Positions 1-64,000 are shown, counted from the first letter of the stretch. The stretch is 64,000 nucleotides of DNA from Microcoleus sp. (GCA_042408215.1 JAYFMW010000007.1:224001-288000), one strand, 5' to 3'. The notes: generated by a model not told the origin, from the sequence alone. Numbers and translations are program-made.

Positions 1-977
1 ATCGCCCAGGTGTGAGTAAATACGACCTTAACAAATATTGTGCGGTATTGGCTAAAGAATTTCCTTTTGCTGACGCACTTAATTCAATGGCTCGACAGTC
101 GGCTGCTGAGCGTTCTTGGAGTGCTATTTCTCGATTTTACGACAATTGCCGGAAAAAGGTTAAAGGTAAAAATGGCTTTCCTAAGTTGAAAAAATTCTCT
201 CGTTTTGTGGAGTATAAAACTTCAGTATAGGAACTATCTAAAACTCTAAAAAATATCATTTTTGCCGATAAAAAAGCTATGAAAAAAATGAATCTAAAGG
301 GAACATACGACCTTAAATACTATGACATAAAGCAAATTAAAAGAGTGCGATTTGTACGTCGTTCCGACGGCTATTATGATCGATTTGCGGTAGATGTAAA
401 GGTGAGAATTGAAACTGAACCTACCCATCAAATAGTTGGTTTGGATCTGGGGTTAAAGTATTTTATTGCTGATGACAAAGGCAATGTTGAACCACCCCCT
501 CAGTTCTCTCCAAAATCTGAACGGCAATTAAATCGCGATCGCCGCCAGAAATCGATCAAATATAGCAGCGATCGCAAGAAAGCAAGACAACCGCAGTCTA
601 ACAACTACCAGAAAGCTATAAATAGATAGGCCCGAAAACATTTAAGAGTAAGTAGGCAACGAAAAGAATATTGCAAGAGATTAGCATATTCCGTCATTCA
701 ATCTAAGGATTTGATAGCCTAGGAAGATTTAAATGTTAAAGGACTGGTAAGAAATCGACATCTAGCTAAATCTATTAGTGATGCTGGCTGGTCAACTTTT
801 CGCGGTTGCTTAGAATATTTTGGGCAAAAATATGGGAAGGTGACGGTAGCAGTACCGCCGCACTATAGGAGTCAAAATTGTTCTAACTGTGGTAATAAAG
901 TGCAAAAATCTCTTTCTGTTAGAACCCATATTTGTCCGCATTGTGGGTTTCCAGCAGACCGGGACGTAAACGCCAGC
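1..977 (+). pseudogene. tnpB: IS200/IS605-family TnpB, 5' part (degraded, begins before the window)
   Basis: Fragments 12-230, 279-629 (RuvC-I GLDLGL), AxEDLNV region, and 840-977 (zinc finger CSNCG..CPHCG, DRDVNAS); in-frame stops at 228, 627, 720, 810; TnpB sequence ends abruptly at 977. Confidence 0.9.
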
Positions 978-1374
978 AGTAGCCCGCACCGGCAACGGGT
1001 ATTTCTACAAGCTAACTGTAACAGACCCAGATGGCGACCTGCTGACTTTTAGATTGACCAAAGCACCAACAGGAATGAAGGTTGACAAGGACAGTTTGAT
1101 TGTCTGGACTCCCGGCGCAGGCGATGTGGGGCAGAAACAGGACGTGTCGGTGTCGGCTAGCGACGGCCAGGGGGGAAGCGACACTCAATCCTGGACTGTT
1201 AATGTCTCTAATTCGGCCGTTAACCGACCTCCAAGTATTACTTCGGTACCGGATACCGTTACTAATTTAGAGCGAGTTTATCGCTACCAGCTAACAGCTA
1301 CCGACCCCGAAGGAGACTATTTACTGTGGAGTTTGGATAATGCTCCCAAGGGTATGGTAATCGATGCTAATTAA
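978..1374 (+). pseudogene. Fragment of putative-Ig/cadherin-like repeats of a giant Rhs protein
   Basis: YKLTVTDPDGDLLTFRLTKAPTGM..WTP..ASDGQGG..NRPPSITS..YQLTATDPEGD repeats; no native start; frame break at ~1371 to the downstream Rhs frame. Confidence 0.75.
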
Positions 1375-1478
1375 GCGTTGTTGCCGATACTTATGCACCT
1401 AAAGTCAATATTATTGCCAGCAAAAATACAGCTAATCTCGGAGATTCGGTCACATTTACCGTCAATGCTGTCGATAAC

Positions 1479-4400
1479 GTGAAAGTAGAATCTTTGGGTT
1501 TGACTATCAACGGCACTCCTGTAGTTTTGGATGCACAAGGTCAAGCAAATGTCAAGGTAAATAATTTAGGAAATTTCACAGCAGTTGCAACAGCTAAAGA
1601 TGCGGCTGGAAATGTGGGGAATGCGACTCAAGCTGTGGCTGCAATTGATACTAGCGATGTCAACGCGCCAACTATCAACATCAGTTTAGAAGATGATGCA
1701 GAAATTACCGCACCTGTCAATATAGTTGGCACAATTAGTGACAGCAATTTAGCTTACTATACATTGGAAGTTGCCCCGGTTGGTGGCGGGCAAATTCCGG
1801 GCGATGGCGGAGGATTTAAGGAGGTTTATCGGGGAACTGCTGCTGTCAGCAACGGAACGGTTGCGACATTTGACCCGACTGTTTTAGCTAACGGCGCTTA
1901 CGTTCTCAAGTTCACTGCTTTCGACGCTAACGGTAACGGTTCGACTACTGAAAGGACGGTGAATGTTTCGGGTGATTTGAAGTTGGGGAATTTCCGGTTG
2001 TCGTTTACTGATTTATCCGTTCCAGTTGCGGGAATTCCGATTAACGTGACTCGAACTTACGATTCTTTGAATGCGAATAATGGCGATGATTTTGGCTACG
2101 GCTGGCGGATGGAATTCCGGGATACTGATTTGAAGACTTCTTTGAAAGCTGATCCGACTTACGAGGAGTTGGGGATAAATACCGTACCGTTTGACAGCAA
2201 GACTAAGGTGTTTATTACGTTACCTGGTGGTAAGCGGGAAACCTTTACTTTTAAGCCGACTCCGCATCATTTGAATCAGTATTTGGGAGGGGCTGGGCCG
2301 GGTGCTCAGATGTTCAAGCCTGCTTTTGAGTCTCAGAAAGGTTCGACGATGACTTTGACGGTTAAGGATGCGAATTTAGTCAGGAATGAGAACGGGTATT
2401 ACGGGGTGAACGCACAGCCTTTCAATCCTGAAAATCCTGCCTTTGGTGGGGTGTACGTGTTGACTACTAAGGAGGGATTGGTTTACGAGATTGATGCGAA
2501 GTCTGGGGATTTGTTGACTGCTACTGATGCGAATGGGAATAAGCTGACTTTCTCGGATGCGGGGATTAAGAGTAGTTCGGGTAAGTCGGTGACTTTTGAG
2601 AGGGATGTTGATGGGAGGATTGTCGGTGTTGTTGACCCGGATGGCAAGAAAGTCAAGTACGAATACGACGCGAAAGGGGATTTGGTTGCTGTTAAGGATA
2701 GGGAGAATAATGCAACTCGGTTTGAGTACGAAGATGAGGACAGACCGCACTTTTTAACTGAGGTAATTGACCCGTTGGGACGCAGTGGAGTCAAGACTGA
2801 CTACGACGATTCTGGTCGCCTCAAGCAGATGGTTGATGCGAATGGGTCGGCGGTGGAATTGGTTTATGACCCTAATAATTCCCTTCAGAAAGTTAAGGAT
2901 GTTTTTGGGAAGGAGACGACTTATGTTTACGACAGTCGGGGGAATGTTTTAACTGAGATTGACCCGTTAGGGAAGAGGGTTGATCGGACTTTTGATGGGG
3001 ATAATAATGTTTGGACTGAGACTGTAATTACCACTGAATTAAATGCTGCTGGCAATCCGGTTGAAATGCGGCAAACAACTGAATGGACTTACGACAGTCG
3101 GGGGAATAAGTTAACTGAAAAAGACCCGTTAGGTAATGTTTCGCGGTGGACTTATAACAGTCGGGGACAGGTTTTGACTGAAACCGACGCCCTGGGGAAT
3201 ACTGCGACTTACACCTATTCTCCGAGTGGGAATTTGCTGTCAACAAAAGATGCTGCGGGGAAAATTACCCAGCACAGTTATGATGCAAGGGGTCTGCGCC
3301 GTTCCACAACAGATGCTAACAACAAAATTACCCGCTATGAATACGACAATTCCGGCAATTTGATTCGCCAAACAGATGCAGAAGGCAACGACACTACTTA
3401 CACCTACAACAATTTAGGCAAGCGGTTGACCGAAACGAGAAAAGTAACTACTCCTTACGGGTTAGAAGAGTTAGTTACCGAGTGGAAATACGATGCAGAA
3501 GGACGGGTAGAATCCGTCATTGACGCCGAGGGTTATCTCACTAAATACGAATACGATGCTAACGACAACCGCACGGCTGTTGTTGATGGCTCGCGACGCC
3601 GGACTGAGTACGTTTACAATGAAAAGGGACAGTTGGAAGATATTATTTATCCTGAGAAAAATCCCAACGATCCTACCAAAAACCTGAAACTTAACAACAC
3701 TTACGACGCAGCAGGTCGCTTGGTAACTAGAACTGATGAATTGGGTCGCGTTACTCAATACAAATATGATGACGCGGGTCGCTTAACCGAAACAATTTAC
3801 CCCGATAAAACTCCTGCAAATGAGTTAGATAACCCCAGAACCAAAGTCGAGTATTACAAAAATGGCAATGTCAAAGCTGAAATTGACGAGCGGGGAAATC
3901 GCACCGAATACCGCTACAATGCTAACAACGAACTTGTCGAAATTATCTACCCAGACGGCACGCCCGATACTCTTGCATACAATCCGAAAACTGTTTACCA
4001 ATACGACGCAGCAGGCCGCCGGATTAGCGAAACAAATGCTCGCAACCGTACCACTACTTTTGTTTACGATGAATTAGATCGACTCACAGAAACTCGGTTC
4101 CCGGACAATACTAAAACAACCGCAACTTACGATGCTTTGGGACGGCGCGTTAGTTCCACTGACCGCAACGGTAAAGTAACAAAATACGAGTACAATGCAG
4201 CAGGTAAATTGACTGCTGTCGTCCAAAATTTGAATCAACCGGGTGTTGGATTAATTGAACTCAGGACTGAGTACAGTTATGATGAAGCAGGTCGGTTGAC
4301 TGGCGTTAAAGATGCCAATACTCGCGTTACTGAATACGATTACGATTTGGTAGGTCGTCCCTTAGCTACAATTTTACCCGATGAAAAATGGTCAGAAACT

Positions 4401-6446
4401 TATTACGATGGGGCTGGGAATGTTATCGGGTTAACGGATTTTAACGGCAACAGCGTTTTTTACGATTACGATGCGGGTGCTGCCCCTTCTGTTGGCAGTC
4501 AAAATCCTGTCAGGTACGCTTATACTCCAACTGGAAAGATTGCCAGCATTGTTGACAGTCGGGGTACGACCAGTTACAAGTATGATGAGCGAGATAGATT
4601 GATTTCTCGGACTGACCCGGATGGGCCTTACACGGCAAACAATGTGACCATTGAGTACGGGTATGATGCTGCGGGAAATATCACTTCGGTTGCTGTTCCG
4701 AACGGTACTACTGGTTACACTTACGATGAAAGAAATCGTTTGAAAACGGTGACTGACCCGGATGGTGGGGTGACGGCTTATTCCTACGATGCGGTTGGCA
4801 ATTTGTCAAGAACTGAATTCCCGAATGACGTGATTGAAACTCGCACTTACGATGATTTGAATCAGCTTAAGTTGCTGGAGTACAGCCGCCAGGGAACGGT
4901 GTTTTCTAAGTTCGATTACACCTTGGATGCTGCGGGGAACCGCCGCGCTGTTACTGAGTTGAACGGGCGCAAGGTTGAGTACGAGTATGACGATTTATAT
5001 CGGGTGACGAAGGAGACGATTACGGATGCTGTTGCGGGAAATCGGACGGTTAGTTACACCTATGATAAGGTTGGCAATCGCCTGAGTCGAAATGATTCTG
5101 TTGAGGGAGTTACGACTTATGTTTATGATAGCAACGACCGCCTGAAAACGGAGGAGTTGAAGCAGAATAATGCGGTCGTGCGTTCTTACGAGTACGGCTA
5201 CGATGATAATGGAAATACTCGGACTCGGACTCAGAAGGATGCTGCTGGTAATGTTGTTGAAACCGTAACTTACAGTTGGAATAAAGAGAATCGTTTGGTT
5301 GGAGTGCAAAGCTCTAATGGGGATACAGTTGCTTACAGTTACGATGCGGATGGAGTTCGGGTCAGCAAGACTGTGAATGGGGTAACGACTGAGTATTTGG
5401 TGGATAGCAATCGGGATTATGCTCAGGTTTTGGAGGAGCGTATTAATGACTCTTTGGGTGTGAGTTATGTTTACGGACGGGATTTGATTTCGCAGGAACG
5501 GGGGGTTGCTGATTCGTACTATTTGGTTGATGGTTTGGGCAGTACGAGGGGTTTGATGAATGGTGTTGGTGGGGTGACTGATGTTTACAATTATGATGCT
5601 TTTGGGAATTTAATTGGGAGGACGGGGAGTGCGGTTAATGGTTATTTGTATGCGGGGGAACAGTATGACTCGAATTTGGGGGGTTATTATTTAAGGCAGC
5701 GGTATTACGATCAGTATCGGGGTCGGTTTGCGTCTCAAGATCCGTTTGAGGGGTGGATGAGCGAGCCGATGAGCTTGCACAATTATTTGTATGCTCATGG
5801 GAATCCGGTTAATGCGATCGATCCTAGCGGTCTTTTTGCTACTACGGCTGACTACCTCAATCTTATATTCGCTGCTGGCGCTCTTGCTGCGATCGGCCAG
5901 GTCACGCTGAATACTGTTTTTACGTTCAGGGAAGGAACGCCGAACGAATTTCCGCCCGCACCGCCTCCTTTCCCGCTACCGCGCCCGTCGGAACCCGAAA
6001 TTTTGATTAACAAGCCGCCGGAGGATGGGTTTCCTCCGTCTCCGGAGCCTTTCCCGGTGCCGCAGCCTGAGAAACCGGAGCCTTTGATTACGCGGGTGCC
6101 GCTGTTGGGGCTTAAGGAGTATTTGGATAATTATGTTTTCTCTGCCATCTGTAACTTCTCTCCTAGAAAATTACAACATGAGTATAAACACGCGCCAGAT
6201 TTTGGAATTACTGGGAACTGGAATAGTACCAATCGCGCTCTCTTCATCAAAGCCTTGGAGGATCATATCCAAAATGCTCCCGTTCAAATACCAGGAACTT
6301 ATCGCGGTACGATACCAGTTACTCACTACTACGATCCAAACACTGAAAATTGGGTAGCTGTCGATCTAAACAACGATTTTGTCGCTGCTTGGAAACTATC
6401 AAACGCACAACGGGATAATTTATTAAATGGAGGAAATGTACAATGA
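1479..6446 (+). CDS. Rhs/YD-repeat polymorphic toxin (5'-truncated) with C-terminal colicin D-like tRNase domain
   Basis: Many YD repeats, Rhs core (YLYAGEQYD..YYLRQRYYD..GRF..DP..NYLYAHGNPVNAIDPSG), Pro-rich linker, C-terminus KLQHEYKHAPDFGITGNWN..GTYRG..HYYDPNT..AAWKLS resembling the colicin D catalytic domain; frame is open back to ~1371. Confidence 0.88.
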   Translation: MKVESLGLTINGTPVVLDAQGQANVKVNNLGNFTAVATAKDAAGNVGNATQAVAAIDTSDVNAPTINISLEDDAEITAPVNIVGTISDSNLAYYTLEVAPVGGGQIPGDGGGFKEVYRGTAAVSNGTVATFDPTVLANGAYVLKFTAFDANGNGSTTERTVNVSGDLKLGNFRLSFTDLSVPVAGIPINVTRTYDSLNANNGDDFGYGWRMEFRDTDLKTSLKADPTYEELGINTVPFDSKTKVFITLPGGKRETFTFKPTPHHLNQYLGGAGPGAQMFKPAFESQKGSTMTLTVKDANLVRNENGYYGVNAQPFNPENPAFGGVYVLTTKEGLVYEIDAKSGDLLTATDANGNKLTFSDAGIKSSSGKSVTFERDVDGRIVGVVDPDGKKVKYEYDAKGDLVAVKDRENNATRFEYEDEDRPHFLTEVIDPLGRSGVKTDYDDSGRLKQMVDANGSAVELVYDPNNSLQKVKDVFGKETTYVYDSRGNVLTEIDPLGKRVDRTFDGDNNVWTETVITTELNAAGNPVEMRQTTEWTYDSRGNKLTEKDPLGNVSRWTYNSRGQVLTETDALGNTATYTYSPSGNLLSTKDAAGKITQHSYDARGLRRSTTDANNKITRYEYDNSGNLIRQTDAEGNDTTYTYNNLGKRLTETRKVTTPYGLEELVTEWKYDAEGRVESVIDAEGYLTKYEYDANDNRTAVVDGSRRRTEYVYNEKGQLEDIIYPEKNPNDPTKNLKLNNTYDAAGRLVTRTDELGRVTQYKYDDAGRLTETIYPDKTPANELDNPRTKVEYYKNGNVKAEIDERGNRTEYRYNANNELVEIIYPDGTPDTLAYNPKTVYQYDAAGRRISETNARNRTTTFVYDELDRLTETRFPDNTKTTATYDALGRRVSSTDRNGKVTKYEYNAAGKLTAVVQNLNQPGVGLIELRTEYSYDEAGRLTGVKDANTRVTEYDYDLVGRPLATILPDEKWSETYYDGAGNVIGLTDFNGNSVFYDYDAGAAPSVGSQNPVRYAYTPTGKIASIVDSRGTTSYKYDERDRLISRTDPDGPYTANNVTIEYGYDAAGNITSVAVPNGTTGYTYDERNRLKTVTDPDGGVTAYSYDAVGNLSRTEFPNDVIETRTYDDLNQLKLLEYSRQGTVFSKFDYTLDAAGNRRAVTELNGRKVEYEYDDLYRVTKETITDAVAGNRTVSYTYDKVGNRLSRNDSVEGVTTYVYDSNDRLKTEELKQNNAVVRSYEYGYDDNGNTRTRTQKDAAGNVVETVTYSWNKENRLVGVQSSNGDTVAYSYDADGVRVSKTVNGVTTEYLVDSNRDYAQVLEERINDSLGVSYVYGRDLISQERGVADSYYLVDGLGSTRGLMNGVGGVTDVYNYDAFGNLIGRTGSAVNGYLYAGEQYDSNLGGYYLRQRYYDQYRGRFASQDPFEGWMSEPMSLHNYLYAHGNPVNAIDPSGLFATTADYLNLIFAAGALAAIGQVTLNTVFTFREGTPNEFPPAPPPFPLPRPSEPEILINKPPEDGFPPSPEPFPVPQPEKPEPLITRVPLLGLKEYLDNYVFSAICNFSPRKLQHEYKHAPDFGITGNWNSTNRALFIKALEDHIQNAPVQIPGTYRGTIPVTHYYDPNTENWVAVDLNNDFVAAWKLSNAQRDNLLNGGNVQ

Positions 6447-6850
6447 AGTTTGACATTACTAAATTTGAGTCGAAATTTGAAACTATCGTTCAACAATTTT
6501 TGGGAGGTGAAATGTCAGCAGAACAGTTTTCTTCTGATTTTACGACTCTCTGGATGAGTTTTAGGGATGAGCAATATAAAATCAAAGATACTTGGGATAA
6601 ACGCTACGATCTTGAACTTCTTGAGCATTTACAAAAAGGTGAACTAACAAGCGAAGAATTTACACAAAAATCTAGAGAACTTATGGGAACTACCGAGATT
6701 TTTGAGTTCATTAATATGGTAGACGCTATTCACAGTGCTTGCCATGTATTCAATCCTTTCCCTGGGCCTATATTTGAAGGGGAAATCACTGAAGAACAAT
6801 TAAGAGCAGAAGTTCAAGCACTTATTACCAACTATCAGAGTAAAAAATAA
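6443..6850 (+). CDS. Cognate immunity protein, colicin D immunity-like
   Basis: ATGA overlap with toxin stop; FLGGEMSAEQFSSDFTTLW..RD and FNP..EITEEQLRAEV motifs. Confidence 0.75.
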   Translation: MKFDITKFESKFETIVQQFLGGEMSAEQFSSDFTTLWMSFRDEQYKIKDTWDKRYDLELLEHLQKGELTSEEFTQKSRELMGTTEIFEFINMVDAIHSACHVFNPFPGPIFEGEITEEQLRAEVQALITNYQSKK

Positions 6851-6924
6851 TAGTTATAACGATTGATTTCCACTCGGGCGGCCGCCTGCGGGCTACTATT
6901 GACCAGACGAGCACGCAACTCACT

Positions 6925-8189
6925 ACAATTACGATGATGCGGATGGAATACGGGTCAGCAAGACTGTGAATGGGGTAACGACTGAGTATTTGGTGGATAG
7001 CAATCGGGATTATGCTCAGGTTTTGGAGGAGCGTATTAATGACTCTTTGGGTGTGAGTTATGTTTACGGACGGGATTTGATTTCGCAGGAACGGGGGGAT
7101 GCTGATTCGTTCTATTTGGTTGATGGTTTGGGCAGTACGAGGGGTTTGACGAATGCGTCGGGGGGGGTTACGGATGTTTACAATTACGATGCTTTTGGGA
7201 ATTTAATCGGGCGGACGGGAAGCACAGTTAATGGTTATTTGTATGCGGGGGAACAGTATGACTCGAATTTGGGGGGTTATTATTTAAGGAAGCGCTTTTA
7301 TGATGAGTATCGGGGTCGGTTTACTGCTCAAGACCCGTTTGAGGGTTTGATGAGCGATCCGATGAGTTTGCACAATTATTTGTATGCTCATGGGAATCCG
7401 GTTAATGCGATCGATCCTAGTGGTCTTTCTACTCTTTCGATGGATAGCCTACTCAGTCTTATCGCAACTGCTGGCGCTCTGGCTGCGATCGCCCAGCCCG
7501 CGATGAATATTGTGTTCGGGTTCGTTAAGGAGGGAACGCCGAACGAATTCCCGCCCGCACCGCCTCCTTTTCCAGTGCCTCGCCCGTCGGAACCGGAGAT
7601 TTTGATTAACAAGCCGCCTGCGGATGGGTTTCCTCCATCTCCTGAACCTTTCCCGGTGCCGAATCCTGAGAAACCGGATCCTTTGATTACGCGGGTTCCT
7701 CTGTTGGGGCTTAAGGAGTATTTGGATAATTATGTTTTTGGCTCTGAAGTTACTCAAGAGCATCTTAATCAAATTAGACAGATTGTCAATAAATACAAAA
7801 ATTTTGAGTGTGTAGAATGCGCCAATGAAATTAAAACGTACCTGAAAAGCCAAAAAATTAAGGGAAGGCATATTAGACTTGATACAGGAAATGTCAATGA
7901 GAACATCTATGATGACAATGTTGTTCTAGAACATGGAGAAGCAATTTCACTTAATGGTAAGCACGAAGCTATTTTAATCGAAATCGACTTGGAATTAGCG
8001 ATGGCTAACGGTGTTATTGGCATAGAGAATGCAACAGTTAATCAAGCTGGCAAAGTTAAAGTCGTTTTTGATAATCATCGCCCTAATGGAATGATTCAAG
8101 AATCATGGTTAAATGGACTACAGTTTCGTGGTAAACTATTTGGGAACCCACCCCAACAGTTTTCTCAAAAGGGAAGCAGAAATTTTTAG
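6925..8189 (+). CDS. Orphan Rhs module with papain-fold toxin (Tox-PL-2-like) C-terminus
   Basis: ~6925-7425 is near-identical to Rhs core 5335-5835; no native start (ORF track start 6966); C-terminus FECVECA..GKHEAI..VFDN suggests a Cys/His/Asp triad. Confidence 0.8.
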
Positions 8190-8212
8190 TCGGAAAGAAA
8201 AAGGAGAATAAA

Positions 8213-8512
8213 ATGGAATTTCTTTACGATTTTTTAAAAGAGATTAAAAAGAGACCGGGAATGTTTTTGCGAAGAAAATCCATTTTATATTTGCATTCAT
8301 TTTTGACAGGCTATGACATGGCTCGCTTCCACATGGGATTGTCAAAAACTAAACAAGAACAGAAATTTAATGATTTTGCAGAGTGGATACCAATTAAGTT
8401 TAATGACAATTCTACTCGCTCTTGGGCTGACATAATTCTTTTAAATTCAGAAGATGAAAGCCAAGCTTTCGATCGTTTTTTTGAACTACTTGAAGAATTC
8501 AAAAATTTGTAA
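8213..8512 (+). CDS. Putative immunity protein of the papain-fold toxin
   Basis: 99 aa, AGGAG RBS, directly after the toxin; IKKRPGMFL..FLTGY..W..SWADII..AFDRFFELLEEF. Confidence 0.7.
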   Translation: MEFLYDFLKEIKKRPGMFLRRKSILYLHSFLTGYDMARFHMGLSKTKQEQKFNDFAEWIPIKFNDNSTRSWADIILLNSEDESQAFDRFFELLEEFKNL

Positions 8513-8529
8513 TCAAAATAACAATTAGA

Positions 8530-8632
8530 ATATATCATACTAAACCAGAAGCTAATAATCGTTTCGCAAGCTTTTAAGGATTGCGTTGAAAATAATGGTT
8601 TAGAGGGTCGGAAATTCAAACAAGTTACTTGA
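8530..8632 (+). pseudogene. C-terminal remnant of an Imm11/DUF1629-like immunity gene
   Basis: IIVSQAFKDCVENNGLEGRKFKQVT* resembles the typical C-terminus of that family; no start. Confidence 0.4.
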
Positions 8633-8664
8633 GTCGTGCCTGATTTCCACTCGGGCTACCACTA

Positions 8665-9306
8665 ATGGATGGTGAAACAATGCAGCTAAACTTTTTTGAT
8701 TTTATTTTTTTAGAAAAAGAACTGGAATTCCTACCTTCTTTTCATAGACTCGCCTTTGCGGCTTCTATTTGCGAGAGGTTACTTCCCAACTACAACGCCT
8801 TCTCGAAAATCGAAAATTTTGGTAATTTTCGTGTCCTGAGACAAACACTGGATGAAATTTGGCAATTTTTACAAAACAATTCAGTAGATAGAACCAGAGT
8901 TCCTCAATTAATATATGATTGCGACAGCGATCTAATAATTCCCCACGCAGATGACTTTGGTGCTGGATATGCTTTAGAAGCGCAGGAAGCAGCTTTTGCA
9001 TTGTGCAATACTCTCGAAGCTTGTCTTAATCCAACACCGGAAGCTATTCTAAAAGTAGCTGATCGCGCTAAAAATACGATTGATGCATTTATCAATTTCG
9101 ATGAAACTTTCAGCCTACTGCAATCGCAAGATATGACAAAATATAAGCAGGCAATTGCTAGCCACCCCCTTGCAAGTCGAGAAATGGCAAAACAAACAGA
9201 GGATTTACAACGATTAAAAGGGACAGATATTTTAGATGAAGATTTTTTGGAGTGGCTTCGGACCTCTTCAAATAATAATGGAGTAAGTTTGATAGGCTTG
9301 TCCTAA
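8665..9306 (+). CDS. DUF416/YjaG-family protein (putative immunity)
   Basis: LAFAASICERLLPNY..F..LRQTLDEIW..HPL..E..Q..DL motif pattern. Confidence 0.75.
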   Translation: MDGETMQLNFFDFIFLEKELEFLPSFHRLAFAASICERLLPNYNAFSKIENFGNFRVLRQTLDEIWQFLQNNSVDRTRVPQLIYDCDSDLIIPHADDFGAGYALEAQEAAFALCNTLEACLNPTPEAILKVADRAKNTIDAFINFDETFSLLQSQDMTKYKQAIASHPLASREMAKQTEDLQRLKGTDILDEDFLEWLRTSSNNNGVSLIGLS

Positions 9307-9332
9307 GTTATATTAAACTCTATTTAACAGCG

Positions 9333-9983
9333 ATGTCTCAGTCTGTAGTAATGACTCCACAATTTTTTAACTTGGATTCTTTGAAACAAGAAATCAAACA
9401 ACTGTCCCATCTTCACCAAGTAGCTTTTGCCGCTTCTATTTGTGAAAGAATGCTGCCAATGTACGAGAAATTTTCTCGAAGGGCGAATTGGGGGCAGCCC
9501 TCTTTACTAAGAGAAGTGCTGGATGAAGTTTGGCTGATTCTACAAGAGAAATCAATCGCTCCGTCAAAAATTCGTAAATTAATGGAAAAAATTGACGGTG
9601 AAGGTATTTGCCCGGACTCGGATTCAGACGATTTTTGTGATGCTTATTACCTTTTTGAAGCTCAATTCACTATTTTGGCACTCTACTCTACTCTGACAAC
9701 CCTACTAACATCAGAATCTAAACATATTATTGAAGTTGTCGAAAATGCTAGATTTGACACTATTGAGGGATTTATTAGTCAAAGAGACAAGCTATACGAA
9801 GTAAAAAACTATCAAGATATGTTGGAACCAATTGCCAACGATCCGCTAGCAAAGCAGGAACTTGCCAAGGAAATGGAAGACTTACAAAATCTAAAAAAGG
9901 TCGATAAATTGTCAGTCGAATTTTTAGAAAAGCTTCGCACCTCCTCTTGCAATAAAGGTAAAAGCTTAATTGACTTGTTATGA
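9333..9983 (+). CDS. DUF416/YjaG-family protein, tandem paralog
   Basis: VAFAASICERMLPMY..LREVLDEVW..DPL..EL..DL; colinear with 8665-9306. Confidence 0.75.
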   Translation: MSQSVVMTPQFFNLDSLKQEIKQLSHLHQVAFAASICERMLPMYEKFSRRANWGQPSLLREVLDEVWLILQEKSIAPSKIRKLMEKIDGEGICPDSDSDDFCDAYYLFEAQFTILALYSTLTTLLTSESKHIIEVVENARFDTIEGFISQRDKLYEVKNYQDMLEPIANDPLAKQELAKEMEDLQNLKKVDKLSVEFLEKLRTSSCNKGKSLIDLL

Positions 9984-10145
9984 GACAGACAACGATCCTA
10001 TCGAATCATTTGGGCAAACATTGGATAGATGAAAAAAATGCTCTTGACAATTTTTTTGAATTGTACGAACTGTTTAAACGAGACTTCCTAGAGTGGCTCC
10101 GCACCTTTTTTGACGACGGTGGTAGAATTTTAATCGATATCTATC

Positions 10146-10880
10146 TTGAGCTATAGGATGATAAGCGCTATGACCAACATACTTTCCAATTCTGAGAAAG
10201 TGGAATATCTCGAAACAGCAAAAATTGATTGGTTTCACAACCAACTCAAAGCCTGGGCATCCCAAAACTTGCGCGACTTTCCCTGGCGGCGCACGAGCGA
10301 CCCTTACGCCATTTTTATCGCTGAATTCTTGCTGCAAAAAACGGTAGCCTCAACAGCAGCTCCCGTTTATGAAGCCTTTATCTCCCGCTATCCTACCTTA
10401 GCAGTTCTGGCCGCAACGCCTATAGAAAAAGTTGCTGTCGCTTTACAACCTTTAGGTTTGCACTTTCGAGCCGAAAGACTCTGCCAGTCAATGCAAATCA
10501 TCCTCGAACAACACAACGGCAAAATTCCCCGCACGGAATCTGAATTGCTTCAACTTCCTGGAGTTGGCTTGTATACAGCACGTTCTATTTGCGCCCATGC
10601 TTTCTCCCAACCAAAAGCAGTCCTCGATACCAACGTCGCCCGCATTTTAGAACGGTTTTTCGGCTTGCAGGGCAATCGGGTAAAATCACGGTGCAAGCTA
10701 CTTTGGATGACAGCAGAATTGGTTGCCCCCAATACAGAAGTGGGAAAGTGGAACCTAACACTGATTGACTTTGGCGCAGCCATATGCACGGCTAAAAACC
10801 CTCGCTGCGCGGATTGTCCGCTGAATGATCGCTGCAACTACTACATAAAATCTACTCATCATAAATTAAGATCTCCATGA
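10146..10880 (+). CDS. HhH-GPD [4Fe-4S] DNA glycosylase (short MutY/MIG-like)
   Basis: RDFPWR, EFLLQKT, HhH LPGVGLYTA, VLDTNVAR, CTAKNPRCADCPLNDRC; no MutT-like C-terminal domain. Confidence 0.85.
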   Translation: MSYRMISAMTNILSNSEKVEYLETAKIDWFHNQLKAWASQNLRDFPWRRTSDPYAIFIAEFLLQKTVASTAAPVYEAFISRYPTLAVLAATPIEKVAVALQPLGLHFRAERLCQSMQIILEQHNGKIPRTESELLQLPGVGLYTARSICAHAFSQPKAVLDTNVARILERFFGLQGNRVKSRCKLLWMTAELVAPNTEVGKWNLTLIDFGAAICTAKNPRCADCPLNDRCNYYIKSTHHKLRSP

Positions 10881-11270
10881 AACCAATCCCGCAATTTGAA
10901 GAACTCGCGATCGCCCTTATTGCCTCCAACCTCAACCCCACTCACTTTACCCCTGATTTCCTCTTCGGCAGCGGTATTGTCCCAGAACATTGGCAGCTAG
11001 CTCAACCCCCCCAGGGCGACCCCCACATGACAACAATTACCTTTACCAACGGCGCGATTGCATTTTTCACAACTAGACAGCCACTTTCTCAGAAACCCTA
11101 GAATCGAAATCTCTCAAACAGATACAAATACCGACAATCGTTTGCAAATGTGCCGATAGTTTGCTCAATGCCAACTATCAAAACAATCGGGCGATCGACA
11201 CCTTCGCGCATTCCCAACACAAATTTGTCCCTCGATAATTTTGCCCCAACAACTTATCAATTCCTGGGTC
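10877..11270 (+). pseudogene. Truncated conserved hypothetical gene
   Basis: ATGA overlap with the glycosylase; NLNPTHFTPDFLFGSGIVPEHWQLA; frame ends at 11101 while coding-like sequence continues. Confidence 0.45.
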
Positions 11271-11276
11271 AATAAC

Positions 11277-11804
11277 TTAGGCACTCTCTCCAGCAATAAG
11301 AGGCGATTTAATTTTTGACTTTCGCCACTTTTCTGCACTTTGTTTGACAGCTTCTATTTCCTCAAAATCTACTCTAACAACAGCGATTTCAAATTCTATA
11401 CCTAAAACCGTACAAACTTCGAGGATTTCTACAAAACTGGCACATTGATAATCTGTATCTTCATACTGCTTGACTCGCTGTTCTTCAATTCCCAGTATCT
11501 GAGCCAATTCTTTTTGATTGATTTGGGCTGCTATTCTCGCTTTTATTAAAGCATCCGGTAGCTTATTTATGCTTTCAACTTTAAGTGAAATATGCTGAGT
11601 GCGATCGCACTTCAGCAATCTTTCATAATCAGCTATTTCTGCTCTAAAAACATCCAAGTGACTTTGGATCGATTCGCGCATCGCCGACCACCAAGGATCG
11701 TTATTTTTTACCTCTTCATCTTGAGCGTCATAATTGGCTAGCGTATGTTCACATCTTTTCGCTAACTCTTGGGTATACTCGTATTGTCTTTCATTTCTAA
11801 TCAT
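11277..11804 (-). CDS. XRE-family HTH protein, putative antitoxin
   Basis: MIRNERQY N-terminus; LPDALIKARIAAQINQKELAQILGIEEQRVKQYE HTH; start overlaps the native stop of the upstream gene. Confidence 0.8.
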   Translation of the reverse strand: MIRNERQYEYTQELAKRCEHTLANYDAQDEEVKNNDPWWSAMRESIQSHLDVFRAEIADYERLLKCDRTQHISLKVESINKLPDALIKARIAAQINQKELAQILGIEEQRVKQYEDTDYQCASFVEILEVCTVLGIEFEIAVVRVDFEEIEAVKQSAEKWRKSKIKSPLIAGESA

Positions 11805-12247
11805 GGCCACCACCTTATTAAATCTATAGCAATAATTCCTTTAGGATTTCGTTCTCTGTCTCGCTGAAATAGTTCGTAGGAAGTGATATCATAACTGCCT
11901 ACTGGCTAGTCGGATGGAAAGATTTCACCGCGATAAAGAGCTTTTTGTGCTGCCCTGTCTGCATAATTTCTCAGTCGGGGGGCATAAGTTTTCAGATAAT
12001 TCATATCAACCTCTTCTCTATCCCAACAAGCATCAAAATCTTGAGGAGATAGTTTGCTAGTAATAAAACTGCCATTGATATAAATTGTTCTGCATCCTGC
12101 TGCTTTTAGTTGCTCCATTGCCATTTGCAATCCATCTATCATGCGACTGCGAAGTGGTGTTGTTCCAAATCGCTCTTTGAACTCTTCCCATTCTGTCCAA
12201 TACACTCCTGGTGGTAGGTTGCCGTTCTCATCAAATTCTGGAATCAT
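11801..12247 (-). pseudogene. DUF6932-like nucleotidyltransferase toxin with premature stop
   Basis: MIPEFDENGNLPPG..YINGSFITSKLSPQDFD; TAG at 11906-11908 followed in frame by PVGSYDITSYELFQRDRERNPKGIIAIDLIRWWP*. Confidence 0.75.
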
Positions 12248-12414
12248 GCGATCGCACCCTTAAATTTTAACACAATTTCCTTGTCTGTTTATAATGACTG
12301 TTGATTTACTCAGCATACCTCGATTGTTAACAAAAAGCGATCGCTCAACTTAGAACCAAAACCTTTAGATTGCTAACTTGGAACAATCCGACTTCGGATA
12401 AGCATCAAATAGTC

Positions 12415-13500
12415 ATCTTTGGGCTTAACTATCAACGGCACTCCGATTGCTATAGACGCACAAGGAAGAGCAACTGTCAAGTTAAATAACTTAACTCCCA
12501 TCACAGCAATTGCAACAGCTAAAGATGCGGCCGGAAATGTGGGGAATGCGACTCAAGTTGTCAGGGCGATTGATACTAGCGATGTCAACGCGCCAACTAT
12601 CAACATCAGTTTAGAAGATGATGCAGAAATCACTGCACCTGTCAACATCACCGGCACGATTAGTGACAGCAATTTAGCTTACTATACATTAGAAGTTGCT
12701 CCGGTTGGTGGCGGGAAAATTCCGGGCGATGGCGGAGGATTTAAGGAGGTTTATCGGGGAACTGCTGCTGTCAGCAACGGAACGATTGCGACATTTGACC
12801 CGACTGTTTTGGCTAACGGCGCTTACGTTCTCAAGTTCACTGCTTTTGACGCTAACGGTAACGGTTCGACTGCTGAAAGGACGGTGAATGTTGCGGGAGA
12901 TTTGAAGTTGGGTAATTTCCGGTTGTCGTTTACTGATTTATCCGTTCCAGTAGCGGGAATTCCGATTAATGTAACTCGAACTTACGATTCTTTGAATGCC
13001 AATGCTAGCGATGATTTTGGCTACGGCTGGCGGATGGAATTCCGGGATACTGATTTGAAGACTTCGCTAAAACCCGATCCGACTTATGAGGAGTTGGGCA
13101 TCAATACCGTAGCATTTGATAGCAAGACTAAGGTATTCATTACCTTACCTGGTGGTAAGCGGGAAACCTTTACTTTTAAGCCGACTTCGCATCATCTGAA
13201 TCAGTATTTAGGAGGGGCTGGGCCGGGGGCTGCAATGTACAAGCCGGCTTTTGAGTCGCATTCGGGTTCGACGATGACTCTGACTGTTAAGGATGCGAAT
13301 TTGATACGGAATGAGAACGGGTATTATGGGGTAAACGGACAGCCCTTCAATCCTGAAAATCCTGCCTTTGGTGGCATATATGTGTTGACTACCAAGGAAG
13401 GATTGGTTTACGAGATTGATGCGAAGTCTGGGGATTTGCTGACGGCTACTGATGCTAACGGAAATAAGCTATCTTTTAGCGATGCGGGGATTAAGAGTAG
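12415..13500 (+). pseudogene. Second, truncated copy of the Rhs N-proximal region
   Basis: 1086-bp colinear direct repeat of 1490-2575 with scattered substitutions; truncated at 13500 where tnpB resumes. Confidence 0.9.
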
Positions 13501-13653
13501 ATCAACATTCTGAAACGGGGACTAGCTACGGTGGGGCACACCGGAACTTACGCTTGGGGAGATTTACCCTCTTGGGCTGTTGGTGTAAACTTGCGGTCTA
13601 ATGGCGAGTCGTTGAACCCCGAATCCCCTGATTTATAATCGGGGGAGTGTCAA
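13501..13653 (+). mobile_element. tnpB: 3' end of tnpB plus IS200/IS605 right end (omega-RNA scaffold region)
   Basis: Translates INILKRGLATVGHTGTYAWGD..ESLNPESPDL*; hairpin TCCCCTGATT..AATCGGGGGA followed by GTGTCAA. Confidence 0.88.
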
Positions 13654-13693
13654 CATAGGTCTATCGAAATATACCAACTACAACTAAAAGGTT

Positions 13694-14491
13694 ATGCAGA
13701 AGATCGACGACGGATCATTAAGGGAGATGAGAAGTTCTCAAAACCTGCCAGAATGGCTAGAATTGGCAGAATACGCCTCTATTGCTGGTTCAGCTATTGG
13801 CACGATTGCCGCAGGATTGTCAGGGCACATTGTCTACGCTGCCACTCCCTTGACCCTAGCACTATCCCTGAATCTCGTCAATCGCCAGCGTTTCGACCAA
13901 AAAATGCAACAAAAGTCAAATTCTGCGATCGCGGGCGTAGAATTGGCAGTAAAGTCCCTCCAACAGCAAGTTCAGACACTACCTGGGGAACCTACGGAAC
14001 TCTACACCGCCGTCTCCGACTTGCAGCAAAAACTCAGTAGCTTGGAATCCCACACGATCGCCGACGTACAGGCTGCGGTAAAATCCCTTGAGCAACAAGT
14101 GCAGGAATTTCCGGGAGAGTCTCAGCAACTCTACCCCATGCTTTCCCAATTGCAGCAAAAACTGCACAGCTTGGAAAATAGCGCCCTCAGAGAGCAAGAT
14201 TGGGAAAATGTGAATGTTCGGTTTTTATTGATGGGCGAAAAATTAACGGAAGTTAAAAATATTACAGCAGAGTTGCAGGAGCGATCGTCCGAGGTAGACT
14301 TCAGTGAAATCCAAGATACCGTGAAGCAATTGCAAGTTTTACTCGCTCGACCCACAATAGACGTAGCGACACTGCAAACCGAGATGCATCAATTGCAGGA
14401 GCAAGTTTCCGAATTGGAGCGCCTCAATCAAGAAATTGTCAAGCCTTATTTGCAGCGCCTGATTCGTGCCATGAAACACCTCAGTCAGTAG
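13694..14491 (+). CDS. Hypothetical membrane-anchored coiled-coil protein
   Basis: N-terminal hydrophobic segment (YAATPLTLALSLNLVNR), internally repeated heptad region. Confidence 0.75.
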   Translation: MQKIDDGSLREMRSSQNLPEWLELAEYASIAGSAIGTIAAGLSGHIVYAATPLTLALSLNLVNRQRFDQKMQQKSNSAIAGVELAVKSLQQQVQTLPGEPTELYTAVSDLQQKLSSLESHTIADVQAAVKSLEQQVQEFPGESQQLYPMLSQLQQKLHSLENSALREQDWENVNVRFLLMGEKLTEVKNITAELQERSSEVDFSEIQDTVKQLQVLLARPTIDVATLQTEMHQLQEQVSELERLNQEIVKPYLQRLIRAMKHLSQ

Positions 14492-14542
14492 TTATTGGTT
14501 ATTGGTCAGTAGTCATTAGTCAGTAGTCATTAGTCAGTAGTC

Positions 14543-14602
14543 GTAGGGTGCGTCGCCACTTTGAATCCCTCAAAAAAATAGACAATCGATGAGCGACGCA
14601 CC
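14543..14602. repeat. REP-like palindromic element
   Basis: GTAG-GGTGCGTCGC ... GCGACGCACC inverted repeat following an STRR tract. Confidence 0.55.
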
Positions 14603-14682
14603 AAACCAAGAGTCCGACGTCCGACGTCCGACGTCATTTCGATCGAGTGCTGTATCGGCGATCGAGCTAGAAGCTCGCACTG

Positions 14683-15534
14683 CTAATTATGAAACTTTTG
14701 CCAAGCCTGCCAAAAAACATAAATCGATAAAATTGCCAAGAGCGATCGAAAAGCCAAACTCACAACTCGATCGGACAATCTGGGCAAAAACCGCGTGCTA
14801 ACTTGCACACCCAACAAACCCCCACCGCCCAGAATCAGCCCCACAACCCACAATACATTCCCCCGCGCAGCGTGGCCAGCGGTCGCCGAAATTGCCGTAA
14901 TCACGATCGCGCCCAAGCTCGTTTGAATTGCTGTTTTAATACTTTCTCCTAACAGCAAAATTTGCAGCGGCACCATAATCACGCCTCCACCCACACCAAA
15001 CAAACCCGCTAATAAACCAGCCGCACTGCCGGTAGCAATTCTCGCAAAAATGGGATTCACTAAAACATTTGAATCCTTGGGTAATGGGTCATTGGTAATG
15101 GGTAATGGGTAATTAGTAATGGGTAATTGAGGATTTTCCCGTCCCTCTTCCACTAGATTCTTAGCAGTCAAGCGTTTGCGAACTTCTACCAAATAAATAT
15201 TCAGCCACAGCAACAGCCCAAAAGTAACTAACAACAAATAAGGCGGAAATATCCCCGCCAAATAAACACCAACTTGTGCTGTGATTACGGCTGGAAATCC
15301 GATGCCTGCGACTTGACTCAAACTGAGATAACCCATGCGCCAATTCTGGAAGCTACCAGAAATCGCTGTAATGACGATCGACAAACTGCTGGTAGCAACC
15401 GCTTGCACAGGCGCGTAATTGAGAGCCACCAACAGAGGTACGAGTACCGTCCCGCCACCAATACCCAAAAATCCAGCTAGAATTCCGGCAAAAAGTCCGG
15501 CCGCAGCCAGAATCAATAATTCGTTGATAGTCAT
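14683..15534 (-). CDS. Sulfite exporter TauE/SafE family membrane protein
   Basis: Duplicated GFLGIGGG / GLFGVGGG motifs, AVATS, multiple TM segments. Confidence 0.9.
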   Translation of the reverse strand: MTINELLILAAAGLFAGILAGFLGIGGGTVLVPLLVALNYAPVQAVATSSLSIVITAISGSFQNWRMGYLSLSQVAGIGFPAVITAQVGVYLAGIFPPYLLLVTFGLLLWLNIYLVEVRKRLTAKNLVEEGRENPQLPITNYPLPITNDPLPKDSNVLVNPIFARIATGSAAGLLAGLFGVGGGVIMVPLQILLLGESIKTAIQTSLGAIVITAISATAGHAARGNVLWVVGLILGGGGLLGVQVSTRFLPRLSDRVVSLAFRSLLAILSIYVFWQAWQKFHN

Positions 15535-15863
15535 TAGTTAGTAGTCATTAGTCATTAGTCATTAGTCATTAGTCATTAGTCATTAGTCATTAGTCATTAG
15601 TCAACAGTTAACAGTTAACAGTCATTAGTTAGTAGTCATTAGTTAGTAGTCATTAGTCATTAGTCAACAGTTAACAGTTAACAGTCAACAGTCAACAGTT
15701 AACAGTTAACAGTCATTAGTTAGTAGTCATTAGTCATTAGTCAACAGTCAACAGTTAACAGTTAACAGTCATTAGTTAGTAGTCATTAGTCATTAGTCAA
15801 CAGTTAACAGTTAACAGTTAACAGTCAACAGTTAACAGTCAACAGTCAACAGTCAACAGTCAA
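15530..15863. repeat. STRR heptamer tandem array (TCATTAG / TTAACAG / TCAACAG)
   Basis: Directly visible tandem 7-mers. Confidence 0.95.
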
Positions 15864-15873
15864 CTCCCAACTT

Positions 15874-16716
15874 TTAAGAATCATGAGTTGTACCGTCGGG
15901 CATAATCGCCCGCCTCAAATCAGCATCCCGGAAGTTAGCTCGATTGAGGTTAGCATCAATCAAAACTGCTTCCATCAGAACGGCCCCGCTGAAATTAGAC
16001 CAGCACAGCTTAGCCCGGTACAAATTAGCACCGCTCAAATTAGCTCCCCGCAGGCTTGACCAACTCACATTGGCGACTCTCAAATTAGCATTGCTCAGAT
16101 TAGCTTCGCTCAGATTAGCCCCAACCATCGTTACTTGGCGCAAATCTGCACCAGTAAGATTTGCGCCGCTGAGCATCGCCCCGCTGAGGATAGCAGTTGT
16201 CAAGTTAGCTCTTTCCAAAAGCGACTCGCTGAGAATAGCATTTGTCAGGTTTACCGCTTTGAGAATTGACCAACTCAAATTTGCCTTCATTAAATTAATG
16301 CGAATCATGCTAGCGTCCGTTAAGTTGGCCGCCGACAAATTTGCTTCAGTAAAGTTAGCTTCTGTCAGATTTGCTTCCGTCAAGTTAGCCTTGCTCATAT
16401 TGACTTCTCTAGCCATTGAGCCACGCAGGTTCGCTCCACTAAGGTTGGCTCCGCTCAGATTGGCGCGACTCAAATCAGTGCCGATGAGATTTGCTTCGCT
16501 GAGGTTGGCTTCCGTCAGATCAACCCCTGTGAGTTTCACCTCGCGCAGGTTCGCTCCCGTCAGGTTGGCGCCTTTGAGATTTGCATCCTGGAAATTAGCT
16601 CTGGTAAAGTTAGCCTCGCTGAGGTCTACCCCCTTGAGGTCAGCCCCCGCGAGGTTAATCTCTCGAAAAATTCTTTCTCCGGCCGCATATTGCCTCAAAA
16701 TTCGATCGGCCTCCAT
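15874..16716 (-). CDS. Pentapeptide repeat protein
   Basis: Continuous A(N/D)LxG repeats, YAAGER N-terminus, AIMPDG C-terminus. Confidence 0.95.
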   Translation of the reverse strand: MEADRILRQYAAGERIFREINLAGADLKGVDLSEANFTRANFQDANLKGANLTGANLREVKLTGVDLTEANLSEANLIGTDLSRANLSGANLSGANLRGSMAREVNMSKANLTEANLTEANFTEANLSAANLTDASMIRINLMKANLSWSILKAVNLTNAILSESLLERANLTTAILSGAMLSGANLTGADLRQVTMVGANLSEANLSNANLRVANVSWSSLRGANLSGANLYRAKLCWSNFSGAVLMEAVLIDANLNRANFRDADLRRAIMPDGTTHDS

Positions 16717-17045
16717 GTAATTCGCCTCGCAATTTTTTTTTCAAAGGTTGGAGAGTGATGCATTATACCACACACATCATCTCAGATAACCATCGTATTC
16801 ACTCTGTAAGTTGTAGCATCAGTAAAGTCTTTGCACCGCCGGTTCTCTTTGATAAAAAATTCAAAGAGGATGCGGTTGTGTGGCTCTATCCTAAAAACAC
16901 CCTTGCAAATGTCAAAGATTCTGAGAAAATCAAAAATAGCGTAGAGCAGTCAGCAGTCAACAGCCAGCAGCAAATAAAAACTAACAGCAGAGAATTGACA
17001 ACTGACGGCTGACTGCTTTCTGAACCACTGACAAAGGAAGTTAGA

Positions 17046-18731
17046 ATGCCTGAAAATTTGAGAAGCCAAGCTGTGACTGGGGGCGTGCAGCGTGCGCCCA
17101 ACCGGGCCATGCTGCGGGCCGTTGGTTTTGGCGACAGCGATTTCACTAAACCGATTGTGGGAATTGCTAACGGGTACAGTACGATTACGCCCTGCAATAT
17201 GGGATTGAACGAACTGGCTGTGCGGGCGGTTGCGGCTACAAAGGAAGCGGGCGCGATGCCCCAGATGTTCGGTACGATTACGATCAGCGACGGCATCTCG
17301 ATGGGAACTGAAGGGATGAAATATTCTTTGGTGTCGAGAGACGTGATTGCTGATTCCATCGAAACTGTTTGCAATGGTCAAAGTATGGACGGTGTGCTGG
17401 CTGTCGGCGGTTGCGACAAGAATATGCCGGGGGCGATGATTGCGATCGCCCGCATGAACATTCCTGCTATTTTTGTCTACGGTGGCACGATCAAACCAGG
17501 ACACCACAACGGACGCGATTTAACCGTGGTCAGCGCTTTTGAAGCTGTCGGTCAATTCAGCGCCGGCAAAATTGACCAAGAAGAACTCACCGCAGTAGAA
17601 CAGAAAGCTTGTCCGGGCGCTGGTTCTTGCGGCGGAATGTTCACAGCAAATACCATGTCCAGCGCCTTTGAGGCGATGGGTATGAGTTTGCCCTATTCTT
17701 CGACAATGGCTGCCGAGGATGCCGAAAAGGCAGACAGCGCGGCCGAATCTGCAAAAGTTGTGGTAGAAGCGATTCGCCAACAGTTGCTACCTAGCCAAAT
17801 TTTGACACGCAAGGCCTTTGAAAATGCGATCGCCGTCATCATGGCAGTCGGCGGTTCAACCAATGCTGTGCTGCATTTATTAGCCATTTCCAATGCGATC
17901 GGTGTTGAACTTGAGCTCGACGATTTTGAAACGATTAGAGCCAAAGTCCCAGTGCTATGCGACCTCAAACCCAGCGGTAAATATGTAGCAACAGATTTGC
18001 ACAAAGCCGGCGGCATTCCGCAAGTGATGAAAATGCTGCTAGAACAAGGTTTGCTCCACGGAGATGCGCTGACAATTACCGGAAAAACAGTGGCTGAAGT
18101 GTTGGCAAATATTCCTGCGGAACCTCGCACCGACCAAGATGTAATTCGCCCTTGGAACAACCCGCTTTACCCTCAAGGACATTTAGCAATTCTGAGGGGA
18201 AATCTGGCAACAGAAGGAGCAGTGGCTAAAATTACTGGCGTTAAAAAACCGATAATTACCGGGCCAGCGCGAGTATTTGAATCAGAAGAAAATTGTTTAG
18301 ATGCAATTTTGGCCGGAAAAATTCAAGCGGGAGATGTGATTGTGATCCGCTACGAAGGGCCAAAAGGCGGGCCGGGAATGCGCGAAATGTTAGCTCCAAC
18401 TTCAGCAATTATTGGCGCAGGTTTGGGTGATTCTGTGGGCTTAATTACTGACGGCCGCTTCTCTGGCGGAACTTACGGAATGGTTGTCGGTCACGTTGCA
18501 CCAGAAGCACAAGTTGGCGGCACAATTGCTCTGGTAAAAGAAGGCGATTCGATTACTATTGATGCTCAAAATCGCTTGTTGCAGCTCAATGTTTCTGAGG
18601 TCGAATTGGAGCAGCGCAGGGCAAGTTGGCAACCACCTCAACCTCGCTATACTAGGGGAGTTTTGGCTAAATACGCTAAGTTGGTTTCTTCTAGCAGTAT
18701 TGGTGCTGTTACTGATTTGGGTTTGGGTTAA
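17046..18731 (+). CDS. ilvD: Dihydroxy-acid dehydratase
   Basis: [65 protein letters not shown]. Confidence 0.98.
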
Positions 18732-18900
18732 AAAAATTCCAATCCGTTGGCATCGGAATGATTCATCTCTCCCTGCTCTAACTCTGCGCTCTCTGCGCCC
18801 TCTGCGGTTTAATCATTCCGATACAACCGGAATTGATCTTACGTTTAATTAAGTTGATCTACTTAGAAGATTCCGAATCAACCAGAAACAACAAGAAAAC

Positions 18901-18999
18901 TTTTTAACCGCAGAGGTCGGCAGATAAACACAGATGAACGCAGATCAAATTCCATCAGCGTTCATCTGTGTCCATCCGCTGAGATCTGCGGTTAAAAAA
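18901..18999. terminator. Long inverted repeat between convergent ilvD and DUF937 genes (bidirectional terminator or dispersed repeat)
   Basis: TTTTTAACCGCAGA..CAGATGAACGC ... GCGTTCATCTG..TCTGCGGTTAAAAA; a related half occurs at ~37565-37610. Confidence 0.55.
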
Positions 19000-19006
19000 A
19001 CCAAAA

Positions 19007-19537
19007 TTAACTGCGCTGATTTAAAAAGCGACTAGCCAGCGAAATTGTGTCTGTAATATCTACATCCCCATCTCCATCTGCATCTAAAAACGCATTCAAA
19101 ACTGAATTTCCACCTTGGTTAGGATTTTGGGTATTGCTACCAGTTTGCAGCAAATTCAGCACGATCGGCACTAAAACCGGTATCATCGCTTGCACTGTCG
19201 CATTATTCAAGCCGGTTCTTGCAGCTATATCTTGCACTATTTGCGCCAGTTGGCCACTCCCGAACAAACTCTGAACGGCTTGCGGATTGGGATTTGTGCC
19301 GCTAAATTGGTTGACAACTTGTTGCACTTGTGCATCCCCTGACTCCGATCGCACGTCTTGCAAGGCCGATCGCACGTAGGAGCCCAAAACCGACATCGCT
19401 AACTGAGTCGTGCCCGCATCAACGCCCTGATTGCCGCTCAACTGCTCTACCGCACCCAGAATTGAGCCCAACTGATTGGGACTTGCTTGTTGGCTGGGAT
19501 TGTCGATCGCGCTTAAAATTTGGTCAAATAGTCCCAT
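19007..19537 (-). CDS. DUF937-family protein with C-terminal EF-hand-like motif
   Basis: MGLFDQIL.., IAARTGL..MIPVLVPIVL, FLDADGDGDVDITD. Confidence 0.8.
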   Translation of the reverse strand: MGLFDQILSAIDNPSQQASPNQLGSILGAVEQLSGNQGVDAGTTQLAMSVLGSYVRSALQDVRSESGDAQVQQVVNQFSGTNPNPQAVQSLFGSGQLAQIVQDIAARTGLNNATVQAMIPVLVPIVLNLLQTGSNTQNPNQGGNSVLNAFLDADGDGDVDITDTISLASRFLNQRS

Positions 19538-19625
19538 AATTTTCGCTCCGTACTGTGATTACTCAACTATAGAAAATAAAATGTAAAAATCAAAGCATCA
19601 AGCCTTTCATTTGCCACTCTCGCTC

Positions 19626-21255
19626 ATGTCTTTGCCGCGTCTGTTAACCTTAATTGCTGCTTTTTGCCTCACCCTGGGGCTGATTATTGGGCTGGTGAGT
19701 TCCTTAACTGGACTTTACACTCAAGTTGCGCTCGTCTGCGTCTCCGCTGCTGGCTAATTTGCTGATCTTGGCGGTAATTGTACTTTTGGGCACGCTAATT
19801 TTTGCGCTTTTCTATTATTTAAGGCTGCTGCAAAGCCCTCAAAAAGTTAAGGGAAAACGAGTCTTAAAGCCCAAGATTCCAGTTGTGAAAACTGAGGCGG
19901 CTTCGGAAAATTTGAAAGCAATTAGACAACAAGTCGATCGCATTCAAGATGAAGTCGCGCGGCAAGCTTTGCTGTTGAGAGCACGGGAAATAGAAGCTAG
20001 TATGGCTCGCGGTAGCATTCGGATAGTTGTTTTCGGTACCGGTTCTGCGGGTAAAACTTCTGCTGTAAATTCGCTGGTGGGGCGGATGGCGGGACAGGTA
20101 GGCGCCCCTATGGGAACTACTGAAGTCGGAGAAACTTATACTCTCAAATTGAAAGGAATTGAGCGAGAATTGGCAATTACTGATACACCGGGAATTTTGG
20201 AGGCGGGAATAGCGGGAACTTACAGAGAGGAATTGGCGAGACAGTTGGCGGCGCAGGCAGATTTGATCTTATTTGTTTTGGATGGCGATTTGCGAAAATC
20301 TGAGTACGAACCGCTGCGAACTTTGGCGGAAATTGGCAAAAGGTCGATCGTAGTTTTTAATAAAGTTGACCTTTATCCAGACAGCGACAGAGATGCAATT
20401 CTCACTAGACTCCGGGAACGAGTTAAGGGTTTTGTCTCAGCAATGGATGTGGTAGCCATTAGCGCCAATCCCCAAAAAGTTGTGCTAGAAGATGGGACGA
20501 TTTTTCAGCCAGACCCGGATATTATGCCATTAATTCGGCGCGTGGCTGCGATTTTGCGAGCCGAAGGAGAAGACTTAATTGCTGATAATATTTTGCTCCA
20601 ATCTCAGCGCCTCGGAGAGCAAGCTCGCAAGTTAATTGACGTTCAAAGGCGCAGGCAAGCTGATAAAGTAGTAGAGCGATTTCAGTGGCTCGGTGCTGGC
20701 GTAATTGCGGTAACGCCTTTACCCGTTGTAGATTTACTAGCGACAGCAGCAGTTAACGCTCAAATGGTAGTAGAAATTGCTAAAATTTACGGCTGCGAAT
20801 TAACAATCGATCGCGCTAAAGAATTAGCATTTTCTCTCGCCAAAACCCTAGCCAGTTTGGGAATAGTTGAAGGTGTAATTCAAGTAGTATCAAGGGCGCT
20901 TCAGTTAAGCGTAGCTGGGTTTTTACTTGGTAAGGCAATTCAAGCAGTCAGCGCCGCTTATTTAACCAGAATTGCAGGTAAAAGTTTTATTGAATATTTT
21001 CGCCATGACCAAGATTGGGGCGATGGCGGTATCGCAGAAGTCGTGCAAAGACAGTTTCAATTAAATCGGAAAGACGAGTTTGTTAAAGCATTTGTCAAAG
21101 ATGCGATCGCCCGCGTCGTCGAACCTCTGAATATTTATCAGCAGGCACCGGAACCGGAATTAGAAATGGTAGCAGAAATAGAATCAGAACCCTTATACCA
21201 TCAGCAAGACGACGATTGGGAAACTCACAGCAACCAGCGAAACGATGATTGGTAA
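19626..21255 (+). CDS. Membrane GTPase with DUF697/YcjF domain (apparent frameshift near 19735)
   Basis: GTGSAGKTS, DTPG, NKVD GTPase motifs, PLPVVDLLA DUF697 motif; hydrophobic N-terminus from ATG 19626 is out of frame with the main ORF 19726-21255. Confidence 0.8.
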
Positions 21256-21666
21256 TTGGGCGAAGCGAAGCTCCGGGATGGGGCATGGGGCATGGGGCAT
21301 GGGGCATGGGGCATCGGGAATTGTCACAATTTTAGATTTAAGATTTTAGATGGATTAGTAATTTTCATCGAAAATCGCAAATCGGACATCGAAAATCGGA
21401 TGGGGAATTTGCCATAATTTCTGGCAGCCCGATTTAAACCTTCGATCAACATGGTTTGCACTAAAGAAACGGGTACCATCGTTCAATGAGATGCTCCCTG
21501 AGTCTGGTTTCTTGAATTTTGTTAAGAAACTTTACAATAATTGTACATTTTGAGCGGTTACTGAGGGGCTCAGGTAAAACTATCCTCAGAGCGATCGGAT
21601 CGAACAGAATTTTGATAAGATTTAAAGTCTACAACAAAATTTGGTATTGTCCGGCGAGGTAAAATA

Positions 21667-22596
21667 ATGAGCTATCGTCCAATTATTCTCGGTATTGTCG
21701 GAGACAGCGCAGCGGGCAAAACAACCCTAACACGGGGAATTGCACAAGTATTGGGCCCAGAAAATGTCACCATCATTTGTACAGATGACTATCACCGCTA
21801 CGACAGAACGCAGCGGGCTGAAATAGGGATCACAGCACTGCATCCCGACTGCAATTACCTCGACATCATGCAGCAGCACCTCAGCCTGCTACGCACCGGA
21901 CAAGCTATTCTCAAACCCATCTACAATCACACCACGGGTACATTCGACCCGCCGGAATACATCAAGCCCAGCAAATTTGTCATAGTTGAGGGTTTGCTGG
22001 GTTACGCCACTCGCACAATCCGCGATTCTTACGACGTAAAAGTGTATCTCGCTCCCCCAGAAGAGCTACGAACTCAGTGGAAAGTTAAGCGCGATACTAT
22101 GAAGCGCGGTTATACCGAAGAACAGGTGCTGGCGGAAATGTCCAAGCGGGAACCAGATTCGGAAGAATTTATTCGCCCCCAACGCAAGTTTGCAGATGTT
22201 GTAGTTAGTTTTTACCCGCCAGAAGAGGACAAAGAATTAAATTTGAGCGTCCGTTTAGTGCTGAGACCGACAATTCCTCACCCGAATTTTACTGAGATTT
22301 TAGACCAAGGGAGCGAGAATTTTCAACCGGCAATTCGCTTGGGACTCGATCGGGATATGGGCAAACCGGTTGACGTTTTGGAAGTAGACTCTCACGCTAC
22401 TAGCGAACAAGTAAACGAACTGGAAATGATTTTGTGCAGCGAACTGCCCCACCTGCGAGGCTTTTGCTCTACCCAAGGCAATCCTGAAATTGGCAAACTG
22501 ATTGGCACCACTGGCGAAGTTTTGCAAAGTTACCCGCTAGCTTTGACCCAATTGCTAGTTGCCTACCACATGATGAAAGCAATACACATTTATTAG
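21667..22596 (+). CDS. Phosphoribulokinase/uridine kinase family protein (PRK-like paralog)
   Basis: GDSAAGKTT P-loop, DDYHRYDR, KPIYNHTTG, VEGLL, WKVKRD..RGY, FIRPQR. Confidence 0.88.
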   Translation: MSYRPIILGIVGDSAAGKTTLTRGIAQVLGPENVTIICTDDYHRYDRTQRAEIGITALHPDCNYLDIMQQHLSLLRTGQAILKPIYNHTTGTFDPPEYIKPSKFVIVEGLLGYATRTIRDSYDVKVYLAPPEELRTQWKVKRDTMKRGYTEEQVLAEMSKREPDSEEFIRPQRKFADVVVSFYPPEEDKELNLSVRLVLRPTIPHPNFTEILDQGSENFQPAIRLGLDRDMGKPVDVLEVDSHATSEQVNELEMILCSELPHLRGFCSTQGNPEIGKLIGTTGEVLQSYPLALTQLLVAYHMMKAIHIY

Positions 22597-22818
22597 TTTA
22601 GTTAGTGGTTAGTGGTTAGTTGTTAGTGGTTAGTTGTTAGTTGTTAGTTTTTGGTTGTTGGTTGTTGGTTTTTAGTTATCAGTTCCAATTACCAATTACC
22701 ATTACTAATTACCAATAACCAATAACCAATAACCAATAACCAATGACTAATGACTAATGACTAATGACTAATGACTAATGACTAATGACTAATGACTAAT
22801 GACTAATGACTAATGACT
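22597..22818. repeat. STRR tracts (TTAGTGG/TTAGTTG, TTACCAA/TAACCAA, TGACTAA)
   Basis: Tandem heptamers between convergent genes; the last tract supplies the stop region of the next gene. Confidence 0.9.
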
Positions 22819-23315
22819 TGAGAATCTGCAATTTTCCAGATGCCATCCCAATACTCTAAGGTATAGCGAACTAGCTTAGTATTAAAACTGCTACTATCGA
22901 CTTTGCCATTTCGGTAAAGGGTGGCGTCTTCGGTGATTCTGACTTCAAGAGTGGCTTTGTTTCCAGATGCTGCAAAGCGTTCGACGGATTCAACTTTTTG
23001 GACACCGTATCGGTACTGAGAATTACTGTTTGTCAAATAGTCGATCGCCTTGACGGTATCGCTATACAAAATACCTGTAGTCATTCTAGCCAGCAATTGG
23101 CGATCGAACGGAGGAGCAAATATTCTCTGCTTAGCATCCAGCCACCGGCTAATTAAATCCGAAGCTTGTCCGAGAGTAATATTCTGACCTTGACTGATAT
23201 AATTTTCGCAGTAAGTTGTTGCTGGTCGTTGTCCGGCGCAAGTAATATTTTCCGCTGTCGCCGGCGCCGCCAACCACAAAGGAGTTAAGATGGCGACTAG
23301 GATTATCGGTTTCAT
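22803..23315 (-). CDS. Secreted ARC6/PARC6 IMS (DUF4101)-domain protein
   Basis: Signal peptide MKPIILVAILTPLWLAAPATA; WLDAKQRIFAPPFD..LTG..YRYGVQKVE..VRYTL..WKIAD. Confidence 0.8.
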   Translation of the reverse strand: MKPIILVAILTPLWLAAPATAENITCAGQRPATTYCENYISQGQNITLGQASDLISRWLDAKQRIFAPPFDRQLLARMTTGILYSDTVKAIDYLTNSNSQYRYGVQKVESVERFAASGNKATLEVRITEDATLYRNGKVDSSSFNTKLVRYTLEYWDGIWKIADSQVISH

Positions 23316-23469
23316 ATCTAAAACCCTCAATCATCATAAATTGACTTGATTTAGCCAAGTTCTAGGTGATAATTATGAGGAGATCATCTCAAACTATCGT
23401 GAGTTCTTCAGAAATTTTATCTACATCATTTAGTGGCGGAATTTCGGAATTTTAATTGTATAGTTTTTG

Positions 23470-23676
23470 TCACAATTGAGGATAAATCCTCGGTGCCAAG
23501 CTCGTCAGATTAGCAAGGCCCAATAGCTGAATCGGCTGCGAGACTGGCAACTGACTTTGAGGTGCGGGCAGCATTTCGCCTCGGAAATCTAGGAGGGTGA
23601 CGAGCAGCAGGTAGGCAACTGCTAAAATTAGAGAAATCACGCCAGCGATCATCGCAATAATTTTTGAACTATCCAT
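23470..23676 (-). CDS. Small membrane protein
   Basis: One TM helix followed by LLDFRGEMLPAP. Confidence 0.7.
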   Translation of the reverse strand: MDSSKIIAMIAGVISLILAVAYLLLVTLLDFRGEMLPAPQSQLPVSQPIQLLGLANLTSLAPRIYPQL

Positions 23677-23745
23677 ATTTAGAAAGATTGAAGTATAGCT
23701 AAACTTAGCTTAACATTAATTAGAATCAGACTTGAATCTATTTCT

Positions 23746-24735
23746 TTGACCAAAATGGAACCTCTTATAGATACATCAATCACCACCGCAAGCTCTGGAT
23801 CTGCCCCAGTAGTGGAAATATTCAATCTGGGGAAGTTCTATCGTACCGGCTTCTGGATGAACCAAAAAATTGAATCGCTCAAAAGTTGCACTCTGACAGT
23901 CTCTCAGGGGGAAACTTTCGGGCTTTTAGGACAAAATGGAGCCGGGAAAACTACGCTGCTGAAAACGTTGCTGGGTATAGTCAAGCCGACTTCGGGCCGG
24001 GCACTGCTGTTAGGGAGGCCTTTGGGCGATCGCACTGTGAAGCAGCGAGTTGGCTATCTGCCAGAAAATCCCTACTTTTACGACTATCTCACGGGCTGGG
24101 AATTCTTGCAATTTGTGGCGGGGCTGTTTCAAATTCCAGCCTCAGTTCAGCGACAGCGAATTCCGCATTTGCTAGACTTAGTTGGGCTCAGTCAATCGAC
24201 GGCTGTCAAACAACATTTGCGCCAGTATTCTAAGGGTATGCTGCAACGAATTGGCATGGCTCAAGCTTTGATTAATAATCCAGAAGTGGTGTTTTTAGAT
24301 GAGCCGATGTCGGGTTTAGATCCGATGGGACGCTATCAGATGCGGGAGATAATTTTATCGCTAAAAAGTCAAGGAAAAACTATTTTTTTCAATTCCCACA
24401 TACTCTCAGATGTCGAGAAAATTTGCGATCGCGTGGGAATTTTAGCCAAAGGTGAATTAATTTGCATTGGTGCGATCGAGCAACTCCTAGGAAATACAGA
24501 AACTTACCACGTTCAAGGTAAGGGCGGCCACCTGAACATCCTGCAAAAATGGATCCCAGATCTGGAAGTTGATAATGACTTGTGGTACGGTCACTTAGAG
24601 GGCGATCCTCAAGATTTTTTTGCTAAAGTCAGCCTCACGGGAGGGCAGCTAATTAGCATGAATTTAGCAAAGCCTACTCTGGAAGAGTTTTTTATGCAGC
24701 AACTCGAAGAAAGAGGTATTTATTCGAGCAGTTAA
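23746..24735 (+). CDS. ABC transporter ATP-binding protein
   Basis: GQNGAGKTT, YSKGMLQR, VFLDEPMSGLD, FNSH. Confidence 0.95.
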   Translation: MTKMEPLIDTSITTASSGSAPVVEIFNLGKFYRTGFWMNQKIESLKSCTLTVSQGETFGLLGQNGAGKTTLLKTLLGIVKPTSGRALLLGRPLGDRTVKQRVGYLPENPYFYDYLTGWEFLQFVAGLFQIPASVQRQRIPHLLDLVGLSQSTAVKQHLRQYSKGMLQRIGMAQALINNPEVVFLDEPMSGLDPMGRYQMREIILSLKSQGKTIFFNSHILSDVEKICDRVGILAKGELICIGAIEQLLGNTETYHVQGKGGHLNILQKWIPDLEVDNDLWYGHLEGDPQDFFAKVSLTGGQLISMNLAKPTLEEFFMQQLEERGIYSSS

Positions 24736-24768
24736 AAGGGGACTTTAAATACTCCTGTCCCCCCCTGA

Positions 24769-25017
24769 TTAAGGGTAGTTAGGGGGGAGCTTACATACAG
24801 ACAAGAAATATGTTATGCTAAACAAAGACACATTTTTGGTTGAGCGGTAAAAAAAGATCAATTTCTCAGACAAAACTTCCCTAACCCTTTCCCTAAACAA
24901 ACGCACAGCCGCCCTTTGTCCGATCGCCTTACTTGGCTCTATCAAAGCGGGAATTTCGGCGATCGGCAAAAACGGAAAAGCCAAACTGTTCTCTCTCAGA
25001 TCGTAATTCCCCTCTAC
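24769..25017 (-). pseudogene. Uma2 (DUF820) endonuclease-like gene, C-terminal fragment
   Basis: LVEGNYDLRENSLAFPFLPIAEIPALIE..GQRAAVRLFRERVRE typical Uma2 C-terminus; begins immediately at the 48-bp repeat. Confidence 0.7.
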
Positions 25018-25065
25018 CAATAGACATCTCCCAAAAAGAAATAGTTGACCGATCGCTATTAAGTT
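25018..25065 (+). repeat. 48-bp direct repeat, left copy
   Basis: CAATAGACATCTCCCAAAAAGAAATAGTTGACCGATCGCTATTAAGTT, identical to 37259-37306. Confidence 0.95.
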
Positions 25066-25407
25066 CTAATGGAATTATAGTTGACTTTTCCTTCTTGACA
25101 GATGGGGATAATTGTGATTTATTAGATACAGCGAAAGCCGAGAGTCACGGCAAACGCATTGCAGATTCGTGGAATGATCCTATGGTAGGGGCGGTGGGTT
25201 TGGCTTGGTGAGCCAGCCCCCTGCCCCCACGCGCGGGGCTTTTGGAGCAACCACTTCTGGATTGCCCCTACAATATCATCCATTAATTGTGCAACGCCCA
25301 AACGCATACTCCTTTGGATGATTTCTTAACAAGAATTGATGGTTTTTAAATTTCGCCAGAGGTTATGAAAAAAACAAAAGTAGATAAAATTACTCATCTA
25401 ACTAGAA

Positions 25408-28400
25408 ATGGAAACCCAAATAAATTACTGGAAACAGCAATTACAAGAAGTTCCCGAATTATTACAATTACCCACAGATAGAACTCGCCCCAGCATACAA
25501 ACCTATACAGGTAAAACACAAAGATTTACCTTAAATCAAGAATTAACCCAGAAATTACAAAAACTCTCCACCGAGTCTGGGACTACTTTATTTATAACCA
25601 CATTAGCGGCTTTCGCTACTTTACTATACCGTTACAGTGGGCAGTCAGACATTTTAATAGGTTCACCAGTAGCAAATTCTCAATACGAAGAAATAGAGTT
25701 ATTTATTAATACATTAGTCTTAAGAAGTAATTTGGCAGATAATCCTAGTTTCTTAAACTTACTCAATCAGGTTAAAGAAACCACACTAAAAGCATATAAA
25801 AATCAAGATATACCCTTTGAAAAGGTAGTGGAAGCATTACCAATTGAAGGATCTTTAAGTCATTCACCTATTTTCCAGGTGATGTTTGTCTTGGAGAATA
25901 CCTCGATGAGTGAACTGGAATTACTAAGAAAAACTGGGAGTGAATCTAATCAAGATAACACAACGACTAAGTTAGATTTAACTGTCTCCATGACTGAAAA
26001 TATCCAAGGTTTAGAGGGAGAATGGGAATATAATGCAGATTTATGGGATCGGTCAACTATTGAGCGGATGGTTACTCATTTTGAGAACTTATTATCAGCC
26101 ATTGTTGCCGCTCCTGATCTGACTGTTAATGAATTACCCTTATTGAGCGAAACCGAACGCGATCAATTATTAGTAGAGTGGAATAATACCGAAACAGAAT
26201 ATCCTCAAGATAAATGTATTCATCAATTATTTGAAGAACAGGTAAAACTCACACCCAATGCCATAGCTGTAATATTTGAAGAACAACAATTAACCTATTT
26301 AGAATTAAATCAAAAAGCCAATCAAGTCGCACATCATCTCCAAAGCTTAGGAGTAAAACCTGAATCATTAGTAGGTATTTGTGTAGAACGCTCCCTAGAG
26401 ATGATAGTAGGATTATTAGGGATATTAAAAGCAGGAGGTGGTTATGTGCCCCTTGACCCAAATTATCCATCCGAAAGGTTGAGTTATATGTTGACGAATT
26501 CAAAGGTTGATGTGTTATTAACTCAACAGGAATTATTGTCATCTTTACCGTCATCTACTGCCAATCTAGTTTGTTTGGATAGAGATTGGACAACAATTGA
26601 ACAATATAGTCAGTCTAATCTTGAGACGGGGGTAGGTTCACAGAATTTAGCTTATGTAATTTATACTTCCGGTTCTACTGGACAGCCTAAAGGAGTGTCC
26701 ATGAATCATCGTCCCCTTGTCAATCTTATACTTTGGCAAGTAAAACAATCATCTGCTAAATATGGCACAAAAACAGGGCAATTTACACCAATAAGTTTTG
26801 ATGTGTCTTTTCAAGAAATCTTTGCTACTTTGTGTTCAGGTGGAATATTAGTTTTAATCAGAGAAGAAATACGCAGAGATGGGACAGCATTATTAAAAAT
26901 GCTCACAGAAGAAGCCATCGAAAGACTATTTCTTCCCTTTGTTGCGCTAGAACAGTTAGCCCAGAGTGCGACAAATACTCAATTTCTCCCTCAAAATCTT
27001 CAGGAATTAATTACGGCTGGAGAACAATTAAAAATTACTCCGACACTAATAGAATTTTTCAATAAACTTCCTAATTGTCAACTAGAAAATCAATACGGAC
27101 CCACAGAAAGTCATGTAGTCACAGCATTTTCTTTAAAAGGTTCTGCCAATATTTGGCCATCACTGCCACCCATAGGAAAGCCAATAGCCAACGCGAAAAT
27201 ATACATCCTAGATAAACAATTTCAACCAGTACCCATAGGAGTATCCGGTGAACTTTACATCGGAGGAGATGCAGTAGCTAGAGGTTATCTTAATCGCCCA
27301 GAATTAACCACTGAAAGATTCATTTCTAATCCTTTTGGTGGCGATCGCGAAGCGCTGATGCAAGCAGATCGCCTTTATAAAACAGGAGATTTAGCCCGCT
27401 ATTTACCAGATGGTAATATAGAATATTTAGGACGAATAGATAATCAAGTCAAAATTAGAGGTTTCCGCATCGAACTAGGGGAAATAGAAGCAGTTATTAA
27501 CAACCATCCTCAAGTTCAACAGGCTGTAGTTATAGCCAGAGAAGATATTCCCGGAAACAAACGCTTAGTCGCTTATGTAGTTCCCAAACTCAAATAATAG
27601 TTTTACCTCAGATCAAGAACTCGATGCTAGCACAAGTGGCACAGTGGCAGCAAATCTGGAATACAAACTATAGCCAAACCGCATCGGACTTTGATCCTAC
27701 CTTCAATACTATAGGTTGGCGAGATAGTTATACAGGTCAAGCTATTCCTAAACAAGAAATGCGTCAATGGCTGGATACTACAGTAGAACGTATTCTTACC
27801 TGGAAACCAGACCGAGTTTTGGACATTGGTTGTGGAACGGGAATGCTTTTGTTTCAAATTGCGCCCAAGTGTTCTTATTATCTGGGGACTGATTTTTCTT
27901 CTCAGGTTTTGTCTTATGTAGAACAACAGTTAGAAAAGTTAGACGGAAATTGGTCACAAGTTTCTCTTTCCCAGAGAACAGCAGATAATTTTGAAGGCAT
28001 TGAACCTGCTTCATTTGATACTGTAATTATCAATTCCGTAATCGAATTATTTCCTAGCATCAATTACTTAAGTGATGTTTTAAAAAAAGCGATCCATGCG
28101 GTTAAAAAAGAAGGGATTATTTTTATAGGAGATATCCGTAATTTCTCTTTACTAGAAGCTTTCTATGCTAAACTTGAATTAGATAAAGCTTCAGATTTGC
28201 TATCAACAAAAGAGTTACAGCCGTACATTTTTGATAGCATGGGTAAGGCGGATCAATTATTGCTAAGTCCAGATTTTTTCATAGCACTAAAGCAACATTT
28301 TCCTTCCATCAGTCATGTGCAAATTCAACTCAAGCGCGATCGTCTACCATAATGAGATATCGAAATTCCGCTATGATGTTATTCTTCATATAGAAAAACA

Positions 28401-31400
28401 GGTTTTTCCCACAGCAGAATTTCAGTGGTTAGACTGGCAAAAAAATGACCTAACTGTGTCAGCAGTCCGTGATTTACTTAAAGAAACAAAACCAGAACTT
28501 TTAGGCATAAAGAATATACCTAACCCTCGTTTGAGTCAAGAAATCAAGCTTTTAGATTTATTGCATAGTGACACAGGATTAACTACAGTAGGTGAATTAC
28601 GATCGGCATTACAGGGTTGGGAAAATGATGGGATAGAACCTGAAGATTGGTGGGATTTAGGCACTGAGTTATCTCAGAATGTTTATATTAATTGGTCTGA
28701 GGTTAAGGGTTGCTATAATGTAGTTTTTCAATTAGGGGAAAAACTTTTCGACCATTCCCTAGGTAATATTCAGATTAAACCTTGGCTGAGTTATGGTAAT
28801 AATCCTCTGCAAAGCAAAATAGTAGGTAATTTAGAACAAAAATTGCGGACTGATTTGAAAAAAAGTCTCCCTGACTATATGGTGCCCACAGCTTTTGTTA
28901 TCCTCGATCAAATGCCACTAACACCAAGTGGTAAAGTGGATCGTCGTGGGCTAAAAGCTCCTGAAAAGTGCCGCCCTGAATTGTCAACAGTTCTGGTTAT
29001 TCCCCGCACAGATAACGAAAAACTGATTGCTAATATTTGGCAGGAATTATTACAGATAGATTTAGTAGGAATACATGACAATTTCTTTGAGTTAGGTGGC
29101 CATTCTTTAGTAGCCACTCAATTAGCATCCAGACTAAGAGAAAATTTCCAAGTAGAAATACCCCTCAGAGTCATCTTTGAATCGCCAACAATAGCAGAAT
29201 TAGATCAGGCATTAAGCCAATTACTGCTCCTCAAAAAAGGATTGAATATTCCCCCTCTAAAACCTGTTACACAAGATTTCGAGCAAATTCCCCTATCTTT
29301 TCAACAAGAAAGACTGTGGTTTGTCGATCAATTAGAAGGAGCAAATGCTACTTATAATATACCAGTAGCCATCTCGTTAACTGGTAATTTGAAAATTCAT
29401 GTCCTCCAAAAAGCCTTGTCTGAAATAGTACAAAGACATGAGGTATTAAGAACTAGCTTCCCAACAGTTGACGGCACACCAAGACAGATAATCGATCCAG
29501 AAGCTACCCTAAATATTAAGGTGACAGACTTACAGCATCTTGAAGAAACAGAACGCCAAACCGTATTAAAACAAGAACTACAACAACAAGCAAATATTCC
29601 CTTTAATTTAGAAGAAGCCCCCTTAATCAGATGTAGTTTATGGCAGTTATCTCAAACCGAATATGTGTTATTAATAACAATGCACCATATTGTGTCAGAT
29701 GGCTGGTCATTAGGAATATTGAATCAAGAAATTTCAACTTTATATAAAGCTTTTCTAGCAGGGAAATCATCACCTTTAGAAAAATTACCCGTGAACTATG
29801 CAGATTTTTCTGTTTGGGAAAAACAATGGTTAAGGGGAGAAATATTAGAAACTCAACTCAATTACTGGAGACAACAATTGCAAAATGCTCCAGAATTATT
29901 ACAATTACCTACAGATCGCCCTAGACCCAATATACAGACTCACAAAGGGAAAACCCAAAGATTTCTCTTAAACACAGAGTTAACCCAAAAAATCCAGAAT
30001 CTAGCCAATGAGTCAGGGAAAACTTTATTTATGACTTTGTGGGCAGCTTTTACCACATTACTATATCGTTACAGTGGACAATCAGATATTTTAATTGGGT
30101 CATCAATAGCTAATCGTAACCGCAGTGAAATCGAGTCATTGATAGGTTGTTTTGTGAATACTTTGGTCTTAAGAAGTAACTTTGAAGACAATCCTAGTTT
30201 CTTAGAATTACTCAACCAAGTTAAAGAAACTACACTTAAAGCTTATGAACATCAAGATGTACTCCTTGAACAAGTATTACCATCACATAGGTCTTTGAGT
30301 TATTCCTATCTATTCCAAGTAATGTTTATTCTCCAACCCCCAGTAGTAGAATTAGAACTACCAGGGATAATTTGTCATCAGTTATATCAAGAAAGCGCGG
30401 TCTCTAAGTTTGATTTAACAGTCTCAATAACGGAAACATTTCAAGGCTTAGAAGGCGAATGGGAATATAAGACAGATTTATGGGATGACTCAACTATTAA
30501 GCGGATGGCTAGTCATTTTGAAAACTTATTATCAGCGATTGTTACTCATCCTTATAAGACTGTTAATGAGTTACAATTATTGAGCGAAACAGAACGCCAT
30601 CAATTATTAGTAGAGTGGAATAATACCCAAACAGCATATCCCCAAGATAAATGTATTCATCAATTATTTGAAGAGCAGGTAAAACTCACACCCAATGCGA
30701 TCGCGGTAGTCTTTGAAGAACAACAATTAACCTATTTTGAGTTAAATCAAAAAGCCAATCAAGTAGCACGTCATCTCCAAAGCTTGGGAGTAAAAGCTGA
30801 ATCCTTAGTAGGGATTTGTGTAGAACGTTCTCTTGAGATGGTAATTGGAGTGTTAGGGACATTAAAAGCGGGTGGTGCTTATGTGCCGCTTGACCCAAAT
30901 TATCCAGCCGAAAGATTGAGTTATATGTTGACTAATTCAAGAGTTGATGTGTTATTAACTCAACAAGATTTATTGTCATCATTACCGTCAACACCTGCAC
31001 AGATAGTTTGTTTGGATAAAGATTGGGGAGTGATTGAAAAATATAGTCATTCCCCACTTAATACAGATGTAAGTTCAAATAATCTTGCTTATGTCATTTA
31101 TACTTCAGGTTCTACTGGACAGCCTAAAGGGGTAATGATAGAACATCGGAGTTTAGTTAAAGCTTACTGGGGATGGGAAAAAGCTTATCAATTAAAATCA
31201 ACTACAACTTCCCACCTCCAACTTGCTAATTTTTCCTTTGATGTGTTTACTGGTGATTGGGTACGCGCTCTTTGTTCTGGAGCTAAACTTGTGTTATGTT
31301 CATCGGAAATACGGACAGATCCGGCTCAACTTTACAGCTTAATGCGTTATCAAAAAGTGGATTTTGCTGAATTTGTCCCTGCTCTGATACGTCCTCTGGT

Positions 31401-33204
31401 TGAGTACCTTGAGCAAACTCAACACTTGCTTGATTTCATGCAAATACTAATAGTTGGTTCCGATATTTGGTATATGGGAGAATATCGAACTCTTGTAAAT
31501 TATTGTGGTTCAGATAGTCGCGTCATTAATTCCTACGGAATAACAGAATGTACCATTGATAGCACCTTCTTTGAGGATGAGAAAAATAGTATCCCAGAGC
31601 AAGCCTTAGTTCCGATCGGTCGCCCTATGTCCAACACCAAAATATATATTCTTGATCGACAACTCCAACCAGTACCTATAGGTGTAATAGGCGAACTCTA
31701 TATCGGAGGTGATGGTTTAGCCAGAGGTTATCTTAACCGCCCAGAATTAACACAAGAGAAATTCATAGCTAATCCTTTCCAAACAGGAGAACGCATTTAT
31801 AAAACAGGCGACATTGCTCGTTACTTAAATGATGGTAATATAGAGTATCTCGATCGCATTGATAACCAAGTCAAGATTCGAGGCTTCCGCATTGAGCTAG
31901 GAGAAATAGAAGCAGTTATCAACACTCATCCTCAAATCCAACAAACTGTAGCGATCGCGAGGGAAGACATACCTGGAAACAAACGCCTAGTCGCCTATAT
32001 CGTGACGGAGGATGAATTATTAAATACTCATCAAGTACGAGAATATCTCAAACAGAAGTTACCAGAATATATGCTACCTTCTGCCTTTATGTTCTTAAAA
32101 AATCTCCCCTTAACACCCAACGGCAAAATAGACCGTAAAGCGTTACCTGCTCCTGATTTAGACTTAAGCACTCAAGGTGAATTAATTCTTCCCAGAGATA
32201 CTATAGAATTGAAATTAGCACAAATATGGTCTGATTTGCTCGGCATCAATCCTATAGGAGTAACAAACAACTTCTTTGAATTAGGCGGACATTCTCTTCT
32301 GGCTGTCAGTCTCATGGCTCAAATTCAAAAACAATTCCACAAAAAATTATCTTTAGCAACACTTTTCCAAAATTCAACCATTGAACAAATCGCCCATCTT
32401 CTGCGTTTAGAAACAGATGCTTTAGATTGGTCTGTTTTAGTACCCATCAAATCTAAGGGTAATAAACCTCCGCTATTTTGTATTCATCCATCTGGAGGAA
32501 ATGTTCTCTGTTATCAAGATTTAGCCTATCAATTGGATTTAGATCAACCAGTCTATGGATTACAATCCTTTGGTTTAAATCCTGAAAACCAACCTCATAG
32601 TAGTATTGAACAGATGGCTAGTTACTATATCCAAGCAATCCAAACTGTTCAAGCTCATGGGCCTTACTTGCTGATGGGTTGGTCTTTAGGTGGTATAGTT
32701 GCTTTTGAAATGGCACAGCAACTTTCGCGCCAAGGAGAAAAAATTGCTTTCTTAGCTTCAATAGATACTAACCCTCTTTTCACCACATCTGAATTAGAAA
32801 ATAATGATGCTGTTGTGATGGTGTGGATGCTTGGAGAAGCTCTTAAACCTTGTTTGGAGGAAATAAAACAACTAGAACCACAGGAACAATTAATCTATGT
32901 GTTAGAACAAGCTAAACAAAAAAATCTGGTGTCAGAAGACGTTGATTTAACTCAAATTCAACATTTATTGGAGATTAACAAATTGAACATTCAAGCTCTA
33001 GAAAATTATCAACCTCAATCCTATTTAGGCTCGATGATTGTCATACAAGCTAGTGAAACTAATACTGATTTGACATCAGTCTGGAATGAATTTGTAGAAA
33101 AAGTAGATGCTTATATGATTCCGGGTAATCATTACAATCTGGTTACAACTCCACAAGTTCAAAGACTAGCTCAAATCATCCAAAAATATCTGGCTAGATT
33201 GTAG
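25408..33204 (+). pseudogene. Two-module NRPS (half C-A-MT-T-C-A-T-TE), split by two frameshifts into ORFs 25408-27597, 27624-28352 and 28315-33204
   Basis: A-domain cores YVIYTSGSTG/YGxTE/YKTGD twice; MT VLDIGCGTG; PCP FFELGGHSL twice; C domain MHHIVSDGWS; TE GWSLGG; frame breaks near 27593 and 28344. Confidence 0.9.
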
Positions 33205-33338
33205 GTTGGGTTGAGGAACGAAACCCAACATTATCAAGGATTTTGTGAGGCTTCTTATCAAGGATTTTGTTCTGATAAATACCATTTAATTTGGTATTGT
33301 AAAAATGAAATCAATTGCTCAAATCAGGAGAAAATATT

Positions 33339-33986
33339 ATGTTAGAAAAAGATGGAATCGTTTATGAAATTCTACAAAGTCAAGATTTGTCCAGTACAAT
33401 TGAATGTTTAGCTACTGTTTTTCCTGGCAGTGAGCCACTTACCCATTGTTTAGGAATCACTAAAGAATACTATTATCCCGTAGCCGAAATTGTTTGTCAC
33501 AAAGCGGTAGAAGATGGATTATCTCATATCGCTAAAGATGCACAAACAGGTGAAGTAGTCGGCTTTAGAATTTCTGAAGATTTGCATACAAGAGAAGATA
33601 AATCTTATCAAGATAAATTTAATGAATTTGAGAAATTTCTCCCCATTAGTTCTCTAGTAGAATCGCTACAAAGTCAGTATTTACAGGATAAAGTTCTCAG
33701 CAAAGGACAAATGTTATATCATTCCCTGTTAGGAGTAGATCCTAGATATCAGAATCGCCAGATCCCTAAATATTTATATGATGAAAATATAGATCATGCT
33801 AAAAATCAAAATTTTTCCAGAATAATTACTGAAGCTACGGGCATGGTTTCACAAAGACTTTGTTCGAGATTCGGATTTAAGGAAATTTTGTCGATTAATT
33901 ATCAAGATTATGAATATGAAGGAGTGAAAGTATTTGCTAACATCACTCGTCACAAAAAATGCGTGCTAATGGAGAAATTACTCTAG
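33339..33986 (+). CDS. GNAT-fold protein (resembles GNAT-like loading domains of cyanobacterial PKS/NRPS)
   Basis: AGGAG RBS; VFPGSEPLT, KAVEDGLSHIAKD..VVGFRISED, LGVDPRYQNR, TEATGMVSQ..FGF. Confidence 0.75.
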   Translation: MLEKDGIVYEILQSQDLSSTIECLATVFPGSEPLTHCLGITKEYYYPVAEIVCHKAVEDGLSHIAKDAQTGEVVGFRISEDLHTREDKSYQDKFNEFEKFLPISSLVESLQSQYLQDKVLSKGQMLYHSLLGVDPRYQNRQIPKYLYDENIDHAKNQNFSRIITEATGMVSQRLCSRFGFKEILSINYQDYEYEGVKVFANITRHKKCVLMEKLL

Positions 33987-34004
33987 CCTGACACAACGAG
34001 ATTC

Positions 34005-34322
34005 TTAAGATAGCAAATTTACCCCCACGACTCCTAGAATAATCAAAAAAATTGAAACAATTTGTAGAGGGTTTAAAGTTTCTTTAAAAAAAATAACCCC
34101 TACTATTGCAATTATCGTGGTTCCCAATCCTGACCAGATTGCATAAGCAATATTTAGATTAATTCCTTTAAGAGCCTTTGTCAACATGGAGATGCTACCA
34201 ATGTAGCATATCACCACTAAAGTAGAAGGAATTAATTGAGTAAATCCCTGGGAAAACTTCATACAAGTTGTTCCCAGTGATTCTAATAAAATAGCAATGA
34301 ATAAATCCAGCCAACTTGTCAT
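34005..34322 (-). CDS. SMR (EmrE/QacE-like) small multidrug efflux protein
   Basis: 105 aa, 4 TM, conserved Glu (AILLESLGT), KFSQGF, IAYAIWSGLG. Confidence 0.92.
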   Translation of the reverse strand: MTSWLDLFIAILLESLGTTCMKFSQGFTQLIPSTLVVICYIGSISMLTKALKGINLNIAYAIWSGLGTTIIAIVGVIFFKETLNPLQIVSIFLIILGVVGVNLLS

Positions 34323-34344
34323 AATCTAACTCTTTCTACAATCA

Positions 34345-35709
34345 TTAATGGGCGGGTTTTATAGGTTCAATTAGTTCCAAACGAGAAGGGAGATATTCTC
34401 TTCTCTCTATATCACTCAAATCTTCAGCCGCACGAATTAATTCTACATCTCCTGTTTCTGTAATCAACACAATATTAGGACGATATTCGATAAACTGAAA
34501 CCAAAAACTATTATTATAGGCACCAATATTAGAGATGACCAAGCGATCGCCTCGTGATAAAGGTGGTAAGCTAATTGCTTCCGCTATCACATCTATATTC
34601 GTACAAAGAGGTCCATAAAGTTGGGAAGTTTCACACTTACCAGGAATAGCCTTTGCTAGGGAAATATTAAACTGAAACCAAAGACCAAGAAATAGTAAGT
34701 TAATCCCAGCATCAATAACATAACCAGGATTTCCATCAGGTAAGCGTTTTGTCCCACAAACGGTAGTAATTAAAGTTCCTGCTTCATCTACCAGCAATCG
34801 TCCTGATTCAATAATTAATTTAGGTCTATGGTTGGGTCTAAGACTTTTCAAGAGAGCATTACAGATAGTCTCCGCATAGTCATCAATAGAAGGAGATATT
34901 AACTCACCTGTATGATAAATTTCCTTCATTTTGTTGTTAGATGCAAATCCACCACCAATATCTATATACTCCATAGACCAGCCAAAATGATCTTCTATCT
35001 CATAGCCAAATTTGACCATTTTTTCTACTTGTTGAGCGTAGGCTTCTTTATTGGTTATGAAAGTACCAATATGGCTATGTAATCCATTGAGACGTAACCG
35101 ATTACTTTTCGCAATATGTTGTACTGCTTCCATCGCTTCACCAGATTCTAGGTTAAAACCAAATCTTGACCAACAAGGTTCTATACCTGTATCTAAGTTA
35201 ATACGAATACCAACAGTCAGGGTTTTGTCTAAGATTGAGGCAATTTTTTCTAAATCTTCAATTTCCTCGAAGCGATCAATATTGACTGTTACCCCATCTT
35301 TGATAGCCGCGAATAAAGTATTAAATGGTTTATGGGGTCCGTTGAAAATGATTTCTTGACCAGGAATACCTAAATTTTTAGCTTTATCGTATTCCATTTG
35401 GGAAACTAATTCAGCAACGGCTCCTTCTTGATGGAAAATAGCACAAATTGCTTTTAAATAATTAGTCTTATAAGACCAACCAAAAGTTACGTCTGGATAA
35501 CGATTAGTAAAAGCATTTTTGACACGACGAAACTGCTTTCTTAATGTCTCTTCTGAGTAAACAAATAAAGGAGAACCAAACTGGGCGACTAAATCCTCAA
35601 CACTAACTCCAGATATTTCTGTTTTAATTGTCTGATTTAGGGGATTTACTTGAGTCAATTCATTTATTGGACTATTTTGCAACTCACCAATTGTAGGTTT
35701 TTCTGACAT
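34345..35709 (-). CDS. PLP-dependent fold-III decarboxylase (diaminopimelate/ornithine decarboxylase-like)
   Basis: FGSPLFVY, SYKTN (PLP Lys), FNGP, SRFG, HSHIG, DIGGGF, ESGR, GPLC..D, GAY. Confidence 0.9.
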   Translation of the reverse strand: MSEKPTIGELQNSPINELTQVNPLNQTIKTEISGVSVEDLVAQFGSPLFVYSEETLRKQFRRVKNAFTNRYPDVTFGWSYKTNYLKAICAIFHQEGAVAELVSQMEYDKAKNLGIPGQEIIFNGPHKPFNTLFAAIKDGVTVNIDRFEEIEDLEKIASILDKTLTVGIRINLDTGIEPCWSRFGFNLESGEAMEAVQHIAKSNRLRLNGLHSHIGTFITNKEAYAQQVEKMVKFGYEIEDHFGWSMEYIDIGGGFASNNKMKEIYHTGELISPSIDDYAETICNALLKSLRPNHRPKLIIESGRLLVDEAGTLITTVCGTKRLPDGNPGYVIDAGINLLFLGLWFQFNISLAKAIPGKCETSQLYGPLCTNIDVIAEAISLPPLSRGDRLVISNIGAYNNSFWFQFIEYRPNIVLITETGDVELIRAAEDLSDIERREYLPSRLELIEPIKPAH

Positions 35710-35803
35710 TTTAATTGCCTCCTAAAGTAACTATGGTATGTAAATGTGTGGAATCAGTCAATATCTTTGCCCCAAAAATAAAGAGAAAGAATAATCTCAT
35801 CCT

Positions 35804-36397
35804 TCAGCTTTTTTGATAATAGATATTAATACTTGATTCTAGTTTTTCTCTTCCGTCCGCAACTGCTGTCACCTGCTCTTTGTACTTCTCATCGATCAGA
35901 TATTTTAAAGGTTGTTCAACTTGATTAAAATAACGCATTGCTTCAGCCGCTTTTTCATCCCATTCTGCATATAAGTTTAAGATATCATCGGGCATTATTT
36001 TAGTGCGAAGTCCTTCGGCATCGTTTCGTAGGCATTCAAAAGGTTCATCCAAATTTAAAGTTCCATAATCAATTGTTATTTCTTCTCCCGGATAAATATC
36101 TCTAACTGCTATTTCAAAATCATAAGCAGTAGTAATACAGTTAGGATTAGAAGAATGATTGAGAAAACGTCCTAGATCCCATACTAATGCTAGTTTACCA
36201 GTTCTATATCGATAACAGTATTTAAGCACTTCTTTTTTGGTGAATTCATCGAGGGAATTTACATAGGATTCATCTAGTTTTTGAGTAAGGTCATCTAAAA
36301 TCCAAACTATTGTTCCTTTTGGAATCAATTTAGTGGCTATTAAACCATAACCGATCGTTTCGTTAATCTTGCTCATTTGGGTGTCAGGATGTATCAT
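35804..36397 (-). CDS. SET-domain protein (putative methyltransferase)
   Basis: IGYGLIATKLIPKGT, RFLNHSSNPN, IAVRDIYPGEEITIDYG. Confidence 0.92.
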   Translation of the reverse strand: MIHPDTQMSKINETIGYGLIATKLIPKGTIVWILDDLTQKLDESYVNSLDEFTKKEVLKYCYRYRTGKLALVWDLGRFLNHSSNPNCITTAYDFEIAVRDIYPGEEITIDYGTLNLDEPFECLRNDAEGLRTKIMPDDILNLYAEWDEKAAEAMRYFNQVEQPLKYLIDEKYKEQVTAVADGREKLESSINIYYQKS

Positions 36398-36439
36398 AAG
36401 AGAAATGGGTTTGAAACCCCGTCCGAGAAGGACGGCTTT
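36398..36439 (+). mobile_element. IS200/IS605 left-end hairpin abutting the SET gene start codon
   Basis: TCAT|AAGAGAAATGGGTTTGAAACCCCGTCC..GGACGGCTTT, same motif as at 43396, 44383(-) and upstream of tnpB at ~50827; no right end identified. Confidence 0.65.
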
Positions 36440-36754
36440 ATATTGGATTTAGATATCATATCACTATAGGCATTACGGCATGACTTCAGCAGTAAAACAG
36501 CCTACCCTACACCCAGGCACAAACCAGCCCCCCAGTTTGCGCCTGGGTTAAAAGTTGGGGTATTGAGGGTTAAGGTGTTACGCTCCGGCTCCACCAATGT
36601 CAATCTCTTCCTCAAGTCCTGATACGGGTATTTTTTTATACCTTATATCTCGTTTCTCTGCGTATATTCCGCAAAAAACTCGGCTAAACACTTTACTCCC
36701 ATGTATAAAAAAATACTTTAGTTATTCCAAAGCCAAACTGGGTTAAGCCAAACT

Positions 36755-37016
36755 GTAGGGACACTCCAGCGTGCCCCTAGGTCTCAACTTAAGCCTAAAA
36801 CCCTTGATAAATCTGGTTTTTAGGCGACTGCGAGATCCCCCTAAATCCCCCTTAAGAAGGGGGACTTTGATCGGAATCTTGTCCCACACCCCCTACTCCC
36901 CTACTCCCCTGGTTGTCGGGGGGCTAGGGGGGATCTGGACCCAATCGTCAAACAACACTCTCTGACTGGGTTTGACGTTAAGTTGACAGGAAGAAGGGCA
37001 CTTGGAGTGTCCCTAC
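36755..37016. repeat. Nested palindromic MITE/REP-like element
   Basis: Outer IR GTAGGGACACTCCA..GTGCCC / GGGCAC..TGGAGTGTCCCTAC; inner TCAACTTAA / TTAAGTTGA; inner GATCCCCCT / AGGGGGGATC. Confidence 0.75.
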
Positions 37017-37079
37017 TACAGGATGTGTCGCCAACGCGATCTGTTTAGCCTGAAGCCGCGTAGCAACGCGGGCTTTTTT

Positions 37080-37262
37080 TCAATTGGGAATTTTGTGATA
37101 ATTCTGTAAGTCCCTGTCGAGTGACCAGATAAAAACTTCACTCATGGGGAAGCGTTTACACGATTTATTAAATTCTTTAATGATACTGAGATCGCCGAAA
37201 CTTGTTCCTTCTTGCCGATCGGGAGCTTTGTTTTTGCCAGCTAAATCTGGGAACCGATCAAT
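37080..37262 (-). pseudogene. C-terminal fragment of a PIN-like domain protein
   Basis: IDRFPDLAG..GTSFGDLSII..VFIWSLDRDL; fragment starts at the repeat junction. Confidence 0.55.
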
Positions 37263-37306
37263 AGACATCTCCCAAAAAGAAATAGTTGACCGATCGCTAT
37301 TAAGTT
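37259..37306 (+). repeat. 48-bp direct repeat, right copy
   Basis: Identical to 25018-25065. Confidence 0.95.
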
Positions 37307-37514
37307 ATAATAGTTCTAGCATGACTTTAGGTCTTTGATGTTTAGGTAATGGCATTCGGATTTCTAAAACTCCTTCAGCATAAGCAATTCTCCACGCTCT
37401 ACCGTCGCCGACATCAGACATTATCGCTTTAAATGTTTGCCATTTAATGCCAGCCAAATTAATTAATTTTTCCTCGGTACTTGGTTGAGTTGGAGTCAAT
37501 GTTGTTGTGACCAT
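37305..37514 (-). pseudogene. Uma2 (DUF820) gene, N-terminal fragment
   Basis: LAGIKWQTFKAI..RIAYAEGVLEIRMPLPKH typical Uma2 N-terminus; truncated at the repeat. Confidence 0.8.
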
Positions 37515-37658
37515 TTGAGCTACAATTGGTTAAGCTTTGATTGATTTTAGCATAATCCTCTAACATCTGCGTTCATCCCCGTTCATCTGCCTTTATCTGC
37601 GGTAAAAAAAAGAGCGATCGCCCTTTATGACAAAAAGTGCGATCGCCCATTTTAATTC

Positions 37659-38678
37659 CTAACCAGGAATCACCTGACTCAGCAAGTGAGCCTGAGAACC
37701 CTCAAGACGAGGCCCGTGAATTTGCACCACCCTAGAAGCCAATAAATGCCCCCAACGCGCTGCTTGCGCCGCACTCAAACCATTAGTAAGTCCAAACAGA
37801 ACACCGCCGGCAAAAGCATCACCAGCACCAACAGTATCAATTGCGTGTACGGGATATCCAGGTACTTCAACAATCTGTTTATTTTCCACCACCATGCAGC
37901 CTTTCGCCCCATTAGTGATAAAAGCCAAATCCGTAATTTCACTCATTTTCCGAGCACACTCTTCAAAAGATTCCTCCTGAAAAAAGCTCCGAACTTCATC
38001 AGAATTGCAAAAGATTACATCGCAATATTCCGAAACAACCTTGTGGAAATCATCAGCAAATCGATGGACCAAAAAGCAATCAGAAAAAGTAAAAGCAACC
38101 TTCACTCCCAAACGCTTAGACTGTTCCATCGTCTCAATACTAGCCTTCCTCGGATTCGGTGCATCCCAAAGATAGCCCTCAATATAACTGTACTTGCAAT
38201 GACTCAGGCGATCGACATTAATATCCGTCACAGCCAGAGTAGTAGAAACCCCCAAATTAGTACACATCGTGCGTTCCGCATCAGGAGTAGTCAGCACTAC
38301 ACAAGTACCCGTCGGCGCGTTAAATTCAGTTGCAGGATGTACGTTAAAATCAATCCCAGCCTCCAACAAGTCTTGCCGGTAGAATTCGCCATTAGTATCC
38401 TTAGCAACCTTACCCGAATAATAAGCTTTACCGCCACTTTGGGCGACAGCAATCATCGTATTAGCAGCCGAACCCCCCGATCGCAGTTGCAGCGAAGTGT
38501 GCTCCAAATCGTGCAAAATCCCCCCCTGACTTTCCGAATCCATCAGCGTCATCCCGCCGCGATTCAGCCCGTGTTCGATCACAAACTCATCTTCCACCAA
38601 TGCTAAGATGTCTACAAGGGCATTGCCCACGCCGAACACATCCACAGAACCCGAATCTTTATTATTTTCCGTCATCAC
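37659..38678 (-). CDS. PfkB-family carbohydrate/adenosine kinase
   Basis: GNALVD, GGSAANT, PTGTC..ERTM, DTVGAGDAFAGG. Confidence 0.93.
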   Translation of the reverse strand: MMTENNKDSGSVDVFGVGNALVDILALVEDEFVIEHGLNRGGMTLMDSESQGGILHDLEHTSLQLRSGGSAANTMIAVAQSGGKAYYSGKVAKDTNGEFYRQDLLEAGIDFNVHPATEFNAPTGTCVVLTTPDAERTMCTNLGVSTTLAVTDINVDRLSHCKYSYIEGYLWDAPNPRKASIETMEQSKRLGVKVAFTFSDCFLVHRFADDFHKVVSEYCDVIFCNSDEVRSFFQEESFEECARKMSEITDLAFITNGAKGCMVVENKQIVEVPGYPVHAIDTVGAGDAFAGGVLFGLTNGLSAAQAARWGHLLASRVVQIHGPRLEGSQAHLLSQVIPG

Positions 38679-38762
38679 TGATTTTGGTTTAAACTAATTA
38701 TCAACTGTATATTATATCGGCTTCAATTCAACATCCAAAATCCAAAATACCAATAAAATCCG

Positions 38763-40328
38763 ATGAATGATGCTTCGCTACCTGATGTGATCCAGCAAAT
38801 GTTGCAGCCTGGCTTCTACCCCCACAGGGTGACAGAACCCCTGCGGCTAATTCAGACTCATGCTTCTTTTGTCCTGCTGACAGGAGATTATGCTTACAAA
38901 ATCAAGAAGCCAGTCAATTTTGGCTTTTTGGACTACTCAACTTTAGAAAAACGACAGCATTTTTGTAACCAAGAATTGGTAATGAATCGGCGCACAGCAC
39001 CGGAAATATATCTCGAAGTTTTGCCAATTATTCAACAAGGCGATCGTTTTAAATTAAGCAGCAATTCACCAGATATAAATTCTGAAAAAATTCCTGTAGA
39101 GTACACCCTAAAAATGCAAGAATTTTCTCAAGAATCGCTGTTTATCAGTTTGTTAGAACGGGGAAAGCTTACCGAGCAAATCATCGAAGAATTAGGGCGG
39201 GAAGTAGCCAAATTCCACAGCAGCACAATCAGTAACAACGACATTCGCAAATTTGGTGAAGTCAGCCAGATTCGCAAAGCAATAGATGAGAATTACCTGA
39301 TTTCGCAAAAATATATCGGCGGGCCGCAGACTCAGACACAATATCAGGAAACAAAAAATTACACAGACTGGTTTTTTGCCCAAAATCAAGAATTGTTCGA
39401 TCGTCGCATAGCGAATCATAAAATTCGCGAGTGCCACGGAGATTTGCACTTGCGAAATATCGCATTATGGCAAGATAAAATCTTGCTATTTGATTGCATT
39501 GAATTTAACGAGCCTTTTCGGTTTGTTGATGTCATGTACGATGTTGCTTTTACAGTAATGGATTTGGAATCGCGGGGACGCAGAGAATTAGGAAATGCTT
39601 TGATCAATACTTACATTGAACAAACAGGCGACTGGGAAGGATTGCAACTGCTGCCACTGTATTTGAGCCGCCAAGCTTATGTGAGAGCAAAAGTAACTTC
39701 GTTGATGTTGGACGATGTGGCTATTTCAACTGCGGAAAAAGTAGAAATTTCACAGATAGCCGCTGATTATTATAAACTGGCTTGGGAATACACAAAACCG
39801 CGTCGAGGAAAGTTAACTTTAATGTCGGGTTTGTCTGGTTCCGGTAAGAGTACATTAGCTCGATATTTGGCTCGCCGCACAGGTGCAATTCATATTCGTT
39901 CCGATGCTGTTCGGAAACATTTAGGCGGAATTCCTTTAAACTCACGCGGCGGACAAGATTTGTATTCGGATGAAATGACAGCCCAGACTTATTCTCGGTT
40001 ATTAGAATTGGGGTTGATTCTAGCTGACAGAGGCTGGGATGTGATTTTAGATGCAAAGTTCGATCGCCAAAACTTGAGATCGACTCCTATTAATACGGCT
40101 CAAGCCCGCAATTTACCTCTGCAAATAATTTACTGCACCGCACCAATCGAAGTATTGCGATCGCGCCTGCAACAGCGCCTGGGCGATATTGCGGACGCCA
40201 CAGCAGAACTATTGAGCAAGCAGCAAGCAGCATCTGAACCTTTTACAGAAGCCGAGCAAATTTATGTAAAAATTGTAGATACCGAGCAAGACTTAGAGGT
40301 ACAATTAAAATCAATTTGTGGCGAATAG
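38763..40328 (+). CDS. Aminoglycoside-phosphotransferase-like domain fused to P-loop kinase (AAA_33)
   Basis: IQTHAS..YKIKKPV, ECHGDLHLRNI, FDCIEFN, GLSGSGKST, IRSDAVRK. Confidence 0.9.
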   Translation: MNDASLPDVIQQMLQPGFYPHRVTEPLRLIQTHASFVLLTGDYAYKIKKPVNFGFLDYSTLEKRQHFCNQELVMNRRTAPEIYLEVLPIIQQGDRFKLSSNSPDINSEKIPVEYTLKMQEFSQESLFISLLERGKLTEQIIEELGREVAKFHSSTISNNDIRKFGEVSQIRKAIDENYLISQKYIGGPQTQTQYQETKNYTDWFFAQNQELFDRRIANHKIRECHGDLHLRNIALWQDKILLFDCIEFNEPFRFVDVMYDVAFTVMDLESRGRRELGNALINTYIEQTGDWEGLQLLPLYLSRQAYVRAKVTSLMLDDVAISTAEKVEISQIAADYYKLAWEYTKPRRGKLTLMSGLSGSGKSTLARYLARRTGAIHIRSDAVRKHLGGIPLNSRGGQDLYSDEMTAQTYSRLLELGLILADRGWDVILDAKFDRQNLRSTPINTAQARNLPLQIIYCTAPIEVLRSRLQQRLGDIADATAELLSKQQAASEPFTEAEQIYVKIVDTEQDLEVQLKSICGE

Positions 40329-40414
40329 TTGCAGAGCGATCGCCCTGTCCCATTTAATTTGCTGCTAATCTTGTCAAGATCTTTATGTTCTCTTAGAAAA
40401 AGGACTTACATACC

Positions 40415-40738
40415 GTGGGAAAATTTACCGGAGACTCAAAGGGGGTAAACCCCGGCTTAATCGGGTTTGTGTTTTTTACCGTAGGCTTTCGGTTAATAGG
40501 AACTACCCTGCCCCTAAGCCTGATCTTTGGCTTCCTCGGAGGCGCGGCAGTCGGTTTAGTAGTAGCTTGGTGGCACAACGAACTGTTACTCAACCCCAAC
40601 AAACGTTCTAAGGACAAAGCCTCTGATGCTATTCTCAATAAAGAAGTAGTGGAAACAGACGGCAAATATGGCAAAAGTTACCCTCGTCAAGCTTCTACAT
40701 TGTTGGGCTGGCTGTCTGGTCCAGAGGATCGCCGCTAG
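40415..40738 (+). CDS. Small membrane protein
   Basis: Two Gly-rich TM segments then a charged tail. Confidence 0.65.
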   Translation: MGKFTGDSKGVNPGLIGFVFFTVGFRLIGTTLPLSLIFGFLGGAAVGLVVAWWHNELLLNPNKRSKDKASDAILNKEVVETDGKYGKSYPRQASTLLGWLSGPEDRR

Positions 40739-40740
40739 CT

Positions 40741-41193
40741 TTAGTCATTAGTCATTAGTCATTAGTCATTAGTCATTAGTCATTAGTTATTAGTCATTAG
40801 TCATTAGTCATTAGTTATTAGTCATTGGTCATTGGTCATTGGTCATTGGTCATTGGTCATTGGTCATTGGTCATTGGGAATGGGGAATTCGTAATTCGTA
40901 ATTCGTAATTCGTAATTAGTCATTAGTCATTAGTCATTAGTCATTAGTCATTAGTCATTAGTCATTGGTCATTGGTCATTGGTCATTGGTCATTGGTCAT
41001 TGGTCATTGGTCATTGGGAATTCGTAATTCGTAATTCGTAATTCGTAATTCGTAATTCGTAATTCGTAATTAGTCATTAGTCATTAGTCATTAGTCATTA
41101 GTCATTAGTCATTAGTCATTAGTTAACTGTTAACAGTCATTAGTTAACAGTTAACTGTCACCAATGCCCAATTCCCAATTCCCAATTCCCAAT
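40741..41193. repeat. Compound STRR array (TCATTAG, TCATTGG, TCGTAAT, TTCCCAA)
   Basis: Directly visible; block structure repeated twice. Confidence 0.95.
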
Positions 41194-41196
41194 TGA

Positions 41197-41991
41197 ATGT
41201 TTCTATTTTTGTCGAAGCTGCTGCCGCTGTTTATTTATCCTTTGGGCTTGAGTTGCTTGTTAATGGTGGCGGCCTTAATCACAGTGTGGAAGCGTCCTCA
41301 ATGGGTGGCGCTGCCAATTGCTACTGCTCTAATTATTTTACTGTTAGGCAGTAGCGGTTGGGTGTCAAAATCCTTAGTCCGATCGCTCGAATGGCAAAAT
41401 CTACCGCCCGCTCAATTCCCCGAAGCTGAAGCTATTATCGTCTTGGGCGGTGGTGTCAAATCAGCTTTGCCTCCCCGAAGTTGGGTAGAATTAGGGGAAG
41501 CGGGCGATCGCATTATCTATGCTTCCCGACTGTATCGTCAAGGCAAAGCTCCCCTGCTCATTCTCAGCGGCGGTAGAGTAGACTGGAGAGGTGGTGGCAC
41601 TCCCGAATCAGCAGACATGGCAGAAATTGCCCAAACTGTCGGCGTACCTGCATCAGCAATTCTCCAAGATCCCGATTCAAACAACACCTATCAAAATGCC
41701 GTCAATGTGCGGAAAATCCTAGATGCTAAAAATATAAAAGGGCCTGTATTGCTAGTAACATCGGCGATGCACATGACTCGATCGCTCTTAATCTTCCAGC
41801 GTCAGGGAATCAAAGCAATTGCCGCCCCCACAGACTTTCAGATCACCCAACAGGATATCGCAGCATCCCAAAGCAATTGGCAAGCAGCAGCCCTAGATTT
41901 TTTGCCGGATACCTATCAGTTAAACCAGTCAACCAAAGCCTTAAAAGAATACATCGGCTTAATCGTATATCGCCTGCGGGGATGGCTTTAA
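41197..41991 (+). CDS. YdcF/ElyC (DUF218) family protein
   Basis: IIVLGGG, ILSGG, ESADM, SNNTYQNA, LVTSAMHMTRS, KEYIG. Confidence 0.92.
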   Translation: MFLFLSKLLPLFIYPLGLSCLLMVAALITVWKRPQWVALPIATALIILLLGSSGWVSKSLVRSLEWQNLPPAQFPEAEAIIVLGGGVKSALPPRSWVELGEAGDRIIYASRLYRQGKAPLLILSGGRVDWRGGGTPESADMAEIAQTVGVPASAILQDPDSNNTYQNAVNVRKILDAKNIKGPVLLVTSAMHMTRSLLIFQRQGIKAIAAPTDFQITQQDIAASQSNWQAAALDFLPDTYQLNQSTKALKEYIGLIVYRLRGWL

Positions 41992-42009
41992 ATTAACGGC
42001 TTATAACTA

Positions 42010-42771
42010 ATGAATGCTCATGTTTTTGATTGGGAAATACCCCCAAATGACCTAATATTTAATAGCGATGAAGTTCATGTTTGGCGCGTCGATCTGTCGA
42101 TGACAGCATCTTGCCTGCAAAGCTTGCAGGAGACTCTCTATACTGATGAACTCAAAAGAGCAGAGCGTTTTTACTTTCAGAATGACAGAGCGCATTTTAT
42201 CGCAGCTCGCGGTGTTCTCAGGACAATTTTGGGACGCTATCTAAATAGAAATCCTGACGAACTGCGGTTTAGCTACAACCACTACGGAAAACCATCTTTA
42301 GTTACCGCAGGCTCTGAAGATAAACTTTGCTTCAATTTGTCTCACTCTTACGGAATTGCTCTCATCGGTGTTACGCAAAATCGAGAAGTCGGCATTGATA
42401 TTGAACGCATTCGTAAAGATTTTTCCTACCAGCAGATAGCCGAAAGTTTTTTTTCGCCTTTTGAAAATGCCGTATTGCGATCGCTCCCCGTGCATCTCCA
42501 AGAAAAGGCTTTTTTCACCGGCTGGACTCGCAAAGAAGCCTATATCAAAGCAGTCGGGAAAGGACTTTCTATTCCGCTTAATAAGTTTGATGTCACCCTG
42601 GCTCCAGGAGAACCAGCAGCGCTATTAAACTTTCAAGAAAACCCCCAAGAAGTATCCAGGTGGACTCTGATTGAATTAATCCCTGGTTCAGATATGGTAG
42701 CAACTCTTGCCGTTGAGGGCGATCGCTGCAAAGTTCTCTGCTGGCAATTCTTGAAGAGAGGGGGAAAGTAG
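42010..42771 (+). CDS. Sfp/HetI-type 4'-phosphopantetheinyl transferase
   Basis: YGKP, FNLSHS, VGIDIE, WTRKEAYIKAVGKGL. Confidence 0.95.
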   Translation: MNAHVFDWEIPPNDLIFNSDEVHVWRVDLSMTASCLQSLQETLYTDELKRAERFYFQNDRAHFIAARGVLRTILGRYLNRNPDELRFSYNHYGKPSLVTAGSEDKLCFNLSHSYGIALIGVTQNREVGIDIERIRKDFSYQQIAESFFSPFENAVLRSLPVHLQEKAFFTGWTRKEAYIKAVGKGLSIPLNKFDVTLAPGEPAALLNFQENPQEVSRWTLIELIPGSDMVATLAVEGDRCKVLCWQFLKRGGK

Positions 42772-42870
42772 GAGACACACAGTTAAATTAATCCGTGTAT
42801 CCCAGTCAAAATCCCTGTGTTATATTAAACTAATTACAGCCAATATTTGCCCTAGTCGCCCCAAACAATT

Positions 42871-43101
42871 ATGTTGCCCCACGAGTTGCAAAACGTCCCA
42901 GAACCGACTCCAACGGCCGAAATTTTCCAACAGCACCAAATTGTCCGCGAGTTTTACGACGAAATTAAGTACCGCCAAGAATTTGAACTTTATTGCCAGT
43001 GGTATTATGCTACAGCGCAACAGCATCAACAGGAATTGCAGAAAATGCAGGGAGATTTTAACATTTTCGGTTGGTTCTGTCGGAGCAGGCATAAAAATTA
43101 A
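42871..43101 (+). CDS. Conserved hypothetical protein
   Basis: REFYDEIKYRQEFELYCQWYYATAQQHQQELQKM..NIFGWF; followed by a hairpin. Confidence 0.75.
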   Translation: MLPHELQNVPEPTPTAEIFQQHQIVREFYDEIKYRQEFELYCQWYYATAQQHQQELQKMQGDFNIFGWFCRSRHKN

Positions 43102-43115
43102 GAATTCCAACAGAA

Positions 43116-43147
43116 TCCCTACCTAGAATCTCCGATTTAGGTAGGGA
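43116..43147. terminator. Hairpin between convergent genes
   Basis: TCCCTACCTAGA..TTTAGGTAGGGA inverted repeat. Confidence 0.55.
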
Positions 43148-43161
43148 GAGCCATCCAACAG

Positions 43162-43395
43162 CTAGACTTCAGAAGACACCAATTCAACCTCATCTTCTTT
43201 AAGATGAGCTTTAAATTTTTTGTCAAACTGTACTAGAATCGGCCAATTGGCACTGACAGGTCTGCCCTGCCATTCGTGAACGATCGCCACCACTTCTCCT
43301 TCCATATCCTTGACATCAAATGGTTGATTGCGATTTTGAGGATGGTGGTAGACAACAACAGATTTTTTAATGCAAACGCGATCGCCAACTTTCAT
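43162..43395 (-). CDS. ftrV: Ferredoxin-thioredoxin reductase variable chain
   Basis: MKVGDRV..SVVVYHHP..PFDVK..EGEV..WQGRPVSANWP..FKAHL. Confidence 0.93.
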   Translation of the reverse strand: MKVGDRVCIKKSVVVYHHPQNRNQPFDVKDMEGEVVAIVHEWQGRPVSANWPILVQFDKKFKAHLKEDEVELVSSEV

Positions 43396-43799
43396 CAGAA
43401 AAATGGGTTTGAAACCCCGTCCTTTTAGGACGGCTTTACATTTCTTGCCACTACCGCCTTGGAACTGCAAGAGTTCGGTGTACCTTTGTATTGCACTTTC
43501 AACGGGACAGTTACCGTTTCAAATCTTGCAGCCCTGTACGCATAGTGTTTTGCTACTAAGTAGCCTCCCTTGCGGGGTAATGTTAGCTTCGACCTGTTAC
43601 AAGAGCTTGTCGTTGCTCGCAGCACTGTCTCAGTGACCTTAAGACTGTTTAACTACTAGCGACAGAGCTCTTGACTAGCTTCGCATCCACAGGGTGTCGT
43701 GACTCAAGTAACGGCTACCTATTTGCTAGGTGGTCTGGTCAGAATGGCTTGGGTTGATTTCTCTTTCAAGCCTCATGCCTTTAGGCTGAGGTTCCTGAC
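43396..43799 (-). mobile_element. Non-autonomous IS200/IS605 element carrying a HEARO/IscB-type omega-RNA
   Basis: End hairpin CCGTCC..GGACGG adjacent to TCAT; other end has hairpin CCTCAGCCTAAAGGCATGAGG; no IscB ORF. Confidence 0.8.
43570..43799 (-). ncRNA. HEARO / IscB omega-RNA scaffold
   Basis: Minus strand: GTCA..CCTAAAGG..GCTTG..TGACCAGAC..CGTTA..GACACCC..GGATGC..CTAGTC..GCTCTGTC..GTTAAACAG..CAGTG..TAACAGGTCGAAG..ACATTACC, ordered as I recall HEARO motifs. Confidence 0.75.
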
Positions 43800-43970
43800 C
43801 AAAAATTTCCGGGAGTATCGTTGACAGATTCAAATGTAGTGTTCTCTCTTCACAACTCTGCAAAGCTTACAACTGCAAAACACCTGCACACTTTGAGGAC
43901 AGTATTTTTATCTTCCCACACAACTAGACTATTATATCCCCGACTTCTTTAAGAATTCGGGGATCTGGGT

Positions 43971-44383
43971 TTGACACTCTCCGGGAATCAACGCCACGGA
44001 GATTCTTAAGACCACAATTTGAGTCTTAAAGGCGCTGTCAAATCACCTCTACACGCTCGAAACAACTACTGGTACGAGAAGTATTGCAGTTGCGCTTACT
44101 TTTGTTTTTAGATTGCTTTCTGAGTCCACCAATAATCCAGTTAGGTACGCTCAACGATTCACTATTACGTGTTTGGACAGGCTCGGCATTGCCGAGTAGC
44201 GATCCAACCCAGGAGTCTCACCTTTTGATATCGTTTCAACACGTAGATGGTTGTTCTTACTTGCTGTTCTAAATTCTCAGCTATTTAGCACAAGATATTT
44301 GATATTGCAACAAAGTTTTACAATTAAAGCCGTCCTATAAGGACGGGGCTTCAACCCTGCGCTTCGCTCCGCCCATTTTGTTG
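43971..44383 (-). mobile_element. Non-autonomous IS200/IS605 derivative with TnpB-type right end and no ORF
   Basis: Minus strand: TCAC|CAACAAAATGGG..GAAGCCCCGTCC..GGACGGCTTT left end; AAGAATCTCCG..CGGAGAGTGTCAA right end. Confidence 0.75.
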
Positions 44384-44408
44384 GTGATGTTTTTTGAGGT
44401 TGGTCTAC

Positions 44409-47165
44409 TTAACTTAACTGATTCAACCAACACTCAACATCAACAGCGAGAGTTTGACCCAACTCCAGCAACTGTTGAATTGCGGGCAACGAAGAGCCAC
44501 TGTCCGAGTCAACGATCGCGACTGCGCCAGCCTGGTCGATCGCACCGTTTGTCGTCGAACCAGCTTGTCGTTGCAGCCAGCCCAAACACAGAGGCACAAT
44601 TTGACTGTGCATCGAATCAAAATACAGTTCCTGCGATCGATCCAAACACAAGCCCAGACTCAGCCGATGACCCACCGCAATCAAACGCTCGATGGTGCTG
44701 ATATTGGTTGCTAAGGATCCAGGCGATCGCCCTGTTACATCGGTATCCTCAAGCAGCAGAGTGTTGAGATAGCGCCAAACCAGCCTCTCCAAAATTTGCT
44801 TAACTTCAGGGACATTCAGCCGGGTGCGGAGGAGGCCAGCTTCAGTAGCAATTGCCTCAATTTCCGCCACCAAGGACTCCCTGTCAGCGGTTTCCTGTTC
44901 CAAAGCCTTCGCGACTGTCAAACAGCGGTGTCCCAAGGCCACCTCAGCCGCCACCTGCAATTCCACGGGCACTGCTAAGTCATCGCGGTGGAAGGCCATC
45001 ATCACGCCGTAATTTTCCCGGTAAACCTGGGTGTAAAGCTGATCCAACCTGGTCAAATTTTCCTGACTCAACAACTGCACGATCCGGTGGCGTTCTTCTG
45101 CAAACAAATCCCGCAAGCTAAAGGACTGGTCTCCAAACAGACGAACCATTTCCAGAATTGCGTGGGCGGCGGAAGCTTCTTGCAAGACTCCAAACAGCCG
45201 TTCTTTCAGCATTGTGTAAGACCGGCGGCTGCCAAAAGGTTGAATGCAGCAGTGGAAGTCCCAGCCGCCGAGGTGGAATGCTGCAAAGACAAATGTTTCT
45301 GTTTCTTGTGTGATGTTGGATGTTAATTGCAATTGACCTACGGCTAGTGTCATGGAACCCATGCGCTGTGTCTGGAAATCTAGCTGCTGGGTCTGATAGC
45401 AGTAAATTTGCTCGAACCGGGGATATTTGGCAAACAGGGAACTAATTGCGTAGTGGGCTGCTACTTCTCGGAGACTAATTTGGGCTGTTGATACCATTTG
45501 GCGGTAAACTTCGGCTCCTGTTTTGAAACTCTCAACGTTGCTGGGTACTAGGGAAAGTCGTTCGATTAATTCTTTTTCTAGGTGCACACCGGTGACTTCC
45601 CCGGCTAATTCCACAGCACGGGCTGCGTAGCGCAATATCTGCACGCCTTCGGGGCGAGATATTTCTTCAAAAAACCAGCCGCAGCTAGTGAACATCAAGA
45701 GTGCGTGGCGCTGCATTTCTAGGAGGCGCAATGCGTCTATCTGTTCTGTTTTGTCCAGTATGCGAACTTGATGTTTCGATAGGAATTTGTCTACGTTGGC
45801 CTGGGTGCGATCGCCGATGACTTCTATATATTCATCTCGCGCCGCCCAAGGATCGCCAAACAACTTGCGCCCGGCTTCTTCATAAATTGGAATCAGTTGA
45901 TCCCGCAGCCAATTCAGGGTATCCCGCAGTGGCCTGCGCCATTTGAGGTGCCATCCTCCGCCGCCTCCGCAGCCGCAATCATCCTGCCATCGATCGACTC
46001 CGTGGGAGCAACTCCAAGCTGTGACTGGTTTGAGTTCGACTTCCCAGGTGCTGGGATTTTGACTTAAATAATGAGCAAAATTCGTCACCGTCCAGCCGCG
46101 GCGGGGAAACTCTTCTGTGAAGGCATAGGCGAGGCATTTTTCGGTGCTGTGTTTGTGGTGTCCGAAGGTTTCGCCGTCGGTGGCCACGGAGATTATTTGG
46201 GCGGGTCTGTGGTCTCCTCGCACTGCTTGACCCAAACGCTGTGCGAAGTGGTGGCTGTTGCTGAGAACGTCGTTGAATCCCATGTCTCGTGAGATGGGGC
46301 CGTCGTAGAAGAAGATGTCGATGTAGGGGGTGTTGGCGGTTGTGGCTGGGGAATTGTGGTGGTGACTGCGGCTCAAGTGGTGACTGCTCAGCGGTGAGAG
46401 TTGGTGGGTATTCATCAACTGCTTTTCTGGTTTTAAATAGCAGCGGTATGGGCGTGTCGGATCGATTTGACCGCCGCCGACTTCATGCCATTGGGGATCG
46501 GCTTTTTCTGCGCCGGGTAGTTGGCGGCTGCGTTGGGCTTGGGAGGGGGCTAGGACTATGAATTTTATGCCTTCGGCTACTAAGACTTCGAGGGTGGGGT
46601 AGTCTACGGCGGTTTCGGCGAGCCACATTCCTTCGGGTGTGCGATCGAACCGGGTGCGGAAATCTGCGATTCCCCAGCGAATTTGGGTGTATTTGTCTTG
46701 TGTATTGGCGAGGGGCAGGATGATGTGATTGTATACTTGGGCGATCGCGTTGCCGTGACCGTTGAGTCTTTGACAGCTTTTGCGATCGGCTTCGACGATC
46801 CGCTGGTAGACTTCTTTGTCGTAGCGTTCCAGCCAACTCATCAAAGTCGGGCCGATGTTGAAACTGAGATATTCGTAGTTATTCACGATCCCTGTGACTT
46901 CTCCGCGATCGTTCAAGATGCGGGCGAATGCGTTGGGTCGATAGCATTCGTGATATATGCGTTCGTTCCAGTCGTGGGCGGGTGTGGCGCTAGCTTGGCG
47001 CTCGATCGCGTCTAGGTAAGGGTTTTCGCGCGGGGGCTGGTAGAAGTGACCATGAACCGTCACGCACACTCCTGTTGCTGTAGCCGGACTGATGTGGCTT
47101 GCAGCCGTTACGGTTGGCGCTGACATTGGGTGCTGAGCAGATTTATTTTGAGATAGCATAACCAT
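44409..47165 (-). CDS. Glycoside hydrolase family 57 / DUF3536 protein
   Basis: HGHFYQPPRENP, SFNIGPTL, YNHIILPL, GMWLAE, ATDGETFGHH, MFTSCGWFF. Confidence 0.92.
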   Translation of the reverse strand: MVMLSQNKSAQHPMSAPTVTAASHISPATATGVCVTVHGHFYQPPRENPYLDAIERQASATPAHDWNERIYHECYRPNAFARILNDRGEVTGIVNNYEYLSFNIGPTLMSWLERYDKEVYQRIVEADRKSCQRLNGHGNAIAQVYNHIILPLANTQDKYTQIRWGIADFRTRFDRTPEGMWLAETAVDYPTLEVLVAEGIKFIVLAPSQAQRSRQLPGAEKADPQWHEVGGGQIDPTRPYRCYLKPEKQLMNTHQLSPLSSHHLSRSHHHNSPATTANTPYIDIFFYDGPISRDMGFNDVLSNSHHFAQRLGQAVRGDHRPAQIISVATDGETFGHHKHSTEKCLAYAFTEEFPRRGWTVTNFAHYLSQNPSTWEVELKPVTAWSCSHGVDRWQDDCGCGGGGGWHLKWRRPLRDTLNWLRDQLIPIYEEAGRKLFGDPWAARDEYIEVIGDRTQANVDKFLSKHQVRILDKTEQIDALRLLEMQRHALLMFTSCGWFFEEISRPEGVQILRYAARAVELAGEVTGVHLEKELIERLSLVPSNVESFKTGAEVYRQMVSTAQISLREVAAHYAISSLFAKYPRFEQIYCYQTQQLDFQTQRMGSMTLAVGQLQLTSNITQETETFVFAAFHLGGWDFHCCIQPFGSRRSYTMLKERLFGVLQEASAAHAILEMVRLFGDQSFSLRDLFAEERHRIVQLLSQENLTRLDQLYTQVYRENYGVMMAFHRDDLAVPVELQVAAEVALGHRCLTVAKALEQETADRESLVAEIEAIATEAGLLRTRLNVPEVKQILERLVWRYLNTLLLEDTDVTGRSPGSLATNISTIERLIAVGHRLSLGLCLDRSQELYFDSMHSQIVPLCLGWLQRQAGSTTNGAIDQAGAVAIVDSDSGSSLPAIQQLLELGQTLAVDVECWLNQLS

Positions 47166-47699
47166 TCGATCGAATCCTCAGGTAGTTAAAGACCAGAAAA
47201 CCAGCAAATTTAGTTACAGACGCCTTACGCAGCAAGCTTTTCAGCTATGCCTTTGTCCGGGTTCATTTGTGGTCAACAAGTTTTGATACAACATATCTGT
47301 AGTAGTGTTGGCCAAGCAACTTGGCTACCAACTGCCAATCATTAAGTCTCGATACCCCCAGGGTTTTTCCTGCAAATGCTTGGGTATTGAGCGAGTTAAA
47401 TGTTATCTAAGAGGTTATCTAAGAGGGCTCCTCTTCCTACTTTCAGGCACTTTCGACCCATTTCAGGCTAGTGTTCGCAGGATTGTTGATTGAGTTTTCA
47501 TTCACATTGCTGGATTCTAGAGTGTAATTGATTAAATCGCAAGTTTCCGCTGACAAAATTTAATATTTGGCCTATAGACGCTTTGCGCCTTTATACCAGA
47601 AGGAACAAGGAAGAAGGCTATAGTGTCGAAGCTGAGCGAGTAAAAATCAGGAAGAAGGAAAATTCAATCCAAACAGATATCGATCGCCCCCAGCATTGG

Positions 47700-48480
47700 T
47701 CTCCGGCGCATCCAGCATCAGCCAGTGTCCGGTATCGGGGAGAATAGTTGTCCTCAGTGTGGGACAGAGGATGGGGTCGGCTGAAGGTTTAAGTGTTTGA
47801 GGGAGCAATGATGTTGTGGGCTCCTGTTTTAGGGGCCGCTAGGTAGCGATGGAGAGCATTAATGGCTTCAAGGGCAAACATCCCGTGAGAGATTCTAAAC
47901 GGGCAATTTTGTGGTGTCGCGGCTAGGCTAGGGGGTATTCGATCGCGCTGTTGTGGGCTGTGCTTTTTGTCAGTGCTTGGTTGAAGCTCGCTTCAACAGC
48001 AGACGGACAATCTTCTGTTTCCAAGGCTCTCTGGTGGGGGACTATCTGTGCTTTGTAGATTTCTACAGAACTCTGGTTAAGTTTCTAGGTGGGTCAGCCA
48101 GGATTAATTGCGCTGTGTGCGGTGAGGTGGCTGAATAGGGGGAGGGCGATGCAAGGACGGAACTGTGCTGACGATCGCTACTGGATGGAGTTTTAGCTGA
48201 TCTAGTATGGCGAAAACATTTGCTGTACGGGAGGTGGGGGCGTGGTTGCTGTCGGAAGAGTGGTGGGGAATTACTTTGTTTCGGGACATTGAGGGCGATC
48301 GCTTGTTGAGTAGAGCTAAGATGGGCTGGCTGCTTATGCCAGATGCTTGCTTTTATTGGCTATATTGTGGACGAACACCACCGGTGGTGATTTGGATTTT
48401 GTAGGGGTGACAGGGGGGCTGGCTTGGAGGATGTGTATTTTGTCGATCGGTTGGAGTGAGGGTTGTCGATCGCATCAGAT
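47700..48480 (-). pseudogene. Heavily decayed alpha/beta-hydrolase gene
   Basis: Scattered minus-strand remnants in order: VVFVH.., VFAILDQLKLHPVAIV, TILPDTGHWLMLDAPE; many stops and frameshifts. Confidence 0.5.
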
Positions 48481-48656
48481 ATTTTCAACGGTTTTAATTT
48501 CCTGATGATTTACGCACTGTTAAGTTAAAAAATTTGGTTTCTGGCGATCGCTCTAACAGTGCGGTAATTATTTTAAGAAACTGGGTTTTTGCTTCTAAGA
48601 CTGTTCTTTTTTTATCATAACCAATTTTATTTCTGTTACGCCTGGGCGCATTTTCG

Positions 48657-49071
48657 TTAGGTAGCATTCTCTACTGTAAATCCAATTTCTTGCGGTTCCA
48701 GCCGGTGACTGTGGGGGTCTGGCAAAAAAGCTTGGTGGGCGATCGGATACCCAGAATCTTTTTGCTCCTGAATCAGTAGGCCTTCTTGACGGGCTCTCGT
48801 CCCAGATCTAATCCATATATTCGCGGCTCTTGCGGCCAACTCGCCCGGTGTGCAAAGGGAGACAAAACGGGACGATCGCAAGTCTGTTTGAATTAGAACT
48901 ACAAAAGGGCGAGTGCGGTCAGAAAGCTTTTCCTACAGCAACACCAGCTTCTGCATCCATGCGGCCGTGAACTACTTGCATTCCAGCATACTTGGAGTGG
49001 AATTCAATACTTCCAGCGACATCTGAAACCAGGAAGGCGATGTGAGTGAGTCCTCCATCAAAATTTCGCAT
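48657..49071 (-). pseudogene. VOC/glyoxalase-family gene, frameshifted
   Basis: GLTHIAFLVSDV..SIEF..KYAGMQVVH, shift, LSDRTRPFVVLIQ..ARQEGLL..KDSGYPI..AFLPDP..QEIGFTVE. Confidence 0.75.
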
Positions 49072-49536
49072 CAAAACTACATCTTTTCCCGTGAGTGATC
49101 TCCACCGGAAAAGCTGTTTACACCACCATCTATGAGCATTTCAACAACTCCGTTTATTTGACCAAATCCTGAATATATAAAGACTGTTGGTTATGAGTAA
49201 TTGCCAGATGATTTGTGTCTGAATAGCGAACAATTTTTAGTGAAAATTAAGTGAAAAAAATCCAGGCTAAACACAGTTTTTGTTGAATTCTTGCAGGGCA
49301 TTTGAAAAGTCGCCACCAACAGCAATACATCGTAAAATACCAGAGAGTTGAAAATAGCGATTTTGGGAGTTCTGGTTCTACTGTGTGGGAGTCGCCATCG
49401 CGCTGTACAAAAGATCGACCCGTGACAAATAGCGATCGCCCCAAGCTTTAAGCCAATCCCCAATTCCCGAAGCCAACCCATTTTTAAAGTTTTCCCACAG
49501 GCTATGATTGACGGTTGGGAGCCTTTCAAAATCCAA

Positions 49537-50658
49537 ATGCTGAACACACAAACCATAATTTCCAGCCTGCTGTTATTTATCCCGATTTCCATAGCCGGAC
49601 ACTTTCTGGGCTGGGAATCCTCCACAATCTTCATCACATCGGCCCTAGCCATCATCCCGCTAGCAGCCTGGATGGGAACCGCCACCGAAGAAATAGCCGT
49701 AGTTCTCGGCCCCAACTTAGGGGGATTACTAAACGCCACCTTCGGTAACGCCACCGAACTAATTATCGGCATCGTCGCCCTGAATGCCGGACTGATTAAC
49801 GTCGTCAAAGCCAGCATCACCGGTTCCATTATCGGCAACCTGCTCCTAGTAATGGGACTTGCCATGCTGCTGGGCGGCTTGCGCTACAAAGAACAAGAAT
49901 TTCAGCCGACAGTCGCCCGATTGAACGCTTCGGCTATGAATTTAGCTGTCATTGCAATTTTGGTACCAACAGCAGTTGATGTCACATCTGGGGGTATCGA
50001 TCAGGAGACGATGCAAAAGCTCTCTAGCGCCGTTGCTGTGGTTCTGATTGGAGTCTACATACTGACTTTGCTGTTTTCGATGAAAACCCACACCTATCTC
50101 TACGATGCGGGCATAGCCGAAATCGATATGCTCGAAGAACTCGCCGAGAACAATTTGGCAGGAGACAATTCTCAACATAAAGTCAATTTGCCTCTGTGGA
50201 TTGGTGTGCTGTTGGCTTGTACTCTGATGGTGGCGATCGAGTCGGAACTGCTGGTAGGTACTCTCGAAGAAGCTACCTCCAGTTTGGGAATTAGCGCGCT
50301 GTTTACTGGGGTGATTTTAGTCCCGATTATTGGTAACGCGGCCGAACACGCGACGGCGGTGACGGTGGCGATGAAAAATAAGATGGATTTGTCGGTTTCT
50401 GTGGCAGTTGGTTCGAGTTTGCAAATTGCTCTGTTTGTCGCCCCGGTTTTGGTTTTGGCTGGTTTTATCCTTGGGAAACCGATGGATTTGGATTTCAACC
50501 CGTTTGAACTTGTGGCGGTGGCGGTGGCGGTGCTGATTGCTAATTCGATCAGTTCCGACGGCAAGTCTAATTGGCTTGAAGGTACTTTGCTGCTGGCTGC
50601 GTATGCGGTTTTGGCGCTGGCTTTCTACTTCCATCCGGTAATCGACGGGCTGGGCTAG
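49537..50658 (+). CDS. cax: Ca2+/H+ antiporter (CaCA family)
   Basis: NATFGNATE and GNAAEH alpha-repeats, GSIIGNLLL, GSSLQIALF, SNWLEG. Confidence 0.95.
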   Translation: MLNTQTIISSLLLFIPISIAGHFLGWESSTIFITSALAIIPLAAWMGTATEEIAVVLGPNLGGLLNATFGNATELIIGIVALNAGLINVVKASITGSIIGNLLLVMGLAMLLGGLRYKEQEFQPTVARLNASAMNLAVIAILVPTAVDVTSGGIDQETMQKLSSAVAVVLIGVYILTLLFSMKTHTYLYDAGIAEIDMLEELAENNLAGDNSQHKVNLPLWIGVLLACTLMVAIESELLVGTLEEATSSLGISALFTGVILVPIIGNAAEHATAVTVAMKNKMDLSVSVAVGSSLQIALFVAPVLVLAGFILGKPMDLDFNPFELVAVAVAVLIANSISSDGKSNWLEGTLLLAAYAVLALAFYFHPVIDGLG

Positions 50659-50806
50659 TCATTAGTCATTAGTCATTAGTCATTAGTCATTAGTCATTAG
50701 TCAGTAGTCATTAGTCATTAGTCAGTAGGCAGATTAATCACCCATGCCCGATGCCCGATGCCCCATGCCCGATGCCCGATGCCCGATGCCCCATGCCCCA
50801 TGCCCC
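50657..50806. repeat. STRR tracts (TCATTAG; ATGCCCG/ATGCCCC)
   Basis: Tandem heptamers. Confidence 0.9.
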
Positions 50807-50826
50807 TCTGACTTCTTCCCTCTGAC

Positions 50827-52166
50827 CGAAAATTTGGGTTCAAGCCCCGTCCTTCTAGGACGGCTTGAATTCTTGAGGAAAGGCCTTGGCGGTAGCTCAA
50901 TACTGTGTATAATATAGTAAGGAGGTAAAGTAAGTGCTTAATTTAACCTACGAATTCAAACTCAAACCAACAACAGCACAAGTGGCAATCTTTGAAGATT
51001 GCCTAGAGCAATGTCGTCGCGTATACAATTACGCATTGGCAGAGCGCAAAGATTGGTTTAAGTCTCGTAGCTGTCAAATTAACGCTTGCTCTCTTCGTTC
51101 TGAGTACATCATCCCAGCCGACAAACCTAGACCAACATACGTCAGTCAATGCAAGGGTTTAACTCAAGCCAGAGCAACAATCCCCACATTGAAAGCAGTT
51201 CAAGTCCACGTTTTACAACAAACTCTTAAACGTCTTGAACGCGCTTTTGTAAGTATGTGGGAACAAAAGCACGGCTTCCCTCCCTTGAAAAAAGTTGGGG
51301 CTATACGCTCTTTTGTATTTCCTCAGATGGGAGTAGAACCCATCAAAAATAGTGCTGTAAAATTGCCTAAGATTGGCTGGGTTAATTTCCGTCAATCCCG
51401 CCTCATCCCTCATGGTGCTGCACTAAAACAAGTGCGCTTGGTTAGGCGTATTTCGGGCTGGTATGCAATGCTAACGCTGCAATGGGATGTCTCAATTCCC
51501 GATGTTGTTCCTCATGGCAACCCAATCGGAATTGATGTCGGGTTGACTAATTTTATTGCAACTTCCAATGGTCTTTTAACCAAGCGTCAGAGGTTTTTTG
51601 TTGATGCCGAACGCCAGCTTAAATTGCTGCAACAGTGCGTCAGCAGAAAGCGGATCGGCTCAAACAATTGGAAAAAGGCTCAAAAGAAAGTTGCTCTGCT
51701 GCACGAGTACGTTGCCAATTGCCGAAAACATTGGCACCGCAAGCTGTCCCATCAAATCTGTAATGATGCGGGGATGGTATTTGTTGAAGACTTAAATCTG
51801 GTTGGACTTTCTAGGGGAATGCTGGGCCAACACTGCCTTGATGCCGCGTTTGGTCAATTCTTCACTATTTTGGAGCAAACTTGCTTTAAACGCGGGGTAT
51901 ATTTCCAGAAAGTAGAGGCTAAAAAAACCAGCCAGATTTGTCCAAATTGCGGTACAGAAACGGGCAAGAAAGAGCTTTCAGAACGTACTCACAGTTGCTC
52001 AAATTGCGGCTATACAACAGACAGAGATGTTGCAGTCGCCCAAGTAGTTCTCCAACGGGGACTTGTAGCCGTAGGGCATACGGTCAAGATGCTTGGCTGA
52101 GGGTAAATTCGTCGGAATCCCTGTGAAACAAGAATCCCCACGCCTTGATAGCTGGGGAGTGTCCAA
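50827..52166 (+). mobile_element. IS200/IS605 (tnpB-only, IS1341-like) element
   Basis: Left-end hairpin CCGTCCTTCTAGGACGG at ~50846; right-end GAATCCCCA..TGGGGAGTGTC; ends approximate. Confidence 0.8.
50934..52100 (+). CDS. tnpB: RNA-guided endonuclease TnpB, apparently intact
   Basis: YEFKLKPT HTH, GIDVGL, FVEDL, CPNCG..CSNCG, DRD. Confidence 0.93.
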   Translation: MLNLTYEFKLKPTTAQVAIFEDCLEQCRRVYNYALAERKDWFKSRSCQINACSLRSEYIIPADKPRPTYVSQCKGLTQARATIPTLKAVQVHVLQQTLKRLERAFVSMWEQKHGFPPLKKVGAIRSFVFPQMGVEPIKNSAVKLPKIGWVNFRQSRLIPHGAALKQVRLVRRISGWYAMLTLQWDVSIPDVVPHGNPIGIDVGLTNFIATSNGLLTKRQRFFVDAERQLKLLQQCVSRKRIGSNNWKKAQKKVALLHEYVANCRKHWHRKLSHQICNDAGMVFVEDLNLVGLSRGMLGQHCLDAAFGQFFTILEQTCFKRGVYFQKVEAKKTSQICPNCGTETGKKELSERTHSCSNCGYTTDRDVAVAQVVLQRGLVAVGHTVKMLG

Positions 52167-52210
52167 GTAAAAGTTAATAGAGCAACCTCAATCAGGGTTA
52201 TGTGGCTTCT

Positions 52211-54271
52211 GTGAGTTATTGCCTCAATCCCAAATGCCCGAATCCCTCCGATCCGGCCAACACTGGTAAGTCCGCGTGCATCCACTGTGGCTCAGAACTT
52301 TTGTTGCAAGGTCGATATCGGCTAGTCGCGCCTCTCGGAGGTGGTGGCTTTGGTAAAACCTTTGAAGTAGACGACAAGGGCACCCGAAAAGTGCTCAAAG
52401 TCCTGCTCAAAGAACATCCCAAAGCTGTAGAACTGTTTAAGCAAGAAGCCGACGTATTAGTTCGGCTCAGACATCCGGGCATTCCCAAAGTCGATCGCGA
52501 CGGTTATTTTACGTTTTCGCCGGCTCACAGCACGGAGTCTTTTCATTGTCTGATCATGGAGAAAATTGCCGGGGCAAATTTGCAGGACTGGCTGAAACAT
52601 CGGGGTCGCCCGATTAGTCAGGAACAGGCTGTGAACTGGCTCAAACAACTGTCGGAAATTTTAGACCAAGTTCACAGGCTCAACTATTTTCACCGGGACA
52701 TCAAGCCGCAAAATATTATGTGCAAGCCGAACGGGCAGTTGGTGCTGATTGACTTCGGGACTGCTAGGGAAGTGTCGGCGACTTATTTCGCTAAGGTGGG
52801 TCAGGGGGGAAATGTGACTGGTATTGTTTCTCCTGGTTACACGCCGCCGGAACAAACGAATGGCAAGGCTGTTCCGCAGTCGGATTTTTTTGCATTGGGG
52901 CGGACTTTTGTTTATTTGCTAACTGGGAAGCCACCGACTGCATTTCCTGAGAACCCGCGCACAGGCAGGTTGATGTGGCGCAAAGGGGCTCCTCAGGTTT
53001 CGGATGCAGTGGCTAATGTGATTGATTACCTGATGGCGCCTTTTCCGGGAAATAGACCTCAAAGTCCCCAGGTGGTTTTGCAGTGCTTGGAGGAAATTAA
53101 TTTAGACGAAGCCGAGACTCAGTTGCCGACTCAGTTGCCGACTTCGGGGTCAACTAAAATTCGGGGAAGTTCCGGGACGTCTGGGATAACTAAGCAGAGT
53201 TCGATGAACCGGCTCAGACCGCTGGATTCGAGCTCGAAAAAACGCCGTCAAGAGCAGTTCGATCGCAAAAATAAGTGGCTGGCGGGCGCTGCTGCTTTGC
53301 TGCTGGCTGTCGGCGCGTCTCAAATTTATGGTTCGCTGCGTTACGGGCTGTTTCCGGCGAATCCGGTTTGGCTGCTTTCGAGTTTGCCTAGCAGTCAGTT
53401 TTTGACCAGAAGTTTGGATAATGTCGGTAGTGTAAATGCGATCGCTCTGTCGCCGGACGGTCAAACTTTGGTGAGTGGAAGTTTTGGGACGATTAGAATT
53501 TGGAATGCGAAGACGGGTGTGCTGCTACGGACTCTCAGTCAGGTGCATTCTAAAAAATCGGTGCGGACACTGGCTGTGAGTCCAGATAGCCTGATGTTGG
53601 CTAGTGGCGGTGATGACAATAATGTGATTTTGTGGAGTTTGAAGACGGGCCGACGGGTGCTGACGATCCCAGCTCACAGGGCTGGCGTGAATGCGATCGC
53701 CTTCAGCAGCGACGGTAAGATGATTGCTAGTGGCAGCGATGACAAAACTGTTCGCTTGTGGGATGCCAGAAAGGGCCTCCGTTTGCTGACTTTGACAGGT
53801 CACGGGGGCTCGGTGAATGCGATCGCCTTCAGCAGCGACGGTCAAACTCTGGCTAGCGGGAGCGCTGACAAGACTGTGCGTTTGTGGAATCTTAAAACCG
53901 GACAAGTGAGAAGACTTCTTACAGGTCACGGGGGCGCGGTGAATGCTGTGGCTTTTAGCCCCAACGGGCGAATTGTGGCTAGTGCTAGCAGCGATAATAC
54001 TATCCGTTTGTCGAACGTGCAAGACGGTTCGCGTACCCAAACTTTTAAAGGGCATTCCAGTTGGGTGAGAACGATCGCTTTTAGCTCGGACAGTCGCTCT
54101 CTCGTCAGCGGGGGTGGGGATCTGATAGTTTGGGATTTGAAGACGGGAAAAGAGAGAAGCAGTCTTTCGGGTCACGGTCAGTTTGTGAGTTCTGTTGCTA
54201 TTAGCAGAGATAGCAAGACTTTCGTGAGCGGCAGTCCCGATCGCACTATTAAGATTTGGCGAATGCCTTAG
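52211..54271 (+). CDS. Ser/Thr protein kinase with C-terminal WD40 repeats
   Basis: YCLNPKC N-terminal Cys motif, LGGGGFG, HRDIKPQN, IDFG, TM helix, repeated GH..V.AIAFS.DG..LASGS.DKTVRLW. Confidence 0.95.
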   Translation: MSYCLNPKCPNPSDPANTGKSACIHCGSELLLQGRYRLVAPLGGGGFGKTFEVDDKGTRKVLKVLLKEHPKAVELFKQEADVLVRLRHPGIPKVDRDGYFTFSPAHSTESFHCLIMEKIAGANLQDWLKHRGRPISQEQAVNWLKQLSEILDQVHRLNYFHRDIKPQNIMCKPNGQLVLIDFGTAREVSATYFAKVGQGGNVTGIVSPGYTPPEQTNGKAVPQSDFFALGRTFVYLLTGKPPTAFPENPRTGRLMWRKGAPQVSDAVANVIDYLMAPFPGNRPQSPQVVLQCLEEINLDEAETQLPTQLPTSGSTKIRGSSGTSGITKQSSMNRLRPLDSSSKKRRQEQFDRKNKWLAGAAALLLAVGASQIYGSLRYGLFPANPVWLLSSLPSSQFLTRSLDNVGSVNAIALSPDGQTLVSGSFGTIRIWNAKTGVLLRTLSQVHSKKSVRTLAVSPDSLMLASGGDDNNVILWSLKTGRRVLTIPAHRAGVNAIAFSSDGKMIASGSDDKTVRLWDARKGLRLLTLTGHGGSVNAIAFSSDGQTLASGSADKTVRLWNLKTGQVRRLLTGHGGAVNAVAFSPNGRIVASASSDNTIRLSNVQDGSRTQTFKGHSSWVRTIAFSSDSRSLVSGGGDLIVWDLKTGKERSSLSGHGQFVSSVAISRDSKTFVSGSPDRTIKIWRMP

Positions 54272-54553
54272 TCATTAGTGATTGGTGATTGGTGATTGGT
54301 GATTGGTGATTGGTGATTAGTTATTGGTGATTAGTTATTGGTGATTGTTATTGGTTATTGGTTAAGTGAGCAACGGCTAAAAAAACAGAATACCCAGATA
54401 CCCGACTGCTTCAAGAAGTCGGGGAGCTAACAGCGATCGCATTTTACGTTGAATTAGAGCGACCTACTTATTTGTTGGTTCCAATTACCAATTACCAATT
54501 ACCTATGACCAATTACCCATGACCAATTACCCATGAGCAATTACCCATGACCA
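54270..54553. repeat. STRR tracts with a REP-like hairpin
   Basis: TGATTGG and CAATTAC/CCATGAC tracts; CCCGACT..AGTCGGG hairpin at ~54401-54423. Confidence 0.8.
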
Positions 54554-54555
54554 AA

Positions 54556-55198
54556 TTAGCTATCTAAAATTAAGAGCCAATTTTTGGCAAATTCATCAAC
54601 AGTTTGCTGCGAAAGTTCGTGAACTGCGATCGCCTGCAATATATTAAAAGGCAATGTCAAATGATGGGCGCCAGCTAATAAAGTCTTCACCGCTTCTTCC
54701 GGTGACTTAATGCTAGCTGCCAAAATCTCAGTATTAGTTTTTTGCAAGACATTTGCTATATCTTGCACTAAGGAAAAACTGTCTCCCAACAATCTGGTGG
54801 CGCGATTCACATAGGCGATCGCATATTTTGCTCCCCAAGCGGCCGACACCGCAGCCTGTGCCTTGTGGTAAATAGCTGTCACCGCGCAAGGAATTTCCGG
54901 TGACAGGTGCGCTACTGCTTGGAAATCGGCAACAGTGGCCGGAATTTTCAACACTGTTTGTTTTCCAATTAATTCAAAAGCCGCTTTTCCTTCTGCTACC
55001 ATGCCATCAAAATCAGATGCCTTTAGCTGATAATATACTTCCCCAGGAATCAGTTGTGCCAGTTGTTTTAGCGTCACATCTGGAGATAAATCGCTCCGCA
55101 GCCCAATGTGTCGGATTAGTAGTAATTCTCGCTATCTAACCGAACTTACTCGCCTTTTTTGCTTGCGCTACAATTGCAGTATCGAGATAAATTGCCAT
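54556..55198 (-). pseudogene. Transaldolase/fructose-6-phosphate aldolase family gene, disrupted 5' part
   Basis: MAIYLDTA start at 55198, ITTNPT motif in a shifted frame with a TAG; VLKIPAT, AYVNR, ILAASIKS in 54556-55077. Confidence 0.8.
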
Positions 55199-55467
55199 CA
55201 GCTCTACACCTTCTGTTTCTTAGTTTATTCTTGGTTTTCCGAGGCTTATTGTCAATTTGAGGTCAATCAGAGTGAAATTGATTGTTAGGCTTTAATTGTA
55301 CCAGATTTTAAAAAAAATATGGCTCTTCAGTAAAAATCACTATTAAGTGATGGGTATCACGTCAGTTGCTGATTGCGATCGTCAGGTACGAAAACTTCGA
55401 TCGCCAAATGCCGGATCGAAACAGTTTACACTTGTAGTATGGGTTATGTATGCAATAACTCAAGGAG

Positions 55468-55707
55468 GTGACTCAGAAAATGAGCAAAGAAGAAAATCAG
55501 CATTCACAAGTCAGCCTTGAGACATCTTATGACAAAGCGGAGTTGAAAAAACCAGCCGCAGCCACTCAAGAGTTGTCGGAAAATCATAATTATCAAACAG
55601 AGTCTAAACCAGTTAAAAATAACGGTGAAGATGGTTTGAAGGCTCTAGCACGCTTGATGATGGTGAGCCTAACTTGGTCGATGGCAGAACTTTCTCAACG
55701 TAAGTAA
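55468..55707 (+). CDS. Small hypothetical protein
   Basis: AAGGAGG RBS; 79-aa ORF followed by STRR and a hairpin. Confidence 0.6.
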   Translation: MTQKMSKEENQHSQVSLETSYDKAELKKPAAATQELSENHNYQTESKPVKNNGEDGLKALARLMMVSLTWSMAELSQRK

Positions 55708-56045
55708 ATTTTTGGGTTATTGGTTATTGATATTGGTTATTGGTAATCAAGACTGGGTATGCTGCCAGACTGCCATGAATTTTTAATTTTTAACATCCAA
55801 TTCCTCATTTCTGGCCTGTGCTTTTGATAGTACAGGCTTTCCCATTGCCCAATGCGATAGGACTCAATGCCTCATCCCAGAGCTTCGCCCAATTCCCAAT
55901 ATCAAACTTTTATTTAATCCTTCAAATAGGCCCAAACAAGTCGGTTTAAGGAGCATAAATCATCCCCAATTTGGGAGACTAATTCACTGTTCCATTAAAT
56001 TCTATTTCACAGAAAATCTGGTTAACATTGTTGTGTCCAGATCTG

Positions 56046-57245
56046 CTAATTAATATTTTCCGAACCTACGGCCTCAGAAATAGAATTAAATCCCTTTTCT
56101 GCCAATTTTTGCAACAGCCCTTCCAGAATTCTGCGTACCATCCAAGGCCCCTCGTAAACCCAACCGGTGTATACTTGAATTAAACTCGCACCGGCGGTAA
56201 TTTTTTCCCAAGCATCGTCAGCGGTGAAAATGCCGCCCACGCCAATAATTGGCAATTTTCCTTGAGTTTGCTGCCAGATAAATCGGATGACTTCTGTAGA
56301 ACGCTGCCGCAGGGGAACGCCGCTAATTCCGCCGTCTTCTTCGCTAATTGGTTGGCCAGTTTCTGGTAATATTTGAGTTGTCAATCCGTCGCGGCGGATT
56401 GTGGTATTTGTGGCGATAATTCCTGCTAGCTGGTAAGTTTTTGCTAAGTCGAGGATAGATGCGATCGCCTCCCATTCCAAATCCGGGGCAATCTTGACTA
56501 AAATTGGTTTAATTCCCTGATTTTCTTGTTGCAAAACTGACAAAATTGTGCTGAGCTGATCGGCATCTTGGAGCGATCGCAATCCAGGGGTATTCGGAGA
56601 AGAAACGTTGACTACAAAATAGTCGCCGCAGTCTTTGAGGATCTTAAAACTCTCCAAATAATCTACTGATGCTTGCGAAAGCGGTGTTACCTTAGATTTA
56701 CCGAGATTAATGCCCAAGGGGTATGTAGACTGAGGCATGGGACATCCGGCATCTAATTGTGACTGGTCACCAATGCTCTGTGACTTGGAGGCGTTCGCCT
56801 TCTGCCGTGCGTTGTCAAACCGGGCTGCCATTGCCGCGGCTCCTTGATTGTTAAATCCCATGCGATTGAGGACAGCACCGTCGGCAGGCAAGCGAAACAA
56901 GCGAGGATGAGGGTTTCCCGGCTGTGGTTGCCAAGTCACAGTGCCAAGTTCAGCAAAGCCAAAGCCAAAATTTTCCCAAATGCCAGTAGCTACGCCGTTT
57001 TTATCAAATCCTGCGCCCAAACCGACAGGATTTTTAAAATTCACTCCCCAGAGAGATTGTTCGAGCCGAGAATCTTGCAACCCGAAAGATTGCTGGAGTC
57101 GGGAGAGTATTTGGCTGGCTGCGGGGTTTGAGTGGGTTCGATCGACTATTTCGAGAATTTGGAGGATGCTGTCGTGGAGCCACTCGGCATCGGCTTTTAA
57201 TACAGAGAATAATAGTGGCCGCAATCCTAATTGATAAATATCCAA
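56046..57245 (-). CDS. pyrD: Quinone-dependent dihydroorotate dehydrogenase
   Basis: [58 protein letters not shown]. Confidence 0.97.
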
Positions 57246-57446
57246 TGGCTTGTTTTGTTTTGAGGAATGGGTTGAGGTAAGAGGAAGGGGAAGGGGAAGG
57301 GGAAGTTTTGAGTGCGTGAGTGCGTGAGTTTAAAGACTTAATTCATTCTGATAACTCTGACTAGATTATAGTTGATTCTGTTCCAGATTTTATGGTTTTT
57401 TAAGTTTTTAATTTTTCAGGCGACAGCGTTGTGAGGAAGTTTGGAA

Positions 57447-60434
57447 ATGAGCCAGCAGGAAAGATCGAAGGATTTAGACGAACAAATCGTGGCGCTGCAG
57501 TGCGTTCTCCAGACTCTCCGAGAAGACGAGAATGTTGAGGTGTTGTTGGAGACAACACTCAGTTACTTGCAAGCGGAATTCGACTGGCGATTAATTTGGA
57601 TCGGATTGTACGATCGAGGGGCCCATCGATTGTTCGGCAAAGGTGGCATGACTCCCAATGGCGACATCAGCTTCCTCAAACAGCGGTTTGCCCTGAGTCC
57701 GGGGGATTTGCTAGAACAAGTGGTAATTCAACTCCGACCGGTGGGAGTCCCAGATTTGCGCGAGGAAAACCGAGCCGGAGAATGGCGCTCATGGGCTCAA
57801 ATTTTCAACATTCAAGGTACAACTCTGTTTCCGCTCCGCTACAAAGACCGCTGCTATGGCGTAGTTTTGCTTGGCGTAGCGGAGTGGGGAGCGTCGCCCA
57901 GCGCGGGGGAAAAAACGCAACTGGGCATCGTATTTGGAGCGCTGGCAACTGCTCTTTATCAAATCGAAAAAGACTGGCAGCGAACTCTTGCCAAACACCC
58001 AGACGAGTCGTTGCTCGCACTGATTTCGCACTTGCGCGAACTACGATCGCTCGATCAATATTTGGAAGCGGTAGTCGAAGGGGCCCATGAATTTATCGAG
58101 CCGACACGTACCAATGTTTACTGGTTTGAGCGAGAGCGACGATATTTTTGGCGCCGAGTTAGCAACCGCCAAGTTGCCCCGAGTTTGGGCGGGCCCGACC
58201 GACCGGCTTCTGGTATCACTGTGCAAGACTTGGGCGAATTCTATCAGGCTTTGGCAAAGGAACAAATGGTTTGGATTGGAGAATCTCACAGTTCTCTGAA
58301 AACTGAACTGACGGGGCGGCTGATGCAGCAAATCCGGGCTCGTTCTCTGCTGGCGGCACCTATTGTTTTAGAAGGCGAATTGTTGGGATTTTTGGCAGTT
58401 GAAGCCAGCGAACCGCGAATTTGGCAAGAGCCTGAAAAAAATTACCTGCGCGGAGTGGCGCAATTAGTGGCTCTGACGGCTCCGTTGTCGAATCTGGAAG
58501 CGCGGATTCAGAAAACTGAGATCGATCGCGATTTAACCGCCGGCATCGCTCGCGCCATCTACAACGATGCTGACTGGGAAGCGACTCTCAAAAATACTGC
58601 CTCGCAACTGTGCGAGCGGCTAAACTGCGAATATTTTCTGCTGCTGCTCTACAGCGAAGAACAGGATCGGTTTGAAATTGTCTGCCAAAATCAACCCCGC
58701 CATAGAAGGGCAGTGCCCTCGCCGCTCAAAGCTCTCGATGTGGCGGATTTGCGACTACTGGAAGCCCACGGGGAAGCTCTGGCCATTGAAAATTGGGAGG
58801 AAGATGGGCCCCTCTTGGCTTGGCGGGAAGTGCTCACAGAAGCGGGAATCCGCTCGCTCTTAGCGTTGAGCACTCGGGGACAGAAGGCAGAAGGAACCGG
58901 GAACAAGGAATCAGGAACTCTTAATCAGGAAGAAGTCAGAGGGAAGAAGGAAGAGAGGGCCAACCCCAATCTCAAATCTCAAATCCCAAATCCCAAATCG
59001 ATCGAGGGTTTGCTGGTTGTCGGGCACAGTGCTACTCGCAGTTGGAGTCGATCGGAACGAGAATTAGTTCGAGTAGTTAGCCAACAGCTAGGACTAATCC
59101 TGCACCAGTGGCAGCAGGCTTCAGAAATCAACAAGTACGAACAATTTTACCAAGCGATCGAATCAGGCTTTGCTGTGTTGCACTCCTCACCCGAAGGGCT
59201 GTCTGGGCAACAGATATCTGCCACCTCACCGCAGATTTTCCCAGACTTGCCGCTGCAAAAGCTAGAGCGTAACTTTGCTCAACAGGTAGCCCAGACGGTT
59301 TCCTGTCCTTTAGTTGCGGTAATTACTTGGAATCCGGGGCAGCAGTTCGCTTCTATTGCCGCGGCGGTAGCAGCCCATCCCGTTTTTGCGCTCAATCCTC
59401 TTGTCGCGATTCCTGTCCAAACAGATGTTTTGATTCAACAAACCCTGGCTACTAGCGGTGTGCTGCAACAAAGTATCAGCGAACTGTCGCTGGCGACTAA
59501 GCAGTGGCTCCGCAGTCCGGGGATTGGCGAGATTCTGACGGTGGCGCTGCGGACAGCCCCAGAACACGCTCCTGTGGGAATTGTAGTGGCTGCGGATGCT
59601 GCGGGACGCCGCTGGTCGGAGTTGTCGGTGAATTTGCTCGGCCAGATGGCGGATCAGTTGGCTTGGTGGCGCAGGTATTTGGCGGTGCAATCTGTGCTGG
59701 AGTCCCAGCGATCGCATCTGGAGTTGCTCAACTGGTACAAGCAGCGCCGTTTCGAGGAGTTTTACCGAACTTTGGGAGGGGGAGTCAAGGAGTTGGGGGA
59801 GTTGAGTCAATCTATTTTGCACTCAGCCCGGGAACAGAAAGATGCTCTGAAAACTTTGCGCTACCAGCAGGTTTTGCGGCAAATTGGCAATACTTTGGGG
59901 TCAACTCATTTGGTGCTGAGACAGGAACAGTGGCGGCTGCAATGCGTACAGGATGCGGTGTCTGTGAGTGCTTGGCTGAAGCGAGGGCTCGATCGAACGG
60001 CCACCTTGCTTAAAAAGTCAGAAATTTTGCTGGAAGTGCACCGAGAAACTGGCGTTTCGCTGCCTGCTGGTCAGGTTTTGAGCGTTCGCGGGGATAGTAT
60101 CAAGTTGGATTTGGTGCTGTACGAATTGCTGGCTGCGGCTTGCCGACGCTCTGATGTTGGGGGCAAGATTGAGATTCGCTATCAACTTTTGGGGCCAGAT
60201 TTGGTGGAATTGTCTATTACTGATAGTGGCACGATCGATCGACAGTTAATTGCTGCATTCAATACCGGTTCCGGGCCAGATATATTAGTCCCTTCTAGTC
60301 TGAATAAGCCGATGGTTCAAAATTTATTGAATTGTCAGCGAGCGATGCGTTTAATGGGTGGAAATTTTTCTATCGAAATCTTGGAAAATAATTTAGTTGT
60401 GGCTCGGTTGGTGATGCCGATGGTGAGTTCTTAA
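57447..60434 (+). CDS. Multi-GAF-domain sensor with degenerate histidine-kinase-like C-terminus
   Basis: Repeated GAF patterns (RSLLAAPI..LLGFLAV..PRIW), C-terminal VRGDSIKLDLVLYELL..LSITDSG. Confidence 0.82.
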   Translation: MSQQERSKDLDEQIVALQCVLQTLREDENVEVLLETTLSYLQAEFDWRLIWIGLYDRGAHRLFGKGGMTPNGDISFLKQRFALSPGDLLEQVVIQLRPVGVPDLREENRAGEWRSWAQIFNIQGTTLFPLRYKDRCYGVVLLGVAEWGASPSAGEKTQLGIVFGALATALYQIEKDWQRTLAKHPDESLLALISHLRELRSLDQYLEAVVEGAHEFIEPTRTNVYWFERERRYFWRRVSNRQVAPSLGGPDRPASGITVQDLGEFYQALAKEQMVWIGESHSSLKTELTGRLMQQIRARSLLAAPIVLEGELLGFLAVEASEPRIWQEPEKNYLRGVAQLVALTAPLSNLEARIQKTEIDRDLTAGIARAIYNDADWEATLKNTASQLCERLNCEYFLLLLYSEEQDRFEIVCQNQPRHRRAVPSPLKALDVADLRLLEAHGEALAIENWEEDGPLLAWREVLTEAGIRSLLALSTRGQKAEGTGNKESGTLNQEEVRGKKEERANPNLKSQIPNPKSIEGLLVVGHSATRSWSRSERELVRVVSQQLGLILHQWQQASEINKYEQFYQAIESGFAVLHSSPEGLSGQQISATSPQIFPDLPLQKLERNFAQQVAQTVSCPLVAVITWNPGQQFASIAAAVAAHPVFALNPLVAIPVQTDVLIQQTLATSGVLQQSISELSLATKQWLRSPGIGEILTVALRTAPEHAPVGIVVAADAAGRRWSELSVNLLGQMADQLAWWRRYLAVQSVLESQRSHLELLNWYKQRRFEEFYRTLGGGVKELGELSQSILHSAREQKDALKTLRYQQVLRQIGNTLGSTHLVLRQEQWRLQCVQDAVSVSAWLKRGLDRTATLLKKSEILLEVHRETGVSLPAGQVLSVRGDSIKLDLVLYELLAAACRRSDVGGKIEIRYQLLGPDLVELSITDSGTIDRQLIAAFNTGSGPDILVPSSLNKPMVQNLLNCQRAMRLMGGNFSIEILENNLVVARLVMPMVSS

Positions 60435-60606
60435 TATTGCAAAAATCCCAATCTGCGATCGAGGATGGTAGGGGCGGGTTTTACAAATAATAATTGCCTC
60501 AAACCCACAATCTCCTAAACCCGCCCCCGCCCAACTATGATCTATATTAGAACTGATATCTTGCACCATTGTTAAGAACGGGCCGGAGAGCCCGTTCCAC
60601 AATAGA

Positions 60607-61080
60607 TCAAGGTTCTTGTGGGCTGGGCATCTTTCCCGCCTCTGAAAGGCTTTCCGAACTAGGGAAAAATTTCTGAGTTATCCAATCAGTTAAAATGTGA
60701 GAAAGCAATCCCATCGGGCCAGCAAATAGACAGAGTGCGAGAGAATGAATCGTCCAAACTCCGGTGCGTTGTCCTTCCAAATAAATCCAACGCCCGACAA
60801 ACAAATCCATCACTAAAAAATGTATCCATCCCGTAGCTGCTGCGGTTTCTTCCCCAAGAAATTTAGCAATATCTGCTAGTTTGGGATTTGACAAAGCTGC
60901 CGCGTTTTCTGGAGTGATGCTGAGCACAAACAAATAGATGTACAGGGTGGCTAGCACTGCAAAGGGGAGGAAAGAATTCATCACTTTTCGGGTGATTCCC
61001 CAGTTGGGCAATAAAATCATGATTGCCCAGAATGGCAAAACGAACAGGTTTGCTCCGGTAAAAATTAGTTCGGGTGTCAT
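60607..61080 (-). CDS. ABA4-like (DUF4281) membrane protein
   Basis: LPFWAIMILLPNW..T, GWIHFLVMDLFVGRWI, GPMGLLSH. Confidence 0.88.
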   Translation of the reverse strand: MTPELIFTGANLFVLPFWAIMILLPNWGITRKVMNSFLPFAVLATLYIYLFVLSITPENAAALSNPKLADIAKFLGEETAAATGWIHFLVMDLFVGRWIYLEGQRTGVWTIHSLALCLFAGPMGLLSHILTDWITQKFFPSSESLSEAGKMPSPQEP

Positions 61081-61230
61081 ATACTGTAGGCTCCTGGGAA
61101 TGGATGCAATATTATTCAAGATGTTAATATTAGTTTACACAATTTTTGCTAAAATATCTAAAAATTATGACTGACGCACAGACTCTATCATCCAAAATAT
61201 AAAATCTCAAATCCAAAATCCGAACAGCTT

Positions 61231-62244
61231 ATGCCAACAACTTATCATAATTTTCCCGATTGGTGTTTGCACAAAGAAAATATTTCTGCCGATGCTAAAC
61301 ACACTGTAGAAATTCTGTTGCAAATATCAGAGACTGCTGAGTGCGATCGAGCTAATGAACTACTTGCTAGCACAACAGAACTCAACCTCAGACTTTCTCA
61401 AATTACAGATCTCAATCCCCTCTCATCTTTCACTCAACTTACGACTCTCATCCTCGCCAGCAATCAAATATCTGATCTCACTCCTCTCCAATCTTTAACT
61501 AAGCTGGAGACTCTGGTTTTGGATGTTAATCAAATATCAGATATCAGCCCGCTTTCCTCTCTGAAAAATCTGACACAACTCGTTCTAGATACCAATCAAA
61601 TATCAGATATTAGTCCCCTTGCACCTTTGACTAATCTTACCACACTTGTCTTGTTTGACAACAAAATTTCTGAGGTCATCCCCCTGAAATCACTGAGGAA
61701 ATTAACTCGGCTGATTTTGTACAACAATACAATTTCCGATCTCACTTATTTGGAAAGTTTGACTGAACTCACTACTCTCTATCTTTACAACAATAAAATA
61801 TCAGATATCACTTCTCTGGCTTCCTTGAAAAATCTCAAAACTCTGTTTCTGTTCGGAAATCAAATATCAGACATTAGTCCGCTGCAATCCCTAACTAATT
61901 TGACTAAATTGGTTTTATTCCAAAATCAAATCTCAGATGTGAGTGCTTTGGCATCACTCACTAATTTAACTGAACTCAACCTCGGCAATAATCAAATATC
62001 TGACATCACTCCGCTCAAATCGCTGACTAATTTGACTGAACTTTATCTGTTCAACAATCCGATTTCCGATAGCAGCCCGCTGCAAGCTTTAAATAACTTA
62101 TTTTTGCTTGACTTGTACAAGAATCAAATCTCTGATGTTAGTTTCCTGCAATCTTTGCACAAGTTAACTACAGTAGATTTGCGCGGGAATCCCATAGTTA
62201 ATAAAATTTGCCCGGTCAATCCTGAATCTGTATGTCGGTTTTAA
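61231..62244 (+). CDS. Leucine-rich repeat (internalin-like) protein
   Basis: 22-aa repeats NQISDISPLxSLTNLTxLxL. Confidence 0.95.
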   Translation: MPTTYHNFPDWCLHKENISADAKHTVEILLQISETAECDRANELLASTTELNLRLSQITDLNPLSSFTQLTTLILASNQISDLTPLQSLTKLETLVLDVNQISDISPLSSLKNLTQLVLDTNQISDISPLAPLTNLTTLVLFDNKISEVIPLKSLRKLTRLILYNNTISDLTYLESLTELTTLYLYNNKISDITSLASLKNLKTLFLFGNQISDISPLQSLTNLTKLVLFQNQISDVSALASLTNLTELNLGNNQISDITPLKSLTNLTELYLFNNPISDSSPLQALNNLFLLDLYKNQISDVSFLQSLHKLTTVDLRGNPIVNKICPVNPESVCRF

Positions 62245-62280
62245 TTGTTAAGATGGCATCCGGCTGGGGATTAGTACGAT

Positions 62281-63727
62281 TTGACACTCCCCGGTCTAAA
62301 GACGCGGGGATTCTTAAGGAGAAACTTTGGGGGATGAATCCGTCCAAAGTTTGATTCTTAAAGGGTTAGTCAGCAACCCCCTACCCACTCGCTGAATTAT
62401 TGAGTCTGTGGCTACTTTTGATTTGCGGATGATATTAGCTGCACCATTAACGTCTGCATTAATTAACAACCCAGTGCTAGAACGGTACAAACCTCGCTTG
62501 ATTCGCTTACCCGATGGCTGCCAATTGTCGGGTTTTTCACCGACTTTCACTGGCAACAAATCTTGGTCTAAAAAACTAGCTTTTGATGTGTAAGATTCAT
62601 CTTGTTCGACAAATCTCCATCCCCTTAAATCGCATTCTTGTTGAAGCCTATCTTTAACTTTAGCTGTCGGTATTTGGACAAAGTTCTGGTTAGTCTTACC
62701 TCCCATATTGACTTCTTGTTTCTGTCCTTTATTCCAACCAAAGACTAGGACGTTAATTTGGTGATCTTCACAATAATCTATGATGGTTCTAACTGCTTTA
62801 TTAACAGCATCTCTCATTCTTCTGGTGCGAGTTTCTGACAACTGTTGCAGTCTATGAGACGAAAAACCTTTAGGCAACTTACATTGATCATGTACTGATT
62901 GCACCCGCGCCTTTTCCTTATTAAACCATTGGTTCCAAGACTTTAATTTTTGACCATCAATAATAAATGGTTTGCCCTTACTAGAAACACAAGTTAGCCA
63001 GTTATTGATGCCGTGATCAATACCTAAAATTCCCGTTACTTCCCAGCTACAGCTAGGGGCTTGTTTGGTTAGACTTTCGTGGACAAATTCAACCCAAACC
63101 TTGCCATTTCTAGGGATTATTCGAAGTTCTTTAATCTGGCAATTCTTCAGTCTTTCCGGTAAAGTCACCCAGAGAGCCTCTGTCCCAAAGTGTTCTTTCC
63201 CTTTAGTTCCCAGAGGTAATCTCACCCGATTACCGACTATTTTCAAGGCTTGCCCAGGGTAGGTCACCTGGTACATTGCTCCCTTGGTTCTGTACTTGGG
63301 CAATCTCGGTTTTTGATTAAGTTCTCCTTTCTTGGCTAACCTTTCTAAGGCTCGGAAAGAGCTAAAGGATTCAGCAACAGACTTCAGAGATTGTTGAGCG
63401 ACTTGAGAGTAGAGTAACCCGTAATTCTCGTTGGGTTTGGCAATCTTGTACAAGTCTTGGTATTTAACCGCGCTTCGATCTTTAAAGTATCGTTGCCGAC
63501 TCTCGTAAGTTCCCACATTGAATAGATTGTTTGACCATCTCAACAGTTGCTCAACAATGGTTTTGTCGAGTCCCGTTAAATGCCAAACATCTTTTTGCAC
63601 TGCATACATTAATTTCAACCTCCTTTGATTAATTGTACTATATTTAGAAATATCTAACTGGGAGACTAAAGTCTCCCTCGCCCTTTCATCCCTGGACTAA
63701 AGTCGCAGGGTTTTCAGGGTATTTCTT
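62281..63727 (-). mobile_element. IS200/IS605 (tnpB-only) element
   Basis: Minus strand: TTAT|AAGAAATACCCTGAAAACCCTG..CAGGGATGAAA left end; GAATCCCCG..CGGGGAGTGTCAA right end. Confidence 0.85.
62314..63609 (-). CDS. tnpB: TnpB-family RNA-guided endonuclease (zinc-finger-less subtype)
   Basis: GIDHGINN, QNFVQIP, QDESYTSKASFLD, GKRIKRGLY, INADVNGAANI; GGAGG RBS. Confidence 0.92.
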   Translation of the reverse strand: MYAVQKDVWHLTGLDKTIVEQLLRWSNNLFNVGTYESRQRYFKDRSAVKYQDLYKIAKPNENYGLLYSQVAQQSLKSVAESFSSFRALERLAKKGELNQKPRLPKYRTKGAMYQVTYPGQALKIVGNRVRLPLGTKGKEHFGTEALWVTLPERLKNCQIKELRIIPRNGKVWVEFVHESLTKQAPSCSWEVTGILGIDHGINNWLTCVSSKGKPFIIDGQKLKSWNQWFNKEKARVQSVHDQCKLPKGFSSHRLQQLSETRTRRMRDAVNKAVRTIIDYCEDHQINVLVFGWNKGQKQEVNMGGKTNQNFVQIPTAKVKDRLQQECDLRGWRFVEQDESYTSKASFLDQDLLPVKVGEKPDNWQPSGKRIKRGLYRSSTGLLINADVNGAANIIRKSKVATDSIIQRVGRGLLTNPLRIKLWTDSSPKVSP

Positions 63728-63764
63728 ATAAGAGCAAACATCAGTATAAGGAGGAAGTGAAGTT

Positions 63765-63860
63765 ATGAGCGGACATGATGCTTTAATGTTAGGATTGCTG
63801 CTGTTGCCCGGTTTGGCTTTGTCGATCGCAATTATCGGCGCTTTTGCTGCTGGCGGGTAA
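63765..63860 (+). CDS. 31-aa single-TM small protein
   Basis: AAGGAGG RBS; MSGHDALMLGLLLLPGLALSIAIIGAFAAGG*; hairpin CGACAGGTT..AACCTGTCG after the stop. Confidence 0.6.
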   Translation: MSGHDALMLGLLLLPGLALSIAIIGAFAAGG

Positions 63861-64000
63861 GCAATACCGACAGGTTGAAACCTGTCGCTACAGAGTCGAA
63901 GTCCAGGCTGACTAATATTGCGATCGACTTATAAAAATTGGGCTGTCAAATCAGAATTGACGAGGGTATTTGCACACAATATTCCCGATGCTGCGACGGC

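Follow-up and report, generated by a model that had tools for sequence, protein, structure and literature searches.

How did a block of Rhs-type toxin genes come to lie inside a transposon gene, and can it travel with that transposon? The question was raised by a 64,000-nt window (the whole stretch of DNA analysed) from the filamentous cyanobacterium Microcoleus sp. (GCA_042408215.1 JAYFMW010000007.1:224001-288000). In this window, tnpB breaks off at 977 after GAC CGG GAC GTA AAC GCC AGC (DRDVNAS) and resumes at 13501 with ATC AAC ATT CTG AAA CGG GGA (INILKRG), as a first-pass annotation had described and as the letters at these positions bear out. The parts of the split locus are as follows.

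1..977, + strand: 5' piece of a tnpB pseudogene, with in-frame TAG codons at 228-230, 627-629 and 720-722
978..13500, + strand: 12,523-bp insert, part of an Rhs polymorphic-toxin array, with AGTAG at 978-982 and 13496-13500
13501..13638, + strand: 3' piece of tnpB, 45 codons (INILKRG...ESPDL) and a stop codon
13624..13653, + strand: IS right end, hairpin CCCCTGATT-TAT-AATCGGGGG (13624-13645) followed by AGTGTCAA

Bases 977 and 13501 correspond to neighbouring bases in all four of the intact relatives in which both tnpB pieces align up to the break (L002, L005, L008 and L006). In the nucleotide alignment to L002, extrapolation of the 5' piece leads to L002:2461, and L002:2462 is the first base matched by the 3' piece. 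At the protein level, the two pieces matched residues 1-364 (75% identity) and 365-409 (78% identity) of the same intact 409-aa TnpB of L002, and therefore share one best-matching subfamily. On these alignments, positions 1-977 and 13501-13653 are two exactly abutting parts of a single tnpB-only IS200/IS605-family element, broken between tnpB codons 364 and 365, within the last RuvC motif (DRDVNAS/INIL). The Pfam model OrfB_IS605 matched 231-626 (E 2.3e-5) with 25 bits, under its 30.5-bit cut-off because tnpB is in pieces, and Cas12f1-like_TNB matched 723-977 (E 3.3e-19), this match breaking off at position 57 of the 60-position profile; the TnpB of an intact relative passes both models. To judge from its codons, tnpB is dead even apart from the split, because it carries the three in-frame TAGs and because its start codon, upstream of the window, has changed from ATG to ACG; it became a pseudogene either before the insertion or since.

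A contig that falsely joins tnpB and Rhs repeats would give the same picture. Rhs arrays elsewhere in the assembly lie at or near contig ends (C18, C19), and Rhs repeats may therefore have been difficult to assemble. However, such an artefact needs two wrong joins that together restore one tnpB to the base, at joints where the longest repeat is 5 nt. In addition, contigs from public runs independently bridge both junctions: X1, X2 and X18 cross 977/978 with more than 200 letters on both sides, and X18 (87 letters on its shorter side) and X14 (just 30 letters on one side) cross 13500/13501. Since the junction-bearing contigs come from four public runs of four studies, one of which may be the source sample, we conclude that the split is not a misassembly, and we regard a false join as extremely improbable.

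Empty sites in three related genomes, the allele without the whole element that had been sought, fix both ends of the element. The site in G008 reads GCTTTTAT/CATAGG, with flanks 95-96% identical, and near-identical sites are found in G020 (GCTTCTAT/CATATG) and G093 (GCTTTTAT/CATGTC); homology in BLAST restarts at 13654 in G008 and G020 and at 13661 in G093. These sites confirm the right end (hairpin and TCAA) recognized earlier at 13653 (GTGTCAA/CATAGG) and place the left end, for which a search upstream had been suggested, 258 bp upstream of window base 1 (TTTTAT/AGAAAG; G000:C7:223743). The flanks are spaced by about 170-410 bp in seven genomes (G010, G007, G087, G066, G047, G094 and G093) versus about 14.1 kb here, and the outer borders of the extra DNA are exactly the IS ends. 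No base is repeated at the occupied site, TTTTAT/AGAAAG...GTGTCAA/CATAGG, in keeping with insertion 3' of a TTAY-type motif without duplication. The element measures 1,388 bp without the insert and 13.9 kb with it. Its right-end stem comprises 9-10 bp (fold z -1.96) and its left-end stem 8 bp (region z -2.5), and the apices of the two hairpins are related (GATT..AATC). L002 has kept both the right-end stem and the AGTGTCAA terminus, as have 20 of 20 resident copies, and the terminus ...GGAGTGTCAA of the split element is identical in all 20 resident tnpB 3' ends examined. No tnpA was found between the element ends; tnpB-only members usually lack this gene. An Rfam scan of 1-16000 (E up to 0.1) matched no omega/re guide-RNA family. 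In 20 resident copies, which have otherwise diverged, a 34-nt stretch (13527-13560) is 91-94% conserved, as a scaffold would be.

One explanation built on these ends is that the Rhs block entered tnpB elsewhere, maybe in another strain or on a plasmid, and that the 13.9-kb unit from left end to right end then moved to TTTTAT by a Y1 TnpA acting in trans. We consider this unlikely. The exact borders, the TTAY-type target without duplication, the hairpins retained at both ends and the right terminus common to the resident copies would all suit such a move, and the rest of the genome contains 20 Y1_Tnp matches, 19 of them over the cut-off and 11 near full length and free of stops. Arrival from outside is also suggested by the split tnpB itself, which is without another copy in the genome (nucleotide identity 70% at most) and whose nearest relative, at 76%, is in another family. 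However, the resident IS families combine a TTAC target with a different left end (11/11), and compatibility of this left end with a resident TnpA is therefore only putative. The composite is present as one copy, no second site was found, and no match bridging the junction was detected in 40 relatives or among 78 other genomes of the genus. A length of 13.9 kb also weighs against the move: excision of IS608 requires single-stranded DNA at the fork and therefore becomes steeply rarer as the element gets longer. The earlier statement that IS200/IS605 ends can be mobilised in trans is thus plausible for this element, given ends that look intact, the Y1 genes and the shared termini, but mobility of the composite is only putative.

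What the unit would carry is listed below.

978..1370, + strand: He_PIG/Big_9 Ig-like repeat fragment of an Rhs-type giant protein (He_PIG 1.4e-9), 81-82% identical to four C30 paralogs
1371..6446, + strand: 5'-truncated Rhs gene, open from 1371 with a first GTG at 1479; DUF6531, 18 RHS-repeat stretches and a colicin-D-type C-terminal toxin domain
6443..6850, + strand: putative immunity protein, a 135-aa ORF that overlaps the stop codon of the Rhs gene (Colicin_immun E 3.3e-4, with 21.6 bits under a cut-off of 22)
6903..8189, + strand: orphan Rhs C-terminal module with a Tox-PL-2 (papain-fold) tip (1.6e-24), its 5' part 89% identical to 5334-6139
8213..8512, + strand: 99-aa ORF after the orphan tip, with 0 family matches; putative immunity protein from its position only
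8665..9983, + strand: two paralogous DUF416 genes (8665-9306 and 9333-9983; E 1.1e-34 and 1.8e-28)
10146..11101, + strand: HhH-GPD/EndoIII-like gene (10146-10880) and 74-aa ORF (10877-11101), from profile matches
11277..12247, - strand: HTH (XRE-type) gene (11277-11813) and DUF6932 gene (11906-12247), from profile matches
12415..13500, + strand: second Rhs fragment, truncated on both sides (89.8% identity to 1490-2578), breaking off in the codons for ...GIKS

Relative to its paralogs, the Rhs DNA has a 922-bp internal deletion at 1370/1371, and the 978..1370 fragment runs into a stop codon at this joint. The Rhs gene (RHS_repeat E 3.5e-136; Colicin_D E 4.2e-19, residues 1564-1646) is colinear with one relative's gene over 4,772 bp at 91.5%. 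Its translation and that of the orphan module both contain ...NAIDPSGL, which we take to be the end of the conserved Rhs core before the variable toxin tip. At least 1,847 N-terminal codons are lacking, as homology begins 1,847 codons into the 4,134-aa paralog C30:10248-22652; the N-terminal region for export is absent, the paralog homology beginning only at 977. The block 8559-11097, from the DUF416 genes to the small ORF behind the EndoIII-like gene, has counterparts in G090 (94% identical) and G076 (91%), and the two-gene HTH/DUF6932 module (11419-12346) is found on its own as well in many of the genus's genomes, at about 84% identity. No integrase, transposase or recombinase domain was found in the 11 main ORFs of the insert, which fill nearly all of its coding space, in agreement with the first-pass annotation.

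The same annotation had placed both ends of the insert within Rhs sequence, and homology to Rhs paralogs does begin at 977 and end at 13492-13507. The sequence shared at the joints amounts to 2 nt on the left (CA, 977-978), which leaves that junction ambiguous by 2 nt, and to 0 nt on the right, and no target base was lost or duplicated. Hairpins were not found at the insert ends, where folding compared with shuffles gave z values of -0.04 and +0.98. AGTAG does stand at both termini as reported, but it is native to Rhs paralogs at both positions; a target duplication was accordingly rejected.

The chance of AGTAG at both termini is about 1 in 1,000 per comparison, and a cut by a sequence-directed enzyme in tnpB and/or Rhs, with staggered ends filled in, would account for what is otherwise a coincidence. 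Such an enzyme could be TnpA, working on pseudo-ends, or TnpB in complex with its guide RNA, supplied by an IS copy within an Rhs paralog. The cut made by TnpB is staggered and falls about 15-21 nt away from its motif, and TTAC, the target and adjacent motif of a resident family, lies 15 nt upstream of the left AGTAG in Rhs paralogs. However, the right-hand AGTAG has neither TTAC nor TTAT at the matching distance, the tnpB break does not adjoin the TTAC target, and the insert ends lack hairpins. In addition, a search of the genome for an IS right end joined to that TTAC flank gave 0 matches (four sites were found, all intact), and AGTAG is not enriched in the insert (8 observed versus about 12 expected). 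Nuclease-made ends are thus very unlikely in our assessment.

We favour, with a probability of about 0.6, the reading that a dead IS already in place received DNA of an Rhs array by non-homologous insertion, which would make the locus a scar and not a functioning mobile island. Of the two routes offered earlier, a repair patch fits best, given joints of 2 and 0 nt, no duplication or loss of target, no end hairpins and no recombinase. Cargo capture giving a mobile antagonism island is unsupported: the composite is single-copy and 13.9 kb long, its junction was not found in the 40 relatives and 78 genomes, and its Rhs gene is truncated and internally deleted. Under the favoured reading, the 1,388-bp element would first have inserted into an intergenic spacer in this lineage, 3' of TTTTAT, and then decayed. 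When tnpB later broke between codons 364 and 365, the break would have been closed with 12.5 kb from an Rhs array, through non-homologous joining or copying, and no site-specific enzyme would have taken part. The whole block may have been joined in one event, or a short piece of one Rhs gene may have come first, the interior following by homologous recombination with an array. No Ku gene was found in the 99.98%-complete genome, and classical end joining is therefore unlikely.

We infer the joining mechanism, and also the order in which the element came first and the cassette second, the latter because no intermediate was seen in the runs or the scanned collections. For the IS at this site without the insert, no contig in the four runs joined 977 to 13501, and exact 27- and 29-mers beside the break had 0 hits in genome_contigs and metagenome_contigs (one genome per species). 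Three stops in about 370 tnpB codons versus none in the 1,691 codons of the Rhs frame suggest that the cassette arrived after decay of the IS had begun, or that it has been under selection; a composite move is harder to reconcile with this difference, which is easier to understand if the cassette is the younger. An insertion exact to the base without target loss is neater than most repair scars, and the AGTAG at both termini is without explanation in the repair reading.

The donor would have been an Rhs array, possibly that of another strain. No donor locus was found in the genome, a further point against a repair scar: the interior (8559-11097) has no second copy there and the Rhs core of the insert is only 68-71% identical to resident paralogs. 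The Rhs arrays of this genome are mosaic, full of similar non-homologous joints and of 5'-cut fragments, and both illegitimate and homologous exchange are therefore routine in such Rhs DNA. Recombination of orphan modules in polymorphic toxin arrays has reportedly been described.

The split element is closest to IS1341-like tnpB-only members of IS200/IS605, with IS608 and ISDra2 as reference elements. It shares with them the OrfB_IS605 and zinc-ribbon/TNB domains of TnpB, a position 3' of a TTAY tetranucleotide with no target duplicated, subterminal hairpins and a right end that overlaps the tnpB 3' end; the genome around it likewise contains numerous sister families and Y1 transposase genes. 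Unlike them, its tnpB is dead and split by 12.5 kb of non-IS DNA, and it has neither a tnpA of its own nor a second copy in the genome. The insert resembles Rhs/YD-repeat polymorphic toxin arrays with orphan toxin-immunity modules (Zhang et al. 2012, PMC3482391) in its RHS repeats, its C-terminal tip after ...DPSGL followed by a small ORF, a further orphan tip downstream that repeats the end of the core, and its mosaic paralogs. However, this piece lies outside any array and inside an IS, is bounded by non-homologous joints and lacks the N-terminal 1,847 or more codons. IStrons (10.1101/2023.11.20.567912) combine a group I intron with an IS605 tnpB and likewise contain foreign sequence between two IS ends, near the tnpB 3' part. 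Their passenger is a self-splicing intron that keeps the element working, whereas here tnpB is destroyed by its passenger, protein-coding DNA of 12.5 kb, whose travel with the ends is putative.

If the locus is a scar, the outcome would be part of a toxin array, out of its place and dead for export, with putative immunity genes that may still work. It is doubtful, and in our view rather improbable, that the left end, tnpB 5' piece, Rhs cassette, tnpB 3' piece and right end make up a working non-autonomous IS200/IS605 transposon of 13.9 kb, excised from long single-stranded DNA by resident Y1 transposases. This DNA may, for example, have entered from another Microcoleus-like strain by transformation or conjugation; plasmids carry Rhs paralogs in a related named strain. 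A working transposon would also account for the 91-94% identity of the cassette to loci of other species, versus 79-84% for the chromosomal flanks. If a composite move did take place, IS200/IS605 ends would be a vehicle for toxin and immunity genes, and if the transposon still works, the ends of tnpB elements could ferry toxin/immunity cassettes between species.

The two pieces of the split tnpB gene were compared with intact relatives at four loci. The 5' piece lies at window positions 3-977 (frame 3) and translates to a TnpB sequence ending in ...HICPHCGFPADRDVNAS; positions 13501-13635 translate to INILKRGLATVGHTG...ESPDL, followed by a stop codon. The closest relative, L002, is an intact gene of 409 aa in a genome of another family, with 76% nucleotide identity. 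The 5' piece aligned to it with no net gaps, base 977 corresponded to L002:2461 and the 3' piece began at L002:2462, and in the protein alignment the two pieces covered residues 1-364 and 365-409. The same adjacency of 977 and 13501 was repeated in the other three loci (L005, L008 and L006). Because bases and residues adjoin in the intact relatives, the split is exact and both halves belong to one tnpB subfamily; the proposal of the first-pass annotation that they are one gene thus held to the base, and its concern that they might come from different subfamilies was removed. The more distant resident copies carry an additional loop of 6-8 residues after ...KGL, which produces a 21-nt length difference 3' of the break and leaves the joint unaffected. 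The Pfam zinc-ribbon/TNB match in the 5' piece stops at the break, at profile position 57 of 60.

The pseudogene contains three in-frame stops, all TAG.

228-230 (+): stop; a W codon in the intact relative
627-629 (+): stop; a Y codon in the intact relative
720-722 (+): stop; a Y codon in the intact relative

Given these W and Y codons, every stop is one base change away. The ATG start codon is now ACG, and no frameshift was found over about 370 codons. The gene is dead independently of the split. There was no second copy of it in the source genome, where the best resident match reached at most 70% nucleotide identity. Exact-word searches, which detect near-identical DNA only, gave 0 matches for the 27-mer 951-977 in genome_contigs and for the 29-mer 13501-13529 in metagenome_contigs.

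The borders of the element were established from relatives. Both chromosomal flanks are conserved in the genus, each being matched in 77 of 79 genomes (the source genome counted). In G008, whose flanks are 95-96% identical, the flanks are joined exactly at GCTTTTAT|CATAGG, and the empty sites of G020 and G093 lie at or near this junction, differing from it by one or two bases; for another seven genomes, the match tables gave a flank spacing of 170-410 bp. The occupied site reads TTTTAT|AGAAAGAGG...[13.9 kb]...GGGGGAGTGTCAA|CATAGG. Comparison of empty and occupied sites thus places the element between C7:223743, 258 bp before the window, and window position 13653, which supplies the predicted upstream left end, bears out the right end at 13653 and yields empty sites, read in sequence in three genomes. 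Without the insert, the element is 1,388 bp long, and it has no target duplication. Its left end carries an 8-bp hairpin and its right end a 9-10-bp hairpin followed by AGTGTCAA; all 20 resident tnpB 3' ends examined terminate in ...GGAGTGTCAA. The element belongs to the tnpB-only IS200/IS605 group. An Rfam scan found no guide-RNA family, and its sole match, SNORD100, was put down to chance (30.7 bits against a cut-off of 58). At L022 in the closest related genome (G008, contig C403), a different IS of ~2.3 kb occupies the same spacer about 190 bp upstream of the equivalent target site, which is empty; it is homologous to two places with Y1 transposase genes in the source genome (C20:496-497 kb and C3:452-454 kb). 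This intergenic spacer may serve several IS200/IS605 elements as an insertion site.

The window covers C7:224001-288000 of the source genome, which comprises 7.36 Mb in 30 contigs and contains 5,097 occurrences of the word GCGATCGC, against about 112 expected; such abundance is a mark of a cyanobacterium. It holds 20 Y1_Tnp matches, 11 of them near full length and free of stops. Many short repeats, CCCCCAAAGTTTGTCCTTAAGAATCCCCG...GGGGAGTGTCAA, resemble protein-less derivatives with the right-end architecture of tnpB families; a loose 13-mer search returned 321 matches, chance matches among them. Two more tnpB genes in the window, at 50934-52100 (+) and 62314-63618 (-), have OrfB_IS605 and TNB domains and are apparently intact. 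The window also holds non-ribosomal peptide synthetase genes at 25408-33204 (+) (C-A, methyltransferase, T-C-A-T-TE), the first beginning within a condensation domain, and a phosphopantetheinyl transferase at 42010-42771.

The possibility that the junctions are an assembly artefact was addressed with contigs from four public runs, each belonging to a different study, aligned to 1-14200; such contigs show presence only, and one of the runs may be the source sample. The joint 977/978 was bridged in runs X1 (1-1200), X2 (1-1208) and X18 (309-1200) with 0-3 letters differing, and 13500/13501 was bridged by an X18 contig (13414-14200) with 0 differences. A contig of X14 (13471-14200) extends 30 letters to the left of the latter joint, one below the tool's criterion. 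No contig in the four runs joined 977 to 13501. With both joints bridged, misassembly is very unlikely. In X18, several bins between 3319 and 7110 were without cover in the contig data, and one contig appears to pass from 6142 to 9350, leaving out 6143-9349, with no more than 30 letters on one side; the strain in this run may have a different set of tips in the insert, too weak a hint to claim. Word depth of the unique interior was about that of the flanks in all four runs, a point on which contig data carry no claim. The stretch was present in no RNA run.

The insert (978-13500) comprises 12,523 bp, nearly all of its coding space being occupied by the following ORFs.

978-1370: Ig-like (He_PIG) repeat fragment, 81-82% identity to four paralogs on contig C30
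1370/1371: deletion joint, 922 bp missing relative to the four C30 paralogs; a stop is created
1371-6446: open Rhs frame with DUF6531, 18 RHS-repeat stretches and a Colicin_D tip
6443-6850: 135-aa ORF, putative immunity gene, overlapping the Rhs stop; its sole match is a weak Colicin_immun, below cut-off
6903-8189: orphan core end with a Tox-PL-2 tip
8213-8512: 99-aa ORF, putative immunity gene, 3' of the orphan Tox-PL-2 tip
in the insert: two DUF416 genes
beside the DUF416 genes: HhH-GPD/EndoIII-like gene and a 74-aa ORF
11308-12346 (-): HTH/DUF6932 pair
12415-13500: second Rhs fragment, 89.8% identity to 1490-2578

No recombinase domain was found among these ORFs, in agreement with the earlier view that the insert lacks an integrase. 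Full Rhs paralogs reach 4,134 aa, and the left insert end corresponds to a point 1,847 codons inside that gene; the complete protein can therefore not be encoded by the Rhs gene of the insert. The inserted DNA is part of an Rhs polymorphic-toxin array, truncated and displaced. The HTH/DUF6932 pair occurs alone in many genomes of the genus (76-85% identity) and also on a plasmid. It has the appearance of a small, mobile module of two genes (toxin-antitoxin-like) that took the place of the 5' portion of the second Rhs gene.

The source genome contains no donor locus for the cassette and no second copy of the block 8559-11097. Its giant-gene Rhs/He_PIG arrays lie at C30:10-78 kb, C19:102-121 kb and over the whole of C18, with ORFs up to 4,134 aa; two of the arrays are at or near contig ends. 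Resident paralogs are about 90% identical to the insert in the first third and 68-71% in the core. They are mosaic, with 72-99% identity per 100-column bin, implying frequent gene conversion, and in the arrays there are several more fragments that are cut at the 5' end and have non-homologous joints. The best relatives of the cassette are G076:C27 (91.5% over 4,772 bp; 90.5% over a further 2,540 bp) and G090:C109 (93.9% over 2,543 bp and 90.7% over 2,133 bp). Both were rejected as the source, being ordinary Rhs arrays with different tips and no tnpB alongside in the 20 kb read. These genomes belong to other species, and their chromosomal flanks at this locus are merely 79-84% identical, against 91-94% for the cassette, which suggests, without proving, that Rhs DNA may have been exchanged between species. 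Rhs relatives with 88-89% identity also occur on three plasmids of Oscillatoria nigro-viridis PCC 7112. In G076, ~600 bp after the EndoIII-like gene, there follows sequence of the kind found 5' of Rhs genes in the C30 array, so that the natural context is 'Rhs - tips - DUF416 x2 - EndoIII - next Rhs'. The insert therefore resembles a segment that starts midway through one Rhs gene and stops midway through the next, with additional changes from the HTH/DUF6932 module and the 922-bp deletion.

Homology to Rhs paralogs begins at 977 (CAGTAGCC...) and ends at AAGAGTAG (13500), confirming that both insert ends lie within Rhs sequence; beyond the joints, the paralogs read ...CCCCGCA upstream and TTCGGG... 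or TACGGG... downstream. The left joint has CA (977-978) common to tnpB and insert, and the right joint has 0 shared bases. AGTAG is present at both insert termini, as first annotated, but it fails as a target duplication, being native Rhs sequence in the paralogs. The chance of its recurrence is ~1 in 1,000 for a single comparison, or perhaps 1 in 200 once the ways of looking are allowed for; as a motif it was discarded, since the 12.5 kb contain 8 copies where about 12 would be expected and the further Rhs joints that were inspected lack it. Neither insert end has a hairpin. The bottom-strand TTGAT at the break was dropped as a TnpA target because the abundant resident tnpB family inserts after TTAC (11 of 11) and this element after TTTTAT. 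TnpB-guided cutting of Rhs was likewise set aside, there being 0 matches in which an IS right end abuts the TTAC flank that lies upstream of the insert's left end. A directed-nuclease origin of the breaks thus has no support.

The most economical explanation is that illegitimate joining or copying of Rhs-array DNA closed a break that had arisen in a resident and decaying tnpB. In a two-step variant, a 1.6-2.5-kb fragment of one Rhs gene would have been captured first, and the interior would then have come in by homologous recombination with an array through the 1.1-kb repeat. This route is attractive because both insert ends have the same orientation and fall within the initial 2.5 kb of the Rhs unit. 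Binned identity of the two repeats to 9 paralogs (100 alignment columns per bin) is a patchwork of 72-99% with no single switch point, so a crossover is neither backed nor rejected. Three stops occur in about 370 codons of tnpB and none in the 1,691 codons of the Rhs frame, which suggests that the cassette is younger than the IS decay or under selection. Points against a repair scar are the absence of a Ku gene from the source genome, which makes Ku-dependent end joining unlikely, the unusually tidy joint, and the AGTAG recurrence, which this reading does not account for; no intermediate allele, with the IS at the site without the insert, was found. Alternatively, the whole unit from left to right end could have moved as an IS: the outer borders of the extra DNA are exactly the IS ends, both ends look intact, and transposases are plentiful in this genome. 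However, no second site or second genome with the composite was found, and the element is ten times the usual length. We regard such movement as improbable, and the mobile antagonism island originally proposed reads instead as a rearrangement scar.

The finding is real and neatly resolved. Among the titles and abstracts listed on IS605/TnpB cargo and on cyanobacterial Rhs toxins, none described an Rhs block inside tnpB. It provides a base-resolved case in which a piece of a polymorphic-toxin array leaves the array and lands elsewhere by illegitimate joining, and the toxin/immunity block now lies between intact IS200/IS605 ends in a genome that has many Y1 transposases and many protein-less derivatives of such elements. 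As it stands, the case illustrates the plasticity of the genome of a repeat-rich cyanobacterium without adding a new mechanism; were the composite ever found to move, immunity genes would have a new route of spread.
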